Assembly: GCA_963700145.1 (NCBI GenBank)
Contig: OY969474.1
Span: forward strand, 2,848,001-2,912,000
Source: an uncultured Acidobacteriota bacterium
GTDB taxonomy: Bacteria > Acidobacteriota > Thermoanaerobaculia > Multivoradales > UBA5704
Reading direction: 5' to 3'
Length of the DNA stretch: 64,000 nt
Part shown: one piece after another, positions 1 to 64,000 of the stretch
How positions within the stretch are numbered: the stretch's first letter is position 1
Layout: the number at the start of each line of letters is the position of its first letter
Notes under the pieces: model-generated
Databases searched by the model: none
The model's input: only the letters and a program-made list of their open reading frames with translations
What the model was told of the DNA's origin: nothing
Position numbers and translations under genes: made by a program

Positions 1-19
1 GGCAGCGCACGAGTTATCT

Positions 20-600
20 CGGACCGTCCGAGATGGATCCCGGGGTGCCGGAGATTCATTGCCGGACCCTGGAGACCTGTCTCGGGGCTCCGGAGATGAA
101 TTGGCCATGGCCCGGGATCTCTCGCCGTGCCGCCGCAACTCATCTTCCATAGCCGGAGATCTATCTCTCACCCTCGGAGACCTCCCTCCGGGCATCCGAG
201 ATGTCCCTCCGGCGACCCACAACCTCTGGCCGTGGTGATGGTCGGCGGCCCGAGAGGAGCTCGTTGCGGCCCTGGAGTGGCGTAACGCCCGCCGGAACTC
301 CGGAATGTCCTCGCGCGACCTGCAGACGCCCCGGTGGAGCCTCCCGATGTCCTCCCGGGACCTTCGGAACCTCCTGCGCGCCCTCCGGAACCTCCTGCGC
401 GACGCCGGGAATCGATTGCGCAACGCCGGGAACTGGTTGCGCGCGCTGCGGAACCTCCTCCGAGCCGCTCGGAAAGGATTCCCGGCGCTCCGCAACCTGT
501 TCCCCGGCCCGCGCAACCCATTCCCACGCTCCGGGAAAGGGTTCCGAAGCCGCCGCAGGACGTTCCACGCCTCCCGCAGGCCATTGGGCGCCGCGCGGAG
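20..600. repeat. Degenerate tandem array with 21-bp period
   Basis: GAGA(T/C) recurs every 21 nt in about 20-210. GGAA/GCAA-centred units such as gcgcgccctccggaacctcct recur every 21 nt in about 355-565. Confidence 0.7.
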
Positions 601-666
601 GCCGGTCGCCGCCGCTCGGCGGGCGTCGCGGAGTTCCCCCTGGGAAGGCCGAGTACAATTCCGACG

Positions 667-1029
667 ATGAACTCGCGGCGCCGCTTCCCCACCGTCGCCT
701 TCGCCCTAACGGCGTGGACGCTGGTGGTGGGCCTGAGCGGTCCCCCCTGCCGCGAGCCGGCTTCCTGCCCGATGGACGAGACCGCCGCGGCGCCGACGTG
801 CGACGGCCTCTCGTCGGACTGCTGCCAGCCGGCCGGTGAGAAGGCGCCGCAGTTGCCGGGGCCGGTCGCGCCGGCGGCGGCACCGCTGGCCATCGCGCCG
901 AGCGCGGCCACCGAGCTGGTCGCCCTCCGCGACGCGCCCCGGCTCCTCGCGGCCGTCGAGCACCCGCCGCCCCTCGCGGTCGTCCGGGGCACCGGCCTCC
1001 ACACCCTCCTCGCCGTCTTCCTGATCTAG
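667..1029 (+). CDS. Small Cys-rich exported or leader protein with CC and PPP motifs, upstream of metal-transport genes
   Basis: MNSRRRFPTVAFALTAW hydrophobic N-terminus, then C..C..C..SDCC, HPPP and a C-terminal LLAVFLI. A TACAAT -10 box lies 7 nt before the ATG. Confidence 0.6.
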   Translation: MNSRRRFPTVAFALTAWTLVVGLSGPPCREPASCPMDETAAAPTCDGLSSDCCQPAGEKAPQLPGPVAPAAAPLAIAPSAATELVALRDAPRLLAAVEHPPPLAVVRGTGLHTLLAVFLI

Positions 1030-1096
1030 CGCTCCCCCCGGGAGAGGTGCGCCCCGCCGCCGTCGCGGCGTGGGTTCTCTCGCCAAGGAGGAGCGC

Positions 1097-1534
1097 ATGC
1101 GAGCTGGATCTCAGAGTCTGCCACCGCCCGGAGCGGCCTCGCCGAAGGTGACGGCGTCGTCGCTGCTGTCTCTCTTCACCTCGCTCGGGACGCTGGTCTG
1201 TTGCGCGCTGCCGTCGCTGCTCGTGCTCGCCGGCCTGGGCGCGACGGTGGCCTCGACGCTCTCGGCCCTCCCCTGGCTCGTCGCCCTGTCGCGGCACAAG
1301 GCGTCGACCTTCGCCGTCGCCGGCGTCCTCATCGCCGGCAACCTCGGCTACGTCTACTGGCTCGCGCCCCGATTGCGCGCCCGGGCCCTCGGCTGCCCAA
1401 TCGACGACCCGGCCGCCTGCCAGGTGGCGAGCCGCTTCAGCCGCCGCGTGCTCTGGCTCTCGGCCGCGCTCTACGGGATCGGCCTCTTTGCGGCGTACCT
1501 GCTCGGGCCCCTGCTCGCGAGGTTCGCGTCGTGA
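1097..1534 (+). CDS. MerT/MerF-like inner-membrane heavy-metal transporter
   Basis: TLVCCALP Cys pair in TM1, about 3-4 TM segments, second Cys pair (CPIDDPAAC). RBS AGGAGGAG. Confidence 0.8.
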   Translation: MRAGSQSLPPPGAASPKVTASSLLSLFTSLGTLVCCALPSLLVLAGLGATVASTLSALPWLVALSRHKASTFAVAGVLIAGNLGYVYWLAPRLRARALGCPIDDPAACQVASRFSRRVLWLSAALYGIGLFAAYLLGPLLARFAS

Positions 1535-2400
1535 GCGCGCGAGTGCGCACGACGCTCGCCGCGGCGCTCGGTCTCGCGCTCGCCGCCTCCCCGCTCGCCG
1601 CCGCCGGACACGGCCCGGTGTACGGGCTCGCCACGCCGACGCTCGGGCAGGGGCTGTGGAGCCTGGACGTCGCCGCCATGGGGCGCTCGGGGGGCGCGGG
1701 CGAGATGGCGATGGTGCGGCCGATGCTCGGCTACGGCTTGACCGAGGACCTCCAGGTCTCCGTCTCGCTGCCGCTGTCGCTCGACGACGACCCGGGGGTG
1801 CCGCCGGCGCGGATGATGGCGATGATGCCGGGGGTCCGCGACGCCGAGCTCCTCCTCGGCTGGCGCTTCCACCGCCGGGCGCTCGGCGTCGGCGCGCGCT
1901 TCGAGTCGACCGCCTACCTCGGCCTCGAGGTCCCGACCGACGACGTCCGCGCCGGCGTGCGCACCGCGCCGGGGATCCTCGGCGGCCTTGCCACCGGCTA
2001 CGCCTCGCGCAGCCACTACGCCTGGGGCGGCGCCCAGGTCCAGCGCGCGGCGAGCGCGCGCGGCGGCGACCGCACCGGCGACATGGCGATCTGGAGCCTG
2101 GTCTACGGCTACCGGCCGCAGCGCTTCCGCGAGGAGCTCCCACACGCCGACTGGCGCTGGTTCGTCGAGCTGGTGGGCGAATACCGCGGGCGCGACGAGA
2201 TCGCCGGCCGCGCGCTGGCCGACACCGGCGGCCACGAGGTCTTCCTCGGCCCGACGGTGCTCGGGCTCTTCGGGCCCTGGGGCGTCTCCGGCGGCCCGCT
2301 CTTCCCCGTCCACAGCGACCTCCACGGCGACCAGCCGGAGGAGGACGTCCGCTTCGTCGTCAACTTCAGCTACTGGTTCGTACCGAGGAGCACGCCATGA
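1531..2400 (+). CDS. Putative outer-membrane beta-barrel transporter
   Basis: Signal peptide, alternating beta-strand pattern, Met-rich loop (RMMAMM), near-terminal VNFSYWF. GTGA overlap with the upstream gene. Confidence 0.65.
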   Translation: MSARVRTTLAAALGLALAASPLAAAGHGPVYGLATPTLGQGLWSLDVAAMGRSGGAGEMAMVRPMLGYGLTEDLQVSVSLPLSLDDDPGVPPARMMAMMPGVRDAELLLGWRFHRRALGVGARFESTAYLGLEVPTDDVRAGVRTAPGILGGLATGYASRSHYAWGGAQVQRAASARGGDRTGDMAIWSLVYGYRPQRFREELPHADWRWFVELVGEYRGRDEIAGRALADTGGHEVFLGPTVLGLFGPWGVSGGPLFPVHSDLHGDQPEEDVRFVVNFSYWFVPRSTP

Positions 2401-2909
2401 AACGACTCGTTCTGCTCTCGCTCCTGCTCACCTTGCTCGCCCCCGCCGCCGCGGCGCGCGCCGAGCTGCTGCGCATGCAGCAGGTCCTCTTCGGCATGGA
2501 CTGAGCGGTCTGCGCCCACGCCGTGCGCGTGGCGATGCAGAAGATCAAAGGCGTGGAGAAAGTCGAGGTCTCGCTCAACCGCGGCGTCGTCGACCTCACC
2601 TTCCGCCCCGGCAACACCGCGACGGTCGAAGCGGTGCGGCAGGTGGCGATCGACGGCGGCTTCGCGCCCAAGGACGCCGAGGTGCGGATCGCCGGCACGA
2701 TCGTCCACCGCGGCCAGCCCGGGCTCGCGGTCAAGGGCCTCGACGTCGTCTACCTGCTCGTCGACCACCCGAGCGCCAAGGGCCTCGCCAAGCGCCTGCA
2801 CGGCGAGCACGCCGGGAAGGACGTGGTGCTGCGCGGCGTGGTTCCGGAAACCCGGAAGGCAGGGGAGCCGCGCGTGCTGCAGGTCCAGGAACTGGTGCGG
2901 CGCGATTAG
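2397..2909 (+). CDS. Secreted heavy-metal-associated (HMA/MerP-like) protein, probable selenoprotein with Sec at codon 36
   Basis: ATG 2397 has RBS GAGGAG and an ATGA overlap. A signal peptide is followed by FGMD-TGA(2502-2504)-AVCAHAV...IKGVEKVEVSL, in frame with ORF 2523..2909. This is GMxCxxC with UGA at the first Cys. Confidence 0.85.
2509..2541 (+). promoter_or_regulatory. Candidate bacterial SECIS element
   Basis: Lower stem TCTGC/GCAGA, upper stem CCACGC/GCGTGG. Loop CGTGC begins 17 nt after the TGA and has G at position 2 followed by U. Confidence 0.7.
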
Positions 2910-3112
2910 CGGAAGACCACCTGCCGGAGGCTCTTGTCCTTGTCCTCGAGCAGGATCTTGTTGCCCTTCTCGACCTCGTCGTGGAGGAACTTCTCGGTGG
3001 CGATCGCCTGGCGGACGACTTCGGCCATCGTCACGCCGCGTTTGGCGGCGATCTGCTTGAGGGCCTCGACGGCGGGTTCGGGGAGGTTGAGCGAGGTCTT
3101 GACGTAGCTCAT
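2906..3112 (-). CDS. Ribbon-helix-helix (CopG-like) protein
   Basis: KTSLNLPEPAVEALKQIAAKRGVTMAEVVRQAI fits the RHH pattern. TACAGT lies 7 nt upstream of the ATG. Confidence 0.75.
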   Translation of the reverse strand: MSYVKTSLNLPEPAVEALKQIAAKRGVTMAEVVRQAIATEKFLHDEVEKGNKILLEDKDKSLRQVVFR

Positions 3113-3210
3113 GGGCGGTACTGTAGGCACCTAATAGCCGCCCGTCAATGTGGGGATCCGCGTTGACTCCTCCTATGCATGGGACTACACTCCGGACTCG
3201 TAGGACCAGA

Positions 3211-5127
3211 ATGCCGATGACCCCCCTCCGGCACAGCGCCACCGTCCTCGCTCTCCTCCTCGCAGGAGCGGCGAGCGCCGCGGCGGCGGAGCCGGCGCGA
3301 CAGGCGGCGGTGGCCGGGCGGGTGGTCGGCAAGACCGCCCCGCTTTCCGCGGCCGGCGTCTACGCCTATCAGCTCGCCGATCTCAGCCTGCGCAAGGTGA
3401 CGACGGACGCGCAGGGCAATTTCCTCTTCCGCGATCTCCCCGCGGGCCTCTACAAAGTCATCGCCCACAAGGCCGGTTTCCTGCCGGCGGTCGTGCTGCT
3501 GACCCGCACGACGGCGCAGACCTATCAGTTCGTCGAGCTGAACCTCGCCGCGAACGACCCCGGCGAGCGGCTGGCCGGCGAGGACTTCTGGTCGCTGCGC
3601 GCGCGCATCCCGGCCGACGTGCTGCACGAGATCGAGATGGAAGAGGTGCAGCGCCTGGCCTTCGCCGCCAGCTCCGACGGCGCCAGCGCCTCGTTCGAGG
3701 ACGCGCCCTTCGCCGCCGAGATGACGGCGATGACCGGCGTCGATCAGGGCGCCGGCATGGCCGAGGGCACGATCAGCGGCGGGCGCGTCGGGGTCGAGGG
3801 GCGGCTCGGCGAGATCCGCGTCGGCCTCTCCGGCGACTTCTGGACGCTCGGCCCGACCGCGGCCGGCGGCGCGCGCGGCACGGCCATGGCCGACGCCGAG
3901 GCGAGCGTCGTCTCGCTGGAGGTGGCCGCCGGGCCCGACAGCCGCGTCGCGCTGATGACCCGCAGCAACCGCCTGGTGCCGTCGCGCGACGGCAACGGCC
4001 TCGAGGCGCCGGTCGGGCTCGACCAGTACCAGGTGAGCTGGTCGCAGGCGCTCGGCGAACGCGGCCACTCCGAGGTTTCGGCGAACTACACCAGCGAGAA
4101 CAACTACCACCGCCACGGCGGCCTCGGCCCGATCGGCATCCCGCGCGCCTCGCGCACCTGGGGCTTCGAGGGCTCCTACGCGACGGCGCTCGGCGAGCGC
4201 TCCCACCTCGACACCGGCCTGCGCTACCGCGAGCGGCAGGCGGCGGGCTTCGAGGGCCTGGTGATGCCCGAGGTGGACCAGCGGGTGGACGTCTTCGGCA
4301 GCGGCGGCGTGCGCCTGCAGCCGGCGGTGCTCGTCGAGTACGGCCTCTACACGACGCTGCGCGACGGCAGCGTCTCGCTGACCCCGCGCGGCGGCGTCGT
4401 CGTCCAGCTCGGCCCCTCCTGGCAGGCCGAGGGCTCGGTCTCCCAGCGCGTCTACGAGGACCCGGCGCTCACCGGCCTCCAGGACTTCGTGCCGACGATG
4501 TACCAGGAGCCCGAGACCTGCGAGCAGTCGGGCGACGCCTGCTACGAGCTGTCGCTCTCCCGCCAGGCGAGCGAAGAGGACCTCTTCACGGTCTCGGCGG
4601 TGCAGCGGACGCTCGGCGAGACGCTGCGGCTCTACTTCAGCGAGGACTTCTTCGACCGGCTCGACAGCCTCTATCTCGTCGGCGGCGACACCCTGCGCGA
4701 GGTGCAGATGGCCTGGAGCCACCGCGTCGCGCCGCAGGTCGTGACCCGCTTCGAGTCGAGCGTCGCCGAGGGCGGCGGCGGCATCTTCCACGCCACCGAC
4801 GACCAGCCCTACGAGAACCGCGTGCGCTGGTCGGTGTCGTCGCTCGACACGCAGTTCCAGGCCACCTCGACCGGCGTCTTCCTCGCCTTCCACCAGCTCG
4901 CCCAGGAGCTGCGCCCGGCGGGCAGCGGCGCGCCCCCGGCGCCGCGCAAGATGGAGCGGCTGCAGGTGCTCCTCTCCCAGGACCTCAACGTCCTGCTCGA
5001 CCTCGCGGCCGACTGGGCCGTGCAGCTCAACATGGAGCTCTCCCGCGGTGCCACCTCGGCCGCCGCCCCGCCGGACGAAGAGAGCCTCCGCCGCCGCATC
5101 ATGGGCGGCATCGCAGTTAAGTTCTAG
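3211..5127 (+). CDS. Outer-membrane protein with N-terminal carboxypeptidase-regulatory-like domain
   Basis: Signal peptide, TTDAQGNFLFRDLPAGLYKV motif, beta-rich body, C-terminal Phe (IAVKF). Confidence 0.65.
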   Translation: MPMTPLRHSATVLALLLAGAASAAAAEPARQAAVAGRVVGKTAPLSAAGVYAYQLADLSLRKVTTDAQGNFLFRDLPAGLYKVIAHKAGFLPAVVLLTRTTAQTYQFVELNLAANDPGERLAGEDFWSLRARIPADVLHEIEMEEVQRLAFAASSDGASASFEDAPFAAEMTAMTGVDQGAGMAEGTISGGRVGVEGRLGEIRVGLSGDFWTLGPTAAGGARGTAMADAEASVVSLEVAAGPDSRVALMTRSNRLVPSRDGNGLEAPVGLDQYQVSWSQALGERGHSEVSANYTSENNYHRHGGLGPIGIPRASRTWGFEGSYATALGERSHLDTGLRYRERQAAGFEGLVMPEVDQRVDVFGSGGVRLQPAVLVEYGLYTTLRDGSVSLTPRGGVVVQLGPSWQAEGSVSQRVYEDPALTGLQDFVPTMYQEPETCEQSGDACYELSLSRQASEEDLFTVSAVQRTLGETLRLYFSEDFFDRLDSLYLVGGDTLREVQMAWSHRVAPQVVTRFESSVAEGGGGIFHATDDQPYENRVRWSVSSLDTQFQATSTGVFLAFHQLAQELRPAGSGAPPAPRKMERLQVLLSQDLNVLLDLAADWAVQLNMELSRGATSAAAPPDEESLRRRIMGGIAVKF

Positions 5128-5163
5128 CAAGGTCTCGCCTTCGGCTCGACCTCGCTGCGGTCG

Positions 5164-5191
5164 CTTGAGCGGGCGCACTGGCCCGCTCAAG
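5164..5191. terminator. Intergenic hairpin
   Basis: Perfect 11-bp stem, CTTGAGCGGGC-gcactg-GCCCGCTCAAG. No clear U-tract. Confidence 0.45.
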
Positions 5192-5250
5192 GGAGCTAAC
5201 CGCGCGCGGTATCATCCGCTCCCGTCCCGCCAACGGAGAAAGAGCCCAGG

Positions 5251-7371
5251 ATGACGCGAGCCCCCCAGGACGACGTGGTGCGCAAGCTGCGCGAGCTGGC
5301 GCACAACCTCTGGTGGACCTGGCAACCCGACATCCGCGCCCTCTTCCGCGAGCTCGAGCCCGAGCTCTGGCGCATCGGCCACCACAACCCGGTGGCCATC
5401 CTCTCCCGGCTCGAGCCCGACGACATCGAGCGGCGGGTGCACGACCTCGAGATGCTCACCCGCGTCAACCAGGCGCACCGCCGCCTCGGCGACTACCTGG
5501 CGGGGGACGCCTGGGGCCTCATCCACGCCGGGCCGCTGCGGGCGCGGCCGGTGGCCTACTTCTCGGCCGAGTTCGGCATCCACCAGTCGCTGCCGATCTA
5601 CTCGGGCGGCCTCGGCGTGCTGGCCGGCGACCACCTGAAGAGCATGAGCGACCTCGGGATCGGCGTCGTGGGGGTGGGGATCCTCTACCACGAGGGGTAC
5701 GTGCACCAGCACCTCGACGCCGCCGGCTGGCAGCAAGACAGCTACGAGCCGATCGCCGCACACGAGATGCCGCTCGATGCGGTGGCCGACGAAGCCGGCG
5801 CGCCGGTGCGGGTGACGGTCGGGCTGCCGGGGAGGGACGTGGCGCTGCGCGTCTGGCGGGTCTGGGTGGGGCGGAGCCAGCTCCTCCTTCTCGACGCGCG
5901 CGACGACGCCAACGCGCCGGCCGACCAGGAGCTCACCGCGCGGCTCTACGGCGGCGACCAGGAGACCCGCATCCAGCAGGAGATGCTCCTGGGCGTCGGC
6001 GGCTACCGCGCGCTGCGCGCGGTGGGGCATACGCCGTCGGTGCTGCACCTGAACGAAGGGCACTCGGCCTTCGCCCTCCTCGAGCGGGCGCGCGAGATCG
6101 TCGAGCTGCAGGGCCTTTCGGCCGCCGACGCGCTGCGCGAGGTGGCGGCGGCGAGCGTCTTCACCACGCACACGCCGGTCGAGGCCGGGCACGACCGCTT
6201 CCTCTCCGAGCTGGCGGGCCGCCACCTGGAGGGGCTGGCGCGCGGCCTGGGGCTCGACTTGGAGGCGCTCCTCGCCCTCGGCCGCGAGCGCCCGGCCGAC
6301 CCCGCCTCGCCCTTCTGCCCCACCGTCCTGGCGCTCAACCTGTCGCGCAAGGCCAACGGCGTCTCGGCCATCCACGGCCGGGTGGCGCGGCGCATGTGGC
6401 GGCACCTCTGGCCGGAGCGCAGCGAGGAGGAGGTGCCGATCGGCCACGTCACCAACGGCATTCACGTCAAGACCTGGCTCGCCGCCGACATGCAGCAGCT
6501 CTACGAGCACTACCTGTCGCCGGCCTGGGCCGACTCGCTCACCCGCCCCGACCTCTGGCGGGAGATCGAGAAGGTGCCGGACGCCGAGCTGTGGGAGGTC
6601 CACCAGGTGCTCAAGGCGCGCCTCTTCGCCTTCGTCGAGCGGCGGCGCGCCGAGCGCTGGGAGCGGCTGGGGCTGCCGGCGGGCCGGCCGCTCGACCAGG
6701 ACGCCCTGACCCTGGGCTTCGCCCGCCGCTTCGCCACCTACAAGCGGGCCGACATCCTCTTCCGCGACCTGGAGCGTCTGGCGCGGCTGGTCGGCGACCC
6801 CGAGCGACCGGTGCAGATCATCTTCGCCGGCAAGGCCCACCCCGCCGACGGCGCCGGCAAGGAGCTGGCGCAGCGCGTCTCGCAGCTCGGCCAGGACCCG
6901 CGCTTCGCCGGGCGCATCGTCTTCGTCGAGAACTACACGATGCACGTCGGCCGGCAGCTCGTGCAGGGCGTGGACGCCTGGCTCAACACCCCGCGCCGGC
7001 CGCAGGAGGCGTGCGGCACGAGCGGCCAGAAGGTGATCTTGAACGGCGGGCTCAACGTCTCGATCCTCGACGGCTGGTGGGCCGAGGCCTTCGAAGGCGG
7101 CAACGGCTTCGCCATCGGCGGCGGCGAGGTGCACGCCGACCCGGCGGTCCAGGACCGGAACGACGCCGAGGCGCTCCTCGCGGTCCTGGAGAAGGAGGTC
7201 GTGCCGCTCTACTACGCGCGCGACGAGGAAGGCATCCCCCGCGGCTGGATCGCCCGCGTCAAGCGGGCCATCCAGACCCTCGCCTGGCGCTACAACGCCG
7301 ACCGCATGGTCAAGGACTACGTCGGGCAGGCCTACCTGCCCGCCGCCGGGGGGAGCACCTGCCGGATGTAG
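5251..7371 (+). CDS. glgP: Alpha-glucan (glycogen) phosphorylase
   Basis: AYFSAEFG, YSGGLGVLAGDHLKS, HLNEGH, ARRFATYKR and the PLP motif EACGTSGQK. Confidence 0.95.
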   Translation: MTRAPQDDVVRKLRELAHNLWWTWQPDIRALFRELEPELWRIGHHNPVAILSRLEPDDIERRVHDLEMLTRVNQAHRRLGDYLAGDAWGLIHAGPLRARPVAYFSAEFGIHQSLPIYSGGLGVLAGDHLKSMSDLGIGVVGVGILYHEGYVHQHLDAAGWQQDSYEPIAAHEMPLDAVADEAGAPVRVTVGLPGRDVALRVWRVWVGRSQLLLLDARDDANAPADQELTARLYGGDQETRIQQEMLLGVGGYRALRAVGHTPSVLHLNEGHSAFALLERAREIVELQGLSAADALREVAAASVFTTHTPVEAGHDRFLSELAGRHLEGLARGLGLDLEALLALGRERPADPASPFCPTVLALNLSRKANGVSAIHGRVARRMWRHLWPERSEEEVPIGHVTNGIHVKTWLAADMQQLYEHYLSPAWADSLTRPDLWREIEKVPDAELWEVHQVLKARLFAFVERRRAERWERLGLPAGRPLDQDALTLGFARRFATYKRADILFRDLERLARLVGDPERPVQIIFAGKAHPADGAGKELAQRVSQLGQDPRFAGRIVFVENYTMHVGRQLVQGVDAWLNTPRRPQEACGTSGQKVILNGGLNVSILDGWWAEAFEGGNGFAIGGGEVHADPAVQDRNDAEALLAVLEKEVVPLYYARDEEGIPRGWIARVKRAIQTLAWRYNADRMVKDYVGQAYLPAAGGSTCRM

Positions 7372-7374
7372 CGG

Positions 7375-8139
7375 TCAGCTCGGGCGCGCGAAGAGCGCCG
7401 GCTCGAGCGGCGGGTTGACCTCCGCTTTCGTGATCGTCGCGGTCTGGAGCACCTGGCCGGTCGCCAGGTCGATCTGGATCGAGCGGAACGGCTTGAGCGT
7501 GCCGCCGAGCGGCCGGTAGTCGCTCCAGACGGTCTCCAGCCGCTTGACAGTCGGGTCGAGGTCGGGGTGGAGCGCCCGCTCGTCCTGCGCGCGGGTGATG
7601 AGGTGGGTCGCCGGATCCAGGGTGTACCGCATCTCCCAGCCGTCGCTCAGCACCAGGCGGAGCGCGTGGCCGCCGGCCAGCTCGACCCGGTGGCCGCGCG
7701 CGGCCATCTCGTGCAGGCCGAGGATGTTGGTGGGGTACTGCGTGCCGTGCCAGAGAGCTGCACTCCCTTCCGGAGTGGCGTCGCGCGCCGGCTCGCCGTC
7801 GCCGCCGAGCTGCCAGCCGCTCCGGCCGTCGAAGGCCTCGGTGAAGACCCGCTCCTCGCCGGAGTACACGTCGATCCGCATCCGGCCCAGGCGGTCCACA
7901 ACATAGGTGGCGCGGACGGTGAACGCCGGCTCGACGATGTCGAGCTCGTAGCGCAGGCTGTCGATCCCCTCGATGGCCGCGGCGCCGCCCAGCGCCCGCG
8001 TGTGCCGCGCGACGACCTCGGCGAGCGACGGCTCAGGGACGCGGCGCGCGCTCGCGGGGCCGGCAGCGGCACAGTCAAGGGCGAGCGGAAGGAGAAACAG
8101 AGGCAGAAACCGGACAAGGGCACAACGCGACGTGCGCAT
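7375..8139 (-). CDS. Exported hypothetical protein (lipoprotein-sorting-like fold)
   Basis: Signal peptide, ARHTRALGGAAAI start, C-terminal SDYRPLGG..PF..EVNPPLEPALFARP. Confidence 0.6.
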   Translation of the reverse strand: MRTSRCALVRFLPLFLLPLALDCAAAGPASARRVPEPSLAEVVARHTRALGGAAAIEGIDSLRYELDIVEPAFTVRATYVVDRLGRMRIDVYSGEERVFTEAFDGRSGWQLGGDGEPARDATPEGSAALWHGTQYPTNILGLHEMAARGHRVELAGGHALRLVLSDGWEMRYTLDPATHLITRAQDERALHPDLDPTVKRLETVWSDYRPLGGTLKPFRSIQIDLATGQVLQTATITKAEVNPPLEPALFARPS

Positions 8140-8174
8140 GCCGCATTAGACGTGCGGATGCAGCGCCAGTTGGG

Positions 8175-8582
8175 CTAGCAGCGCGCCCGCACGGCGCTGG
8201 CGAAGGCGAGGAGGTCGTCGAGGCGGTTGATGACGACCGACTCGACGATCCCGAGGTTCAGCGAGTCGTAGTCGTGGACCAGGACGTTGCGGAAGCTGGC
8301 CATCTCCTGAAGCGCCGCGGCCAGCTCGGGGGCGAGCCAGCCGGCGCGGCGCAGGAGATCGAAGAGGTCGCGGTTCGCGCCGGGCTCGCCCAGGCGCTCG
8401 TCGGAGACGACGTGCGAGGCGACGTCGAGCGCCGCTTCGATCGCCAGATGCAGGGTGCGAGTCACGAACCGCTCTTCGCGGACGTCCTCGTGCAGGCGGT
8501 CCAGCCGCGACATGGTGCGCAGCTCGCGCACGTACGTCTCGACCGCAGCCAGCTTCTTGAAGACCAGGTCGCGGTCGGTCAT
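8175..8582 (-). CDS. HEPN (DUF86/HepT-like) RNase toxin
   Basis: Rx4H motif FRNVLVHDY. Coupled to the upstream nucleotidyltransferase. Confidence 0.9.
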   Translation of the reverse strand: MTDRDLVFKKLAAVETYVRELRTMSRLDRLHEDVREERFVTRTLHLAIEAALDVASHVVSDERLGEPGANRDLFDLLRRAGWLAPELAAALQEMASFRNVLVHDYDSLNLGIVESVVINRLDDLLAFASAVRARC

Positions 8583-8989
8583 CCCTCGGCGGGCATGCGG
8601 CGGTAGCGGCGCAGGATGGGCTGGAGGTCGAAGAACTCGCGGCGGGCCTTGACCTCGAAGGCGATGCGGCGCGAGGGGTTGCGGTCGAGGAGCAGGCGGC
8701 CGTCCCGCAGCACGCGGTGGATCAGGTCGACCGGGGCGCGGTCGAGGACCGTCACTTGGATCGGGACACCTAGGCGGCGTTCCAGCTCGCCCTGGAGGCG
8801 CAGGTAGAGGCCCGCGAGGCCCGGCGGCGGCCCGGCCGCCGTGAGCACCGCGACGTCGACATCGCTCGCAGCACCTGCCTCGCCGCGCGCCACGCTGCCG
8901 AAGAGGTAGGCCGTGACGATCCCCTCCGCCGCCGCGGGCGAGGCGGCGAAGAAGTCACACAGGCGGCGCTCGATCGTCGCGGCGTCCAC
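8579..8989 (-). CDS. Minimal nucleotidyltransferase (MntA-like) antitoxin
   Basis: YLFGSVARG...SDVDVAV motif. GTG start lies 6 nt after TATACT. Confidence 0.88.
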   Translation of the reverse strand: MDAATIERRLCDFFAASPAAAEGIVTAYLFGSVARGEAGAASDVDVAVLTAAGPPPGLAGLYLRLQGELERRLGVPIQVTVLDRAPVDLIHRVLRDGRLLLDRNPSRRIAFEVKARREFFDLQPILRRYRRMPAEG

Positions 8990-9036
8990 GACGGCAGTAT
9001 ACGCGCCGGTCCCGGCCGCCCCGAGGCGCCCGCTGC

Positions 9037-9855
9037 TCAGCGCAGAAGCTGTGCCGCGCGGTCGAGGAAGGTCTTGGTCTGGTGGGGGCCGAGGGCGGCG
9101 GAGACGACTTTTTCTTCGGCGCGGACGAGGTCGAGGATGGCTTCGGTGCCGCGGCCGGCTTCGAGCTCGGCCTTGCTCATGCGCAGGTTGATGTCGAGCT
9201 CGCCCTGGCGGTCGTGGCCGGAGAGGAGCTCGCGGGCGTGGCCGTGGATCGCCTCGGCCAGGCGCGCCAGCTCCTCGTGGCTCATGCGGTGGAGGCGCTC
9301 GGTGTTGAGGCGCGAGAGGTCCTCCTTGAGCGCCACGAGGCCCGAGGTGATGAGGCCGTAGAGGAGCTTGCAGGCCTCGAAGGGGCTGGTGTTGAGCCCG
9401 ATCGCGATCTCCTCGATCGAGCGCCGCTCGTCGATCTTGCAGATCAGGCCCCACTCCTGCGGCGTGAAGGAGACGGAGGTGGTGGCGGCCTGGGAGGTGA
9501 AGACCGGCACCAGGCGCGTCGAGGGGATGCGCTTCGACAGGATCTGCCATTCGTCGATCCGCCGCGCCGCTTCCATGAGGAGGTTGGTGTTGGACTTCTG
9601 GATCGTCGTCGTGTCGGTCTCCTGGCCGGGAGTGAAGACGAACTCCCCCTCGGGCCAGATGGCCAGCTCGTAGACCGCCTCCTCGCCGCGCAGCTCGCCC
9701 AGCGTGGCGTGCACGATGTGGCCGCCGCGCAGGTAGATCTCCCCCGAGCCCTCGCCGGCGCGGCGGAGCGCGAAGACTCCCGTCTTCCCCGACACCGACA
9801 CGAGCTGGATGATGTCGGGGAGCGGCAGCTCTTTGAGAGAGCCTTGGAAAGCCAT
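9037..9855 (-). CDS. DUF4388 (PATAN-like) domain protein
   Basis: FQGSLKELPLPDIIQLV..KTG..GEIYLRGG..LLMEAARRIDEW. Confidence 0.85.
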   Translation of the reverse strand: MAFQGSLKELPLPDIIQLVSVSGKTGVFALRRAGEGSGEIYLRGGHIVHATLGELRGEEAVYELAIWPEGEFVFTPGQETDTTTIQKSNTNLLMEAARRIDEWQILSKRIPSTRLVPVFTSQAATTSVSFTPQEWGLICKIDERRSIEEIAIGLNTSPFEACKLLYGLITSGLVALKEDLSRLNTERLHRMSHEELARLAEAIHGHARELLSGHDRQGELDINLRMSKAELEAGRGTEAILDLVRAEEKVVSAALGPHQTKTFLDRAAQLLR

Positions 9856-9908
9856 TGATCTCTCTATGTTTAAAACCGATCCGACGCCAAAAAGGATGCT
9901 ACCACGCG

Positions 9909-10400
9909 CTATCTCCCGGCCAGGGTGTCGAGGCGCGCGCGCTGCGCCGCGCAGATGGCGAGAGCGAGGGCGTCGGTGGCGTCGGTGGCCCAGCCGTCAC
10001 CCTGGAGAGCGAGAAGCAGCTTGACCATGTGCGCGACTTGCCGCTTGTCGGCGCGGCCGTTGCCGGTGACCGCCGACTTGACCTCGGCCGGGCTGTACTC
10101 GCGCAGCAGGATGCCGCGCCCCGAAAGCGTCGCGAGGAGTGCGCCGCGCGCTTCGGCGAGCACGATGAGCGAGCGGCTGTTGAGGCCGTGGAAGGGGGTC
10201 TCGAGCGCCACCGTCTCGGGGCGCCAGCGGTCGAGGAGCGCGGCCAGGCAGCTCGCGAGGTGGGCGAGGCGGTCGGGGAGCGGCTGGCTGCGCGAGCAGG
10301 AGAAGCGGCCGAGGTCGAGCGCCGCGAGCGCCGAGCCGCGCCGCTCCACCACTCCGTAGCCGGTGTGGAGGCTGCCGGGGTCGAGCCCCAGGATGAGCAT
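9909..10400 (-). CDS. ruvC: Holliday junction resolvase
   Basis: ILGLDPG, VK.AVTGNGRADK, DALALA. Follows yebC. Confidence 0.95.
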   Translation of the reverse strand: MLILGLDPGSLHTGYGVVERRGSALAALDLGRFSCSRSQPLPDRLAHLASCLAALLDRWRPETVALETPFHGLNSRSLIVLAEARGALLATLSGRGILLREYSPAEVKSAVTGNGRADKRQVAHMVKLLLALQGDGWATDATDALALAICAAQRARLDTLAGR

Positions 10401-10433
10401 CGCAGGGCGCTCGGCGAAGGCGGCGCCGGGCGG

Positions 10434-11177
10434 CTACCCTTCCTGCGCCGCCAGCACGCCCTCGTCGACCTCGAGGTTGGCCCAGACGTGCTGCACGTCG
10501 TCCTGGTCCTCGAGGGCGTCGATCAGGCGCAGGACCTGGGCGGGGTTGGCGACCCCGATCGTCGAGTCGGGGACCATCGCCAGCTCCTTGGCGGCGAGCG
10601 GCAGCTCCCGCCGCTCGAGCTCCTCGCGCACCCGGTTGTAGTCCTCGACGGCGGTGTAGATCTCGAGCTCGCCGCCTTCGGTCGAGACGTCGTCGACGCC
10701 GAGGTCGAGGGCGAGCTCGAGGAAGGCCTCCTCGTCCATCGCGCCGGGCTCGAGCGCGAAGTAGCCGCGGCGCTTGAACATCCAGGCGACGCAGCCGTTC
10801 TCGCCGAGGTTGCCGCCGTGGCGGGAGAAGAGGTGGCGGACCTCGGAGGCGGTGCGGTTGCGGTTGTCGGTCAGGCCCTCGACGATCATCGCCACGCCGC
10901 CGGGGCCGTACCCTTCGTAGGTGAACTCCTCGTAGGACTCCCCTTCGAGCTCGCCGGTGCCCTTCTTGATCGCCCGGTCGATGTTGTCGCCGGGGACGCT
11001 GTTGCCGCGCGCCTCGAGCATCGCGGCGCGCAGGCGCGGGTTGCCGCGCGGGTCGCCGCCGCCGAGCCGCGCCGAGACGGTGATCTCGCGCAGGAGCTTG
11101 GTGAAGAGCTTGCCGCGGCGGTGGTCGGTGGCCGCCTTCTTGTGCTTGATCGTGCTCCACTTGCTATGGCCGGACAT
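10434..11177 (-). CDS. yebC: YebC/PmpR family protein
   Basis: MSGHSKWSTIKHKK, YEGYGPGG, TDNRNRT. Confidence 0.95.
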   Translation of the reverse strand: MSGHSKWSTIKHKKAATDHRRGKLFTKLLREITVSARLGGGDPRGNPRLRAAMLEARGNSVPGDNIDRAIKKGTGELEGESYEEFTYEGYGPGGVAMIVEGLTDNRNRTASEVRHLFSRHGGNLGENGCVAWMFKRRGYFALEPGAMDEEAFLELALDLGVDDVSTEGGELEIYTAVEDYNRVREELERRELPLAAKELAMVPDSTIGVANPAQVLRLIDALEDQDDVQHVWANLEVDEGVLAAQEG

Positions 11178-11342
11178 GGAACGGGCTCCCTCTCGGACGG
11201 TGGCGCAGGCGGCGATTTTACAGGAGGCCGGCGCGCGACCCGGGGCGGCCTCCGTAAGTGCAAGAATCGGCGAAGTTTCCGGTTGACTGGGCGGGGCGCG
11301 GGGTGCTAGAAACGACCCCTCAGTCCCCCGAGGAGTCGCCGT

Positions 11343-14501
<3,159 letters not shown>

Positions 14502-14526
14502 GCCGCGCCCAGTCACGGAGGGGACG

Positions 14527-14760
14527 ATGAGCCTGACCGATCAGCAGCGGAAGTTCTACGAGAACACTCTCGCCGTGACCAAGCAGGAGATGGAGGACCT
14601 CGACCGGCAGATCGAGGAGGAGCTGGCCAAGGTCAAGGACCGCCTGGCCGAGCTGCAGAACGCCAAGAAGGCCTCCCGGCAGATGTACGACGCCGCCTGC
14701 ATGCGGCTCGGGGTCGCCAACGACCTCGAGGCCGAGGAGAACCAGGCCGCCGAGGCCTGA
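14527..14760 (+). CDS. Small coiled-coil hypothetical protein
   Basis: RBS GGAGG, host-like codon usage, heptad pattern. Confidence 0.7.
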   Translation: MSLTDQQRKFYENTLAVTKQEMEDLDRQIEEELAKVKDRLAELQNAKKASRQMYDAACMRLGVANDLEAEENQAAEA

Positions 14761-14766
14761 CCCCTT

Positions 14767-14796
14767 CCGGAGCGGCGCCCTCGGCGCCCGCTCCGG
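14767..14796 (+). terminator. Hairpin after the coiled-coil gene
   Basis: CCGGAGCGG...CCGCTCCGG stem. Confidence 0.4.
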
Positions 14797-14839
14797 CCCG
14801 CCGCCGCCCCGGTGAGGGGCGCGGGCACATCCCTCCGCG

Positions 14840-15691
14840 ATGGCCTGGTTCCGCAAAACCAAGCAACCCAAGGCGCTGCGCCAGGACCGGGCGCGCTCGA
14901 CCGTGCCCGAAGGGCTGTGGGTCAAGTGCGAGGGGTGCAAGGAGGTCATCTACTCGCGCGAGCTCGACAAGAACCTCCGCGTCTGCCCCAAGTGCGGCTA
15001 CCACTTCCGCATCGACGCCCGCGGCCGCATCGCCCTGCTCCTCGACGACGAGCCCGAGCCCAAGGAGCTCTTCGCCGGCGTCAGCCCGAGCGACCCGCTC
15101 GGCTTCCGCGACACCAAGCGCTACCGCGAACGGCTCAAGACCTACCAGCAAGCGGTCGGCGAGCGCGACGCGGTCGTCGTCGTCCAGGGAGAGATCGAGG
15201 AGATCCCGGTGGTGCTGGCGGCGCTCGAGTACCGCTTCATGGGCGGCTCGATGGGCTCGGTCGTCGGCGAAAAGGTGACCCGCGCCGCCGAGCGCGCGCT
15301 CGACCGTAGCTGGCCGTTGGTCGTCGTCTCCGCCTCGGGCGGCGCGCGCATGCAGGAGGGGGTGCTGTCCCTGATGCAGATGGCGAAGATCGCCGGCGCC
15401 CTGGCGCGGCTGCGCGACGCGAAGGTGCCCTACCTCTCGGTCCTGACCGACCCGACGACCGGCGGCGTCACGGCTTCGTTCGCCATGCTCGGCGATCTCA
15501 ACATCGCCGAGCCCGGCGCCCTCATCGGCTTCGCCGGCCCGCGCGTCATCGAGCAGACCATCCGCCAGAGCCTCCCCGAAGGCTTCCAGCGCAGCGAATT
15601 CCTCCTCGAGCACGGCTTCCTCGACATGATCGTCCCGCGGGCCGAGATGAAGGCGACGCTGGCGACGTGTCTGCGGCACTTCGCGGGCTGA
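14840..15691 (+). CDS. accD: Acetyl-CoA carboxylase carboxyltransferase beta subunit
   Basis: LWVKC..C zinc finger, FMGGSMGSVVGEK, SGGARMQEG, FQRSEFLLEHG. Confidence 0.95.
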   Translation: MAWFRKTKQPKALRQDRARSTVPEGLWVKCEGCKEVIYSRELDKNLRVCPKCGYHFRIDARGRIALLLDDEPEPKELFAGVSPSDPLGFRDTKRYRERLKTYQQAVGERDAVVVVQGEIEEIPVVLAALEYRFMGGSMGSVVGEKVTRAAERALDRSWPLVVVSASGGARMQEGVLSLMQMAKIAGALARLRDAKVPYLSVLTDPTTGGVTASFAMLGDLNIAEPGALIGFAGPRVIEQTIRQSLPEGFQRSEFLLEHGFLDMIVPRAEMKATLATCLRHFAG

Positions 15692-15729
15692 CGGCTGCTA
15701 AGCTCGACAGGGGGACTGGAGATCGAGCC

Positions 15730-15945
15730 ATGAAAGTCGTCACCTACGAGGCCACTGTCGAAGATGGTCAGGTAAGGCTGCCTGAAGCAGTATACCTGCC
15801 CGAGAAGGCGAAGGTGTACGTGGTGGTGCCCGGTACCGAGGAGGCGCCGCCGTATCGCATCTGGAGTCCTCGCCTCGTCCACCCGGAGCAGGCGTCCGCC
15901 TTCGCGATGGAGGTGCTTGAGGACGAGCCAGATGCCGGCCTATGA
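15730..15945 (+). CDS. Small antitoxin-like protein (AF2212/DUF104-like)
   Basis: YEATVEDGQVRLPEAVYLPEKAKVYVVV swapped-hairpin-like pattern. Confidence 0.6.
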   Translation: MKVVTYEATVEDGQVRLPEAVYLPEKAKVYVVVPGTEEAPPYRIWSPRLVHPEQASAFAMEVLEDEPDAGL

Positions 15946-16324
15946 CGACCGGCTCTACTCGCCGCCAGCGCCCGTTCTCCACGCCACGCTTCGCAACCCC
16001 CAGACAGGAGCAGCGGTTTCCGATGTGCTGCTGTTGATCGACACAGGCTCCGACGTGACTTTTCTTCCGGTGTCGGCAGCCGATTCGATCCGTATCGAGC
16101 GATCCGGGACGCGCTACGAGCTGGCGGCTTTCGATGGCACGAAGAGTATTGCCGAGGCGATTCGAGCGGACCTATCGTTGCTGGGGCGCAACTTCCGCGG
16201 CCAATTCCTTCTGATTGACGCCACGGTCGGAATCTTGGGTCGCAACGTCCTGAACCGTCTCTCGCTCGTGCTGGACGGGCCTCGCTTGACTTGGGAGGAA
16301 AACAGACCGTTAAGGGGCGCCTGA
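15932..16324 (+). CDS. Retropepsin-like aspartic protease
   Basis: LLIDTGSD catalytic motif and ILGRNVL. Confidence 0.8.
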   Translation: MPAYDDRLYSPPAPVLHATLRNPQTGAAVSDVLLLIDTGSDVTFLPVSAADSIRIERSGTRYELAAFDGTKSIAEAIRADLSLLGRNFRGQFLLIDATVGILGRNVLNRLSLVLDGPRLTWEENRPLRGA

Positions 16325-17641
16325 GTGCTCGAGCGTGGCGATCCCGATGTCGTCCTCGCCCGCCTCGAGGCTCTCGGCATCCGCCTGGGGCTCGACCGGC
16401 TGCGCGTGCTGCTCGCGGCGCTGGGCGAGCCGCACGAGCGGTTCCCTTCGGTCCTCGTCGCCGGCAGCAACGGGAAGGGGTCGACGTCGGCGCTTCTCGC
16501 CGCGATGGCCGGGGCGGCCGGCTACCTGGTGGGGCACTACACCTCGCCGCACCTGGAGACCGTGGAGGAGCGGATTCGGATCGACGGGCGGGCGATCGAG
16601 CGGGGCCGGCTCGCGGGGTTGATCGAGCGCGTGGTGGCGGCGGCGGAAGCCGACGGCGGCGAGCTGCCAACCTACTTCGAGGCGCTCACGGCGGCCGCCT
16701 TCCTAGCCTTCGCCGAGGACGCGGTGGAGCTGGCGGTCCTGGAGGTCGGGATGGGCGGGCGGCTGGACGCCACCAACGTCGTCGAGCCAGTCCTCTCCGT
16801 CATCACCCCGATCAGCCTCGAGCACCGCGAGTACCTGGGACCGACCCTGGCCGCGATCGCGCGCGAGAAGGCCGGCATCCTGCGCCGTGGGCGGCCGGCG
16901 GTCGCCTGGGTCGACGAGCCGGCGGCGGAGAGCACGCTGCTGATCGCGGCCGAAGAGATCGGCACCGAGCTGAGCACCGTCGATCCGGAGGTGTGGATCG
17001 AGTCCGTCGAGCCGCTGGGCTGGGCGGGCCAGGACGTGCACCTAGTAGCCGCCGGCGAGCGCCGCGTCCTGCGGCTCCACCTCCTCGGCGAACACCAGGC
17101 AGGCAACCTCGTGCTCGCCATGGCCGCGGCGGCGGCACTGCAAGGCGCAGGCTTCCCCCGGCTGACCCCCGCCGCCATCGCCGCCGGTGCCGAAGCCTGC
17201 CGCTGGCCCGGCCGCCTCGAGCCGGTAGAGCTCCCCGACGGCCGCCGCGTCCTCCTAGACGCCGCCCACAACCCCGCCGGCGTCGCGACCCTCACCGCTT
17301 TCCTAGATCAGCAAGGCGAGCCCTTCGACCTCCTCTTCGGCGTCCTAGGCGATAAGCAGGCCGACGAGATGCTCCTCCCCCTAGCCTCCCGCGCGCGCCA
17401 GATCGTCCTCACCCAACCCTCGTCCCCCCGCGCCCGCCCCGCCGCCGAGCTGGCCGCACTTCTCCCGGACAAGGCGGCCGCAGTCGAGACGAAACCATCG
17501 AGGGCACTGGACCGCGCGCTCGTCAGTAGTGGGCCCCCGCTCGTTATCTGTGGTTCAATGATCCTGGTAGGAGAGCTGAGGAAAGCCATTCACGTGCGTT
17601 TCGGCGTCCCGCCACCCGCGGCACAGCCTCTGTTGCTCTAG
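16325..17641 (+). CDS. folC: Dihydrofolate/folylpolyglutamate synthase
   Basis: VAGSNGKGST, YTSPHL, LEVGMGGRLDATN, LDAAHNP. Confidence 0.95.
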   Translation: MLERGDPDVVLARLEALGIRLGLDRLRVLLAALGEPHERFPSVLVAGSNGKGSTSALLAAMAGAAGYLVGHYTSPHLETVEERIRIDGRAIERGRLAGLIERVVAAAEADGGELPTYFEALTAAAFLAFAEDAVELAVLEVGMGGRLDATNVVEPVLSVITPISLEHREYLGPTLAAIAREKAGILRRGRPAVAWVDEPAAESTLLIAAEEIGTELSTVDPEVWIESVEPLGWAGQDVHLVAAGERRVLRLHLLGEHQAGNLVLAMAAAAALQGAGFPRLTPAAIAAGAEACRWPGRLEPVELPDGRRVLLDAAHNPAGVATLTAFLDQQGEPFDLLFGVLGDKQADEMLLPLASRARQIVLTQPSSPRARPAAELAALLPDKAAAVETKPSRALDRALVSSGPPLVICGSMILVGELRKAIHVRFGVPPPAAQPLLL

Positions 17642-17784
17642 GAACTCGCTCCCTCGGATCTGCTGTCTCGCCGATGTCAACCTCCAGTTTTGCTGCCCAA
17701 GCCAGAAGCTACGAAAGACAGCCACGAGAGCCGAGCCACCCCTCGCGACCTTTGGAGGTTGTTTATGACTGCTAGAGTACCCCT

Positions 17785-18561
17785 ATGAGGAGCCTAGCTG
17801 ATTTGGCAGCAGATCTCCTTGTTGATGTCGGCCGGACGAAAAAACCTCGTGCTTACGGCTTCACAATAACACTTGATAAGGGTATACCGCAGGCCGACAT
17901 TCGGCAGCTAGCAGAGGTTGCCGGTCCTTGGTGGGATTTTGCCAAGCTGGCATGGGGGAGCATTCTGATAACGCGCGACATTGAAAAGCGTCTTGCCACC
18001 TATGATGAAGTGCTCGTCACTCCAATTCTCGGCGGTACGCTATTCGAATATGCGTGGCTCCATGGCCGCATGAACGAGATGCTTGCTCTCGCACGAGCCG
18101 CCCAAGTCCATATTGAGATCTCGGATGGGGTTGTCGCTTTGCCCCGGGCAGAGAAGCTCCGTGCGATTGAGCGATTTGCTGAATATGTACCGGTTTTCTC
18201 TGAGATTGGTAACAAGGCGGTGCCTATTGTCGCCGACTGGCCGACCCTCGTGAAGGAGGAGTTAGATGCAGGTGCGAAGCACGTCGTAATCGAAGATAGA
18301 GAACTAGGGCCTGAAGGCAGGGAGATCCGCGGTGATCTCGTTGAAACGCTCCTCGACTCTATACCGATGAATCGTCTTGTTTTCGAGGCGATTGAGCGAA
18401 AGCAGCAAACCTGGCTGATACGGCATCTCGGATCGAATGTCAATTTGGGCAATACGCTACCTATGGACCTGATGACAGTCGAGTGCATCAGACAAGGCTT
18501 GAATCACGACACCGTTGATCCGCGATGCTGGAACGTATACAAGCATCGGCCTAGTAAGTAG
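17785..18561 (+). CDS. Phosphosulfolactate synthase (ComA)-family protein
   Basis: KPR.YG.T..LDKG, DFAKLAWG, GGTLFE, IEISDG, SEIGNK, FEA....QQ...I..LG.NVNLGN. Confidence 0.8.
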   Translation: MRSLADLAADLLVDVGRTKKPRAYGFTITLDKGIPQADIRQLAEVAGPWWDFAKLAWGSILITRDIEKRLATYDEVLVTPILGGTLFEYAWLHGRMNEMLALARAAQVHIEISDGVVALPRAEKLRAIERFAEYVPVFSEIGNKAVPIVADWPTLVKEELDAGAKHVVIEDRELGPEGREIRGDLVETLLDSIPMNRLVFEAIERKQQTWLIRHLGSNVNLGNTLPMDLMTVECIRQGLNHDTVDPRCWNVYKHRPSK

Positions 18562-18579
18562 CTACGCACCGAGTGCGCG

Positions 18580-20718
18580 CTATTCATCACGCCTTCGTCG
18601 GCGTAGCTCCTCTGCTTGGGTGGCATGAAACGAGATGCGACTCCCCGCGATGCCGGAGGCGAGAAGCGCCAAGAGCGACTTAGGATATTTGTCGAAGGCC
18701 GCCGACCATAGCGGCCCTTCGACATCCTGCGCGAACCTTCCCGCTATATCCAAGAGCTCTTGTGTAAGATAGTTCCCGGTAGGCGATCGTAGCGTCTGGA
18801 ACAACTGCGCGACGACTTCGCGAAGATCATCATAATGTCGTTCCTGCCGACGGCCATAGCGACTGCTGTTCCAGCCATCAGGGTCGAACCAATCCTGATC
18901 GACAAACTCACTCAATCCGTGACCTGAGAGTGCTTCCGCTGTTCGCTCGAAAAAGGACTGCCAGGCTGACGCAGCGGCTCTCGCCGCACAGGGGTGATCG
19001 CTACCTTCCCAAGCGCAAGTGGCGGCGAAAGCACCGTACTGGCAAAATTGAAGGTCGTAAATAAATAGGAAGTCCAGTCTCTTGCCTGCGCCGGCCCGGC
19101 TTTCAGTTCCAGGGACATCCAACAGGTCGCTAACGCCTCCGCCAGCGATAATGGACCCCACCGACCGCCCCTCGATGTGGACTGACGCGGTCTGAGCGCT
19201 CAAGGACGGCGGAAGATAGCGCCCGTACTCGACGGCGGCGATGAGATGAGCGTAACGGAAGGAGTCCACAGCCAATGAGACCTGCTTCACGACGCCAGGA
19301 ATTCGAGAACGCAGCGGCGGGATATAGGACTCCCAGCTGTGATGCACTCCTGCGTGTACCCAAGGATATCCGAGCCCGTAGCCGCGGAAGTCTCCTCCCT
19401 CTTTGTTTGGGAAGCGGATGCGCGCCCTCGCGTCCCAAAGGCGCAGACCTATCGTGGGTAGAGTGCCTGCCGCGACGTCTTCTTTGACAAGGTAGCTGAT
19501 GACCGCCGGTGGAAGCAATGAGATAGCCGCTAATACTGGCTGCTCGTGACGTTCCGCGAGCGCCACGAGACTGCGCCATGCCGACAAAGGAGGCCTCTCC
19601 TGCCAGAGCGTGCTTGCAAGCGCCGAGATGACTGCGGGGGTCTCGACCTTAAGAGAACTGAGTTCAAGTGCGGATGTCAGTCGGACTGATAAGTCGGGAT
19701 CGTGAAGGCCGACACCTAGCCAAGTAATCTTGCTTCGGGCGCCGCCGCGAGCACGGGTTAGCTCTCTATAGGCGGCGCTTCTTACTGACGCGTCAGGGTC
19801 TCCAAGGCTGCGTTGCAGAAGCGGTAGCCCCGTGGCATCGCGATGAGCGATATAGCCGATTGCCTCCACGGCGCTCTTCCGCACCTCCGGTCGAGAATCG
19901 CGCGCGCAGAGCTCCAGCGCCCCGCGGGCACGCTTGTAACGGACAGGAAGACCGTGGCGCGCTACAAGATTCGCGGTATGCTGCCTTACACGAGCGTCAG
20001 GATCCCAGAGTCCAACTACGAGGGCGCGCAGGGTTTTTCGATCGAGGTGTTCCTGTGCCGCTAGTAACCGAAGCGCATAGCTGCGAACCGCGGCATTGGT
20101 CGCCTTAGTCGCATAAGGAGGTAGAAGCGCCTGCAGCAGGTCCCGATCAATCGTTTCTTTCAAGACCCGGTCTGCATGCCAGCGTACCCAGTGATCGTCG
20201 TCGGCCGAGGCTCGCACGAGTGCTTCAGCCCTCTCGTCTGATGGCATTGAAGTGGCGGCGAGTGCCTCAGCTGCGCGCCAGCGAACGGAGCGACAGGGAT
20301 CAGACTGTAGTACTCCCGCGAGAGCCGGAAGGGTGTACGGGGGAGGGCCAATTTTCCTAAGGGCTTCAACGGCACGCCATCGCACAGAGGCGAGTTTGTC
20401 TCCAGTCATGGCCGACAGGAGTGCGGGTATAGCAGCATCAGCTTCGCGCCCCAGGCTCAGAATGGCGCTTGCGGCCCGCAGGCGATCCATTGCCCCGGCT
20501 GAGCCCAGCAGCGCAGCAAATCCAGCGACCGATTCTCCCACCGGTAGGCCGGGGGGCACACGAGGCTCCTCCGGCGGCGCCGCGAAATGCCATCTCTTTA
20601 GGAATCGCGGCGGCAAGACCAGGCGGACACGGTCACCCTCCACAGTGGCCACAGCCCCCAGCTGACGGGGACGTCGGAGGCCCTCAAACCAGTTTGGCGT
20701 CGCTACCCGAAGGGTCAT
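18580..20718 (-). CDS. HEAT-repeat protein with uncharacterised C-terminal domain
   Basis: Repeated D..xxVRxxAxxAL motifs. Start chosen at ATG 20718; the ORF is open to 20775. Confidence 0.75.
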   Translation of the reverse strand: MTLRVATPNWFEGLRRPRQLGAVATVEGDRVRLVLPPRFLKRWHFAAPPEEPRVPPGLPVGESVAGFAALLGSAGAMDRLRAASAILSLGREADAAIPALLSAMTGDKLASVRWRAVEALRKIGPPPYTLPALAGVLQSDPCRSVRWRAAEALAATSMPSDERAEALVRASADDDHWVRWHADRVLKETIDRDLLQALLPPYATKATNAAVRSYALRLLAAQEHLDRKTLRALVVGLWDPDARVRQHTANLVARHGLPVRYKRARGALELCARDSRPEVRKSAVEAIGYIAHRDATGLPLLQRSLGDPDASVRSAAYRELTRARGGARSKITWLGVGLHDPDLSVRLTSALELSSLKVETPAVISALASTLWQERPPLSAWRSLVALAERHEQPVLAAISLLPPAVISYLVKEDVAAGTLPTIGLRLWDARARIRFPNKEGGDFRGYGLGYPWVHAGVHHSWESYIPPLRSRIPGVVKQVSLAVDSFRYAHLIAAVEYGRYLPPSLSAQTASVHIEGRSVGSIIAGGGVSDLLDVPGTESRAGAGKRLDFLFIYDLQFCQYGAFAATCAWEGSDHPCAARAAASAWQSFFERTAEALSGHGLSEFVDQDWFDPDGWNSSRYGRRQERHYDDLREVVAQLFQTLRSPTGNYLTQELLDIAGRFAQDVEGPLWSAAFDKYPKSLLALLASGIAGSRISFHATQAEELRRRRRDE

Positions 20719-22108
20719 ACCACTAGGCTCAGTCCCCATCCTGGATCTCAACAAGCATGTCGCTACGCCAGCCATGCTTCTGGGTCGATCTGAAGATTGG
20801 AGACGACCTCAAATATTCGTCCGGGCGGAGCGCGCGCGGAATGAAAGCGACATCCGACTCCCTGATATGGCTGCCACGCACCGCTGTAATTTTGTGAACG
20901 AGATGGCGCACTCTCCGCATTTCCACTCCAGGAGAGATCCGCCAGAAGGTGCGAAGTACACCGAGGCTGATGTGCGTCACATGAGGGAATCGTTGGTGCA
21001 ACAACGTGACTGCCACATACACGCGTTCAAGGCGCTCAAGCTGCTCGTCAGCCTCACGGCCGCCAACCGCTGCGAGTGTCAGTTCACCATCCGTCAACCT
21101 CGACTTGAAATCATCAAATTTACTTCCCTGCGCGGGCTGCTTTCCACTTCCGGCAAAAACCCAAACACAAGGCCTAAGGTAAACTGCATTACCTTCACGG
21201 ACATACATGCTCGCTTCCAGGGGAAGAAGAAACTGCCCATACCAATTACCCCCGTCATCATCAATCTCGTCCACGAAAACGAGAAGTGGTCGAGGGGAGT
21301 TAGCTTGATCTGTCGCGAGCGCGTCGAGGCGAGTAATAAGGTCTGCTCGCTGGGCCATCTGGCTAAGGTCAATCTTCCGCCAATCAGCGTTGAGACTCGT
21401 TGCAATTCCCTCGATCAAGGCAGATTTGCCTGAGCCTGGCTTGTCAACAAGCAGACAACTTATACTCCTCTCGGGAGCGGATTGTCTGTTGATAAAGCTG
21501 TCGACGAGTCGATACAAATAAGAGGCGGCGTCGCGCCGTTGCTTCGTGAGGGCTATGTAGTTGCGCGCAGCTGACAGCCCTCGCCAGGACTGGAACACAG
21601 GGCGACTGTCATTATTCTCCGTAATGATCGTTATGATGCCGAGGCCCGTTCGGCTCTCAGTCCATTCTCGCTCGCATTGCTTCCATTCGGCTGGTCGGAT
21701 TGTATAAGAAGCTGATTCCTTGACGTCTTCATCTTCGCGCAGGTCTGGCCCGTAGCTCACTTCGGACGGCTGATTAGGCCCGCTCAATCGCCGCTCCTCG
21801 TTGCATCGCCACTTGTACGCCTTTCGAGCGGCTTGGCAGAGTGTATGATCGAACCTCGACCTCGGGCTAGGGAAAAGGGTTCTAGCTACAAGGCTAGCAA
21901 AAAATACGCTTGCCTTACCAACTCGCCCGCTCATTGCCGCGAGCTCTTCAGAGCCACTACTGACGTGAATGTGGCCCTTCGCTGGCCCACTTTCGGAAGC
22001 ACACAGAGAGAGCCCGCTCGGCATCGCGACGATCGCGCCGAGTTGTCCCAGAACTGGCTTATGAGCGGCACGTACAGCGGAGAGGTACTGGTATGCCTCC
22101 AGTGAAAT

Positions 22109-23567
22109 GGGGTTGTCCCTCCCGCTGTTGAAAGAGCAATGAGGTGAAGGCGGCTCCTCGGCCCACCTGATCGAGAATCGGGTTGGTCGAATAACCGGCC
22201 CCGCCAGGGGGCCAAGGAGCCGTGATGAAGACGAGAGCAGAAAGGCGGGTGGTGTGGCAAGGGGGCCGTGCGGCGCGCATCAGCCACGGGCTACAAGCGC
22301 TGCTGCGGCCGATGGTCGAGGGCATCGAGGCCAGCCGCCAGGGGCTGCTGGAGCTGTTTCACGCCGCGGGCGTCGAGGCCCTGGGGCGGCAGCTCGCGGA
22401 CGAGGTCGAGGCCGTCGTCGGTCCGAAGCGTCGGCGCAATCCGACCCGCGAGGCGTACCGCTGGGGCTCGACGGCGAGCGAGTTCGTGCTGGGTGGCCGC
22501 CAGGTGGCGCTGCCGCGACCGCGCGTCCGGCGACGCGACGGTGGCGAGATGAGCTTGCCTTCGGTGCGCGCCTTTCAGGACGAAGATCCCTTCACGGAGC
22601 GGGTGATCGAGCAGGCGCTGGTCGGCGTCTCGCAGCGCCGCTACGGTCGGAGCTTGGAGCCGCTCGCAGAGTCGGTGCCGGAGCGCGCGACGAGCAAGAG
22701 TGCGGTCCAGCGCCGGCTGGTGGCGGGGACGCGTCGTCTGCTGGGCGCGTGGCTGCGCCGAGACCTGTCGGACTTCCAGCCCCTGATCCTGATGATCGAC
22801 GGGCTGGAGGTGGCCGGCCACACCCTGGTGGTGGCACTCGGCATCGCGCGCGACGGGACCAAGCGGGTGCTCGGCCTGCGTGAAGGCGCGACGGAGAACG
22901 CGGCGCTCTGTACCGGCCTGCTCCAGGAGCTGTTGGAGCGAGGCCTCGCGATGCCGCCGCGCTTCTTGGCGGTGCTCGACGGCGGCAAGGGGCTGCGCAA
23001 GGCCGTGCGCGCCGTCTTCGGGGACGCAACCCACGTCCAGCGCTGCCAGCTCCACAAGCGCCGCAACGTCCGCGACCACCTGCCCAAGCAGCTCCAAGCC
23101 CGGGTCGACCGCCTGATGGTCGAGGCCTACCAGAGCGCTCGCTTCGACCTCGCCAAGCGTCGCCTCGAGCAGCTTGCCCGCTGGCTCGAGCACGCAGGCC
23201 ACGCGGGCGCCGCGGGCAGCCTGCGCGAGGGCCTCGACGAGACCCTCACCGCCTTGCGGCTGAAGCTGCCCGACGCTCTGCGCCGGTTGCTCGCCTCGAC
23301 CAACGCGATCGAGAACACGATCGGCTCGATCCGTACGACGACGCGCAACGTCAAGCGCTGGCGCGGCGGCGACATGGTGCTGCGCTGGGTCGCCCTGGCG
23401 CTGTGTGACGCGGAGGCTGGCTTCCGGCGTGTCAAGGGACATCGGCACCTCGGGGCTCTCGAGCTCGCGCTCGCGGCGATCGAGGAACCGACGAACACCA
23501 AGGCCGTGGCATGATCAACCGAGCCGCTTTCCCTCTTTCGGCTTTCAACAGGGAACGGGGCATCCCC
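22109..23567 (+). mobile_element. IS256-family insertion sequence, 1459 bp
   Basis: 26-bp imperfect terminal inverted repeats (GGGGTTGTCCCTCCCGCTGTTGAAAG, 20/26 match). 8-bp TSD AGTGAAAT at 22101-22108 and 23568-23575. Confidence 0.93.
22222..23514 (+). CDS. IS256-family (Mutator-type) DDE transposase
   Basis: LMIDG, VLDGGKGL, QRCQLHK.RN, STNAIE. Confidence 0.95.
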   Translation: MMKTRAERRVVWQGGRAARISHGLQALLRPMVEGIEASRQGLLELFHAAGVEALGRQLADEVEAVVGPKRRRNPTREAYRWGSTASEFVLGGRQVALPRPRVRRRDGGEMSLPSVRAFQDEDPFTERVIEQALVGVSQRRYGRSLEPLAESVPERATSKSAVQRRLVAGTRRLLGAWLRRDLSDFQPLILMIDGLEVAGHTLVVALGIARDGTKRVLGLREGATENAALCTGLLQELLERGLAMPPRFLAVLDGGKGLRKAVRAVFGDATHVQRCQLHKRRNVRDHLPKQLQARVDRLMVEAYQSARFDLAKRRLEQLARWLEHAGHAGAAGSLREGLDETLTALRLKLPDALRRLLASTNAIENTIGSIRTTTRNVKRWRGGDMVLRWVALALCDAEAGFRRVKGHRHLGALELALAAIEEPTNTKAVA

Positions 23568-24473
23568 AGTGAAATCGCCCCGGTGGCAGCTCGCCACGTT
23601 GCCACACCCGACTCTTTGAGAGAAGAGGGGGGGAGATACAGAAGTCGGAGACAACTCCTGGGAATGAATCGTAACCACGTAGCCTTCGTCCCCAAAACGC
23701 TACTGACGAACCAAGGGACCTTGCCAACCGCGGCGCCGATTAACGTTACAAGTTCCTCAGAGACCGTGCCCTGCCCTAGGCACTTGACGACGACCGCGTC
23801 AAACCGCTTTCCTTCTATGAGATCTCGGAGGTCGCCGCTTCGGTCTCGCTCGAGGCGCCACACGCGGTGGCCACGAGAATCTACGTCAATCTCTGGGTAG
23901 TTCCACGCAATACGAAGGGAGAGCCTCAGCTTCTTTCCGGTGCTCTCGAAGACGTGGTAGCTGTGAAATGTGCTGAGTGCGCTGCGGTCGCCGTTCGGGG
24001 CAACGACGCAGCCAGATAGATTCCAGAGTTGTGGTGTGTCGTATTGGTCTCCATCTGTGAAAAGCTTGCTTCGAAGCTGGTAAGGATTAGCGGATTTAGT
24101 GATGTCAGGAATAAAAAGCCGGGGGAGGATCTCGTCATCGGTCTCAGCCCAGAGACCGAGGCCAAAGACGTTGAATCTAGGGCCCTGAGAATTTGCTTGT
24201 ACGGCCTCCTCTTTATCATCGAGCTCCCAACGATTCATCCAGTGAAGGGCACGAGCTACCCTGCCGGCTCCGGAGAGGCCATAAACGCTCTGTTTGCGGC
24301 CGATTATGGAACGATAATAGCGCTCTAGCGGTTCGATAGAAGTGTCGGAGTAGTCGGGAGCAACTGTCCAATTCTCATCGATGATCCAATCGCCGACTAC
24401 GAGAATATTTTTTGTGTCCATTGGTCATAGAACAAATCTATTCAACGCCGGGTAGGCAGGTCCGAGGGGCAAA

Positions 24474-25727
24474 CTAGCCCAGCGGGTCATAGAGCGGGAA
24501 CCGCCGGCAGAGTTCGCGGACTTGCTCGCGCACTCGTCCCTGCACGGTCACATCTTCCGGCGCCCCCAGCACGTCCGCCATGAAGTCACCGACCAGGTCC
24601 ATCTCCGGCTCCCTCATAGCGCGGGTGGTCAGGGCGGGGGTCCCGACGCGGATCCCCGAAGCCACCAGCGGAGGGTTGGCGTCGTAAGGAATGGTGTTCT
24701 TGTTGACCGTGATCCCCGCGGCTTCGAGCGCCTTCTCCGCCACCTTCCCCGTCGTCCCCCCCGCCGCCACGTCCACCAGAAAGACGTGATTGTCCGTCCC
24801 CCCCGACACGATGCGGAACCCCCGCTCCGCCAACCGCCCCGCCAGCCGCCGGGCGTTCGCCACGATCTGCTGCTGATAGCCGCGGAACCCCTCCGACAGC
24901 GCCTCCTTGAGCGCCACCGCCTTCGCCGCGACCACGTGCATCAGCGGCCCGCCTTGGATGCCGGGGAACACCGCCCGGTCGATCTCCTTCGCGTGCTCCG
25001 CCGTGCACATCACCATTCCGGCGCGCGGCCCGCGCAGCGTCTTGTGCGTCGTCGTCGTGACGAAGTGGCAGTGCGGCACCGGCGACGGGTGGAGCCCCGT
25101 CGCCACCAGCCCCGCGATGTGCGCGATGTCGGCCATGAGAAGCGCCCCCGCCGCGTCCGCGATCTCGCGGAAGCGGGCGAAGTCGATCACCCGGCTGTAG
25201 GCCGAGGCGCCGCAGACGATCAGCCGCGGCCGCTCCGCCACCGCCTGCGCCTCGACCGCCTCGTAGTCGATCCGCTCGCTCTCGCGGTCCACGCCGTAAG
25301 CCACCACCTCGAAGTCGCGCCCCGAGTAGGAGAGCCGGTGCCCGTGCGTCAGGTGCCCGCCGCACGAAAGGTCCATCCCCATCAGCTTGTCGCCGGGCTT
25401 CAGCATGGCGAAGTAGACCGCCATGTTCGCCGACGTGCCGCTGTGCGGCTGGACGTTCACGTGCTCGGCGCCGAAGAGCTCCTTGGCGCGCTCGATCGCC
25501 AGCCGCTCGGCGACGTCCACGAACTCGCAGCCGCCGTAGTAGCGGCGGCCGGGGTAGCCCTCCGCGTACTTGTTGGTGAGGACGCTGCCGGTCGCCTCGA
25601 GGACGGCGCGGCTGACGAAGTTCTCCGAGGCGATCAGCTCGAGCCCGTCGTTCTGGCGCGAGCGCTCGTCGGCGATGGCCTGGTAGATCTCGGGGTCGAC
25701 GGCCTTGAGCGGGCTGTAGTCCGGCAT
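24474..25727 (-). CDS. glyA: Serine hydroxymethyltransferase
   Basis: [33 protein letters not shown]. Confidence 0.97.
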
Positions 25728-25739
25728 CGGCGCCCGGCC

Positions 25740-26255
25740 TCAGGCGCCGCCGCCCTCGCTGCCTTCTCCCTCGGCCGGCGCCTCGGCGGCGGGCGGGGCC
25801 TCCGCGGCGGGCTTCTTCTTGGCGGCGGTCTTTCGAGCGGGGGCCTTGCGCGCGGGCTTCGCGGGCGCGGCCTCGGCCGGGGCCTCGGGGGCGGGAGCGG
25901 CTTGGCCGGCAGCCTCCTGGGTGTCGAGCGAGGGCTTCTGCTTGCCGGTTGCGGCCGGCGCGCCGCCGCTGTCTATGCCGCCTTCCGTCGCCGCCGCCGG
26001 CGGCGCCGCGGCCGCCTTCGGCGCGCGCGTCCGCTTCGGCTTGGCCGGCGCCTCGCCGGGGGTCTTCGTCGCCGCGGCGGCCGACGTGGTGACCGCGGTC
26101 GGCGCCGTCTCCTCGGCGTGGGCGGGCTTGCGCACCGGGCGCTTCGACGCGGTCGGGCGCTCGGGCTTCCTCGACAGCTCCTCCTGACGGCGCTTCTGCA
26201 GGCGCTTGCCGCGGCGTTGGCGGCGGCGCCGTAATTCCCGGTCTTTCTCTCTCAT
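25740..26255 (-). CDS. Basic Ala/Pro/Lys-rich hypothetical protein
   Basis: Arg-rich N-terminus followed by low-complexity sequence. Fills the gap between co-oriented genes. Confidence 0.55.
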   Translation of the reverse strand: MREKDRELRRRRQRRGKRLQKRRQEELSRKPERPTASKRPVRKPAHAEETAPTAVTTSAAAATKTPGEAPAKPKRTRAPKAAAAPPAAATEGGIDSGGAPAATGKQKPSLDTQEAAGQAAPAPEAPAEAAPAKPARKAPARKTAAKKKPAAEAPPAAEAPAEGEGSEGGGA

Positions 26256-26264
26256 GTCCCCATC

Positions 26265-27839
26265 CTACAGTGGAATGTTGCCGTGCTTCTTGGGCGGCAG
26301 GCTGGCGCGCTTGCTGCCGAGTTGGTGCAGCGCGCGGATGACCATCGGCCGCGTCTCGCGCGGCTCGATGACGGCGTCGAGGAAGCCGCGCTCGGCGGCG
26401 ATGTAGGGGTTCGAGAACTTGGCGCGGTACTCGGCGACCTTCTGCTGGCGCAGCGCCGGGGCGCCGGCGCCGGCGGCGTCGAGCTCGCGCTTGTAGAGGA
26501 CGTTGACCGCGCCCTCCGGGCCCATGACGGCGATCTCGGCCGTCGGGTAGGCGTAGTTGACGTCGGTGCGCAGGTGCTTCGAGGCCATGACGCAGTAGGC
26601 GCCGCCGTAGGCTTTGCGGGTGATGACGGTGATCTTCGGCACCGTCGCCTCGGCGTAGGCGTAGAGGAGCTTGGCGCCGTGCTTGATGATGCCGCCGAAC
26701 TCCTGCTGCGTGCCGGGCAAAAAGCCGGGGACGTCCTCGAAGGTGACGAGCGGGATGTTGAAGGCGTCGCAGAAGCGGACGAAGCGGGCGCCCTTGAGCG
26801 AGGCGTCGATGTCGAGGACGCCGGCCAAGTACGCGGGCTGGTTGGCGACGACGCCGACGCTGCGGTTGCCCAGCCGCGCGAAGCCGACGACGATGTTCTT
26901 GGCGTACCGCGCGTGAACCTCGAGGAACTTGCCGTCGTCGACGACCAGGGCGAGGAGCTGTTTGATGTCGTAGGGCTTGTTGGGGTCTTCGGGGACCAGG
27001 CTGTTGAGCCGCTCGTCGGCGCGGTCGGGGTCGTCCTCGCTGTGGCCGGCCGGCGGCTCGTCGAGGTTGTTGCTCGGCAGGTACGAGAGGAGGTCGCGGA
27101 CCGCCGCCAGGCAGGCGGCGTCGTTGGGCTCGGTGAAGTGGCAGACGCCGCTCTTGGTGGCGTGGGTCGAGGCGCCGCCCAGCTCTTCCTTGGAGACCTC
27201 TTCGTGGGTGACGGTCTTGATGACGTCGGGGCCGGTCACGAACATGTAGCTCGTGCCTTCGACCATGAAGACGAAGTCGGTGATGGCGGGCGAGTAGACG
27301 GCGCCGCCGGCGCAGGGGCCCATGATGGCGCTGATCTGGGGCACGACGCCGGAGGCCAGGGTGTTGCGCAGGAAGATGTCGGCGTAGCCGCCCAGGGAGG
27401 CGACGCCTTCCTGGATGCGGGCGCCGCCGGAGTCGTTGAGGCCGATGACGGGGGCGCCGTTCTCGACGGCGAGGTCCATGAGCTTGCAGATTTTCTGGGC
27501 GTTGGTTTCGGACAGGGAGCCGCCGAAGACGGTGAAGTCCTGGGCGAAGACGTAGACGAGGCGGCCGGCGACGGTGCCGTAGCCGCCGACGACGCCGTCG
27601 CCGGGGACGCGTTTGCCGTCCATGCCGAAGTCGCGGCAGCGGTGGGTGACGAGGGCGTCGATTTCTACGAAGGAGGCGGGGTCTAGGAGGAGCTCGACGC
27701 GCTCGCGGGCGGTGAGTTTGCCGGCTTCGTGCTGGCGGGCTACGCGGTCGGTGCCGCCGCCTTCGGTGGAGGCGCGCATGCGCGCTTGCAGCTCGGCAAG
27801 GGCCTGTTGCTGCGCGCTGATGGTGGGGGACGAAGACAT
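26265..27839 (-). CDS. pccB: Acyl-CoA (propionyl-CoA) carboxylase beta subunit
   Basis: [30 protein letters not shown]-terminal KKHGNIPL. Confidence 0.9.
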
Positions 27840-27860
27840 GAGATGAGGGGCGATCTTACC

Positions 27861-28060
27861 TTAGGGGTGTTCGGGGGTTGGGGAAAGGGGACCGTTCGGG
27901 GGGACTCGCCCGGGGACCGGCGCGCGCTTTGAAGACTGCCGAGGGTGGCGCGCGCCTGCGCTCCGCTGCGCGCGGGGTCGCTGGGGGACTGCGGTGGGGT
28001 TGCCGGCGCTTGCGGAGAGCTCCCCGGGCGAGTCCCCCCGAACGGCCCCCTGGCACCGTC
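27861..28060. repeat. Palindromic ~200-bp element, copy 1
   Basis: Arms at 27887-27916 and 28021-28050 are 29/30 complementary. The interior is similar to 36100-36209. Confidence 0.8.
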
Positions 28061-28085
28061 GGTGGTGGGGAGGAGGGGCCCCCCG

Positions 28086-28168
28086 CCCAGATCCTTCGCT
28101 GCGCTCAGGATGACAAGGCAGGGGTACACCGCTTCGCACGTCATCCTGAGCGCAGCGAAGGATCTGGG
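28086..28168. repeat. REP-like inverted doublet
   Basis: CCCAGATCCTTCGCTGCGCTCAGGATGAC at 28086-28114 and its exact reverse complement at 28140-28168. A related copy is at 50569-50600. Confidence 0.85.
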
Positions 28169-28195
28169 GGCGGAAAGATAGCCGACTAGAATCCG

Positions 28196-29506
28196 ATGGT
28201 GCCCTTCTCCCACGTAGACACCGCCGCCGTAGCCCGCCTGCTGTCGCAGCTCGCGGAGCGGGAGGAGGACATCGCGGACGCATTTTTCGAGCGGGTGGAG
28301 GAGGTGGAGGTGGCGCCTGAGGGCGAGGCGCCGCGGGTTCGGGTGCGGCGGGAGGAGGGGTTTGCGGTGCGGCTGGTGCGGGAGGGGCGGACTTGGCTGG
28401 CGGCGCGGGACGAGCTGGCGCCGCGGGCGTTTGCGGAGGCGCTGCGGCAGGTGGCGCGGGCGTTGGCGCCAGCCTCTTATCCGGAGCCGGCGCTCTCGGG
28501 GGTGCCACCGGGGGCGGCGGGGGCGCTGGAGCTGCTGGAGCTGCCGGGGGCGGTGGAGCGGGCGGTGCGGGCGGAGCACGTGGGGTTTCCGCTGCGGGTC
28601 GGGGTGCGGCGGCACCGGCGGTGGGTGCAGGTGGTGGGGCCGCGGCTGGTGCCGGCGGCGGAGAGCGAGACGTTTTACAGCGCCGTCGTCGAGACGCCGT
28701 GGGGGCGGCACGGGGCGCTGCTGCCGGAGCTGGGGGTCGCGGCGGCGGCGGGGCTCGCGGCGGCGGCGGTGGCGCTCTTCCGCGCCCGCGAGGCGCCGCC
28801 GCCGGCACCGGACCGGATGACCGCCGTGCTCGGGCCCGGCGCCGCGGCGGTGCTTCTCCACGAGGCGGTGGCGCACGCTCTCGAGAGCGACACGCTGGCG
28901 CTCGGCGGCCCGGTCGAGGCGGCGGTGGGGGTGGCGCTCGCGGCGCCGGCGCTCGACGTCCTCGACGACCCGTCCGCGGCGCCGCCCGGCGTGCGGCGGA
29001 CGACCGACGACGAGGGGATGCCGGTCTGCCGGCGGTGGCTGCTGCGCGGGGGGATCGTCGAGCAGCCGCTCGCGGACGCCCTCGCCGCCCGTGCCTCGCC
29101 GGCCCTGGTGCCGGGCGCGGCGCGGCGCGGCAGCCGGCACCTGCCGCCCGGCCCGCGCTCGCACCACCTGGAGCTCCTCCCCGGCACGCTCGACGACGCC
29201 GCGCTCCTGGCCGGCGCCGAGGGCGGGCTCTACGTCGCCGAGGCGGTGCGCGGCGCGCTTGACGCGCTCTCCGGCGAGTTCCGCCTCGAGGTGGCGGCGG
29301 CGCGGCGCATCCGCCGGGGCGCCCTCGCCGAGCCGGTCGGCGCGTTCACCCTCGCCGGCCGCGTCGCCGACCTCCTGGCGCGGGTCTCCGGCGTCGGCGC
29401 CCGGGCGGTGCCCGCAGGCGCCGGCTGGTGCGCCAAGGGAGGCGCGAAGCTCCCGGTCTGGGCGACGACGCCGGCGCTGCGGCTCGACGGCGTTGACGTG
29501 GCGTAG
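28196..29506 (+). CDS. TldD-like metalloprotease
   Basis: LLHEAVAHALE, DDEG, C-terminal GWCAKGG...TPAL. Confidence 0.8.
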   Translation: MVPFSHVDTAAVARLLSQLAEREEDIADAFFERVEEVEVAPEGEAPRVRVRREEGFAVRLVREGRTWLAARDELAPRAFAEALRQVARALAPASYPEPALSGVPPGAAGALELLELPGAVERAVRAEHVGFPLRVGVRRHRRWVQVVGPRLVPAAESETFYSAVVETPWGRHGALLPELGVAAAAGLAAAAVALFRAREAPPPAPDRMTAVLGPGAAAVLLHEAVAHALESDTLALGGPVEAAVGVALAAPALDVLDDPSAAPPGVRRTTDDEGMPVCRRWLLRGGIVEQPLADALAARASPALVPGAARRGSRHLPPGPRSHHLELLPGTLDDAALLAGAEGGLYVAEAVRGALDALSGEFRLEVAAARRIRRGALAEPVGAFTLAGRVADLLARVSGVGARAVPAGAGWCAKGGAKLPVWATTPALRLDGVDVA

Positions 29507-29513
29507 GCTGGTA

Positions 29514-29532
29514 TCCTTGCGTCGAGCAAGGA
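29514..29532. promoter_or_regulatory. Palindromic operator, probably for TA autoregulation
   Basis: TCCTTGC-gtcga-GCAAGGA lies just upstream of the antitoxin gene. Confidence 0.5.
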
Positions 29533-29553
29533 ATCGCAAGTGAGGTAAGGAAA

Positions 29554-29793
29554 ATGGCAGCCAGCACGCTCACGAGCAAGGGCCAGCTCACCATGCCCAA
29601 AGCGATCCGGGAGCGCCTGGGTCTGCGCGAGGGAGACAGAGTGGAGTTCCGGGTGACGGAGAACGGCCAGGTGCTGGTCGAGGCCGTCACCGTCGACCTG
29701 CGTGAGTTGCGGGGAGCCCTCAAGACCCAGGGCCGGCCGGTGTCGGTCGAGGAGATGGAGGAGGCGGTGCGGAGCGCAGGGACGCGCTTGTGA
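29554..29793 (+). CDS. AbrB/MazE-type antitoxin (VapB)
   Basis: STLTSKGQLTMPKAIRERLGLREGDRVEF. Confidence 0.9.
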   Translation: MAASTLTSKGQLTMPKAIRERLGLREGDRVEFRVTENGQVLVEAVTVDLRELRGALKTQGRPVSVEEMEEAVRSAGTRL

Positions 29794-30185
29794 TCGGCCT
29801 CGACACCAACGTCCTCGTTCGCTACCTCGTCGAGGATGACCCCGATCAGGCGCCGCGCGCCGCGGCGCTCATTGAGCAAGCCTCCGAGGCGGGCGAGCGC
29901 CTGTTCGTGCCGCAGATCGTACTGTGCGAGATCGTGTGGGTCCTGGAGAGCGCCTTCCGCTTCCCGCCAGAAAAAATCGTCTCGGTCCTCGCCGCCCTCC
30001 TGCGCTCCCGCCAGCTCGTCATCGAAGACGTCGGCACGTCGCGGCTTGCCCTCGAGCGCTACGCGGCGCGCGGCGGTGATTTCGCGGACTACCTCATCAT
30101 CGAGCGCTGCCGCGCCGCAGGCTGCGAACGCGTGGCCTCCTTCGATGGAGGACTGGCCTCGGAGGAGGGCGTCTTCGCGCCTTGA
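29790..30185 (+). CDS. vapC: PIN-domain VapC toxin
   Basis: IGLDTNVLVR, E..WVL, DFAD, SFD. GTGA overlap with the antitoxin. Confidence 0.9.
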   Translation: MIGLDTNVLVRYLVEDDPDQAPRAAALIEQASEAGERLFVPQIVLCEIVWVLESAFRFPPEKIVSVLAALLRSRQLVIEDVGTSRLALERYAARGGDFADYLIIERCRAAGCERVASFDGGLASEEGVFAP

Positions 30186-30198
30186 GCGCCGGCGATCC

Positions 30199-31506
30199 GT
30201 GCAGTCCCTTCTCGACGAAGTGCTGGTCGCGCTCACCCGCCAGGGCCTGACGCGCGCCGAGATCTACGCCAAGCGCGGGCGCTCGCGGCGGCTGGAGCTG
30301 GGGCCCGGCGGCGAGATTGCGAGCTTCCACGAGGAGCGCGGCTGGGCGGTGCGCGCCGGCACCGGGCGCGGCGCCTTCTTCACCGCCGCGACCGGCGAGC
30401 CCGACCCCGGCGCCACCTGGCCGGCGATCGACGGCCCGGCGTTGGAGCTGCCGGAGGCGGCGGCGCCGGCGCCGTGGAGCGAGCCGTCCGACTTCGAGAC
30501 GCCGCTGGTCGGCGAGAGCGAGGGGCTGCGCCTCCTCGCCGGCCTGGCGCGCGAGCTGGAGAGTGAGCTGCCCGGCGCGCGGCTCCTCACCGCCGTCCTG
30601 GAGGACGGCTCCAGCGAGGCCGAGCTGGCCAGCTCGCGCGGCGTGCGGGCGCGGGTGCGCGGGCGGGTGGCGGCGCTGCGGCTGGAGGCGGCGCTGCCCG
30701 CCCGCGGCACGGCGCGGGACGGGGCACGCGCCAGCGTCTACCTCGCGGCGCGGGAGGCGCGCCGCTTCGCCCCGAGCGCGCTCGCCCGGCGGCTCGCCGA
30801 CGCCCTCTCGGTGCGCGCCGGCGGCGCTCCCCCGCCGCCCGAGAGCGGCGGCGAGCTGCTGCTGGCGCCGGCGGTCGGGGCGCGCCTCCTGGCCGCGCTC
30901 CTGCCGCTCTTCGTCGGGCCGGAGGCGCCGGCGCGCACCGCGGCGCTGCGCGACCGCCAGGGGCGGCTCGGCTCGGCCGCGCTGACGCTGATCGACGACG
31001 GGCGCCTGCCGGGCGGGGTCTTCGAGGCGGCGGTGGACGGCGAGGGAGTGCCCTGCCGCGCGGCGACGCTGGTCGAGCGCGGCGTCTTCCGCGGCCCGCT
31101 CCTCGCCTGGCGTCAGGCGCGCGGCGGCGAGGGCGCCGCCGGTTGCAGCCGCCGTCCGAGCTGGCGCGACCTGCCGGCCCCCGGCCCGACCCACCTCTAC
31201 CTCCAGCCCGACCCGAAGCTCGCGGTGGCGGCGCTCCTCGGCGGCATCGACCGCGGCGCCTACCTGATCGAGCCGACCGGCGCGCCGCGCATCGACTGGG
31301 CCGGCGGCCGCTTCGCCCTGCCGGTCTGCGGCCTGGCGGTGGCCGGCGGGCGGGCCGAGGCGCCGCTCGCCGGAGCGTGGCTCTCGGGCGAGATCGGCGC
31401 GCTCCTCCAGGGGGTACGCGCCGCGGCGCGGGACCTCACCTTCTTCCCCTTCGACGGCATGCTCGGCGCGCCGACGCTCCTGGTGACCGGGCTGGAGCTG
31501 CGGTAG
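30199..31506 (+). CDS. PmbA/TldE-like protein
   Basis: AEIYAKRG..., LTLIDDG....DGEGVP, C-terminal GAPTLLV. No HExxxH motif. Confidence 0.75.
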   Translation: MQSLLDEVLVALTRQGLTRAEIYAKRGRSRRLELGPGGEIASFHEERGWAVRAGTGRGAFFTAATGEPDPGATWPAIDGPALELPEAAAPAPWSEPSDFETPLVGESEGLRLLAGLARELESELPGARLLTAVLEDGSSEAELASSRGVRARVRGRVAALRLEAALPARGTARDGARASVYLAAREARRFAPSALARRLADALSVRAGGAPPPPESGGELLLAPAVGARLLAALLPLFVGPEAPARTAALRDRQGRLGSAALTLIDDGRLPGGVFEAAVDGEGVPCRAATLVERGVFRGPLLAWRQARGGEGAAGCSRRPSWRDLPAPGPTHLYLQPDPKLAVAALLGGIDRGAYLIEPTGAPRIDWAGGRFALPVCGLAVAGGRAEAPLAGAWLSGEIGALLQGVRAAARDLTFFPFDGMLGAPTLLVTGLELR

Positions 31507-31925
31507 TCCCCGCCGGGCCCGCGGCAGTCCCCGCCGGTCCCGCGGTAGTCGCCGCCGAGCCCGCGGTGATCGCCGCCGTCCGAAAAGAGACCGCCGCGGT
31601 CCGAAAAGCGTACGCCGCCGGCCTCGCGGTGTTCGCCGCCAAGCCCGCGGCGATCGCCGCCGTCCGAAAAGAGACCGCCGCGGTCCGAAAGGCGACCACC
31701 TCCGTCCGAAAGGTGACCGCCGCCAGCCCCGCGGCGCTCGCCGCCAAGCCCGCGGCGATCGCCGCCGTCCGAAAGGCGTACGCCGCGGTCCGAAAGGCGA
31801 CCACCTCCGTCCGAAAGGTAACCGCCGCCAGCCCTGCGGCGATCACCGCCGAGCCCGCGGCGCTCGCCGACGTCCGAAAGGCGCACGCCGCGGTCCGAAA
31901 GGCGACCACCTCCGTCCGAAAAGGC
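31503..31925. repeat. Tandem array of about 20 x 21-bp units with a higher-order 105-bp duplication
   Basis: Two unit types alternate, one with GTCCGAAA and one with AGCCCGCG. Confidence 0.9.
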
Positions 31926-31968
31926 GACCGCGGCCGGTCCCGCGGCGGGCTCTCCCTCCCCGGCGGGC

Positions 31969-32345
31969 TCAAACCGCTCGGATCACCAGCCTCCCGGAGC
32001 GCACCTCCACCTCGACCCCCCGTCCCACCTCGAACCCGGCCGCCCGTAGCCACCTCCCGGAGAGCCGCAGGGAAGGCGCTGCCCCCGCCGGATGCCACCG
32101 CGCCGACACCGTCCCTGCCCGCCGCCCCTCCGCCCGCGCCCACCGCGCTCCCTCAACTCCTCCCCCCGCGTCTCCTCGCGGAGCGCAGCGGTCTCTGCCG
32201 CCTGCTCGTGGAGCTCGAGCAGCCGGCGATCCTCGGCGGAAAACGGATCGGGGTTGGGGAGGTAGGGACTGGAGAAGGGGCCGGGCTGGGCCGGCCGGCA
32301 AACGCGGTTGCTACACTTCGTCCCACGGCTGGACATAGAGCTCAT
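31969..32345 (-). pseudogene. SymE-like type I toxin, possibly frameshifted
   Basis: PSLRLSGRWLRAAGFEVGRGVEVEVRSGRLVI is in one frame. A plausible N-terminus is in an adjacent frame. Confidence 0.6.
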
Positions 32346-32595
32346 ACCTCCGGTCTGGTCGAGGGCGCGGCAGAGCGGTAAACTCTGTCGCGCCCGCTTT
32401 CACTTCTCGGCCGGCGCGCTGACGCGGCCGGCTTCACGCGCTTCGTCGCCCTTCTACGCCGAACTTACGGCATCAGAAAACACCATACCAGTCAACGGCA
32501 TCAGCGAGAGTACTCTACCAGCAATACTCATACGCGACAAGCCGAGTTCGCTAGTCGTCCAATCTCTGGAGGGGAGTGTTCATCACCTCAACACA

Positions 32596-34272
32596 ATGAT
32601 CGACTTTGCCGCAATTCAGGGGCCTCGTGGCTCGAGGGAAGCTAACTTCGCACAATTGGTCGGCGAGGTTCTGGCACGCGAACGTAAGGCCTTCACACTC
32701 GACGGCGCGGGAGGTGATGAAGGTATCGACTCCTATGCGACAGATGAAACCGGCGTCCTTACGATCTTTCAGGCGAAATACTTTAGGGGCCGTATAAGCT
32801 CTTCTCGTCGCTCCCAGATACGGCGCTCGTTCGATATCGCGCAGCGACACCCAAAACCATTTCGCTGGATCCTCTGCACTCCGGTTGACCCGACACCTGC
32901 TGAAGGCCGTTGGCTACAATCGCTGGCGATCGGCAAAGACACGACTGTTGAGTGGTGGGGCGAAACCTACCTGCGGAGCCTGATTTCTCGCCATGTCGAT
33001 CTTGTGGCAGCTTTTTTCCCAGAGCAAAGAATTCTTTCTGAACTGAAGACTATCCGTCAAGAGCTGGGCTCCTATCATGCAATTGTAAGCGCCAAAGCAT
33101 CCTTCCTACGATACGGGGAAAGTGTTGAGGGCGTATATCTCAGAGAAGCGGCCGAGCTTTCGCGGCTCCTTCATGAAGACAGACCACTTGCGGAAAAGCC
33201 TGGGGGCGGCAGCCTCGTTGTAATAGATTTTAGTGAGTTATATCGGTACATGGCAACTGTGCCCACGTTAGTCCTTGCTCGGCCGATTGTGGATTACTGC
33301 ATTGAAACCTCTCCCGCTCCTCTTACGCTTGCACCCGGGGGTACCCTACATCTGCACCGCCTAACGAAAGCGATCGCCTATGATACGCCTCCATGGCGAG
33401 CAATCCGTAATTTTGAACAGGAGCTTCTGGCCATGCGAGATGCTTTCGTAAGCTCCTATGAGAGTGATCCGAAAGGTAAAGCAACTGCGCGCGCTTACAA
33501 CCAACTGATGCACGCTGTCGCTCCATCCGAACATTTAACATATAGTGGTCTTCAACGTCTGACGAAATTGTTCCGTAGTGGACGACTACGGCCTTGGAGC
33601 CGCGCCACTCCCCCCGGAGATGAGCTCCTATTCAAGATCCACCATCGCCTCGAAATGATTCGCCAAGGACGGAGCTTTGCGAACCTAGCCAGCTCTATAG
33701 ACCTGCGAGCTATTATAGAAGCTCGAGAATCAGGAGAGAGCAGCGTAACAGTAGTGACTTCGGCTCCTTACTTTCGGCTCATCGCCGCTGATATATTCGC
33801 CAACGACTCGCCTATCAGGTCGACGCGTCAATACGGTCAGTTGCTGTACCTTGCCGAACTAAGCCGAACTGGCGTCGATTGGACAGGGATTTTAGACACC
33901 CTCGGAGATGTCATCGATGGGATGCAGAGAATTCTGCCTGGGCTAGATGCATTCCTCGATGGTAGCAGTCTTCTTAGTCATAAAGAAGTAGAAGTGTTAG
34001 AGCGGTTTGCCAAGTGCTATAGAATTCTGCTAAGGCCGGTGGACCAGATGGTCGAGAGTGGATTTCAAGCGGTAAACAGGAGCGCACTCGCTTCGATGAC
34101 GGAGCTTTATCGGGCGCTGAGTTCGGAAGCGGAGCTCACGGCCGCCTTTCGTGTATGGTGGGAGCGGCTATGTATGGCTGCTGCTGAATTGCAGGAATAT
34201 CTCACTGATAACTACGATACCGACGAACTAACCACTCTGTTTGCGTCAGTCAGAGGAAAGGAGGTCAAGTGA
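32596..34272 (+). CDS. Restriction-endonuclease-like (PD-(D/E)xK) domain fused to an unknown or PIN-like domain
   Basis: DGAGGDEGID...IFQAKYF motif. Lower GC than the flanks. Confidence 0.65.
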   Translation: MIDFAAIQGPRGSREANFAQLVGEVLARERKAFTLDGAGGDEGIDSYATDETGVLTIFQAKYFRGRISSSRRSQIRRSFDIAQRHPKPFRWILCTPVDPTPAEGRWLQSLAIGKDTTVEWWGETYLRSLISRHVDLVAAFFPEQRILSELKTIRQELGSYHAIVSAKASFLRYGESVEGVYLREAAELSRLLHEDRPLAEKPGGGSLVVIDFSELYRYMATVPTLVLARPIVDYCIETSPAPLTLAPGGTLHLHRLTKAIAYDTPPWRAIRNFEQELLAMRDAFVSSYESDPKGKATARAYNQLMHAVAPSEHLTYSGLQRLTKLFRSGRLRPWSRATPPGDELLFKIHHRLEMIRQGRSFANLASSIDLRAIIEARESGESSVTVVTSAPYFRLIAADIFANDSPIRSTRQYGQLLYLAELSRTGVDWTGILDTLGDVIDGMQRILPGLDAFLDGSSLLSHKEVEVLERFAKCYRILLRPVDQMVESGFQAVNRSALASMTELYRALSSEAELTAAFRVWWERLCMAAAELQEYLTDNYDTDELTTLFASVRGKEVK

Positions 34273-34486
34273 GGCCGCAGAGCATGGTGCCGAACCCGGC
34301 CCCTTGAACGACGTTCGGCTTCGTCGTCGGTCTCGTGTATGCCAACGATACCGACGCAACGCATCGACGGGCTCTCGATACTCGTGCGCGGGCTCTCGAG
34401 CCGGCCGACATGCCCTATGGGAACCGCCGTTGTATGGTGGAAGATCTCTGAGGTAACACCTGGCAAATCGCCACTCGTAGGAGGTC

Positions 34487-34975
34487 ATGATGCCGCCTAG
34501 TCCGTCGATGCCGCCGGTCGCCAAGGCGCAGATGCTCATCCGCAAGCCGGTCACGGAGGTGTTCGAGGCGATGGTCGATCCCGCCGTCACTTCGCGCTTC
34601 TGGTTCTCCAAGGGCAGCGGCCGGCTGGAGGCCGGCAAGCACGTTCGGTGGGACTGGGAGATGTACGGCGTCTCCGCCGAGGTCGACGTGAAGGAGGTCG
34701 AGGAGAACCGGCGGATCCTCGTCGAATGGGGCGGGCCGGACAACCCGACCTCGATCGAGTGGACGTTCGAGCCCCGAGGCGAGGACCGGACCTTCGTCAC
34801 GGTCAAGAACTGGGGCTTCGGCGGCGACGCGGAGAAGGTTGTCGCGGAGGCACTCGATTCGACCGGCGGCTTCACCTTCTTGCTCGCCGGCCTCAAGGCG
34901 TTCCTGGAGCACGGGATCGAGTTGAACCTCATCGCCGACCACGAGCCGACCGCGCTCGTCGAAGGCTGGGCTTAG
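34487..34975 (+). CDS. SRPBCC (AHSA1/START) family protein
   Basis: MLIRKPVTEVFEA.VDP..TSRFWFSKGSGRLE...LKAFLEHG. Confidence 0.85.
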   Translation: MMPPSPSMPPVAKAQMLIRKPVTEVFEAMVDPAVTSRFWFSKGSGRLEAGKHVRWDWEMYGVSAEVDVKEVEENRRILVEWGGPDNPTSIEWTFEPRGEDRTFVTVKNWGFGGDAEKVVAEALDSTGGFTFLLAGLKAFLEHGIELNLIADHEPTALVEGWA

Positions 34976-34987
34976 CCTCCCGCCGCG

Positions 34988-36052
34988 ATGCAGCTCGGCA
35001 TCCTTGGTCTTCCCAAGGTCGGCAAGACGACCCTTTTCAACACGCTCACGGCGTCGCGCCAGGAGACGGGGAAGTTCGCTGCCTCGGCGGCGACGAACAT
35101 GGGGGTGGCTTCCGTACCGGACCGGCGACTGGAGCAGCTTCGGGACCTGTTCAAGCCGCGGCGGTATCAGCCGGCGACGGTGCAGTATGTGGACATCCCG
35201 GGGATCTCGCGCGGCGAGGGGAAGGAGAGCCTGGACCTCGTCAAGCTCAAGGGGATGGACGCGCTGGTGCACGTGGTGCGGGCCTTCGTCGATCCGGAGA
35301 TCGTGCACGCCGAGGGGAGCGTGGATCCGGCGCGGGACATCGCGACGCTCGACCTGGAGCTGATCCTGGCCGACCACGATCTGGTGGAGCGGCGGCTGGA
35401 GCGGCTGGAGAAGGCCGTGAAGCGCGGGCTCTCGGAGGAGGAGAAGCGGGAGCGGACGCTGCTCCAGGAGGTGGTGCTGCCGCGGCTGGAGGCGGAGCGG
35501 CCGCTGCGCGAGGCGGAACTCGAGCCGGACGACGAGCGGCGGCTGCGCGGGTTCCAGCTGCTGTCGGCGAAGCCGCTCCTGGTAGTGCTGAACGTGGACG
35601 AGGGACGGGTGGCGGAGCACGCGGAGCGGGAGCTGACGCTCGGGACGGCGGTCAGGGCGGTGGCGGTGTCGGCGCCGATCGAGGAGGAGATCGGGCGGCT
35701 GGCGCCGGAGGAGCAGGCGGAGTTTCTGGGGGCGCTGGGGTTGGAGGAGCCGAGTCTGGATCGGGTGGCGCGGGCTAGTCAGGAGCTTCTTGGGTTGATC
35801 TCTTTTTTCACTGTCGGGGAGGACGAGGTGCGGGCTTGGACGGTGCGGCGGGGGACGCGGGCGCGGGCGGCTGCCGGGACGATTCACTCGGATATCGAGC
35901 GGGGGTTTATTCGGGCGGAGGTGGTGCGGTGGGATGAGCTGCTGCGGTTGCGGACGTTGGCGGCTTGCCGGGAGCAAGGGGTGCTGCGGTTGGAGGGGAA
36001 GGAGTATGCCGTGCAGGACGGGGACGTGGTGCATTTTAGGTTCAACGTCTAG
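34988..36052 (+). CDS. ychF: Obg-family ATPase YchF
   Basis: GLPKVGKTTLFN, HVVRAF, AAGTIHSDIERGFIRAE, LEGKEYAVQDGD, C-terminal FRFNV. Confidence 0.95.
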   Translation: MQLGILGLPKVGKTTLFNTLTASRQETGKFAASAATNMGVASVPDRRLEQLRDLFKPRRYQPATVQYVDIPGISRGEGKESLDLVKLKGMDALVHVVRAFVDPEIVHAEGSVDPARDIATLDLELILADHDLVERRLERLEKAVKRGLSEEEKRERTLLQEVVLPRLEAERPLREAELEPDDERRLRGFQLLSAKPLLVVLNVDEGRVAEHAERELTLGTAVRAVAVSAPIEEEIGRLAPEEQAEFLGALGLEEPSLDRVARASQELLGLISFFTVGEDEVRAWTVRRGTRARAAAGTIHSDIERGFIRAEVVRWDELLRLRTLAACREQGVLRLEGKEYAVQDGDVVHFRFNV

Positions 36053-36055
36053 GAG

Positions 36056-36246
36056 TTAGGGGTCGTGGTGGAGGGCGTGCGGGGGGCTTGCGCCGGGCAC
36101 CGCCGCGCGCTGTGAGTGGACTGCTTGATCTGAGGCGCGCGGCTGCGCTTCGCTGCGCGCCTGGATCGCTCTCGGACTGCGGAGGACCTGCCCGGCGCTT
36201 GCTCAGAGCTGCCCGGCGCAAGCCCCCCGCACGCCCTGGGACCGTC
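36056..36246. repeat. Palindromic ~190-bp element, copy 2
   Basis: Perfect 27-bp arms at 36073-36099 and 36210-36236. Confidence 0.8.
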
Positions 36247-36274
36247 CTACCGAAAAAACAGCAAGATCCTTCCC

Positions 36275-37258
36275 TTACCCAGCCGCTCCTAGGCCAGTCC
36301 TTGAGGTCCGCTGTCTCCTCGGGCTGATCTGGAGGTCCAGGCGGCCGGTGCTTTGGATGCCGGGGCGGACGATGACTGTGGTGGAAGGCGGGGGGATGGG
36401 CTCTTCCATCGTGTCGCCGCGGCCTTCGGGGTCTTGGGAGGTCCAGTCGGGCTGGGCGGGCGGGACGTAGGCTGGCGGGGGGGCCATGTTGCGGCCGCGG
36501 GGGACGCCGCCGCCGCCGCCGACCTGGTTGACTCCGCCTCCCTGGAGGCTGCCGGGCTGGAGGACTCGCGTTCCCTCGGGAGTAGCGCCGGGGGGCTGGG
36601 TCTGGATGCCGGGGATGGTCGGGGTGCCGGCGGTCTCGTCGCGCTCGGTGAGGGTCTCGTCGGGGGCGGCGACCGGGGGCACGAGGAGCTCGGCGATGCG
36701 GTTGGGCTGCTCGTAGACCGGCGGCGGGAAGGTGTCGGGCTCTTCGCCTTCGCTGTAGGCCTGGAGCATCGCCTCGGTCACCAGGTCGCTCTGGATCACC
36801 TGCGGGTTGATCTCCGGGAAGGCGAGCTGCGGGTCGAGGCGGAAGGCGCGGGCGTAGGACTCGATGGCCCGCGCGTCGTTGCCGTCGGCCTCGAGGAGAG
36901 CGCCGACCTGGAAGTGGGCCCAGGCGTGGCGCGGCTGCTGGTCCAAGACGGCGCGGTACTGGCGCAGCGCCTTGCGCCGCTCGCCGCGCTGCTGGAGGAG
37001 GAGCCCCAAGTTGAAGCGCGCCGAGACGCGTTCGGGGTCGAGCTCGAGGGCGCGCTGGTAGGCCTCCTCGGCCTCCTCCGGCCGGCCGGCCATCTGCAGC
37101 AGGTTGCCGAGGTCGTTGAATGCGCCGGGGTCGTCGGGCCGCTGCTGGACGAGCTGCCGCTGGACTTCAAGCGCCTTGGACAGGTTGGGGGGGGCCGCGG
37201 CCCAGGCGGTCAGGGCGATCAGCGGCAGGGCGAGCGCCCAGGGAATCCATCGTCGCAC
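36275..37258 (-). CDS. Exported TPR protein with Pro-rich tail
   Basis: Signal peptide and TPR motifs such as AFNDLGNLL...AYQRALELDP. Confidence 0.8.
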   Translation of the reverse strand: MRRWIPWALALPLIALTAWAAAPPNLSKALEVQRQLVQQRPDDPGAFNDLGNLLQMAGRPEEAEEAYQRALELDPERVSARFNLGLLLQQRGERRKALRQYRAVLDQQPRHAWAHFQVGALLEADGNDARAIESYARAFRLDPQLAFPEINPQVIQSDLVTEAMLQAYSEGEEPDTFPPPVYEQPNRIAELLVPPVAAPDETLTERDETAGTPTIPGIQTQPPGATPEGTRVLQPGSLQGGGVNQVGGGGGVPRGRNMAPPPAYVPPAQPDWTSQDPEGRGDTMEEPIPPPSTTVIVRPGIQSTGRLDLQISPRRQRTSRTGLGAAG

Positions 37259-37269
37259 GTCGTCTCTCC

Positions 37270-37800
37270 TTAGTCGGTGATGGGCCGCGCCTTGAGCCGG
37301 GGCTTGCCGTCCTCGACCGCGATCCGGAACTGCACCGCGGCGCAGCCGGTCTTGGCGCGGATCGCCGCCGCCTGCCGGGCGAGGTAGGCCCCGAAGCCGG
37401 CGAGGTCGAAGACCGCCTTGCCGCCGCCGCCGAGGCCGGCGTAGAGGGCGGCGACGGCCGCGGGCTCGGGCCGGTCGTCCATCACGATGCCGCGCTCGGC
37501 GTCGTAGCGGGGAGGCGCGGCCGGGGCCGGCGCGTGGCGCGGCCCGCGGCGCCCCTCCTCGCGGTCGCGGAGGCGGCGGTTGAACTGCTCGTTGTAGGTG
37601 TTGAAGCGAGACTCCAGCTCGGCCAGGCGGAAGTTGTCGGCGGCGGCGCGGAAGGTGGTGTTCCTGAGGCTGCGGAGCTGGGCCTGGATGCGCTCGCGCA
37701 GCGCCTCGGGGGGGAGCGGCACGCCGCCGTTGAAGAAACGCTCGAACTCGACCCGCAGCTGGCGGATCTCCTCGCCCAGGAGGTCGAGGATCCGCGTCGG
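37270..37800 (-). CDS. MXAN_5187 C-terminal-like protein, start undefined
   Basis: LRVEFERFFNG..PP...F...E.RFNTY.E.F.R.LR..EEG and VQFRIAVEDGKPRLKARP. No canonical start codon before selA. Confidence 0.6.
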   Translation of the reverse strand, partial: PTRILDLLGEEIRQLRVEFERFFNGGVPLPPEALRERIQAQLRSLRNTTFRAAADNFRLAELESRFNTYNEQFNRRLRDREEGRRGPRHAPAPAAPPRYDAERGIVMDDRPEPAAVAALYAGLGGGGKAVFDLAGFGAYLARQAAAIRAKTGCAAVQFRIAVEDGKPRLKARPITD

Positions 37801-37891
37801 CGGCGGCGCGGGGGCCGGCGCCTGCCGGGCGGCGGCGGCGCGGCGCGCGGCGGCCGTCGCCGGGGCCTGCGGGCTAGAATCCGGTCTGGAG

Positions 37892-39250
37892 ATGGGTGCC
37901 CTCGATTCGCGTCGCCTGATTCCGTCGGTCGATCGGCTCCTGGGCGACCCGAGGATCGCGAGCCTCTTCCCATTATACGGACGGGCCCAGGTGAGCGCCC
38001 AAGCGCGGCGGGAGGTCGAGGCGGCGCGGGCGCGGCTGGCCGCCGAGCCGCCGCCGTCGCGCGAGGAGGCGCTGGCCGCCGTCGCCGCGCTCCCCGAGCG
38101 GCTCGCCGCCAATCTGGAGGAGCGGTTGGGCGGCGGCCTGCGACGGGCGCTCAACGCGACCGGCATCTTCCTCCACACCAACCTCGGGCGCGCGCCGCTG
38201 CCGCAGAGCGTGGCGCGGGCGCTGCCGCCGCTCCTCGACGCCTACTGCGACCTCGAATTCGAGCTCGACGACGGGCGGCGCGGCGACCGCAACCGCCGCC
38301 TCGAGCGCCTGCTGACCGCCGCGACCGGCGCCGAGGCGGCGCTCGTGGTCAACAACAACGCCGCCGCGCTGGTCTTGGCGCTGGCGGTGCTGGCGCGGGA
38401 GCGGGAGGTCGTCGTCTCGCGCGGCGAGCTGGTCGAGATCGGCGGCTCCTTCCGCATCCCGGAGATCCTCGCCGCCGCCGGCGCCCGCCTGGTCGAGGTG
38501 GGGTCGACCAACCGTACCCGCCTCGCCGACTACGAGCGGGCGATCGGGCCCGAGACGGCGCTGCTGCTCAAGGTCTTCCCCAGCAACTTCCGGGTGGTCG
38601 GCTTCACCGCGTCGGTCGCGCCGGCCGAGCTGGTCGAGCTGGGGCGGCGGCGCGGCCTGCCGCTTTTGGTCGACGAGGGGAGCGGGCTCCTCCGCCCGCA
38701 CCCGGCGCCGGCGCTCGCGGGGCATCCGAGCCTCTCGGAGCTCGTGGCCGCCGGCTGCGACCTCGCCTGCGGCAGCGGCGACAAGCTGCTCGGCGGGCCG
38801 CAAGCCGGGCTCCTGGTCGGGCGAGCGGAGGTCGTCGTGCGCTGCCGCAAGCACCCGCTCTACCGCGCCCTGCGCCCCGACCGCGCCGGCGTGGCGGCGC
38901 TCGAAGGGGTGCTCAAGCTCCACCTCGCCGGCGCGCCGCTGCCGCTCGACCGCCTCTGGCCGGACCCTGCCGCGCACCGGCGGCGGCTGGAGAGCGCGGC
39001 GGCGGCGGTGGGAGCGGAGATCGTGCCGGCCGAGGCGTTCCTGGGCGGCGGCTCGGCGCCCGAGGCGCCGCTGCAGGGGGAGGCGCTGGCCCTGCCGGGG
39101 GACGACGCCCTCCTCCGCCGGCTGCGCACGGGCGACCCCCCGGTCGTCGGCTACCTGCGCGGCGGGCGGCTCCTCCTCGACCTCCGCACCGTCGATCCCG
39201 AGGACGACCCGCTCCTCGTCGCGGCGGTGCGCGCCGCGCTCGCCGGGTGA
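37892..39250 (+). CDS. selA: L-seryl-tRNA(Sec) selenium transferase
   Basis: NATGIFLHTNLGRAPL, VVNNNAAA, SRGELVEIGGSFRIPE, SGDKLLGGPQAG. Confidence 0.95.
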   Translation: MGALDSRRLIPSVDRLLGDPRIASLFPLYGRAQVSAQARREVEAARARLAAEPPPSREEALAAVAALPERLAANLEERLGGGLRRALNATGIFLHTNLGRAPLPQSVARALPPLLDAYCDLEFELDDGRRGDRNRRLERLLTAATGAEAALVVNNNAAALVLALAVLAREREVVVSRGELVEIGGSFRIPEILAAAGARLVEVGSTNRTRLADYERAIGPETALLLKVFPSNFRVVGFTASVAPAELVELGRRRGLPLLVDEGSGLLRPHPAPALAGHPSLSELVAAGCDLACGSGDKLLGGPQAGLLVGRAEVVVRCRKHPLYRALRPDRAGVAALEGVLKLHLAGAPLPLDRLWPDPAAHRRRLESAAAAVGAEIVPAEAFLGGGSAPEAPLQGEALALPGDDALLRRLRTGDPPVVGYLRGGRLLLDLRTVDPEDDPLLVAAVRAALAG

Positions 39251-39275
39251 GGCGGGGGGCCCGCGAGGCCACGGC

Positions 39276-40577
<1,302 letters not shown>

Positions 40578-40586
40578 GCTCTCGGC

Positions 40587-41330
40587 CTAGGGCGCGGCGG
40601 GGGGCGCCGGCGCGGCGGGCTCGGGGGCCGTCTCGAGGCGCATGGCGCTGGTCTCGAACTTGACCGCGGCGAAGGCGAAGACGCCGGGGAAGTCGGCGCG
40701 GAAGCCGGTCGTCTCGCCGGCGGGGAGCACCGTCGTCGCCAGCTCGGCGGCGACGCTGGCGATCAGCCCGCCCCCGTCGTCGAAGAGGCTGACGACGAGG
40801 CCGGAGTCGGCCGCGGTCGCGGCGGCCGTGTTGCGCACGGCGCCGGTGATCATGACGTGGCGGTCGACGCTGTCGTCCTCCCGCTCCCACGACGTCACCT
40901 GCAGCACCGGCCCGGCCGCCGGCGCCGGCGCGCTCGCGGCGGCCTCCGGGGCCGCGCCGGTGCCGCCCGCGACGCCCTCCGGCGGGGCCGGCGGCGCGGC
41001 GCGCGGGAAGTCCTTGTCGGTGAGCACCCGCACGGGACGGCGCTTGGCCGGCGGCTTCTTGGCCGTCTCCGCGCTCGCCGCCGCCGCGGCGCCCGCCTCG
41101 GCGGTGACGGCGCGGCTGGTCTCGAGGTCCACGTCGGCCAAGCGGAGCGAGGCGAGGTCGCCGGCCGCGGTCTTGAAGACCACGAGCTTGCCCTTGACCT
41201 GCCAGGCGCCGGCGGTCTCGACGCGCGCGCCGTCGCGCGTCACCAGCCAGTCGGCGCGCGCCGCGGGGGCGACGGCGGCGGTCGCGGCGAGCAGGGTGGC
41301 GGCGATGCGGGAGGCGCGCGCTCGGCTCAT
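40587..41330 (-). CDS. Exported protein with C-terminal Ig-like (FxLYD-like) domain
   Basis: Signal peptide, ITGAVRN...VSLFDDGG.LI...LPAGETTGF. Confidence 0.6.
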   Translation of the reverse strand: MSRARASRIAATLLAATAAVAPAARADWLVTRDGARVETAGAWQVKGKLVVFKTAAGDLASLRLADVDLETSRAVTAEAGAAAAASAETAKKPPAKRRPVRVLTDKDFPRAAPPAPPEGVAGGTGAAPEAAASAPAPAAGPVLQVTSWEREDDSVDRHVMITGAVRNTAAATAADSGLVVSLFDDGGGLIASVAAELATTVLPAGETTGFRADFPGVFAFAAVKFETSAMRLETAPEPAAPAPPAAP

Positions 41331-41332
41331 GC

Positions 41333-44300
41333 TCAGAACTCCTTCCAGTTCTTCTCGATGATGCAGATCGGCACCGGCGCGATGTGGATGATGCCGGTGT
41401 CGGAGGCCAGCGTCTTGACGTCGTGCCGGTAGTTGGCGAACTTGCAGTTCGAGGGGAAGAGCTTCTGCAGCTCCTGCATCACCTTGTTGAGGTGCGCCGC
41501 GAGCTGGCCGGAGGTGGCTTCCTCGCCGGGCGCCGTCGCCGTCTGCCCCTGCTCGATGTAAGGCTCGGTGACGAAGTCCTGGATGACGGTGAAGCGCGTC
41601 GGCAGGAGGTTGGTGTCGTAGAGCAGGCCGTTGCCGTTGGTGGCGTTGACCGCGAAGATGCGGCTGCTGCCGGTGCGGCGGCAGGTGGGCTCCTCCTGCC
41701 CCTGCCCGGGGGTGACCAGCACGTCGGGGTCGAAGACCGTGAAGACCAGGACCCCAGAGAGGGCGAACGGGTTGGTGATCAGCTTCTCGTCGGCGTTCAG
41801 CGGCAGGAGCCACCCCTTGCCGGCAACGCCGGGATCGGTGATGAAGTCGGTGTTGGTGGACGCCGACGCCGGGTCGATCTGCGTCAGGTCGGCCTCGGTG
41901 TAGAAGGTCGTCTTGTCGTCGACGCGGATGTCGTCGCGCATGACGTAGAAGCGCCCGGTCTGTCCCTCGGCGCTCCACAGGTCGTTGCGCTGGCCGACGC
42001 CGAAGGCCAGGGCGTACTCGTTGCGCCGCGCGATGAAGATAACCGAGGGGCGGTAGAAGATCGCCCGCGGCGGCACGGCCGGGGTGGTGGCGTCCTGCTG
42101 CGCCTTGAAGACCACCCGCGGCGCGAAGCGGAGGTCGGTCGGCAGGATGCGCTGCACTGTCACCGGCCCGAGGCCCGGCGGCAGGCCCTGCGCCACGTCC
42201 AGCACCACCGGCGCCAGCTCGGGCAGCTCGCCGGCCGGCCCGCGCAGGTCGACCCGGTACATCAGCCCCTTGTTGGTGCCGAGGTAGATGCGGTCGAGGT
42301 AGCCGTCCTGGTCGGTGTCCACCGCCGCCGGCTCCGACGGCGCGGCGCCGTCGACGGTCTGCTTGTAGATCGCCTGGCCGGTCTCGATGTCCACCATGTA
42401 GAGCCAGTTGCCGGCGAGGTTGGTGGTGTCGAGCCCGCCACCGAAGACCGCCACGTACTTGTCCACCGGGACGTTAGCCTCGAGGACCCGGATGCGGCCG
42501 ATGTTGGGGATCGACCAGGTCTGGGCGAGGTCGTTCCTGCCGTTGCCGTCCTCGTCGAGCCGGCTGGGCACGCCGGCCAGGGCGTCGTAGACGCTGTCGG
42601 TGAACTCCCAGAGCTGCGCCGGGAACTTGACCGGACCGCAGCTGGAGTCCTCGGCCATGTCGAAGCAAGTTGGCACCCACGGACCCGGATCGCCCGGTAC
42701 GCCCGAAATGTGCGGCAGGTGGTCACCGTGGTCGCGGATGGTGTCGGGTTGAGTGATGTCCAGCGCGTAATAGGCGCTCCCTCCTTCGCGCATGCCGCCG
42801 ATCAGCACCGTCCGCCACTCCGGCCCGTCTTCGCTGTCCGGGTCGTCGGGATTAGGCACACCGACGAACCGCGGGTCGATGCGCACGTCGGCGGCGGCCA
42901 CGGTGCCGTCCACCGACCAAGTGCGGTTGGTGCCGGAGCCGGCGTAGAGGTCTTTGAGCGGGCGCAGCGACGCCCGCGGCACGAAGGCGAAGAGCTCCCG
43001 GCCGGTCCCGTCGTCGAAGGTCTCGTTCTTCTCCGGATCGAGCGGGTCGGTGAAGGCGATCCCGTCGTCGTCCTTGTCGCGGAAGACTCCGGCGTCGAAG
43101 ACATGGAGCTGTCCATCGTTTGCTCCGACGATGAGCATTTTGCGGCGGAAGCGGTGCTTTTGCGCGAACTCGCGGTAGCCGTTGACGTTGTTGGCGAAGA
43201 AGAGCGAGTTGCTCGGGCCGCCGGTGATCACCGGGTTGGAATGGAAGATGTCGCCAAGGACAAAGGGCACGTCATCGGCGAGGTTGGCAGGCGTCCCGGC
43301 GAGATCAGCTGTCTTAAGCGCGAGGGCCTCGCGAATCACCTCCACGGCGATGGCCTGATTTGTGGTGGCATCGCCTGACTGCGGGAGGCCCATGCCGCGA
43401 TAGAGGTCGACACGGTCTGGCAAAGTTGCGGGGGTTTCGAATGCCCTTCGGGCCAAAGGCCACTGGCCGTTCGCAGTCAGACGAGAATAGTAGACCCGTC
43501 GGTCCTCGGGGTTGGGGCCGATCACCACCGGATCGTTCGGGTCCTCCGGCGTCTGCTTGAGCAGCTCCGCACCGGCGTCCCATAGGAAACACTTCCTCTT
43601 GACGCTGTCACTGCAGGCAGGGCTGGTTTTCGGCGTGCCGTCCTGCTCTTCCGGCACCGGTTTTCTGAAGGCATTCATACGCCCCAACCACACCGGCTCC
43701 GGCTCGTCGGGGAAACCTGGACGGACGAGCGGGGCGAGGGGGTTGAAGTTGCTCAGAAAGACTTTCTGCTCCACGTCGGCCTGGACGGTGGGGACGGCCG
43801 CCGAGGCGAACGCCTTGGTGGCCTGCTGGATCTGGCCGATGATCTTGCGCAGGGCGTCGACCAGCTCGCCGTAGGTCTGCGGCGTCAGGCACTCGCCTTT
43901 CCCGGCCTGGGTGAGGCTGTGGTAGGTCGAGTTGGGCGGGCAGGTGCCGCCGAAGTCGATCGCCCAGGTCTTGACCCGCGTCTGCCGCAGGCTGGCGACC
44001 GCCGCGGTGGCGTCGTTGTTGTCGCCGTGCGCCTCGCCGTCGCCGATGACGATCAGGAACGGGCGTCGGCACCCCCACTCGGCGAAGTCCTTGACCACGG
44101 CCACGTCGTCCCAGCCGCTGCCGAAGGGCTGGAAGTCCGACTTGCACTTCTGGTCCTCGCTGCCGATGTACCAGCAGCGGAAATCGACGATCGACTTGTT
44201 GAGCGGGCTGGCGCCGAAGGGGACGAGCGGCCGCCGGTCGGCGTCCTTGAGATGGAAGAAGCCGTCGCTGCGCGGCGCGTTCTCGAAGTAGGCGGCGGCG

Positions 44301-45541
44301 CGGAACTCCATCTCGGAGAGCGGCGCTCCGTCGGACCAGTTCGGGGCCAGGCGGCGGGCGAAGTCCTCGCGGTTGGTGAGGTCCCAGTGCAGCGGGATCA
44401 TGTCGCCGCGGTCGAGGACGATCGCGGGGTCGAGCACGGTGTCCTGCTTGATCTTGTACGGGCTGCCGGCCACCCGCGGGTCCTGGTCGCCGATCTGGTC
44501 GAAGCCCGGGCCGCTGCGGGTCGGCACCGAGTCGTAGTTGCTCTCCCAGCCCTGGCCCGAGAAGGGCTTGTTGCCCGGGCCGCAGGTGCTATTGGCCTGG
44601 ACGTCCTGCCAGGCCCAGCCCATGCCGCGGCTCTGCTCCTCGTTGTTCTCGGGGTTGCCGCCCCCGCCGCCCCCGCCACCGCCACCCCCACCGCCCCCGC
44701 CGCCGCCACCGCCCCCGCCGCCGCCCCCCTGCCCGCAGTCGGCGAACTGGGCGCTGTTGGTCACCAGCTCGTCGGACATCAGGAACTCGGTCGAGTAGTC
44801 GAGGGTCGAGACGACCTCCTCGTGTTCCGTGAGGACCGGGGAAGGCAGGCACACCGTCGCCCTGTCGGTCGCGAAGCGGACCTGCAGGACGCCCGGTCCG
44901 AAGGCCCCGGCCTCGTGGCTGACGGTGAGCTTGTAGGTGTTGGCCCCCTTCTTGAGCCAGAGCGTTGTCGGCGCGTAGGTCAGGATGCCGTCGAGGTCGG
45001 GGTCGGTCGGCGAGAGCTTGGCGAAGCGGTCGACCTTGTCGAGGTCGGCGGCGCTGCTGGCGTTGAGCGGCGCGGCGCAAGTCCCCGCCACGCCCGGCGT
45101 CGCCGTCTCGAAGTGGGTGCCGAAGGTGACGAAGCTGCCGCGGCGCGGGTAGGCGAGGGCGGTGGACTGCGCCGACGCCGACTGCACCCGGTAGAGCCAG
45201 TGCTTGCCGCGCACGCGGAGCTGGTCCTGGTTGTAGGTCGCCAGCCCGAAGTGGATGGTGTCGCCGTTCTCCTGGTAGGTCTCGGTCAGCACCTGGAGCA
45301 ACGCCTGCTTGACCTGCAGGAACTTGGAGGTGACGCCGTCGCCGCTGCCGTGCACCCAGGTGTCGTCGGGCGCCAGGTTCATCGAGGTCGAGGTGTCGAT
45401 GATGAAGTAGACGTAGGGCTTGCCCGACTGGATCTTGAAGAGCAGCGTGTCGTCGCCGGCCGCGTAGCCGGCGAGCAGGGCGGCGGCGAGCACGCCGGCG
45501 ACGGCGGCGCGGAGCGGGAGCTGGGATCGGCGAGTGCGCAT
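41333..45541 (-). CDS. pilY1: Type IV pilus tip adhesin, PilY1-like
   Basis: vWA-like IIDTSTSM, LGDIFHS, VGANDGQLHVF, GRELFAFVP, Ca-binding DTDQDGYLD. Contains a poly-Gly tract. Confidence 0.9.
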   Translation of the reverse strand: MRTRRSQLPLRAAVAGVLAAALLAGYAAGDDTLLFKIQSGKPYVYFIIDTSTSMNLAPDDTWVHGSGDGVTSKFLQVKQALLQVLTETYQENGDTIHFGLATYNQDQLRVRGKHWLYRVQSASAQSTALAYPRRGSFVTFGTHFETATPGVAGTCAAPLNASSAADLDKVDRFAKLSPTDPDLDGILTYAPTTLWLKKGANTYKLTVSHEAGAFGPGVLQVRFATDRATVCLPSPVLTEHEEVVSTLDYSTEFLMSDELVTNSAQFADCGQGGGGGGGGGGGGGGGGGGGGGGGGNPENNEEQSRGMGWAWQDVQANSTCGPGNKPFSGQGWESNYDSVPTRSGPGFDQIGDQDPRVAGSPYKIKQDTVLDPAIVLDRGDMIPLHWDLTNREDFARRLAPNWSDGAPLSEMEFRAAAYFENAPRSDGFFHLKDADRRPLVPFGASPLNKSIVDFRCWYIGSEDQKCKSDFQPFGSGWDDVAVVKDFAEWGCRRPFLIVIGDGEAHGDNNDATAAVASLRQTRVKTWAIDFGGTCPPNSTYHSLTQAGKGECLTPQTYGELVDALRKIIGQIQQATKAFASAAVPTVQADVEQKVFLSNFNPLAPLVRPGFPDEPEPVWLGRMNAFRKPVPEEQDGTPKTSPACSDSVKRKCFLWDAGAELLKQTPEDPNDPVVIGPNPEDRRVYYSRLTANGQWPLARRAFETPATLPDRVDLYRGMGLPQSGDATTNQAIAVEVIREALALKTADLAGTPANLADDVPFVLGDIFHSNPVITGGPSNSLFFANNVNGYREFAQKHRFRRKMLIVGANDGQLHVFDAGVFRDKDDDGIAFTDPLDPEKNETFDDGTGRELFAFVPRASLRPLKDLYAGSGTNRTWSVDGTVAAADVRIDPRFVGVPNPDDPDSEDGPEWRTVLIGGMREGGSAYYALDITQPDTIRDHGDHLPHISGVPGDPGPWVPTCFDMAEDSSCGPVKFPAQLWEFTDSVYDALAGVPSRLDEDGNGRNDLAQTWSIPNIGRIRVLEANVPVDKYVAVFGGGLDTTNLAGNWLYMVDIETGQAIYKQTVDGAAPSEPAAVDTDQDGYLDRIYLGTNKGLMYRVDLRGPAGELPELAPVVLDVAQGLPPGLGPVTVQRILPTDLRFAPRVVFKAQQDATTPAVPPRAIFYRPSVIFIARRNEYALAFGVGQRNDLWSAEGQTGRFYVMRDDIRVDDKTTFYTEADLTQIDPASASTNTDFITDPGVAGKGWLLPLNADEKLITNPFALSGVLVFTVFDPDVLVTPGQGQEEPTCRRTGSSRIFAVNATNGNGLLYDTNLLPTRFTVIQDFVTEPYIEQGQTATAPGEEATSGQLAAHLNKVMQELQKLFPSNCKFANYRHDVKTLASDTGIIHIAPVPICIIEKNWKEF

Positions 45542-45567
45542 TTCGGGACCTCCTCGGGCGGCGGCGA

Positions 45568-46155
45568 TCAGAACCTGATGCGGTCGAGCTCGGCCTGGTT
45601 TTGCACCGCCGAGTAGGCCTCCGGCGAGGCCCGCCAGGGCTGGATCTCGATCATCGCGCTCAGCGTCTTCTGCGCCACCGGCGTCTCGTTGCTGCCGTCC
45701 TGGAGCGTGGCGAAGCGCGCCGCGTCGACGGTCACGGCGTGGATGATCTTGCGGAAGGCGCGCTCGTTGTAGGCGCCGGCGTTGTTGATCTCGCAGAGAT
45801 TGCAGGGGGCGTCGAAGATCGGGTAGAAGGGCGAGACGTCGACGCGGGTGCCGAGCTTCACCTTGCCGGTAAGCAGCCCGCCGCTGTCGGTCATGGTGTA
45901 GACGCGGGCGCGGTGGTCGGCGGTCACGAGCACCCGGGCGGTGGCGATCTCGATGCCCGAGTCGGCGACGTAGAAGACGCGGCTGATCGTCTTCTCGTTG
46001 CTCCCCACCAGCATCTCGGTCTGGGTGATCAGCGCCAGCGCCAGGCCGAAGATGGTGAGGACCACGAGGACCACGAGCACCGCCACGTAGGCGCTCCCCC
46101 GCTCTCCCGTGCGGTCCGTGTGCTGCGAGGCGGCGTGCGTGTCGTTCGGCTTCAT
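45568..46155 (-). CDS. Minor pilin, PilX-like
   Basis: ERGSAYVAVLVVLVVLT (no Glu5), FYVADSGIE. Confidence 0.8.
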   Translation of the reverse strand: MKPNDTHAASQHTDRTGERGSAYVAVLVVLVVLTIFGLALALITQTEMLVGSNEKTISRVFYVADSGIEIATARVLVTADHRARVYTMTDSGGLLTGKVKLGTRVDVSPFYPIFDAPCNLCEINNAGAYNERAFRKIIHAVTVDAARFATLQDGSNETPVAQKTLSAMIEIQPWRASPEAYSAVQNQAELDRIRF

Positions 46156-46169
46156 AGCTGGTCTCCGGG

Positions 46170-47411
46170 TCAGGCCACGTTGCGCAGGTCGACGACCGTC
46201 TGCAGCGTGCGGCGGCGGTACATCCGCGACTCGCGGGTGTTGAAGCTGGGGTCGTAGGCGCGGTTCTCGAGCTGCACCAGCAGCGGCCCCTGGTACTGCG
46301 GGTCGCGGCGGTCGGTCTGGACCAGGGTGGCGACGCGGACGTAGTGGAGGCGCGCCGGATTGACCTCCCACTTCGCCGGGTTGTCCATGTCGTCCTCGTG
46401 ATTGAAGAGCCACTCGTCGGCGGCGGTGCCGAGGTCCTCGATCAGGCCGTTGCCGTTGAGGTCCACACCGAGCGCCACCTGCAGGTCCAGGATGTTGTCG
46501 GCGACGTCGACCGCAGCGTTGGCACGGCGCTCCTGGTCGTCGCCGCCGTAGACGATCTCGGTGCCGGGGAGGAAACGGGCGCGCGACAGCCGCGGCGCCA
46601 GGTCGCTCGCCAGGTTCGCGGGCTCCACGTGCTCCTCGCGGATGTAGAAGCGGTACTCCTCGAGGATGCCGGCGTAGGCGACCCGCAGGTTCGGTGGGAA
46701 GCGGCCGCCGCTGGAGAGCAGACCCATCGCGTCCGCCTCGGTGCTGCCGGTGACGCGGAAGTTGAGGGTGGCCTGGCCGTCCGCCACCGAGCTGCTGGGG
46801 AGCAGCTCGACGACCGCGAACTGGGCATCGTCGAGCGGGCTGACCAGCAACAGCGCCTCGGGGCGGGAGGGGTCGGCGTCGACCGCGTCCTTGAGCGGCT
46901 GCAGCGTCTGCGGCACGCCGGTCGGGCTGTGGTCCTGGATGATCAGAGTCCCGGCGGTGGGGTTCTGGGCGTCGGGGGTGAGCGTGAGGGCGCCGATGGC
47001 GGTGGTGTTGATCTGGTAGAGCGGCGCGCTGATGACCCCGCGCACGGTCAGGACGTCGGTGCCTTCGAGGATCCGGGTCGCCGGCTCCGCGGGGAGCATG
47101 AAGGTCGACGCCGGCACGTCGTCGCGGACCGAGACTGCCACGCCGGTCGGCAGGTGCCGCGGCGCCAGGCCCGCGGGCTCGCTCGCCGGCAGGCCGCCGC
47201 GCCCGGCCATGCGCACTAATCGCACCATGTCGTACTGGGCGACGCGCAGCGACTGCTGCATGTCGGCGACGTGCGTCTGGACGCGCGCGATGCGGTTGTT
47301 GAAGTCGAAGAGGGCGAGGACGCCGAGCAGGAGGATGACGGTGACGCCGAGCGTGACCAGCAGCTCGACCAGGGTGAAGCCGGCTTGGCGGCGCATAGAA
47401 CGCTCCATCAC
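46170..47411 (-). CDS. Minor pilin, PilW-like
   Basis: QAGFTLVELL, MQQSLR...VRMAG, C-terminal VDLRN. Confidence 0.85.
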   Translation of the reverse strand: MMERSMRRQAGFTLVELLVTLGVTVILLLGVLALFDFNNRIARVQTHVADMQQSLRVAQYDMVRLVRMAGRGGLPASEPAGLAPRHLPTGVAVSVRDDVPASTFMLPAEPATRILEGTDVLTVRGVISAPLYQINTTAIGALTLTPDAQNPTAGTLIIQDHSPTGVPQTLQPLKDAVDADPSRPEALLLVSPLDDAQFAVVELLPSSSVADGQATLNFRVTGSTEADAMGLLSSGGRFPPNLRVAYAGILEEYRFYIREEHVEPANLASDLAPRLSRARFLPGTEIVYGGDDQERRANAAVDVADNILDLQVALGVDLNGNGLIEDLGTAADEWLFNHEDDMDNPAKWEVNPARLHYVRVATLVQTDRRDPQYQGPLLVQLENRAYDPSFNTRESRMYRRRTLQTVVDLRNVA

Positions 47412-47905
47412 TTGGCCTTGAGCATCTGGAGCACCAGCTCGTTCCTGCCGCCCAGCGGGTTGCCCGGCGAGCGGTTGCCCGCCACCTCGACGCGGATCTC
47501 CTTCAAGTGCACGTAGCTCGGATCGGTGTCGCCGTCGAGCGGCTCGTCGAGGTCGTTGATGCCGAAGAGGCGCACGCGGGTGCTGCGCCGCCAGATCGCG
47601 TAGTCGCCGCTCGGCGGCGTGGTGGTCCAGGTGTGGGCGGCGAAGTTGTAGCTGTCGCTGACGACGAGCTGGGTCTGGCCATCCGGCACGTCGAGGCGGG
47701 CGCTGTCGAAGGGGAGCTGGAAATACTCCTCGAGGCGCGACTTGCCCATGTTGCTGACGTCGGTCGCCTCGCGGCCGGAGAGGTTGTTGCGGATCGACTC
47801 GACGAAGAGGGGCAAGAGCCCCACCGCGATGATGAGGAAGATCCCCGCCGCGATCAGCACCTCGATGACCGAGAAGCCGGCGTTGCTCCGGTTGCCGTTG
47901 CCCAT
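47408..47905 (-). CDS. Minor pilin, PilV-like
   Basis: AGFSVIEVLIA prepilin motif. Confidence 0.8.
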   Translation of the reverse strand: MGNGNRSNAGFSVIEVLIAAGIFLIIAVGLLPLFVESIRNNLSGREATDVSNMGKSRLEEYFQLPFDSARLDVPDGQTQLVVSDSYNFAAHTWTTTPPSGDYAIWRRSTRVRLFGINDLDEPLDGDTDPSYVHLKEIRVEVAGNRSPGNPLGGRNELVLQMLKAK

Positions 47906-47968
47906 GCTGGGTCTCCCGCGCCGGCGGCGCCGGCGCACACTGCTGGTGGACTTCCGGCAGGGGCAGGG

Positions 47969-47984
47969 AGCAAGGGGGGTGCCA
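47969..47984 (-). promoter_or_regulatory. Sigma54 promoter of the minor pilin operon
   Basis: TGGCAC-CCCCC-TTGCT. Confidence 0.8.
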
Positions 47985-48041
47985 CTCGCGCGGGCGCCGG
48001 CGCCGGCGCCGTAAAGCACTGCGCGAGTGGGAGTTCCGCCC

Positions 48042-49769
48042 TCAGGCGGGGCGCGCGGGAGGGGGGAGTGGCTGGGCCGCGCCGTTACCGGCGGTAACGT
48101 TTGTGTCGTGAGCGTGAGGGAAGGCGATACGCACCCGCGTGCCGCCGCCGGGGCGGTCCTCGAGCTGGATCGAGCCGCCGTGCAGGACGACGATGCGGTG
48201 CGCCAGCGCCAACCCCAGGCCCACGCCGCCGGCGCGGCCGGTAACGAAGGGGTGGAAGAGCCGCTCGCGCACCGCCGGCGGCACGCCCGGACCGCGGTCC
48301 TCGATCGTCAGCTCGACCCCCTCCGCCGTGCGCGCCAGCGCCGCCCGCACAGGGCCGCTCCGCCCCGCCTCGCGCTCCGCCTGGGCGGCGTTGCGCAGCA
48401 GGTTGCGCAGCGCCCGCTCGAGGAGCTGCGGGTCGCCGGCCAGGCGCGGCTCCTCCGCCTCGGCCCCGGCGAGCTCCACCGCCACGCCGTCGAGCGCCGG
48501 GTCCGCCGCCGCCCGCCGCAGGAGGGCCGGCAGCGACAGCTCCTCGATCCGCGCCGTGCCCGGGCGGGCGAAGGCGAGGAAGTCCTCGAGCACCCGCTCC
48601 AGGTGGTCGGTCTCGCGCCGGATCTCGCCCAGGAAGTCGGCGACCGCCTGCTCGTCGGGGCGGCGCTCGATCAGCGTCAGGTAGCCGCGCAGGGTCGCCA
48701 GGCTGTTGCGCAGCTCGTGCGCCACGCCGCCGGCCATCTCACCCAGGCGGGTGAGGCTCTCGGCCAGGCGGCTCTGGTCGGCCTGCCGCCGCGCCTCGGT
48801 CAGGTCGGCGAAGAGGACGAGGAAGCCGCGCGCCGCGCCATCGCCGCGCCGCAGCGGGTGCACCGAGAGGCCGAGGGTGAGGGCGCCGTCCGCGCGGCGC
48901 AGGGTGACCTCCTGCCGCTGCAGCTCGCGGCCGTGGGCCACCGCCTCGGTGAGGAGCGTGAGGAGCTCGGGGCGGCCGGCCAGGACCTCCTCCAGCGGCC
49001 GTCCGGGCTCGGGGGGCTCGACGCCGAGGAGGCGCGCGCCGACGGCGTTGAGCGCCAGCACCTCGCCCGCCGCGTCGAGCAGCAGGAGGCCGCTCTGCAG
49101 GCTGCCGACGAGGGTGCGCTCGAGGGTGGCGATGTCGTCCTCGGCGCTCCGCGCCTCCGCTCCCGCCATCGCCGCCAGCGCCCGCTCGAACGTCGCCACC
49201 AGGAACTCCGCCTCGTCCCCCTCGGGCGCCGCCGCCGGGTCGCCGACCGCGCGGGCGCGGGCGAGGAGCGTGTCGTAAGGCGCCAGGAGATGGCGGAGGA
49301 ACGCGAGGACGAGGAGGATCAGGGCGCCGTTGACGGCGAGGACGACGACGGTCAGCACGCGGGCGGCGCGGGCGCTGCCGGCGAGGACCGCGGCCGGGAG
49401 GTGGACGCGCACCACGCGCCCGCCGCCGAGCGGCGCGTCGCCGGCCACCGCGCCGTCGGGCGGCTCGCCGGCCGCCGCGAGCACCTGGCCGCCGGCACCG
49501 AGGACCGCCACCGCCGCGGCGCCGGGCGCCAGCCGGCGGAGCGCGCCCGGCCCCGGCGTCGCCGCCGTCCCGCCGAGCGCCGCGGCGACGCTCCGCGCCA
49601 GCTCCGCCGCTTCCTCCCGCCGCTCCTCGGCGAGGAGGGCGAGCGCGCTGCGGTAGGCGAAGATGGTGAAGGTCGACAAGGCGGCCAGGAGGACGACCGA
49701 GGCCGGCAGGAGGATCAGCACCTCCCGCCGCAGGCCGAGCCCCCGCCGCCGCTGCCGCACGCCGTTCAC
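48042..49769 (-). CDS. Sensor histidine kinase (PilS/NtrB-like)
   Basis: Two TM helices, PAS domain, H-box AHELRNSL, N, G1, F and G2 boxes. Confidence 0.92.
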   Translation of the reverse strand: MNGVRQRRRGLGLRREVLILLPASVVLLAALSTFTIFAYRSALALLAEERREEAAELARSVAAALGGTAATPGPGALRRLAPGAAAVAVLGAGGQVLAAAGEPPDGAVAGDAPLGGGRVVRVHLPAAVLAGSARAARVLTVVVLAVNGALILLVLAFLRHLLAPYDTLLARARAVGDPAAAPEGDEAEFLVATFERALAAMAGAEARSAEDDIATLERTLVGSLQSGLLLLDAAGEVLALNAVGARLLGVEPPEPGRPLEEVLAGRPELLTLLTEAVAHGRELQRQEVTLRRADGALTLGLSVHPLRRGDGAARGFLVLFADLTEARRQADQSRLAESLTRLGEMAGGVAHELRNSLATLRGYLTLIERRPDEQAVADFLGEIRRETDHLERVLEDFLAFARPGTARIEELSLPALLRRAAADPALDGVAVELAGAEAEEPRLAGDPQLLERALRNLLRNAAQAEREAGRSGPVRAALARTAEGVELTIEDRGPGVPPAVRERLFHPFVTGRAGGVGLGLALAHRIVVLHGGSIQLEDRPGGGTRVRIAFPHAHDTNVTAGNGAAQPLPPPARPA

Positions 49770-50536
49770 AGGAGACCCAGGTAGGCGCCGAGGAGCCGCT
49801 CGCCGGCGAAGAGCGCCACCAGCCCGCCGAGGGCGAGGAAGGTGCCGAACGGGAGCTTGGTCTTGGTGTGGCCGCGGCCGGCGCGGATCAGGACCAGGCC
49901 GGCGACGGCGCCGGCGAGGGAGCCGCAGAAGAGGGTCACCACGACGCCGCGCCAGCCCAGGAAGGCGCCGATCATCGCCAGCATCTTGACGTCGCCGAGC
50001 CCCAGGCCCTCCTCCCCCCGCAGCAGGTACCAGAGACCGTAGAGGGCGAGGAGGAGACCGCCGCCCAAGGCGGCGCCGAAGAGCGCGCCGCGCCAGCCCA
50101 CCCAGTCGATCCAGGGCTGGACGGCGATGCCGGCGGCGATGCCCGGCAGGGTGACGCGGTCGGGCAGGTAGAAGTGCTCGAGGTCGATCATCGCCAGCGC
50201 CACCAGCAGCGCGCAGAAGAGGGCGGCGACGGCGGCCTCCGGCCGCACCCCGAAGCGGGCGACGCAGCCGGCGAAGAGGAGAGCGGTCGTCCCCTCGACG
50301 ATCGGGTAGCGGCGGGAGATCGGGGCGCCGCAGGCGCGGCAGCGGCCGCCGAGCAGCAGCCAGCTCACCACCGGCAGGTTGTCGCGGGCGCGGATCGGCG
50401 CGTCGCAGGCGGGGCAGCGGGAGCGCGGCAGGACGGTCGAGATCCCCCGCGGCAAGCGGTGGATGACGACGTTCAGGTAGCTGCCCACGATGAGGCCGAC
50501 GGCCGCGGCGTAGGCGCCGACGAGCAGTTCGAGCAC
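49766..50536 (-). CDS. pilD: Prepilin peptidase
   Basis: GSYLNVVIHRLP, CxxC pairs, IDLEH.LPD, GLGDVK, PFGTFL. Confidence 0.95.
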   Translation of the reverse strand: MLELLVGAYAAAVGLIVGSYLNVVIHRLPRGISTVLPRSRCPACDAPIRARDNLPVVSWLLLGGRCRACGAPISRRYPIVEGTTALLFAGCVARFGVRPEAAVAALFCALLVALAMIDLEHFYLPDRVTLPGIAAGIAVQPWIDWVGWRGALFGAALGGGLLLALYGLWYLLRGEEGLGLGDVKMLAMIGAFLGWRGVVVTLFCGSLAGAVAGLVLIRAGRGHTKTKLPFGTFLALGGLVALFAGERLLGAYLGLL

Positions 50537-50568
50537 GTGGCCGGGATTCTAGACGGCTACGAACAACG

Positions 50569-50600
50569 AGATCCTTCGGCGCTGCGCGCCTCAGGATGAC
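50569..50600. repeat. Single REP-like copy
   Basis: AGATCCTTCGGCGCTGCGCGCCTCAGGATGAC. Confidence 0.7.
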
Positions 50601-50612
50601 CGGCTCCGCCGG

Positions 50613-51131
50613 TCAATTCTTCTTCCCCTCCGGCCAGCGGATCATGTAGCCGTCGGTCCAGACGATGTCCTGGTCGTAGTCGGTGGTCTCGAAGCCGCCG
50701 GGGGTGTAGGTGTCACCGGTCTTCTTCTGGTCGCGGCCGCTGCTGCGGATCGCCATCACTTCCTTGCCCAGCGGGTTGGCGGTGTCGAGGTAGAAGTCGA
50801 AGGGGTGCTTCCAGCCGTCCAGCTGGGGCAGCTCCTGCATGTAGGTCGAGACCAGCTCGGCCTTCAGGTTGGTGGCGCTGATCGACGCGTACTTCGTGAG
50901 GTCCACCTGGTTGGTGGAGGCGCCGGCGGCGGCCGCCGCCGCCTCGTCGGTCAGCCAGGCCATCATCGCCGTGCCGGTCATCTGGACGTTGGCCAAGGTC
51001 CGCTTCTGCCGCGCCCGCTGCAGGGCGTCGATCAGGTTGGGGATGAGGATGGCGGCGATGATGCCGATGATGGCGATGACGATCAGCAACTCGATCAGCG
51101 TGAAGCCACGCTGCTCCGCTTTGCGCCTCAT
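50613..51131 (-). CDS. Type IV pilin / GspG-like, paralog 2
   Basis: RGFTLIELLIVIAIIGII, DGWKHPF, IRSSGRD. Confidence 0.9.
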   Translation of the reverse strand: MRRKAEQRGFTLIELLIVIAIIGIIAAILIPNLIDALQRARQKRTLANVQMTGTAMMAWLTDEAAAAAAGASTNQVDLTKYASISATNLKAELVSTYMQELPQLDGWKHPFDFYLDTANPLGKEVMAIRSSGRDQKKTGDTYTPGGFETTDYDQDIVWTDGYMIRWPEGKKN

Positions 51132-51157
51132 GCAGGGGACCTCCGTCGCCATGCAAA

Positions 51158-51173
51158 AGCAAGGAGGAAGCCA
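51158..51173 (-). promoter_or_regulatory. Sigma54 promoter of pilin paralog 2
   Basis: TGGCTT-CCTCC-TTGCT. Confidence 0.65.
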
Positions 51174-51225
51174 TAGCCGGCGGCGCATCTGCGCGGCGCC
51201 GCGACGGGCCGTGCGACAGGAATCG

Positions 51226-52635
51226 TCAGCGCGCGCCGGCCGCGGTGACAAAGGCGGTCACCACGGCGCGCGTCCGCGCCACGCCGCGGTCGAGCTCGGT
51301 CAGCGGGATGCGCTCGTCGGGGCCGTGGATGCCGGCGCTGTCGGCGGGCTCCAGCGCGAAGGGGGAGAAGCCGTAGGTGGGCACGCCGCGCTGGCGCAGG
51401 TAGCGCGAGTCGGTGAAGCCGGGAACGAAGGCGGGGACCACCGGCGCCTCGCGGCCGAGGGTGCGCTCGAGCAGGCGGTAGAGGGGGTTGGCGGTCGGCG
51501 ATGGCGGCGAGGGTGGCGCCGTGAGCAGGACGCGGCTCGCCAGGTCGCCGCCGAGCGCCCGCCGAATCCGCGCCAGGTGGCGGTCGGCCGGCGTGTCGGG
51601 GAGGAGGCGGACGTCGACCTGCGCCCGCGCCCGCTGCGGCGTGACGTTGATCCGCTCGCCGGCCGCGAGCACCGTGACCTGGACGGTGTCGAGGAGGAGG
51701 TTGGCCATGCCGGGCGGCAGACCGGACGGCGGCCCGCCGGCCGCGATCGTCCGCTCGGCGCCGAGCATCGCCGCGCGCAGGCGGTCGTTGTGCAGCGGCG
51801 CCAGCGCGTGGAGGTAGCGGCGCGCGGGCGCGGTCACCCGCCACTCGGGCGGCAGCGCGAGGAGGCGCGCCAGCCCCTGGATCAGCCGGTGGGCGGCGCT
51901 CGCCGGGTTGAGCCCCGAGGCATGGCCGCCGCGGCCGCGCGCCTCGACCTCCAGCCAGAGCGGCCGCTTCTGCGCCACCTCGATCCCCCACCAGAGGAGG
52001 CGGCCGTTGAGCTGCTGGTTGCGCCCCCCCTCGCCGAGCGCCGCCGCGACCCCGGCGAAGAGCTCGGGGTGCGCGGCGAGCAGCCAGCCGGTGCCGCGCC
52101 CGCCGCCGCTCTCCTCGTCCGCCACCGCCAGCAGCACGAGGTCGCGCGCCAGCGGCACCCGCCGGCGCTTGAGGTCCACCATCGCCGCGAGGTGGGCGAT
52201 GCCGAGGCTCTTGTCGTCCACCGCGCCGCGTCCCCAGAGGCGCCCGTCGCGCACCAGGCCGGCGAAGGGGGGCACGCTCCAGCCGGGGCCGGGGGGGACG
52301 GTGTCGAGGTGGTGCAGCAGCAGGAGGGCGCCGGGACGCGGGGCCGTCCCGGGAGCGGCGGCTGCGGCGGGGAGCCGGGCGTACAGGCTGGTGCGCCCGC
52401 CGGGGGCGGTGAGCAGGCGCGCCGCGATCCCTTCGCGGCGGAGGAGACCGGCGAGGTAGGCCGCGGCCCGCCCTTCGCGCCCGGGGGGGTTGCTGGTGTC
52501 GAGCCGCAGGTAGCCCTGGAGCCAGCGCGCCGGCTCGGAGAGCTCCGGCGCCGCGGCGGCCGGCGCCGCGCCGAGCGCCAGGAGCGCGGCGGCAAGGGCC
52601 GCCGGCAGACGGGTGCGGGTCACGCGCGCGAGCAT
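51226..52635 (-). CDS. Exported M20-family metallopeptidase
   Basis: HHLDTVP, GRGAVDDKS, ADEE, EGG, IHGPDE. Confidence 0.9.
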   Translation of the reverse strand: MLARVTRTRLPAALAAALLALGAAPAAAAPELSEPARWLQGYLRLDTSNPPGREGRAAAYLAGLLRREGIAARLLTAPGGRTSLYARLPAAAAAPGTAPRPGALLLLHHLDTVPPGPGWSVPPFAGLVRDGRLWGRGAVDDKSLGIAHLAAMVDLKRRRVPLARDLVLLAVADEESGGGRGTGWLLAAHPELFAGVAAALGEGGRNQQLNGRLLWWGIEVAQKRPLWLEVEARGRGGHASGLNPASAAHRLIQGLARLLALPPEWRVTAPARRYLHALAPLHNDRLRAAMLGAERTIAAGGPPSGLPPGMANLLLDTVQVTVLAAGERINVTPQRARAQVDVRLLPDTPADRHLARIRRALGGDLASRVLLTAPPSPPSPTANPLYRLLERTLGREAPVVPAFVPGFTDSRYLRQRGVPTYGFSPFALEPADSAGIHGPDERIPLTELDRGVARTRAVVTAFVTAAGAR

Positions 52636-52650
52636 GCCGGGGGGCGGCCC

Positions 52651-52686
52651 AAAAGGGAAGGGCGCCGGAGTAAATCCGGCGCCCTC
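52651..52686 (-). terminator. Intrinsic terminator after pilin paralog 1
   Basis: GGGCGCCGGA-ttta-c-TCCGGCGCCC followed by TTCCCTTTT on the minus strand. Confidence 0.7.
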
Positions 52687-52714
52687 GTGCTGCCGTGCCG
52701 CGCGTCGGGAGGAC

Positions 52715-53239
52715 TTACGGCTTCTTGCGCCCTTCCGGCCAGCGGACCATGAAGCCGTCCGCCCAGACGATGTCCTGGTCGTAGTCCGTCGGGTTGAAGT
52801 TGGTGACGGTGTAGGTCGCGCCCTCGGCCTTGGTGTTGCGGCCGAAGCTGCGGATCGCCATCACCTTGGGGGCCAGCGGGTTCGCCGTGTTGAGGTAGAA
52901 CTCGTAGTCGAACTTCCAGCCGTCGAGCTGCGGCACTTCCTGCAGGTAGGTCGAGACGAGCTCGGTCTTGAGGTTGGCGTGCGTGATCTTCTTGTAGTCG
53001 GTGATCGTGACCTGACTCGCCGAGCCCGCCGCCGCGGCGCCGACCTGGTCGGTGAGCCAGGAGAACATCGCCGTGCCGGTGTTGCGCACGTCGGCCACCG
53101 TCCGCTTCTGCTTGGCCTTCTGCAGCGCGTCGAGGAAGTTGGGGATGAGCAGGGCCGCGATGATGCCGATGATCGCGACGACGATCAGCAGCTCGATCAG
53201 CGTGAACCCCCGCTGCCGGTTGCGAAGCCTCTTCAGCAT
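52715..53239 (-). CDS. Type IV pilin / GspG-like, paralog 1 (likely major pilin)
   Basis: RGFTLIELLIVVAIIGII. Strong RBS, own promoter and terminator. Confidence 0.9.
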   Translation of the reverse strand: MLKRLRNRQRGFTLIELLIVVAIIGIIAALLIPNFLDALQKAKQKRTVADVRNTGTAMFSWLTDQVGAAAAGSASQVTITDYKKITHANLKTELVSTYLQEVPQLDGWKFDYEFYLNTANPLAPKVMAIRSFGRNTKAEGATYTVTNFNPTDYDQDIVWADGFMVRWPEGRKKP

Positions 53240-53290
53240 TTTGAGTCCTCCCTCCGTCCGTGGAATTCGGTCTTTGCGAATCCCTTGGAG

Positions 53291-53306
53291 AGCAGGCTTT
53301 GTGCCA
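53291..53306 (-). promoter_or_regulatory. Sigma54 promoter of pilin paralog 1
   Basis: TGGCAC-AAAGC-CTGCT. Confidence 0.7.
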
Positions 53307-53422
53307 GCGGCGCCGCGCGCGTGGAATCAGCGACTTGCCGGGCGTGCGCGGTTGCTGACTGACAAGAATTGACAGATAGCAGAGCGACAAAGTGTCAGCC
53401 GCGGCGGCTGCGGCGCACCGGC

Positions 53423-54847
53423 TCAGCCGACCAGGCGCTCGACGAGCCGGCGGTAGAGCGCCACCCCTTCGACGTAGGCCGGCAGCGAGATCCGCTCGTT
53501 GCCGCCGCCGACGATCAGGGTGTCGGTGACCGGCGTCGGGAAGGGCGAAAAGCCGTAGCTCGGGATGCCGGCGGCGCGGAAGAAGCGGGAGTCGGTGGCA
53601 GTGCGCGGCAGGAAGAGCGGGCCGACGGCGGCGCGCGGATAGGCCGCGCGCACCGTCTCCTCGATCGCGCGCGGCACCGGGTGGTCGAGCGGGCTGCCGT
53701 GTGCCGCCGACCCGTTGTCGTAGAGCTGCACGCGCAGCCCCCAGGTCAGCCAGCGCGGCACCAGCACCTCGCGCGCCGTCGCGACGTCCGAGCCCGGCAG
53801 CAGGTGGAGCTTGAGGAGGAGCTGCCACCCCCCGCCCGGCGCCTCGCGCACCGGGAAGACCACCACTTCGTCGCGCAGCATCGCCTGCAGGAAGTTGGGA
53901 AGGCGGCGGAAGGCGGCGAGGTCGCGCGTCAGCGCCTCCGGCTCGGCGAGGAGGCGGCGCAGCTCGTCGCCGTCGCGGCTCGGGGCGTAGGCGCGGAGGA
54001 GGACCGCCACCTCCGGCGTCAAGCGCAAGTGCTCTTCCGGTTGGCCGCGCGCCCGCAGCTCGCTCGCCAGCTCCTCCAGCGGCTCGCGCGCCGCGGCGCA
54101 GACCCAGAGGTCGAGGAAACGCTTCTGCGCGAGCTCCGTCCCCCAGTACTTGACGTCGCCGGCCTGCCGCACCTCGACCGAGCCGCCTTCGGTGAGCACC
54201 GCCCAGGCGCGGCGCACCAGGTCCGGGTGGCGCGCGATGACCCAGCGGGCGCCGAGCTCGCTGCCGGTCTCCTCGCCGTTGGTGGCGAGGAAGAGCACCG
54301 AGCGGCGGAGCGGGCGGCCGCGTTTCTTGAGCTCCGCCATGGCGAGGAGCTGCGCAACGGTGGTGCTCTTCATGTCGAAGGTGCCGCGGCCGTAGACCCA
54401 GGGCCCCTCGATGTGCGCCGAGAAGGGGGGGAAGAGCCACTCCTCGGAGTAGAACTCCGGCTCGGTGTCGATATGGTTGTGGAGGATGAGCGGGCGAGGG
54501 TCCTGCCCCTCGAGGAGGGCGTAGACGTTGGCGCGGTCGCCGACGAGCTCGAGCGTGGCGGGGATGCCAGCGGTCTGGAGCTGGCGGTGGAGGAAGCGGG
54601 CGCCGGCGACCTGGTCGCCGGTGTCGCTGGTGTTGATCCGCACGTACTCGCGGAGCAGGCGGACCTCGGGGAGCGCGGCGTAGTCCACCCCGCGCCACAG
54701 TCCCGCCGTCCCCAGCGACAGCGGCCGCCGCAGGTAGGCGAACCCCGCCGCGGTGGCGGCGAGCGCCAGCGCCAGGCTGCCGTAGAGCGCGACCCGCGCC
54801 GCCAGCCGCTGGCGCCTCTCGAACGGGGAGTAGCGGCGGCGGCGCAT
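53423..54847 (-). CDS. Membrane-anchored M20-family metallopeptidase
   Basis: N-terminal TM, HNHIDT, GRGTFDMKS, GEE, EGG. The C-terminal His position reads VGGGNE. Confidence 0.85.
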   Translation of the reverse strand: MRRRRYSPFERRQRLAARVALYGSLALALAATAAGFAYLRRPLSLGTAGLWRGVDYAALPEVRLLREYVRINTSDTGDQVAGARFLHRQLQTAGIPATLELVGDRANVYALLEGQDPRPLILHNHIDTEPEFYSEEWLFPPFSAHIEGPWVYGRGTFDMKSTTVAQLLAMAELKKRGRPLRRSVLFLATNGEETGSELGARWVIARHPDLVRRAWAVLTEGGSVEVRQAGDVKYWGTELAQKRFLDLWVCAAAREPLEELASELRARGQPEEHLRLTPEVAVLLRAYAPSRDGDELRRLLAEPEALTRDLAAFRRLPNFLQAMLRDEVVVFPVREAPGGGWQLLLKLHLLPGSDVATAREVLVPRWLTWGLRVQLYDNGSAAHGSPLDHPVPRAIEETVRAAYPRAAVGPLFLPRTATDSRFFRAAGIPSYGFSPFPTPVTDTLIVGGGNERISLPAYVEGVALYRRLVERLVG

Positions 54848-54922
54848 GCGGCGGCAGATCGTATACCTGCGCCTCGGCGGGGGCAGGCGTCCAAAGGCCC
54901 GGGGCGACGGGGATCAGGCGCC

Positions 54923-55185
54923 GGACAAACGGACTGCGGCCGAGGGCAAACGTACTTTCGCCCAGTACGCGCGTACTTTCCCTGAGGGCAAGCGTACTTT
55001 TCGTCGGTACAAGCGTACTTTCGGTTGGTACAAGCGTACCGGCGCCTGGTACAACGTACTTTCCGTTGGTACAAGCGTACCGGCCGTCGGTACAAGCGTA
55101 CTTTTCCTTGGTACAAGCGTACTTTCGTCTAGTACAAGCGTACTGGCGCCTGGTACAGGCGTACCGCGCCCCGGTACTAGACTCG
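54923..55185. repeat. Tandem array: 12-bp core GTACAAGCGTAC plus 9 variable bp, about 12-13 units
   Basis: Units start at 54923, 54944, 54965, 54986, 55007, 55028, 55049 (20 nt), 55069, 55090, 55111, 55132, 55153 and 55174. Confidence 0.92.
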
Positions 55186-55201
55186 TCGCCCGGTTCCCCG
55201 C

Positions 55202-56794
55202 ATGACGGCCGAGCGCCCGCGCCTCCTCGTCCTCCTCGCCGCCGCCCTCCTGGCCGGCGCCGGCTACGCCGCGACCGAGTGGTACCTCCTCGGCGGCGAC
55301 GTCGGCTTCCCGCTCGACGACAGCTGGATCCACCTCCAGTTCGCGCGCAACCTGGCCGCCGGCGACGGGCTCTCCTACAACCCGGGCGAGCCGGTGACCG
55401 GCTCGACGGCGCCGCTCTGGACGGCGCTGCTGTCGCTCGTCTTCCTGCTGCCGGGCGGCACGGCTACGGCCATCTGGGGCGCGAAGCTCCTCGGCTGCGC
55501 GCTTTACCTGGCCGGGGTGCACGCCACCTGGCGCCTGGCCCGCGAGCTGGGGCTCTCGCCAGGCCTGGCGCAGCTCGCGGCGGCGCTGGCGCTCGCCACC
55601 AGCTGGCTCGTCTGGTCGGCGCTTTCGGGGATGGAGGTGCCGCTCTTCGTCCTGCTGTCGGTGTGGGGGATGGTGCTCCACATCCGCGAGCGGCAACGGC
55701 CGGAGCGGCCACCGCTCGCCTTCGCCCTCTTCGGCTTGGCGGCGCTGGCGCGGCCGGAAGCGTTTTTGCTTCTCGCCGCGGCGGCGCTCGATCGGCTGCT
55801 CGTCTTCGACCGCGACGCCGGCGGCGCGCTGCGCTGGCGGCGGCCCGACTGGCGCGGGCTCGCGCTCGGGTTGGGGCTCGCGGCCCTCGCCGTCCTCCCC
55901 GTCCTCGCCTTCTACGCCGCCGCCGGCGGCTCCGTCCTGCCGACGACCTTCGCCGCCAAGGGCGCCGAGGTGCGGCGCTGGCTGCCGGACGCGCGCTACG
56001 TCTACCAGGTGCTGGGCATCCTCTTTCGGCCGCAGCCCTGGGCGGTGCTCTTCGCCGGGGCCGGCGTGGCGGCGCTCGTCGAGCGGCTGGGGACGGCGCG
56101 CGACCGCGGCCTGCTGCCGGCGCTCTGGCTCTTCGGCCTGCCCCTCGCCTACTCGACGATGAGCCCCGCCGGCGCGCACTGGATCGCCGGCAACTTCGGC
56201 CGCTACTACTTCCCGCTCTTCCCGGTCGTCGCGGTGCTCGGCGTGCTGGGGCTGGAGCGCGCCGCGGCGGCGCTCGGCCCGCGCGTGGCCGCCGGGCGAT
56301 TCCGTCTGCCGCTGCGCGCGGCGCTCGCGGCGCTCCTCCTCTGGCCGACCGCCGCAGCCCTCGTCGAGGGGTCGCTCTTCTACGCCCGCAACGTCGCAAA
56401 CGTGCAAGGCAGCGACGTGCGCGTCGCCCGCTGGCTCGCCCCGCGCCTGCCGCCCGAAGCGGTGCTCGCCGTCAACGACATCGGCGCGCTCAAGTTCCTC
56501 CTCCCCAACCGGGTGATCGACCTCGCCGGCATCGCCACCCCCGAAGTGCGCCGCCGGATGAACGCCGCCGCCGCCCGCCACGAGCCCTGGGAGCGCGCCG
56601 TCGCCGACTACCTCGCCGAGCGGCGTCCCGACTACCTGGTGATCTTCCCCGACTGGTTCCCCTACCTCTCCCAAGACCCCCGCTTCAAGGCCGTGGCGGG
56701 TGTGCGCGTCGAGGACAACATCACGATGGGAGGGGACGAGGTGGTGGTCTACGCCACGCCGTGGACCCGGAATCCGCTGCGCGGCCCCTCGTGA
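55202..56794 (+). CDS. Polytopic GT-C-type glycosyltransferase
   Basis: FPLDDSWIHLQFARNL, GSTAPLW, SGME, RPEA, many TM segments. Confidence 0.8.
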   Translation: MTAERPRLLVLLAAALLAGAGYAATEWYLLGGDVGFPLDDSWIHLQFARNLAAGDGLSYNPGEPVTGSTAPLWTALLSLVFLLPGGTATAIWGAKLLGCALYLAGVHATWRLARELGLSPGLAQLAAALALATSWLVWSALSGMEVPLFVLLSVWGMVLHIRERQRPERPPLAFALFGLAALARPEAFLLLAAAALDRLLVFDRDAGGALRWRRPDWRGLALGLGLAALAVLPVLAFYAAAGGSVLPTTFAAKGAEVRRWLPDARYVYQVLGILFRPQPWAVLFAGAGVAALVERLGTARDRGLLPALWLFGLPLAYSTMSPAGAHWIAGNFGRYYFPLFPVVAVLGVLGLERAAAALGPRVAAGRFRLPLRAALAALLLWPTAAALVEGSLFYARNVANVQGSDVRVARWLAPRLPPEAVLAVNDIGALKFLLPNRVIDLAGIATPEVRRRMNAAAARHEPWERAVADYLAERRPDYLVIFPDWFPYLSQDPRFKAVAGVRVEDNITMGGDEVVVYATPWTRNPLRGPS

Positions 56795-56850
56795 CAGCAT
56801 GCCTGCCGCCCAGCGATAGGTCGAATCTCTAGAAGGAAAGCGAGGACTAG

Positions 56851-57834
56851 TTGAAGCCATTCCTGGTTGAGACGATCGGCCTAGTACTGCGATTTTTGAA
56901 TCGTCTCAGTCCGTTCGAGTACGTTCTGCGCCGGTTCAGTAACCTCAACAAGGAAAGCACTGGAGCGCTTACCGAAATTTGGGTGCTTTCCCACTTGCTG
57001 ATCGCTTTCCTCTTCCTCGTGTTGCTCCCGAGTTCCTCGCTGTATATACTTCGTTGGGTCGTGATGACATACGCTGGCGTTCGTATGCTTGAGGTCGTCT
57101 CGTTTCAGGCATATACGCAGCTATACGGTGGCTACCGAAACAAGACCCCACGGCTTCACTATCTGCTTCTCAGCTACCGTCGCAGCATCTTCCTTGCAGT
57201 TATTCTTTACCTGGAAATCATCATCTGGTTTGCAATGCTATATCGCCTCAACACTGCCGCCTTCGTCACGAAAGGCATCGCACTCAGCGATCCCCTGAAG
57301 GCCCTCTACTACAGTACCGTCACTATGACCACTATCGGATACGGCGATGTCTATGCTCAGTCCCGCACAGGCTTCTTACTCGTCACGAGCCAGGCGCTCA
57401 TCGCGATATTCATGACGGTGCTGATCTTCGCCCGAATAGTAACCTACATACCCCGCCCCGCGACGGCCGATCCGATCGAGTGCGAGACGCCTTGCCGGGC
57501 CCCCTGTGAGCCTCAGAGGAGAACCACAATGGCAATTCTCGCGATCTCTACCGGTATCGGCATCACCAAGCAGATGTACGAGTCGCTCCGTCCGGAAGTG
57601 AACTGGGAGGGCGAGCCGGCGCCTGGCGGGCTCCTTCACGTCTGCGCATTCGACGACGCCGGAGACCTTCACGTCGCGGACGTTTGGGAGTCCGTCGAGG
57701 CGATGAACGAGTTCGTACACACCCGCCTCGCCCCGGGAATGCAGAAGCTGGGCATCCCGGTCCCGTCGGTCAGTGTCTTCCCGGTCCACAACGTCAACGT
57801 CTATCTGGCGGCGAAGAAGTATCTGCTGACCTAG
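56851..57834 (+). CDS. Potassium-channel-family protein, in frame with a separate small domain
   Basis: Selectivity filter TMTTIGYGD and TM helices. Lower GC. Confidence 0.75.
   Translation: MKPFLVETIGLVLRFLNRLSPFEYVLRRFSNLNKESTGALTEIWVLSHLLIAFLFLVLLPSSSLYILRWVVMTYAGVRMLEVVSFQAYTQLYGGYRNKTPRLHYLLLSYRRSIFLAVILYLEIIIWFAMLYRLNTAAFVTKGIALSDPLKALYYSTVTMTTIGYGDVYAQSRTGFLLVTSQALIAIFMTVLIFARIVTYIPRPATADPIECETPCRAPCEPQRRTTMAILAISTGIGITKQMYESLRPEVNWEGEPAPGGLLHVCAFDDAGDLHVADVWESVEAMNEFVHTRLAPGMQKLGIPVPSVSVFPVHNVNVYLAAKKYLLT
57529..57834 (+). CDS. Small ABM/dimeric alpha-beta-barrel-like protein (internal start)
   Basis: RBS GAGGAG before ATG 57529. GLLHV...LHVADVWES.EA..F motif. Confidence 0.65.
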   Translation: MAILAISTGIGITKQMYESLRPEVNWEGEPAPGGLLHVCAFDDAGDLHVADVWESVEAMNEFVHTRLAPGMQKLGIPVPSVSVFPVHNVNVYLAAKKYLLT

Positions 57835-57903
57835 GGCGGCTTCTTGACGGCAAGTCGCCTCCCCGTCTGTAATGCGGCGCGGTTGGGACAAGGAGGCTCG
57901 AGG

Positions 57904-58611
57904 ATGCGCGCGAGATCCATCACGCTCTTTGCTCTTCTTCTCGCCGGTTGCGTGTCGGCGCCGCCGGGGACTCCGTTGGTGACCCGGAGGGTTGGCGAAT
58001 CTCCTGAGCTCGATGTCGTCACTCAGCGGGCGGTGGGCGAGGTCATCTACGAGACGTTCAACTACGAGGAATGGCACGGTGCTCGGCTCGCGCAGTCCGT
58101 GGTCATCGACGTCTTGGCGGCCAGCGCCCTCCTGGGGCCGAGCGATCCGCTGATCGCGGTCGTCGAGGGAAGTGAGACCGTCTACTGCACCGCCGCGCCC
58201 GCGCTTAGGGTCGCCGGCCGACCGCCTTCGAGCCGGGTCTGTCTGGCGGATCGGGATGGCGACGAGGCATTTGACACCTGGAGAGCGCCCGAAGGGCCTC
58301 CGGCCCGTCTCAAGTGGGCTCCCCTCAAGAGCGCTGCGCCGTTCTCGACCGGCACCTCGATGGAACGGTCCGGGAAGGGCTTCAAGTACGAGCTGCTCTA
58401 CCAGGGGATCGCCGCGGGCGTCGTGAGCCTTCTCTATCGCGAGTACGTCGACGACCTGGTGCGCCCCGCCTTTCAGCAGGACCTCTCCTACACCCTCTCG
58501 CCGCAAGGCCCCACCGAGATCTCGTTTCGCGGCACGCGGATCGTCATCGAAGCGGCGGACAACAAGGGCATCCGCTACCGCGTCCTAACGGGGCTCTTGC
58601 CCCGGCCCTGA
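57904..58611 (+). CDS. Lipoprotein of unknown function
   Basis: Lipobox LLAGC. FKYELLYQG...YREY.DD..RPAF.Q motif. Confidence 0.75.
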   Translation: MRARSITLFALLLAGCVSAPPGTPLVTRRVGESPELDVVTQRAVGEVIYETFNYEEWHGARLAQSVVIDVLAASALLGPSDPLIAVVEGSETVYCTAAPALRVAGRPPSSRVCLADRDGDEAFDTWRAPEGPPARLKWAPLKSAAPFSTGTSMERSGKGFKYELLYQGIAAGVVSLLYREYVDDLVRPAFQQDLSYTLSPQGPTEISFRGTRIVIEAADNKGIRYRVLTGLLPRP

Positions 58612-58654
58612 AGTCTTGGGTCGTCCGCAGAGCTGTTAGACAGAAGGAGCTTGA

Positions 58655-59419
58655 ATGGATCCAGTATCGTCAGTCTTAGTTGGCCATGCCGCCGGCAAGC
58701 TCTTGGACAGGTTTGGATCCATCTTCCGAACCCATGTCATCGACCGATGGTCACGACGCCGAGCAGAAGAGTTTTTTGCTCAGTTCTGTAAGGAGGTGTC
58801 GCACCAACGTGATGGCGCCACGCCTTACAAACTGGACGAAATTCTAACAAAGATAGTAGAAGATGAGGTTTGTTCAGAGATTCTGTTTGATGCGTATCGA
58901 CGCGTTGCTCTCTCGAGATCAAAAGCACTCGGCCCACGAATCATTGCACTTCTAACGGCGGAGCTCGTAGCTGAGGGGCGCGTTGCAGCCGATCTCGAAG
59001 ATACAATCTTTCTCGCTGCAGAAAATCTCACCGACGATGAGTTGAAAGCCTTCGCAAGGTTCGTTCGTGAGGAGCAAGCGAAGTCCGCCGCTAGCGCCGA
59101 CAAAGGAGAGCGCGGACTGCGAATCAAGTGGTGTGAAGAACAACTCGATTCCAATTGGCCCCGTAAGGACGCCGTTTCTACGGGGCCTCTCGATCTAGAT
59201 GAGTGCCTAGGGAGATGGGCCGGCAAGATGAAGTCTTATGGGATCATTAGGGATGATGTGCAGGAACGCCAGTTCGATTATCAGGAAGACTCAGAGCGAC
59301 ACATTGATGAGCCAGGGACGGTACGCGAGATCAACTGGTGGATTAGCGTTCCGGCGGAGTATTTCAGGCTCGTGGATTTGATCATCCGCGCCGGTGGTGA
59401 CGCAGAGACTACAGCATAA
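58655..59419 (+). CDS. Hypothetical protein in a relic gene cassette
   Basis: Lower GC, RBS AAGGAG. Preceded by GTTAGAC and followed by an attC-like site. Confidence 0.75.
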   Translation: MDPVSSVLVGHAAGKLLDRFGSIFRTHVIDRWSRRRAEEFFAQFCKEVSHQRDGATPYKLDEILTKIVEDEVCSEILFDAYRRVALSRSKALGPRIIALLTAELVAEGRVAADLEDTIFLAAENLTDDELKAFARFVREEQAKSAASADKGERGLRIKWCEEQLDSNWPRKDAVSTGPLDLDECLGRWAGKMKSYGIIRDDVQERQFDYQEDSERHIDEPGTVREINWWISVPAEYFRLVDLIIRAGGDAETTA

Positions 59420-59474
59420 TCCGGTCCCTGCAGCGGACGGCTGGCGCCGCCGCTGAGGGGCAGAGCCGCTGGCC
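59414..59474 (+). mobile_element. Degenerate integron attC site
   Basis: CCCT(G)CAGCGG(A)CGG...CCGCCGCTGAGGG stem with two extrahelical bases. Decayed R boxes GCATAAT and GCTGGCC. Confidence 0.6.
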
Positions 59475-59695
59475 GTCGGGAGTTGAGATTCGGTTGATAC
59501 TCTAGGTAGGCAAGTAGAGGGCGACGTGATCAGGGAATGGAGATGGAACGAACAGAGGGCCGGTGCTGACGGCGTGACTCTCTTTGACAACCGCCCGGCG
59601 TGGTGGTCGGCGAATTGGGCCTCAATCCCGGCGGAGATGCCCGAAGAGCTGCGCGCGACCGTCGCGACCGTGCTCGAGCAAAGGAAAATCCTGCC

Positions 59696-59724
59696 TTGAC
59701 CCGCCGGCTCGGTGGTGTCATTCT
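59696..59724 (+). promoter_or_regulatory. Sigma70-like promoter
   Basis: TTGACC-N17-CATTCT with a TGn extension. Confidence 0.55.
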
Positions 59725-59890
59725 CGACCAGCATCGGGCGTCGACCTGCCGCCCAACCCCGCTCGGCCTCCCCCCGCGAGGCCCTCGGCCGGGGCAAAGG
59801 GGTCTCCAAGCCTCGGGTCGTGTGTTTCGATCTTCGGTCACCGGGCGTGCAGGCGGGGGCTGGCGCCGCGTGTGACGGGAGACGAGACAC

Positions 59891-60667
59891 ATGACCGATC
59901 AGAAGAAACTCAAGCGAGTCGTCCGCGCCCGGTCCGCCAAGACCGGCGAGAGCTATACCGCCGCGCGCCGCCAGGTCCTCGCGGCGCGTTCCAAGTCCAG
60001 CACCTCCACCGCCGATCCCGCACCGGCCAAGAAACCGGCCCTGGTCGCCGCGCCGGCGCCTGCTCCGGCGCCGCCGGCGTCGAAGTCGGGCGCGCTGACC
60101 GACAAGTCGGCGCGCGAGAAGACCGGCCACGGTCTCGACCACTGGTTCGCCGTCCTCGACGCCTTCGGCGCCGCCGAGAAGGGCCACACCGGCGCCGCCG
60201 ATCACCTCTACACCGTGCACGGCGTCCCCGGCTGGCACGCCCAGGGGATCACCGTCGCCTACGAGCGGGCGCGCGGCCTACGCCAGGTCAACCAGTCGTG
60301 CACCGGCAAGTTCCAGGTGTCGGTGTCGAAGACGGTGCCCGTGCCGGTGTCGGAGGTCGTCGCGGCGCTCCGCGACAAGCGGCGGCGGGCGGCCTGGACG
60401 AAGGGCACCGATCCGGCGCTCGTCGCCGCGCTCGAGGCCGCGTTCGCGGGTCCCAAGCCGCGCGAGGTCAAGACCAAGGGGAGCGACTACGCCTGGCTCC
60501 GCTACCCCTGGGACGGCGCGACGGTGGTGATCTACATCTACGGCAAGCCGAAGGGCGCGAGCGTAGTGGCGGACAGCAGCAACCTCCCCGAGCCGGAGCT
60601 GGTCGAGGTGCGCCGCGCGCAGTGGAAGGTCGCCCTCAACGGGCTGCTCCGCCACCTGAGCGGCTAA
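59891..60667 (+). CDS. DUF4287-like protein
   Basis: KRVVRARSAKTGESYTAAR and KTGHGLDHW..LD...H..GWHAQ.ITV.YE motifs. Confidence 0.65.
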   Translation: MTDQKKLKRVVRARSAKTGESYTAARRQVLAARSKSSTSTADPAPAKKPALVAAPAPAPAPPASKSGALTDKSAREKTGHGLDHWFAVLDAFGAAEKGHTGAADHLYTVHGVPGWHAQGITVAYERARGLRQVNQSCTGKFQVSVSKTVPVPVSEVVAALRDKRRRAAWTKGTDPALVAALEAAFAGPKPREVKTKGSDYAWLRYPWDGATVVIYIYGKPKGASVVADSSNLPEPELVEVRRAQWKVALNGLLRHLSG

Positions 60668-60707
60668 GGCGCGAGTTGATCGGAGCCCGGCGCGAAAGCC
60701 TTCGCGC

Positions 60708-61976
60708 CTAGGGAACGAACGCGGCGGGCGGGAGGCGCACCACCTCGAAGAGGGTCGCCACCAGCTCGCCGTGCCGGCCGGCGCGGTGGGGGCTGCGGAA
60801 CTCCCACACCACCGTGCCGGCCGGCGTCACCTCGAACGCCCGCCCGCGCTCCGACTCGGTGATCAGCGTGTTGCCGTTGGCGAGGCGCTGGCAGGAGCCC
60901 GCCTCGGGCGAGGAGAAGCGCGCCGGCGGCTCGCCGTGGAACTCCCAGACGATCTCTCCCGTCGCCAGGTCCAGCTCCAGCACCCGCGAGTGGCCGCGGT
61001 AGCCGCGATTGTCGAAGAGGAGGAGGCGCCCGCCGGGGAGGAGGGTCGGCTGGTGCTGGGCATCCCAGGGACCGCGCCGTGCCCAGACGACCTCGCCGCG
61101 CGCCGGATCGACGAGCGCCACGGTGTCGATCTCACGCAGCGAGACGAGGACGCGCCCGGGCGCGAACGGCGGCGGCGCGCCGGCGGTGTCGCGCAGGACC
61201 TCGACGGTGTTGCTGTGGAAGATGTCGCCGGCCGGCGGCAGCGGCCTCAGGAGCGGCGCGAAGCGCGAGCGGCGGAGGGCGCGGAGGAGCGAGACGCGGC
61301 GCAACGGCCGGCCGTCGGGCTCCAGCTCGACGAGGAAGTCCTCGAGCACCGGCTGCTTCGGGTTCAGCTCCGGGACGAGGCGCGCCTCCTTTGTGAGGCC
61401 CCAGAGGCGGCCGCCGGCGTCCACGTCGAGGTCGTTGTAGAAGCCGGCGTCGTAGGCGCGCAGCAGCCGCGAGCCGCGGTCGAGCCGCACCAGGCCGGCG
61501 CCCTGGTAGAGCGCCAGGAGCGACCCGTCCGGCAGCAGCCTGGCGCGGCGGAAGTAGCCGCTCTGCTCGTCGGCGCGCTTGCCGGGGAAGGCGCGCGCGA
61601 AGGGGTGGCGCCAGCGGTGCAGCGGCCGCCCTTCCATGTCCATGAGGATGGCTTCCGGCGCGTGGCCGGAGACGTAGAGGTTGAGCCCCGGCTCGGCGCG
61701 GGCGCGGTCGTGGAAGACGACGCCGCTGCGGCCGCCGGCGCGGGCGCCTCCCGCCGAGTACGGCAGCGACATGGCGCGCGCGGCCTCTTCGGCGGCGCGG
61801 CGCCCGCCGGCCGCGGTCAGGCCGTCGAGCGCGAGGTGCCAGCGCCCCGGCGGAAAGGTGTCGCCGCGGCGGAGGACGCCGGCGTCGCGCGCGTCCCGCG
61901 CGCGCAGCAGCCAGACGGCGCCCAGCGCGAGCGCCAGGGCGAGCGCGAGGACGGCGAGCCGCCGGCGGAGGGGCAT
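60708..61976 (-). CDS. Arylsulfotransferase-family beta-propeller protein
   Basis: DIFHSNTV, QHQP, LLLFDN, QRLANGNTLITES. Confidence 0.8.
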   Translation of the reverse strand: MPLRRRLAVLALALALALGAVWLLRARDARDAGVLRRGDTFPPGRWHLALDGLTAAGGRRAAEEAARAMSLPYSAGGARAGGRSGVVFHDRARAEPGLNLYVSGHAPEAILMDMEGRPLHRWRHPFARAFPGKRADEQSGYFRRARLLPDGSLLALYQGAGLVRLDRGSRLLRAYDAGFYNDLDVDAGGRLWGLTKEARLVPELNPKQPVLEDFLVELEPDGRPLRRVSLLRALRRSRFAPLLRPLPPAGDIFHSNTVEVLRDTAGAPPPFAPGRVLVSLREIDTVALVDPARGEVVWARRGPWDAQHQPTLLPGGRLLLFDNRGYRGHSRVLELDLATGEIVWEFHGEPPARFSSPEAGSCQRLANGNTLITESERGRAFEVTPAGTVVWEFRSPHRAGRHGELVATLFEVVRLPPAAFVP

Positions 61977-62020
61977 CGGCGCGCACGATACAATGCGCCC
62001 CTCGCCGGAGACCCGCCCCG

Positions 62021-63124
62021 TTGGACGTCCCTTATCTCGATCTCTCCCGCGCCCGCGCCCGCATCGCCGCGGAGCTGGAGACGCGCTGGCGGCGCGTCCT
62101 CGACACCAACGCCTTCATCCTCGGCCCCGAGGTGCGCGAGTTCGAGGAGCGCTTCGCCGCCTTCCTCGAAGTGCCGGCCTGCGCCGCGGTGGCGAACGGC
62201 ACCGACGCGCTGGTCCTGGCGCTGCGGGCGCTCGGCCTCGGGCCCGGCGACGAGGTGCTGGTCCCCGCCTTCAGCTTCTTCGCCACCGCCGAGGCGGTGA
62301 TCCTCCTGGGCGGCCGCCCGGTTTTCTGCGACGTCGAGCCGGCGACGCTGAACCTCGACCCGCGCGACGCCGCGGCGCGGGTGACGCCGCGCACCGTCGG
62401 CGTCATCGGCGTCCACCTCTACGGCCGTCCGTTCGACGTCGCGGCGACCACGGCGCTCTGCGAGCGGCACGGCCTCTGGCTGCTGGAGGACGCGGCGCAG
62501 GCGCAGGGGGCGCGGCTCGACGGCCGGCGCGTCGGCGGGCTCGCGCCGCTCGCCGCCTGGAGCTTCTACCCGACCAAGAACCTGGCCTGCTTCGGCGACG
62601 GCGGCGCGGTCACCGGGCGCGACCGCGAGCTGGTCGAGCGGGTGCGGCGGCTCGCCAACCACGGTCAGACCAGCCGCTACCACCACGTCGAGGTGGGGAC
62701 CAACAGCCGCCTCGACAGCCTGCAGGCCGCGGTGCTCAACTGCCGGCTGCCGCTCCTCGACGCCGACAACGCGCGCCGCCGCGAGCTGGCCTGCCGCTAC
62801 CACGGCGGCCTCGCCGGGGTGGGCGACCTGCGGCTCCTCGAGGACCCGCCGGGCTCGGTCTCGGTCTACCACCAGCTCACCGTCCGCACCGCGCGCCGCG
62901 ACGAGCTGGCGCAGCACCTCTCGGTGCGCGGCGTCGGCAGCTCGGTCCACTACCCCTCGCCGCTCCACCGCCAGCCCGCCCTCGACGGTCTGATCCCCGA
63001 CCCCGGCGAGCTGCCAGTCTCGACCGCCGCGGCGCGCGAGGTGCTCTGCCTGCCGATGTACGCCGAGCTCACCGACCGCGAGCTCGAGCAGGTGTGCGAG
63101 GCGGTGCAGAGCTTCTTCCGCTAA
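62021..63124 (+). CDS. DegT/DnrJ/EryC1/StrS aminotransferase
   Basis: VANGTDAL, EDAAQAQG, SFYPTKNL, NSRLDSLQAA. Confidence 0.93.
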   Translation: MDVPYLDLSRARARIAAELETRWRRVLDTNAFILGPEVREFEERFAAFLEVPACAAVANGTDALVLALRALGLGPGDEVLVPAFSFFATAEAVILLGGRPVFCDVEPATLNLDPRDAAARVTPRTVGVIGVHLYGRPFDVAATTALCERHGLWLLEDAAQAQGARLDGRRVGGLAPLAAWSFYPTKNLACFGDGGAVTGRDRELVERVRRLANHGQTSRYHHVEVGTNSRLDSLQAAVLNCRLPLLDADNARRRELACRYHGGLAGVGDLRLLEDPPGSVSVYHQLTVRTARRDELAQHLSVRGVGSSVHYPSPLHRQPALDGLIPDPGELPVSTAAAREVLCLPMYAELTDRELEQVCEAVQSFFR

Positions 63125-63130
63125 CCTAAG

Positions 63131-64000
63131 TCAGGTCGGTCTCGGCGGAAACTTCCCCACGACGTATTGCTGCACCCGCCGCGTCAGGTCCCGCCAGGGA
63201 TGATCCTGGTGAGCGAGCGCGCCGAGCGCGTCCAAAAGCTGCTTCTCCTTCTTCAAGAGCACGGCGTCGCTCGGCTTCTTGTCGAGCTCGATCTCCACCG
63301 CCAAGTACGGCTCGAGCAGCTTGAGCACACTCTCGAAGTGCGCGACGGCCTGTGCCGCCATGCCCACGTAGTCACAAGCGTCTCCCGCCATCGCGTGCAG
63401 CTTCGCCAGAGCAGACCTTTGATCGGCGGCATGGAACTGACCCTTTGGCTCGGTGGCGACCCGCCAGGTGAACTCGCACACCTGCTCCATCTGTAGCTCC
63501 AGCTCGTCGAGCCGCTTTCGTCGCCACTCGACTAGACCGGAGCGATGAAGCCCGGTGACCGCGATCGTGGCTTTACCGCGATCGCTCACTGCTCCGCCTT
63601 CGAGGAGAGCTTGAACCGATCCGTTGGCAGTGAAGCGCAAGTGAGCGGCGGGATCGACGCCCTGATTGCAGGGGTCGAGCAACAAGGGTGCCTCCCCCGT
63701 CTCCTCTCCACGTTTCTTGGCTCGCTTCGAGGGGTCTCGGAGCGGGAACTTGCAGGCTTTGCCGCCCTTTCCCGGCGTCGTGGAGCCGCCCGGCGCAACC
63801 AGCTCCTGTCGGCGCTCGCGGTTACAGTCGATGCACGACGGCAGCAGGTTCGTCCATTCCAGCTTGAGCCAGCCGTACCCTTTCCGCTTCGTGCCGTCGT
63901 CCTCCAGAACTTCTCCCTTGGGGCGATAGTGCTCCACGTCGGTCGGGCCGACCGCCGTGATTCGGCTCTCGCAGTAGGCGCACTTCGACTTGAACAACCG
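63131..64000 (-). CDS. HNH endonuclease, 5-prime end outside the window
   Basis: CAYCE...DVEHYRPKG...WTNLLPSCIDCN and PLLLDPC. Confidence 0.85.
   Translation of the reverse strand, partial: RLFKSKCAYCESRITAVGPTDVEHYRPKGEVLEDDGTKRKGYGWLKLEWTNLLPSCIDCNRERRQELVAPGGSTTPGKGGKACKFPLRDPSKRAKKRGEETGEAPLLLDPCNQGVDPAAHLRFTANGSVQALLEGGAVSDRGKATIAVTGLHRSGLVEWRRKRLDELELQMEQVCEFTWRVATEPKGQFHAADQRSALAKLHAMAGDACDYVGMAAQAVAHFESVLKLLEPYLAVEIELDKKPSDAVLLKKEKQLLDALGALAHQDHPWRDLTRRVQQYVVGKFPPRPT

Follow-up and report, generated by a model that had tools for sequence, protein, structure and literature searches.

The closest described systems are found among Mer transport proteins and among selenoproteins that carry a metal-binding loop. 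Import by MerT and MerP is stated in 10.1101/2022.07.06.499078, which also describes selenoproteins of the MerT family. In the passages seen of a 2026 review (PMC13188914), the family NF041115 is tabulated as a selenoprotein, and a cation-transporting P-type ATPase with a UxxC motif is found in the tables of both this review and PMC9312934. In the searched passages of these two sets of tables, there is no family of the type described below. A preliminary description of the locus had advised that the novelty of its architecture be checked, and this caution was justified because Sec-containing HMA domains and MerT selenoproteins have already been described.

Here we describe ORF4, the last gene of a four-gene block in a bacterial DNA stretch of 64 kb (the window, which means the whole stretch analysed). 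ORF4 is likely to be a single gene for an HMA protein in which the UGA at codon 36 is decoded as Sec. The preliminary description, made from the DNA letters, had proposed such a hidden UxxC selenoprotein at the end of the block, and the proposal is borne out by the Pfam HMA match, the AlphaFold model, the TGA in a second assembly, the database relatives, the covariation in a downstream hairpin, and the presence of selA.

Reading frame and predicted product of ORF4

The features of ORF4 are as follows.

2397..2909, + strand: ORF4, proposed selenoprotein gene, 170 codons from ATG to TAG with U at codon 36
2385..2390, + strand: Shine-Dalgarno-like GAGGAG, 6 nt before ATG 2397, read from the sequence
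2397..2462, + strand: predicted Sec-type signal peptide, residues 1-22 (MKRLVLLSLLLTLLAPAAAARA, then E), assigned by eye
2466..2681, + strand: HMA domain, from Pfam PF00403, secondary structure, and Foldseek
2502..2504, + strand: in-frame TGA, proposed selenocysteine codon U36, kept in the second assembly and aligned with Cys in six relatives
2682..2906, + strand: OB-like five-stranded barrel (beta1-3, helix, beta4-5), residues about 96-170, from AF2 and Foldseek

The only internal stop in the frame from 2397 to 2909 is the TGA of codon 36, which lies in the context FGMD-U-AVC and occupies the position of the first Cys in the GMxCxxC loop of the HMA domain. This TGA is unique within the 64 kb on both strands in having 35 stop-free, coding-like codons on each side. 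TGA is also the commonest ordinary stop in the window (21 of 40 ORFs), indicating that the genetic code is not reassigned. The initiation codon (2397-2399) overlaps the TGA stop of ORF3 (2398-2400) as ATGA, and the junction between ORF2 and ORF3 overlaps likewise (GTGA, 1531-1534), with 4-nt overlaps joining ORF2, ORF3, and ORF4 consecutively. By eye, the N-terminus consists of MKR, a hydrophobic core, and ARA followed by E; a comparable N-terminal hydrophobic stretch is present in all eight full-length relatives. The ribosome-binding site and translational coupling assigned earlier to ATG 2397 are thus both in place, as GAGGAG and the ATGA overlap. The gene is also split by standard gene calling as had been predicted: the public entry for the same DNA is a 124-aa fragment that starts from ATG 2535.

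When codon 36 is read through, Pfam PF00403 (HMA) matches residues 32-73, across the TGA, with 30.9 bits against a gathering cut-off of 24.8. An AF2 model of the read-through product, built with 99 sequences, has a pLDDT of 91.3 and a pTM of 0.83 and comprises an HMA domain and a barrel, in agreement with the HMA fold and beta-rich second domain of the preliminary description. Its secondary structure elements are E24-32, H37-48, E53-59, E64-69, H77-86, and E90 onward, and U36 falls between beta1 (24-32) and alpha1 (37-48). The first 20 residues have low pLDDT values (63-66), as expected for a signal peptide. Foldseek matched the model to MerP, CopZ, and the HMA domains of ATPases (target TM-scores 0.8-0.9); the values for HMA7 (3dxs), MerP (1osd), and CopZ (6ff2) lie between 0.81 and 0.90. 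The ORF4 product appears to be a secreted two-domain metallochaperone-like protein, with a signal peptide, an HMA domain, and an OB-like barrel. Its predicted metal loop, GMD-U-x-x-C, would present a selenolate and a thiolate beside an invariant Asp.

The C-terminal domain was also modelled alone (residues 92-170, pLDDT 91.0). Its Foldseek matches are weak and confined to OB folds (E 0.02-0.15, query TM-scores about 0.41-0.64), and they include anticodon-binding domains of aaRS, SSB, YgiW, and SilF. Because these matches are generic and weak, we did not assign the domain to a specific family. Its conserved alignment columns are chiefly Gly, Leu, and Pro, and no conserved Cys, His, Met, or Trp site is evident among them.

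Neighbouring genes and a proposed metal relay

Three genes precede ORF4 in the block.

667..1029, + strand: ORF1, conserved Cys-rich protein, 120 aa, from homolog alignment
1097..1534, + strand: ORF2, distant MerT-like inner-membrane permease, 145 aa, from homologs and sub-cut-off profile matches
1531..2400, + strand: ORF3, putative outer-membrane beta-barrel, 289 aa, from the Atlas feature search

ORF1 has an N-terminal hydrophobic segment, the pattern C-x5-CPMD...C-DG-x-SSDCCQ, a Pro/Ala linker, and an invariant C-terminal ...VFLI. It gave no match to Pfam or NCBIfam. The database search returned 20 proteins including its own entry, several of them from named Thermoanaerobaculia, and an alignment of 14 sequences shows no variation at C45, D51, C52, C53, Q54, and E58. 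A twin-arginine signal was considered for ORF1 and dropped because SRRRF varies among the homologs.

MerT has two vicinal Cys in its first membrane helix and two further Cys in a loop. In ORF2, the first hydrophobic helix contains C35-C36 (LVCCALPSL), and an Arg-rich loop contains C100 and C108; all four residues are present in 25 of 25 aligned homologs, with the topology assigned by eye. ORF2 itself is below every curated MerT cut-off and has no Pfam match even at E<=10. Sub-cut-off matches among its 25 homologs were obtained with MerTP_fusion (23), MerT_CopZ_Se (15), PRK13751 MerT (8), and Pfam MerT (3; PF02411, best E 0.0038). In the Atlas, the clusters closest to ORF2 bear the automatic name MerT (scores 0.95-0.97), and many homologs bear the JGI label 'mercuric ion transport protein'. 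In a tblastn search of plasmids with ORF2, four Variovorax megaplasmids were found to carry a hypothetical gene with 37.6% identity, and the neighbours of this gene are uninformative. ORF2 contains no in-frame TGA.

ORF3 has a signal-peptide-like N-terminus, two Met clusters (GEMAMVRPM and ARMMAMMPG), and a C-terminal ...FSYWF. Its language-model feature matches in the Atlas (0.96-0.99) are clusters auto-named outer-membrane beta-barrel porin and a cluster that has PF13557 (Phenol_MetA_deg) on 77% of its members. Direct Pfam searches and tblastn against plasmids gave no match for ORF3, and PDB sequence searches with ORF2 and ORF3 gave nothing meaningful. The barrel assignment is putative, as it comes from one feature-based search. 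Among the neighbours assigned in the preliminary description, ORF1 stands as a conserved Cys-rich protein; the MerT-like ORF2, with its matches below cut-off, and the barrel-like ORF3, assigned from features, are leads.

The four-gene block is present in the second assembly (L001), the single close locus from a profile search of genome contigs with a five-sequence alignment, and is suggested in a few close relatives by contigs of matching length. No indels separate the two assemblies from ORF2 through ORF4, and there are 15 indel columns in ORF1, which is 84% identical. ORF3 differs by 26 synonymous and 16 non-synonymous codon changes. Identity drops to 29-43% on both flanks of the block. A gene with a CarboxypepD_reg domain lies downstream of the block in both the window and L001, indicating that synteny is partly kept. 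A mobile cassette could be imagined from the sharp drop in identity at both block ends, against which stands this partly kept synteny.

The genes can be joined in one scheme, towards which, taken as a whole, we lean slightly. The mature ORF4 protein would reside in the periplasm and a thiophilic ion would pass by ligand exchange between the Met-rich barrel of ORF3, ORF4, and the vicinal Cys pair of ORF2, with the Cys-rich ORF1 as a further thiol partner. The pointers to the metal differ: the Met clusters may indicate Cu(I)/Ag(I), the likeness to MerT Hg(II), and the invariant Asp Zn/Cd/Pb. We take the invariant Asp of the GMD loop to be a signature of Zn/Cd/Pb-type HMA sites. A literature search on GMDC as a signature of Zn/Cd/Pb HMA domains yielded nothing usable, and the passages seen of PMC11970713 are silent on it.

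By analogy with transfer from MerP to MerT, inward transport is tentatively favoured. With the same selenoprotein, the route could instead be outward or end in a sink. The selenolate site of ORF4 would then bind more tightly than the thiols of ORF2 and draw a toxic metal from the cytoplasmic face through ORF2 to the periplasm, where it would be either released through ORF3 or held. Export routes typically include an outer-membrane component. Furthermore, no merA, merR, or cytoplasmic reductase was found in the scanned ORFs of the 64-kb window or in the flanks of L001, including 3.2 kb upstream; the preliminary description had likewise seen neither merA nor merR, and the scanned ORFs have no such Pfam match. 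Without a visible reductase, the import of a toxic metal would have no visible endpoint. However, the window shows just 666 nt upstream of the block, the block lacks an energy-coupling component, and characterised MerT proteins import, so that outward transport seems rather unlikely.

Decoding of the UGA codon

ORF4 belongs to a family of 638 clusters at 50% identity (E<=1e-10), with relatives seen in soil bacteria and in Acidobacteriota, Gemmatimonadota, and Verrucomicrobiota; tblastn of ORF4 against plasmids gave no match. For about 95% of the clusters with the best scores, the start of the public protein lies immediately beyond codon 36. The database relatives number 166; of these, 158 begin at residues 37-48, which is 1-12 residues past the TGA position, and none of them has any upstream sequence; these headless forms reach down to about 30% identity. 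Six relatives (P0060, P0075, P0096, P0113, P0125, and P0136) are full length with Cys at codon 36 (GMDCAxC), and two are full length with Trp (GMDWAVC). The preliminary description had asked for Cys/TGA alternation to be checked, and Cys, Trp, and headless forms alternate at exactly this codon. The TGA itself was read directly in the DNA of two closely related assemblies, the window and L001, the latter having this TGA and all four genes of the block at 95% identity. From these sequences, Sec may be the rule and Cys the exception in the ORF4 family, with most entries probably annotated as fragments.

Two further features bear on the decoding.

2509..2541, + strand: bSECIS-like hairpin with the apical loop CGUGC at 2522-2526, from folding and from covariation deduced from proteins
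37598..39250, + strand: selA (selenocysteine synthase), Pfam SelA E 9.5e-106 and Se-cys_synth_N E 1.5e-8

The hairpin starts 5 nt past the UGA, has a 6-bp upper stem and 17 nt from the UGA to its loop, and folds alone with -17.9 kcal/mol. It satisfies all four constraints of the bSECIS model, taken from the part seen of PMC13188914 (legend of Fig. 2): a loop of 3-9 nt with G in its first two positions, an upper stem of 4-16 bp, a distance of 16-37 nt from the UGA, and an MFE <= -7.5 kcal/mol. The earlier assignment of the hairpin holds in this respect. Its geometry alone is no evidence: in this GC-rich window, criteria of the same type are passed by 258 of 1088 TGA triplets (24%), and the z-score is -1.09, with 26 of 200 shuffles folding at least as well. 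One synonymous difference separates the hairpin from that of L001.

Better support comes from covariation. Bases at the second codon position could pair between residues 41 and 45 and between residues 42 and 44 in 55 of 58 truncated sequences, in both Trp forms, but in just two of the six Cys forms, as deduced from the protein sequences, which are related to each other and in which Ser is ambiguous at position 2. When residue 42 is Ala, residue 44 is Arg or Ser (47/47); when it is Val or Ile, residue 44 is Tyr, Asp, Asn, or His, all with NAY codons (11/11). Of 22 distinct octads, 20 are pairable, compared with a shuffle mean of 14.0, and none of 5000 shuffles reached 20. Among six shifted-register controls, five gave 0-3 and the register 40-44/41-43 gave 15 of 22. 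One Cys form (P0136) has an octad identical to that of the Sec forms. Two stem pairs thus seem to be kept in the truncated sequences but lost in most of those with Cys, and hairpin conservation, which the preliminary description had set as a check, is indirectly supported at the codon level.

The UGA might be read through without Sec: near-cognate suppression could insert Trp or Cys, or the Sec machinery could insert Cys when selenium is scarce. The two entries with Trp at codon 36 could be cited for such decoding. Both lie on short contigs from JGI (909 and 1022 nt), and their Trp would be explained by a gene caller that read TGA with a TGA=Trp table; moreover, Trp is unable to replace a metal-binding Cys. 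With regard to the machinery, selA lies inside the window as stated earlier, probably with a true start later than 37598, because its Pfam domains begin at residue 105. On the other side, selB, selC, and selD were not seen in the 64-kb window by Pfam on the scanned ORFs or by tRNA and Rfam searches, which yielded no tRNA and no Rfam match at gathering thresholds in the whole window. Since the hairpin is kept specifically in forms without Cys and selA is nearby, we consider read-through without Sec highly improbable.

Still less credit can be given to TGA 2502 as a true stop, in which case the product would have 124-128 aa from ATG 2535 or GTG 2523, and the upstream 35 codons would be a separate tiny ORF or untranslated. 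The public entry for the window and those of all named NCBI and JGI relatives are annotated in this way, and the prevalence of TGA among ordinary stops in the window agrees with it. However, an otherwise intact HMA fold would then be left without beta1, its metal loop, and the signal peptide, and no Shine-Dalgarno-like sequence is seen directly before 2523 or 2535. The six Cys relatives are continuous, with a signal peptide. The upstream 105 nt are also coding-like in composition (GC3 of 0.91 and 0.94 and GC2 of 0.37 and 0.37 on the two flanks of the TGA) and in evolution, with six synonymous and three non-synonymous codon changes relative to L001. An HMA pseudogene inactivated by a nonsense mutation, or an assembly error, has a negligible probability: a lone in-frame stop does resemble a recent nonsense mutation, but this one falls exactly on the metal-binding Cys, recurs in the independent assembly L001 with purifying-selection-like changes on both sides, and coincides with the codon at which the 158 relatives are cut.

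The UGA of ORF4 would in all likelihood be decoded through the hairpin and the Sec machinery, of which selA is the visible part. A wider joint reading, to which we assign a little less than an even chance, combines a widespread unlisted Sec family, a SECIS-shaped helix, and a soft-metal relay without a mer reductase. In this reading, Sec would have almost wholly replaced the first metal-binding Cys of an HMA-OB chaperone, the SECIS hairpin inside alpha1 would set the allowed pairs A42-R/S44 and V/I42-Y/D/N/H44, and ORF1-ORF4 would form an envelope-spanning selenol/thiol relay. If it is true, hundreds of clusters that now bear the names 'CopZ', 'cation transporter', or 'hypothetical protein' would be selenoproteins that are truncated and need re-annotation, and the curated selenoprotein model sets would gain one family. 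The periplasmic selenolate site, in a family where Sec prevails over Cys, would be a test case for the use of selenium over sulfur in metal binding and not in redox, and the SECIS-forced amino-acid covariation would show clearly how an RNA signal can shape a helix in a protein. It would also tie soil selenium supply to trace-metal handling in abundant, poorly studied phyla.

Comparison with described metal-binding proteins

No NCBIfam model claims ORF4 at its cut-off. Like MerP (TIGR02052), ORF4 would be secreted, has a loop of the GMxCxxC type in its HMA domain, and is encoded near a MerT-type permease. The structural match to MerP 1osd has a target TM-score of 0.83, and TIGR02052 matches ORF4 with E 2.1e-10 and 40.9 bits, below its cut-off of 92.55. 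In contrast to MerP, the first ligand is predicted to be Sec instead of Cys, and ORF4 has an additional OB-like domain (about 75 aa). The residue preceding the first ligand is Asp in ORF4, whereas it is Thr in MerP. The block also departs from the mer operon in its order of permease, barrel, and binding protein, with neither merR nor merA in view.

The C-terminal domain of ORF4 and the Cu(I)/Ag(I) chaperones CusF and SilF are both small periplasmic OB-type beta-barrels. In the Foldseek search with this domain, SilF (8bhu) ranked 15th (E 0.065, query TM-score 0.43), and generic OB folds scored better.

With regard to selenoproteins, the predicted P-type cation ATPase with an N-terminal UxxC shares this motif in an HMA-type loop with ORF4. 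Its UxxC domain is a cytoplasmic regulatory part of a pump, whereas ORF4 would be a free secreted protein. The best NCBIfam match of ORF4 is NF041115 (UxxU_metal_bind; E 1e-10, 41.6 bits against a cut-off of 95), a small CopZ-like family with Sec in the metal loop of an HMA-type domain. ORF4 is distinguished from it by UxxC, a signal peptide, and a second domain, compared with UxxU in a model of 74 positions. The MerT/CopZ fusion-like selenoprotein NF045683 likewise pairs a MerT-like permease with a Sec HMA module, and its two halves match ORF2 (E 0.029, 13.8 bits) and ORF4 (E 6.3e-6, 25.8 bits) against a cut-off of 375. In the present locus, the corresponding parts are two genes, between which lies the gene for an outer-membrane-barrel-like protein.

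Reading frame and architecture of ORF4

The candidate selenoprotein gene ORF4 closes a four-gene block on the forward strand. The features discussed here are as follows.

Features of the four-gene block, and selA
667-1029, +, ORF1, Cys-rich protein, no family match
1097-1534, +, ORF2, MerT-like permease; very large, well-conserved family (2407 matches at E ≤ 1e-3)
1531-2400, +, ORF3, putative barrel with two Met clusters, placed by outer-membrane barrel clusters of the Atlas
2385-2390, +, Shine-Dalgarno-like GAGGAG preceding ATG 2397
2397-2909, +, ORF4, 170 codons in one frame with TGA read as U; U36 (2502-2504) is the single recoded codon
2509-2541, +, bacterial SECIS-like hairpin with a five-base loop, CGUGC, which starts 17 nt after the UGA
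37598-39250, +, selA

The preliminary description proposed a hidden UxxC selenoprotein with an HMA fold, and this main reading stands overall, with selenium incorporation remaining a prediction. As it stated, ATG 2397 has a ribosome-binding site and is coupled to the upstream gene, whose TGA stop it overlaps as ATGA, and the frame continues through the TGA (FGMD-U-AVC in translation) to 2909. The ORF2/ORF3 junction likewise overlaps (GTGA, 1531-1534), and a 67-nt gap separates the end of ORF1 from the start of ORF2. On the two strands of the 64 kb, the U36 codon is the sole TGA that passed a screen for 35 stop-free codons of coding-like composition on each side. TGA is the commonest ordinary stop in the window (21 of 40 ORFs), which indicates that the organism has not reassigned the codon.

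A scan of genome contigs found one related locus, L001, in a Thermoanaerobaculia MAG, which carries the identical TGA and the same four genes. The identity is 84-96% over the four genes and drops to 43% on the upstream side of ORF1 and to 29% past the end of ORF4. Between the two loci, ORF4 shows six synonymous and three non-synonymous codon changes without indels on the 5' side of the TGA, and 14 and 8, respectively, on the 3' side; both halves thus evolve as coding sequence. In L001, a 903-aa ORF without a Pfam match (5552-8263, +) lies between the block and a CarboxypepD_reg-domain gene, which in the window follows the block almost directly. A ribbon-helix-helix (CopG/antitoxin-like) gene of the window (2906-3130, −) is convergent with ORF4, the overlap of about 4 nt at the ORF4 stop codon leaving no room for a terminator between the two; it is absent from the corresponding place in L001.

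The Pfam HMA domain covers residues 32-73, spanning the TGA, with 30.9 bits (gathering threshold 24.8). In the NCBIfam search, the UxxU metal-binding selenoprotein, MerP, CopZ and MerT/CopZ fusion selenoprotein models all matched below their cut-offs, and no curated NCBI model claims the protein. The AlphaFold2 model (99 aligned sequences; pLDDT 91.3, pTM 0.83) has an intact HMA fold, in which U36 is located in the loop joining β1 (24-32) and α1 (37-48), followed by a beta-rich second domain. In Foldseek, HMA7, MerP and CopZ were matches of the first domain (target TM-scores 0.8-0.9), and the two-domain organization proposed earlier is well supported by these results. Residues 92-170, folded separately (pLDDT 91.0), form a barrel of β1-3, a helix and β4-5 with weak OB-fold matches (Foldseek, E 0.02-0.15). 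Gly, Leu and Pro make up most of its conserved alignment columns, so no second metal site is seen. Residues 1-22, as read by eye, resemble a Sec-type signal peptide. There is strong support for ORF4 being one gene, for U36 occupying the first ligand position of the HMA loop, and for secretion of the product by the predicted signal peptide. An Asp residue precedes U, C or W in 9/9 full-length family members (GMD-U/C/W; window 2499-2501 and eight relatives). We take an Asp before U/C to be a signature of the Zn/Cd/Pb-type HMA domains (ZntA, ZiaA) and not of the Cu/Hg type; a literature search returned no confirmation of this signature for the Zn/Cd/Pb type.

Database relatives and the hairpin

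A word-indexed search with ORF4 returned 18 relatives of 125-139 aa, all 18 starting after the U position. Among 1.84 billion cluster representatives, a profile search found 2148 matches at E ≤ 1e-3, of which 638 reached ≤ 1e-10 and 28 reached ≤ 1e-30. When 166 database proteins were aligned with the window ORF4, 158 were truncated forms starting within its residues 37-48 (37, n = 24; 38, n = 34; 43, n = 77; 45, n = 5; 47, n = 17; 48, n = 1), each with M or V as the initial residue. This is the pattern of a gene caller restarting at the first start codon past a stop that always falls on one codon. The remaining eight extend upstream into a signal peptide, with GMDCAxC (n = 6) or GMDWAVC (n = 2). 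Both W forms are from short JGI contigs, where we infer that the gene caller read TGA as Trp. The Cys/TGA alternation anticipated at codon 36 is thereby seen in proteins, as Cys, W and truncated forms, the TGA itself having been read in the window and L001. The public entry for the window DNA is a 124-aa fragment from ATG 2535, as expected from the earlier remark that standard gene calling splits the gene, and the entry of the second assembly is likewise a fragment. It is strongly supported that public gene calls of this family almost always treat the U36 codon as a stop, and the sequences suggest an unusually high share of Sec forms. The relatives, where named, are called 'copper chaperone CopZ', 'heavy-metal-associated domain-containing protein', 'cation transporter' or 'hypothetical protein', and the named organisms are Thermoanaerobaculia, Gemmatimonadales and Candidatus Udaeobacter.

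The hairpin had been described as fitting the SECIS consensus. Its position and loop do fit, and it passes all four constraints of the bacterial SECIS model, which we coded from the Fig. 2 legend of PMC13188914, but the geometry alone is not beyond chance: the folding energy of the region is −24.4 kcal/mol (z-score −1.09), 26 of 200 shuffles reach an equal or better fold, and the same constraints are passed by 258 of the 1088 TGA triplets of the window (70% G+C). A SECIS is consistent with this geometry, which is weak evidence by itself. The L001 hairpin differs by one synonymous base.

Stem covariation was inferred from proteins: the upper stem pairs codon position 2 of residues 41/45 and 42/44, where the base is fixed by the amino acid, Ser excepted. 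Hairpin conservation among relatives is partly upheld at this protein level, as both pairs are possible in 55/58 truncated forms covering the region and 2/2 W forms but in 2/6 Cys forms, these being related sequences with Ser ambiguous and six Cys forms in total, one of which has a Sec-type octad. Twenty of the 22 distinct octads are able to pair, compared with a shuffle mean of 14.0, and none of 5000 shuffles attains 20; of six shifted registers, five give 0-3 and one, 40-44/41-43, gives 15/22. Where residue 42 is Ala (C at position 2), Arg or Ser occupies residue 44 (47/47). Where it is Val or Ile (U at position 2), residue 44 is Tyr, Asp, Asn or His (11/11); these four are chemically dissimilar yet share NAY codons, whose A would pair with U and whose Y would pair with the first base of the Val/Ile codon. 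H41R together with V45A would convert an A-U pair to G-C. Judged from these codons (41-45, window 2517-2531), the residue 42/44 pattern looks like an RNA stem dictating amino acids. Val43 (GUN), the source of the loop GU, is present in 58/58 truncated and 2/2 W forms covering the position, and residue 43 is Ile or Met in 2/6 Cys forms.

As previously noted, selA lies in the same window as ORF4. The 5' end of its ORF reaches about 90-100 codons beyond what the Pfam domains need, so the true start is probably later. It is followed by a sigma-54 response regulator (39276-40577, +), which is not selB; neither selB nor selD was found among the scanned window ORFs or in the L001 flanks.

Neighbouring genes

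ORF1 has 19 database relatives besides its own entry, with an invariant SSDCCQ-type Cys cluster and an equally invariant C-terminal VFLI. The four Cys residues of ORF2 are invariant in 25/25 sampled homologs, which weakly match MerT-type models (MerTP_fusion 23/25, MerT_CopZ_Se 15/25, PRK13751 8/25 and Pfam MerT 3/25), and the feature-based Atlas placement is in clusters auto-named MerT. ORF3 has no direct family or PDB match. The proposed set of Cys-rich leader, MerT-like permease and Met-rich barrel stands as a lead: the MerT matches are weak and the barrel is assigned through Atlas clusters. No merA or merR, in agreement with the preliminary description, and no copA-type pump were found among the scanned window ORFs or in the L001 flanks. 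Outside L001, co-occurrence of the genes is hinted at by contigs of matching size (379110, 595207, 3693, 2224 and 2738 nt) for relatives of ORF1, ORF2 and ORF4.

An ORF2-like hypothetical gene, 37.6% identical, is found on four Variovorax megaplasmids (NZ_LR594667.1 124084-124760), overlapping the small hypothetical gene in front of it; the annotation shows no HMA gene in the vicinity. Just 5' of ORF1, the window has arrays of 21-nt tandem repeats (361-533; 2 to 4.5 copies, 65-95% matches), and its first 660 nt hold no ORF of coding-like composition. Toxin-antitoxin-type and mobile genes are scattered across the window, namely a HepT-like RNase (8175-8582, −), a PIN-domain protein (29790-30185, +) and a Mutator-family transposase (22222-23514, +). 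A type IV pilus block (41333-53239, −) encodes PilY1-like, PilW and PilX-like proteins, N-methyl-motif pilins and a prepilin peptidase, interleaved with a PAS histidine kinase and M20 peptidases.

Putative metal transfer and known selenoproteins

The selenolate-thiolate site of ORF4 would bind a thiophilic metal in the periplasm and may exchange it with the vicinal Cys pair of ORF2, the MerT-like permease, and also with the Met-rich barrel ORF3. By analogy with MerP and MerT, we favour import as the direction of transport. Export or sequestration is a live alternative because no cytoplasmic endpoint is visible.

Sec has already been described both in loops of the HMA type and in relatives of MerT. 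Examples from the tables of PMC9312934 and PMC13188914 are a cation ATPase with UxxC, the UxxU metal-binding protein NF041115 and a 'putative mercuric transport protein', and 10.1101/2022.07.06.499078 describes MerT-family selenoproteins; MerP/MerT-like selenoproteins had indeed been predicted before. A full-text literature search gave no report of a secreted HMA-plus-barrel selenoprotein, and other papers may describe the family. The searched passages of the 2026 review (PMC13188914) contain no secreted HMA-plus-barrel selenoprotein family, and ORF4 is therefore taken as an HMA selenoprotein of new architecture. Compared with the HMA selenoproteins known from these passages, ORF4 shares the Sec in the HMA loop, whereas its architecture, location and operon appear to be new.

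Follow-up and report, generated by a model that had tools for sequence, protein, structure and literature searches.

Replication-associated strand asymmetry is usually ascribed to damage that DNA suffers while it is single-stranded. Transcription-associated asymmetry, as well as the GC skew of promoters with R-loops, sets an exposed strand against a preferentially repaired one and leaves the non-template strand with more G than C. In immunoglobulin somatic hypermutation, with its targeting elements, and in the leakage of fungal RIP into flanking sequence, a DNA element directs a cytosine-centred load to the neighbouring 1-2 kb; we know of no bacterial counterpart of such cis-targeted hypermutation. 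Abasic sites derived from uracil are reported to be fixed as C>T or C>G via translesion synthesis (PMC11230362), and strand compositional asymmetry has been covered by two reviews (PMC3269016 and PMC3269012). Here we describe a repeat of a soil bacterium, present twice in the analysed window (the whole stretch of 64,000 nucleotides), around which the strand on which the element reads in its defined orientation is poor in C and rich in G whatever the direction of the genes. We could not find an earlier description of such a local, orientation-locked one-strand bias for bacteria in the literature that we searched.

The element is a non-coding mobile repeat with 40 copies in the host genome (G000, 5.46 Mb; nhmmer search). 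Two 28-bp arms with near-perfect pairing flank an asymmetric core of ~110 nt, which is the conserved part, and the arm sequences differ from copy to copy; the length is ~165 nt between the outer arm ends and ~210-230 nt including the tails. Copy A (inverted repeat of 31 nt, 97% complementary; nhmmer score 93.7) and copy B (28-nt arms, fully paired; score 97.4) are listed with their surroundings in Table 1. Arms also change between orthologous copies: comparing the host with its relative G004, 30 differences in 237 aligned columns leave only 3 positions unpaired, and at locus 3647082 the copy has been replaced outright, the host arms being entirely unlike those of G001 and G003. Arm turnover and copy replacement are in keeping with repair synthesis or recombination that often takes place at the element. 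Six alignments of filled and empty sites gave no evident target duplication, and the Rfam 15 covariance models returned, for positions 27000-37000, a single miRNA match at chance level (E 0.52) and away from the elements. Another repeat family (m3) has the same build; the flank skews at its 4 solo copies are.305 and.26.

Table 1. Features around the two element copies; positions are those of the window.
Feature	Coordinates	Strand	Description
Copy A left halo	26700..27863	+	5' half of pccB-like carboxyl transferase gene; plus strand C-poor/G-rich at third positions
pccB-like carboxyl transferase gene	26265-27839	minus	Pfam PF01039
Element copy A	27864..28075	+	arms 27886-27916 and 28021-28051, conserved core between, right tail CTGGCACCGTCGGTGG
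REP-type palindrome adjoining copy A	28076..28178	.	unrelated to element; 322 blastn hits genome-wide
Copy A right halo	28196..28800	+	5' part of TldD/PmbA gene
TldD/PmbA gene (tldD)	28196-29506	plus	
Copy B left halo	35000..36052	+	ychF gene, skew climbing towards 3' end
ychF gene	34988-36052	plus	Pfam PF06071 and PF01926
Element copy B	36053..36268	+	arms 36072-36099 and 36210-36237, conserved core, right tail GGGACCGTCC...GAAAAAAC
Copy B right halo	36275..36750	+	3' end of TPR gene
TPR gene	36275-37258	minus	Pfam TPR families

A preliminary description of the window had proposed that the plus strand loses C near both copies in genes of either orientation, and that normal usage returns further out. 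Third-position skew in the four neighbouring genes, whose identities Pfam confirms, is far above background and bears this out. In the pccB-like gene, the plus-strand skew is +0.59 to +0.83 at 27225-27700, compared with about +0.13 for minus-strand genes elsewhere, and it is much weaker in the orthologs of genomes that do not have the element. On the other side of copy A, tldD moves to G/T-ending codons with a skew of +0.79 to +0.89 at 28318-28680 and comes down to ~0 by 28800. The same shift is seen in ychF, where values of +0.16/+0.47 climb to +0.82 near the 3' end and T-ending codons increase (10 and 7 per 40), and the TPR gene beyond copy B has a plus-strand skew of +0.33 to +0.56 at 36275-36700 and of +0.15 from 36755. 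Plus-strand GC skew in 400-bp windows has maxima of +0.385 (from 28223) and +0.457 (35367-36216, listed with the left halo of copy B), the latter within the top 0.1% of the genome (genome-wide sd 0.087, 99.9th percentile 0.321). The REP-type palindrome next to copy A was rejected as the source of the halo: it is absent from the copy A locus of G004, where element and halo are both present. Likewise, 107 REP-type palindrome loci elsewhere have no halo (mean oriented skew 0.010).

These halos recur throughout the host genome. Averaged over the element copies, oriented flank skew amounts to +0.205 (z = 23 relative to random intergenic sites, for which 1147 midpoints gave an sd of 0.056 and no value above 0.2), and 38 of the 40 have a positive value. 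The oriented meta-profile of the 40 copies stands at +0.25 to +0.28 at 250-450 bp on either side, with equal sign on both, and declines gradually to zero by about -1400 and +1100; at -350 bp, the oriented skew is positive in 37 copies. Of the 40 strongest merged clusters (|skew| > 0.33), 26 lie within 1.5 kb of an element copy, a zone that makes up 2.2% of the genome (binomial tail 1e-33), and all 26 have the sign given by the orientation of their element. The suggestion that the sign of the skew tracks element orientation and that its strength decays with distance thus holds genome-wide. The left flank is hit harder than the right (C>G.335 vs.142 per site).

Replication could expose the flanks if the hairpin stalled synthesis whenever the element strand is the lagging-strand template, leaving the adjoining DNA single-stranded in each round. 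The stronger effect on the left flank would suit such a process, as would a substitution spectrum akin to replication-associated skew (see below) and a slightly more stable predicted fold of the element strand than of its complement (-72.2 vs -70.3 kcal/mol; more stable in 31 of 40 copies). However, halo strength is 0.200 at the 21 copies co-oriented with the fork and 0.211 at the 19 opposed copies (Mann-Whitney p 0.74), with replichores inferred from gene-strand bias (origin near 2.58 Mb, terminus near 0.47 Mb), and oppositely oriented copies only 3.6-5 kb apart each have a halo of their own sign. The host genome has almost no skew on the scale of replichores. We consider stalled replication quite unlikely as the cause.

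The shift is strongest at third codon positions and similar in genes of both orientations, which were called crudely as stop-to-stop ORFs picked by GC3 minus GC2. Among 4-fold sites of genes on the element strand, the share of C is.23 instead of.50 and that of G.63 instead of.38; on the coding strand of opposite-strand genes, it is G that becomes scarce (.17 instead of.38) and C that becomes abundant (.68 instead of.50). T-ending NNY codons increase from 13.9% to 23.8% in same-strand genes only, and A-ending NNR codons from 14.1% to 35.1% in opposite-strand genes only. Counts of NNY and NNR codons further indicate that C>T is seen in place of C>G where the latter alters the protein. Amino acid usage changes as well: in same-strand genes Gly moves from.097 to.125 and Pro from.070 to.051, and in opposite-strand genes the two stand at.070 and.098. 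Asymmetry caused by transcription of the host genes themselves was rejected, given that it should make the coding strand the C-poor one, and the coding strand of opposite-strand genes is C-rich.

Selection on composition might also favour a G-rich, C-poor strand or RNA near the element, be it for G-quadruplexes, for avoidance of Rho loading or for avoidance of pairing with the arms, and the deficit of newly arising C on older branches (see below) could mean selection against C. We find this account very improbable. G-quadruplex motifs are not enriched (109 vs 109.5 in phase-preserving shuffles), which argues against selection for such structures, and G3+ runs number 1547 vs 1759 +/- 25 expected. 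In addition, protein composition is dragged along (Gly, Pro), G>T is raised, and the effect is blind to gene orientation, falling on the sense strand of some mRNAs and the antisense strand of others. Flanks would not travel with the element, so that selection at the level of the element should not reach them.

Relatives with and without the element bear on the timing. Copy A is missing at the empty site of G002, and copy B is wholly missing at the empty sites of G003 and G002, where the stop codon of ychF runs straight into the flank of the next gene. Third-position skew in codons 51-150 of tldD is +0.8 to +0.9 in G000, G001 and G004 and ~+0.6 in G003, compared with +0.31 to +0.38 in the element-less G002 and -0.60 to +0.29 across 14 genomes of other genera. 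Skew at empty sites is 0.01-0.14 vs 0.2-0.4 at filled ones (G002 at copies A, B and 4694389), and mean halo strength is graded among relatives (.278 in G004,.232 in G001,.184 in G003 and about.07-.12 in G002). Copy 4693464, found in G000 and G001 and not in G004, G003 or G002, has no halo and may be young.

The reverse order of events, with skew present first and the element inserting into such DNA or persisting nowhere else, is hardly credible to us. It could draw on three element-less flanks that are skewed, yet at least two of these hold deletion remnants of the element and kept their halo: G004 at 1644502 retains the left arm only, and G003 at 4694389 the left arm and the first part of the core; at the third, G002 at 3642676, there is no more than a possible remnant of 10 nt. 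Clean empty sites have little or no halo, other genera are without the skew, the apparently young copy has no halo, and none of the 1147 intergenic midpoints has a flank |skew| above 0.2, meaning that pre-skewed targets hardly exist.

Substitutions at 4-fold sites were polarised against the relatives, which are not mutually independent, at 11 of the 40 loci. On terminal branches, C>G (54/618, 3.0x, p 2e-11), C>T (2.4x), T>G (4.5x) and G>T (52/3519, 3.8x, p 2e-9) are raised on the element strand; G>C (0.80x), G>A (1.25x) and C>A (1.2x) are not, the complements of C>G, C>T and G>T thus staying near 1. T>C stands at 2.9x but with n = 8, and the classes from A have at most 3 events each. Older branches have stronger excesses of C>G (178/401, 5.7x) and C>T (5.0x) together with G>T at 3.4x, and G>C there is 0.35x background (31/1153, p 1.5e-9). 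The total substitution rate in halos is 1.46x on terminal branches. The polarised substitutions show that the halo developed in place and is still in production.

The preliminary description had read the pattern as C-to-T plus C-to-G on one strand. Both changes are indeed raised, but in net terms C to G predominates, and G>T is also in excess; the damage is therefore not limited to cytosine. Insertion of A or C opposite lost bases of the element strand would be expected to yield C>T, C>G, G>T, T>G, A>G and A>T on that strand only. The clearly raised classes belong to this set, although changes from A and T are too few to weigh and T>C is somewhat raised too. C>T per site by 5' neighbour is 20/120 for A, 27/182 for C, 31/241 for T and 13/328 for G (.17,.15,.13 and.04), a test confounded by codon constraints, and no deaminase-type sequence context emerges from it at the mutated cytosines.

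The association with the element, its orientation rule, the decay with distance, the post-insertion origin and the substitution spectrum lead us to favour, at about even odds, a strand-specific mutational process directed by the element, as the preliminary description had supposed, probably via recurrent single-strandedness of the element strand. The complementary strand would be nicked, removed or displaced repeatedly at the element, the resulting gap is assumed to extend in both directions, and the element strand would consequently often be single-stranded. Base loss, deamination and oxidation in this state could not be excised, and because of this the lesions would be bypassed during copying, mostly with A or C inserted by a bypass polymerase. 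After insertion, ~1 kb on either side would then evolve asymmetrically, and neighbouring housekeeping genes would gradually become G-rich and C-poor on the element strand at their synonymous sites and in some amino acids, in any gene direction. Two observations sit uneasily with this scheme: a pure damage model does not predict the low G>C of older branches, which hints at an added fixation or repair bias, and the left flank is more affected than the right although the nick is assumed to spread both ways. A search for a partner enzyme in G000 yielded no Y1/HUH transposase and, among three reverse transcriptase genes, none less than 28 kb from a copy; a single RNA run, with low-depth contigs, gave no cover on the element.

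The low G>C would suit a fixation bias, which we regard as rather unlikely. Here, the element would start recombination or one-strand uptake in transformation, the same strand would always enter the heteroduplex, and G and T would be favoured on that strand through unequal mismatch repair or through damage that came in with the imported DNA strand. The fall of G>C with branch age (0.80x terminal, 0.35x older), the growth of the C>G excess from 3.0x to 5.7x, the symmetric, tract-like decay and the replacement or conversion of element copies all point this way. Nevertheless, a preference for G over C does not lead one to expect an excess of G>T without an excess of C>A, and terminal-branch asymmetry stems from raised rates out of C, with no matched rise and fall. 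Moreover, the flanks of G000 and G004 share an unremarkable level of identity (about 94-95% at copy A), and nothing in this points to additional homogenisation.

A similarly improbable source, in our view, is transcription that runs through the element in the element's orientation, whether R-loops form or not. The non-template strand would be exposed and the template repaired by transcription-coupled repair, and rising G-richness would promote further RNA:DNA hybrids. Complementary classes at or below background are what preferential repair of the template would yield, and the direction of the asymmetry matches that of non-transcribed strands, known for more G than C and more T than A. However, the upstream halo is equal or stronger, so that 40 unrelated loci would each need a transcription start ~1 kb upstream. 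Genes co-oriented with the element and genes opposed to it undergo a similar shift, and full halos surround copies whose called neighbours are both opposed (e.g. 2318250 and 4710435, by the crude calls). In a weak test, neither window copy had a sigma-70-like promoter or an intrinsic terminator.

As a repeat, the element resembles REPINs/REPs and MITEs in that it is small and non-coding, forms a hairpin, occurs between genes in multiple copies and is present in some strains but not in others. Several assignments were nonetheless rejected. For a REPIN/REP-RAYT system, no RAYT (Y1 HUH transposase, PF01797) was found in G000 (one contig, 95% complete) by a search that hit 6 of 14 control genomes, and the short conserved REP palindromes that form inverted doublets in REPINs are lacking, the conserved core being asymmetric and the arms variable. 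A MITE of a DDE transposon is disfavoured by arms that vary between copies and orthologs and by the lack of an evident target-site duplication; variable arms around a conserved core are the reverse of transposase-bound terminal repeats. The three PF00078 matches (474447, 1963756 and 4151947) are at least 28 kb from the nearest element copies, which speaks against a retron, whose reverse transcriptase gene directly adjoins the non-coding RNA gene, and changes from both C and G over ~2 kb of unrelated genes, with no template repeat, do not fit a diversity-generating retroelement, in which changes are adenine-specific and fall in a variable repeat. The accessible parts of the literature searched contained no report of a halo for REPIN/REP or MITE families.

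The favoured process, element-directed mutation of one strand, has partial parallels among known asymmetries. Like replication-associated skew, the halo gives one strand an excess of G relative to C and of T relative to A, but it is local (~2 kb), 5-10 times stronger at synonymous sites and centred on a mobile element, and its sign is set by the orientation of that element, not by the inferred direction of the fork. From transcription-associated asymmetry it differs by being independent of host gene direction, by occupying both sides of the element and by the lack of a promoter-like site. Kataegis in yeast and cancer genomes, which combines APOBEC activity with abasic-site bypass, likewise puts both C>T and C>G on a single strand over ~1 kb; unlike it, the halo has no TpC or other clear context, includes raised G>T, has built up over evolutionary time under purifying selection and not in single events, and is bacterial and tied to a cis element. 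Somatic hypermutation and RIP share with it the direction of mutations by a DNA element, yet the halo bears no deaminase signature, its total rate is up only 1.5-1.8 fold, and the genes that it reshapes are housekeeping genes, unlike the targets of diversification.

Loss of C from one strand around the two palindromic elements of the window, as claimed in the preliminary description, is real and recurs at most of the 40 copies of this element in the source genome (G000), a single contig of 5,455,767 bp and 71.5% G+C, in which the window spans 2,848,001-2,912,000 and replichore-scale GC skew is almost nil. Beside the two window copies, plus-strand GC skew in 400-bp windows reaches +0.385 and +0.457, against a genome background with a standard deviation of 0.087 and a 99.9th percentile of 0.321. 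Plus-strand third-codon-position skew peaks at +0.83 in pccB, +0.89 in tldD, +0.82 in ychF and +0.56 in the TPR gene (all four names were confirmed by Pfam), is ordinary again within a few hundred bases outward, and T-ending codons accumulate toward the end of ychF.

Features of the window (plain coordinates) and of other regions (prefixed by genome)
Feature	Position	Strand	Remark
pccB-like carboxyl transferase	26265-27839	minus	Pfam
Palindromic elements, two copies	~27864-28075; 36053-36268		
REP-type palindrome, separate	28076-28178		arms contain GTCATCCTGAGCGCAGCGAAGGATC; 322 blastn hits in genome
TldD/PmbA	28196-29506	plus	Pfam
Arrays of diverged 21-bp tandem repeats	31489-31942; 54928-55177		spacings 21, 21, 63
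Low-G+C island	32300-34300		~52% vs 71.5%
Stretch without match in G004	~32420-34330		
YchF	34988-36052	plus	Pfam
TPR protein	36275-37258	minus	Pfam
Run of CCGCCCCCGCC-type repeats	44658-44732		9- to 15-bp; proline-rich if translated
Similar pair, ~500 bp each	50617-51114; 52722-53216		74-80% identical, 2.1 kb apart
1.6-kb repeat, 4 copies	G000 663575-665206; 1091105-1092748; 1703966-1705608; 4942702-4944157		93-99.9% identical
Solo m3 copies	G000 1948790; 4223219; 4624761; 5152143		strong two-sided halos
f2 composite repeat, example	G000 2927320-2927922		outside window
1.9-kb segments at the 2321910 and 3647082 element sites	G004 L052 about 6419-8314; L039 about 11936-13837		

Several other features of the window stand on their own. 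The first 21-bp array lies at the end of the second TldD-like ORF, where the skew is negative. The low-G+C island contains a 654-aa ORF with no Pfam match, and the stretch lacking a counterpart in G004, the closest relative, is for that reason probably a recent acquisition. The ~500-bp pair looks like a tandem gene or domain duplication.

When flanks are oriented by the element (27 copies on the plus and 13 on the minus strand, by nhmmer), skew averages +0.25 to +0.28 between 250 and 450 bp out on either side. It is positive at -350 bp in 37 of the 40 copies and has decayed to zero near -1400 and +1100 bp. The DNA up to 1.5 kb from a copy makes up 2.2% of the genome and contains 26 of its 40 strongest skew clusters; in all 26 the sign matches element orientation (binomial tail 1e-33). 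The proposed coupling of sign to orientation, with decay over distance, thus holds genome-wide. Mean flank skew is +0.205 at the 40 copies (z = 23) and 0.010 at 107 REP-type loci. That the skew existed before the element arrived is hardly credible: among 1147 intergenic midpoints (sd 0.056) none has a flank |skew| above 0.2, so such skew is almost absent away from elements. An assembly artefact is excluded, since four other assemblies show the same halos at the orthologous loci and reading frames are intact. Neither nhmmer score (rho 0.20, p 0.21) nor G-richness of the left arm (rho 0.24, p 0.14) correlates significantly with halo strength. As for the 14 extreme clusters away from the element, four belong to the ends of the 1.6-kb repeat, a probable insertion sequence, and are accounted for by the strong GC skew that one of its ends has by itself; four contain a second repeat module, m3; one is internally repetitive, 90%-GC DNA; and the remaining five fall into none of these classes.

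The element measures ~165 nt from arm to arm. Of the 40 copies, 31 have perfectly paired arms (mean length over all copies 27.9 bp) and 33 a G-rich left arm. The arms enclose a conserved, asymmetric core in which, as judged by eye, a GGCGCGCGC/GCGCGCGCC hairpin and a long-range pairing both covary. By a similar count, about half of the copies end in GG(G/C)ACCG, many of these with an A-rich tail. The REP-type palindrome, which often adjoins copies, has no halo itself. Rfam returned nothing relevant over window 27000-37000, where the element is unmatched; a Y1/RAYT transposase is absent from G000, and its three reverse transcriptases are all remote from the copies; one of them adjoins a weak nhmmer hit (E 9.5) that was put down to chance. 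A 26-nt core motif was found at 19 loci in 185,579 species genomes, 17 of them in four Thermoanaerobaculia MAGs that are apparently the relatives compared here; the two gammaproteobacterial loci, intragenic, matching 33 model positions and lacking a halo, were dismissed as chance. Among the species genomes scanned with this motif, the family does not extend beyond the genus of G000. Soil metagenome contigs contain the window stretch.

Halos also surround solo copies of m3, which is built similarly to the element (shared short motifs, by eye) and forms the 3' module of f2, a 600-bp composite present at 24 G000 loci that joins a 5' module, a REP palindrome and m3. The four solo m3 copies have halos of.305 and.26, and 17 copies inside the younger f2 composite have almost none. 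In an nhmmer comparison at E < 50, f2 and the element were not linked. As a second family, m3 may hint at a widespread, overlooked class of mobile elements leaving strand-specific mutational footprints in host DNA.

The order of pccB and tldD is shared by 40 relatives. Third-position skew over tldD codons 51-150 is +0.8 to +0.9 in G000, G001 and G004 and about +0.6 in G003, all of which carry the element, versus +0.31 to +0.38 in G002 of the same genus and -0.60 to +0.29 in 14 genomes of other genera, all of which lack it. Six 20-kb segments holding 12 copies were aligned to the four congeners, which pairwise identities arrange as (((G000,G004),G001),G003),G002. Presence proved polymorphic, with at least five copies absent from G002, three from G003 and two from G004; blastn finds only 4 copies in G002 and 17-29 in the other relatives. 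Flank skew at absent copies is typically 0.01-0.14 in G002 versus 0.2-0.4, and mean halo strength is graded across relatives (G004.278, G001.232, G003.184, G002 about.07-.12). Alignment of filled with empty sites showed the left arm alone remaining in G004 at 1644502, the left arm and start of the core in G003 at 4694389, and a possible 10-nt remnant in G002 at 3642676; the skewed flanks without an element at these sites, or at least at the first two, are thus explained by loss of the element, with the halo left behind. Clean empty sites lack the arms, which are therefore part of the insert. Copy 4693464, without a halo, occurs in G000 and G001 and not in G004, G003 or G002, a confinement by which it may be young. 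The halo grows with time since insertion, so halos may date insertions and reveal lost copies.

The copies themselves turn over. Orthologous cores of G000 and G004 are 82-97% identical in genomes about 94-95% identical overall, and 30 of 237 aligned left-arm columns differ, with only three unpaired positions across all arms. At 3647082 the G000 arms are entirely unlike those of G001 and G003 (loci L043, L041), which shows that whole copies are exchanged for, or converted by, another member of the family. Repair synthesis or recombination occurring often at the element would fit this turnover. Two 1.9-kb G004 segments at element sites, suspected of being an autonomous parent, are unrelated to each other; the one at 2321910 reads by eye as ordinary genes, with an epimerase-like and a methyltransferase-like ORF. 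Sites where genes were lost or replaced are thus marked by the element in G000.

In coding sequence (stop-to-stop ORFs chosen by GC3 minus GC2, hence crude calls) the shift is strongest at third positions and affects genes co-oriented with and opposed to the element. At 4-fold sites 90-600 bp away, C falls from.50 to.23 and G rises from.38 to.63 in same-strand genes; in opposite-strand genes the coding strand has C.68 and G.17. Change from C to T appears where C to G would alter the protein: NNY codons ending in T increase from 13.9% to 23.8% (139/583) in same-strand genes only, NNR codons ending in A from 14.1% to 35.1% (223/636) in opposite-strand genes only, and the Leu codons TTG and CTA are commoner, each in its matching gene class. 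The switch to G/T-ending or C/A-ending codons noted beforehand is borne out by these counts, with the refinement that, on balance, C is mainly replaced by G. Same-strand genes gain Gly and lose Pro; opposite-strand genes do the reverse.

Polarising substitutions by parsimony over five related, non-independent genomes (11 of the 40 loci) confirmed strand-specific excesses of C>G and C>T on terminal branches. The pattern recurs when all third positions are used and split into deep, middle and terminal layers, and the process making the halo is therefore old and still active.

Substitutions at 4-fold sites on the element strand, 110-800 bp from a copy, relative to background sites over 2.5 kb away from every copy
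Change	Terminal count	Terminal ratio	p	Older count	Older ratio
C>G	54/618	3.0x	2e-11	178/401	5.7x
C>T	16 events	2.4x	0.003		5.0x
G>T	52/3519	3.8x	2e-9		3.4x
T>G	7 events	4.5x			
T>C	8 events	2.9x			
G>C		0.80x		31/1153	0.35x
G>A		1.25x			
C>A		1.2x			
Total rate		1.46x			1.78x

T>C apart, the raised classes are those that insertion of A or C opposite the element-strand base would produce, changes from A being too rare to bear on this. Such a pattern would be expected where an unrepaired template is copied past abasic or miscoding lesions. No clear dinucleotide context, including a deaminase-type one, accompanies the halo substitutions, and the left flank is more affected than the right (C>G.335 vs.142 per site). 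Terminal-branch rates of C>G and G>C (.087 vs.023) predict a 4-fold skew near 0.58; the observed value is 0.70. The low G>C on older branches suggests an additional repair or fixation bias and speaks for strand-specific conversion or uptake bias, which we nevertheless consider an unlikely origin of the halo.

The sign of the halo is equal on both sides and depends on element orientation rather than on gene or fork direction, and its gradual decay resembles a tract-length distribution. We regard the halo as probably mutational and directed by the element. Exposure of one strand during replication is improbable as its source: with an origin near 2.58 Mb and a terminus near 0.47 Mb, both placed from gene-strand bias, 21 fork-co-oriented copies average 0.200 versus 0.211 for 19 opposed ones (p 0.74), and opposite copies 3.6-5 kb apart each keep their own sign. 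Selection is slightly more improbable still; for G-quadruplexes, neither G-runs nor motifs are enriched. Transcription or R-loops at the element form another unlikely source, on a par with conversion. Host transcription is contradicted by independence from gene direction, and ten copies with both neighbours opposed (by crude gene calls) mostly retain full halos. Promoter and terminator scans at both window copies, a weak test, found none. In the one RNA run, low-depth contigs reach parts of ychF and of the TPR gene without touching the element, a result that weighs for neither side.

Two-sided sign, gradual decay, element turnover and an excess of changes out of C and G on one strand, with their complements at or below background level, together fit an event on the complementary strand. 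A sequence-specific nick, gap or displacement there would extend in both directions from the element, and the element strand would be repeatedly single-stranded, unrepairable and copied across lesions. Chances seem about even that a one-strand event at the element spreads both ways and leaves the element strand single-stranded. Only tentatively do we propose that the element is a cis site for undescribed machinery opening or gapping one specific strand for ~1 kb on either side, by nicking, strand displacement or strand-directed resynthesis.

Replication, transcription and sequence context are the usual explanations for local mutation rate and spectrum in bacteria. In G000 both appear to be governed, around each insertion, by a small mobile element, which would be a new determinant in bacteria, and the effect is large enough to reverse synonymous codon preference and to alter the Gly/Pro content of conserved genes. 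If this is true, each insertion acts as a small, orientation-defined mutator that changes codon usage in adjacent housekeeping genes and, in part, their proteins. Halos can also imitate signals in scans for codon usage, horizontal transfer and selection. A real process of this kind would offer a natural readout of strand-specific DNA opening or repair, and it bears on the part that one-stranded damage and lesion bypass play in shaping bacterial genomes; if ordinary transcription or recombination at the element is the cause, the case would be striking but conventional. The retrieved passages of the full-text literature outside subscription journals hold no report of a bacterial repeat with an orientation-locked halo on host genes. 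Replication and transcription skews display a similar asymmetry, and cis-targeted hypermutation follows the same logic as an element-centred halo. The asymmetry likewise resembles that of strand-coordinated mutation clusters in single-stranded DNA with abasic-site bypass, as described in passages of PMC11230362, and according to passages of PMC3999860 mismatch repair is able to mutate flanking DNA in human cells.
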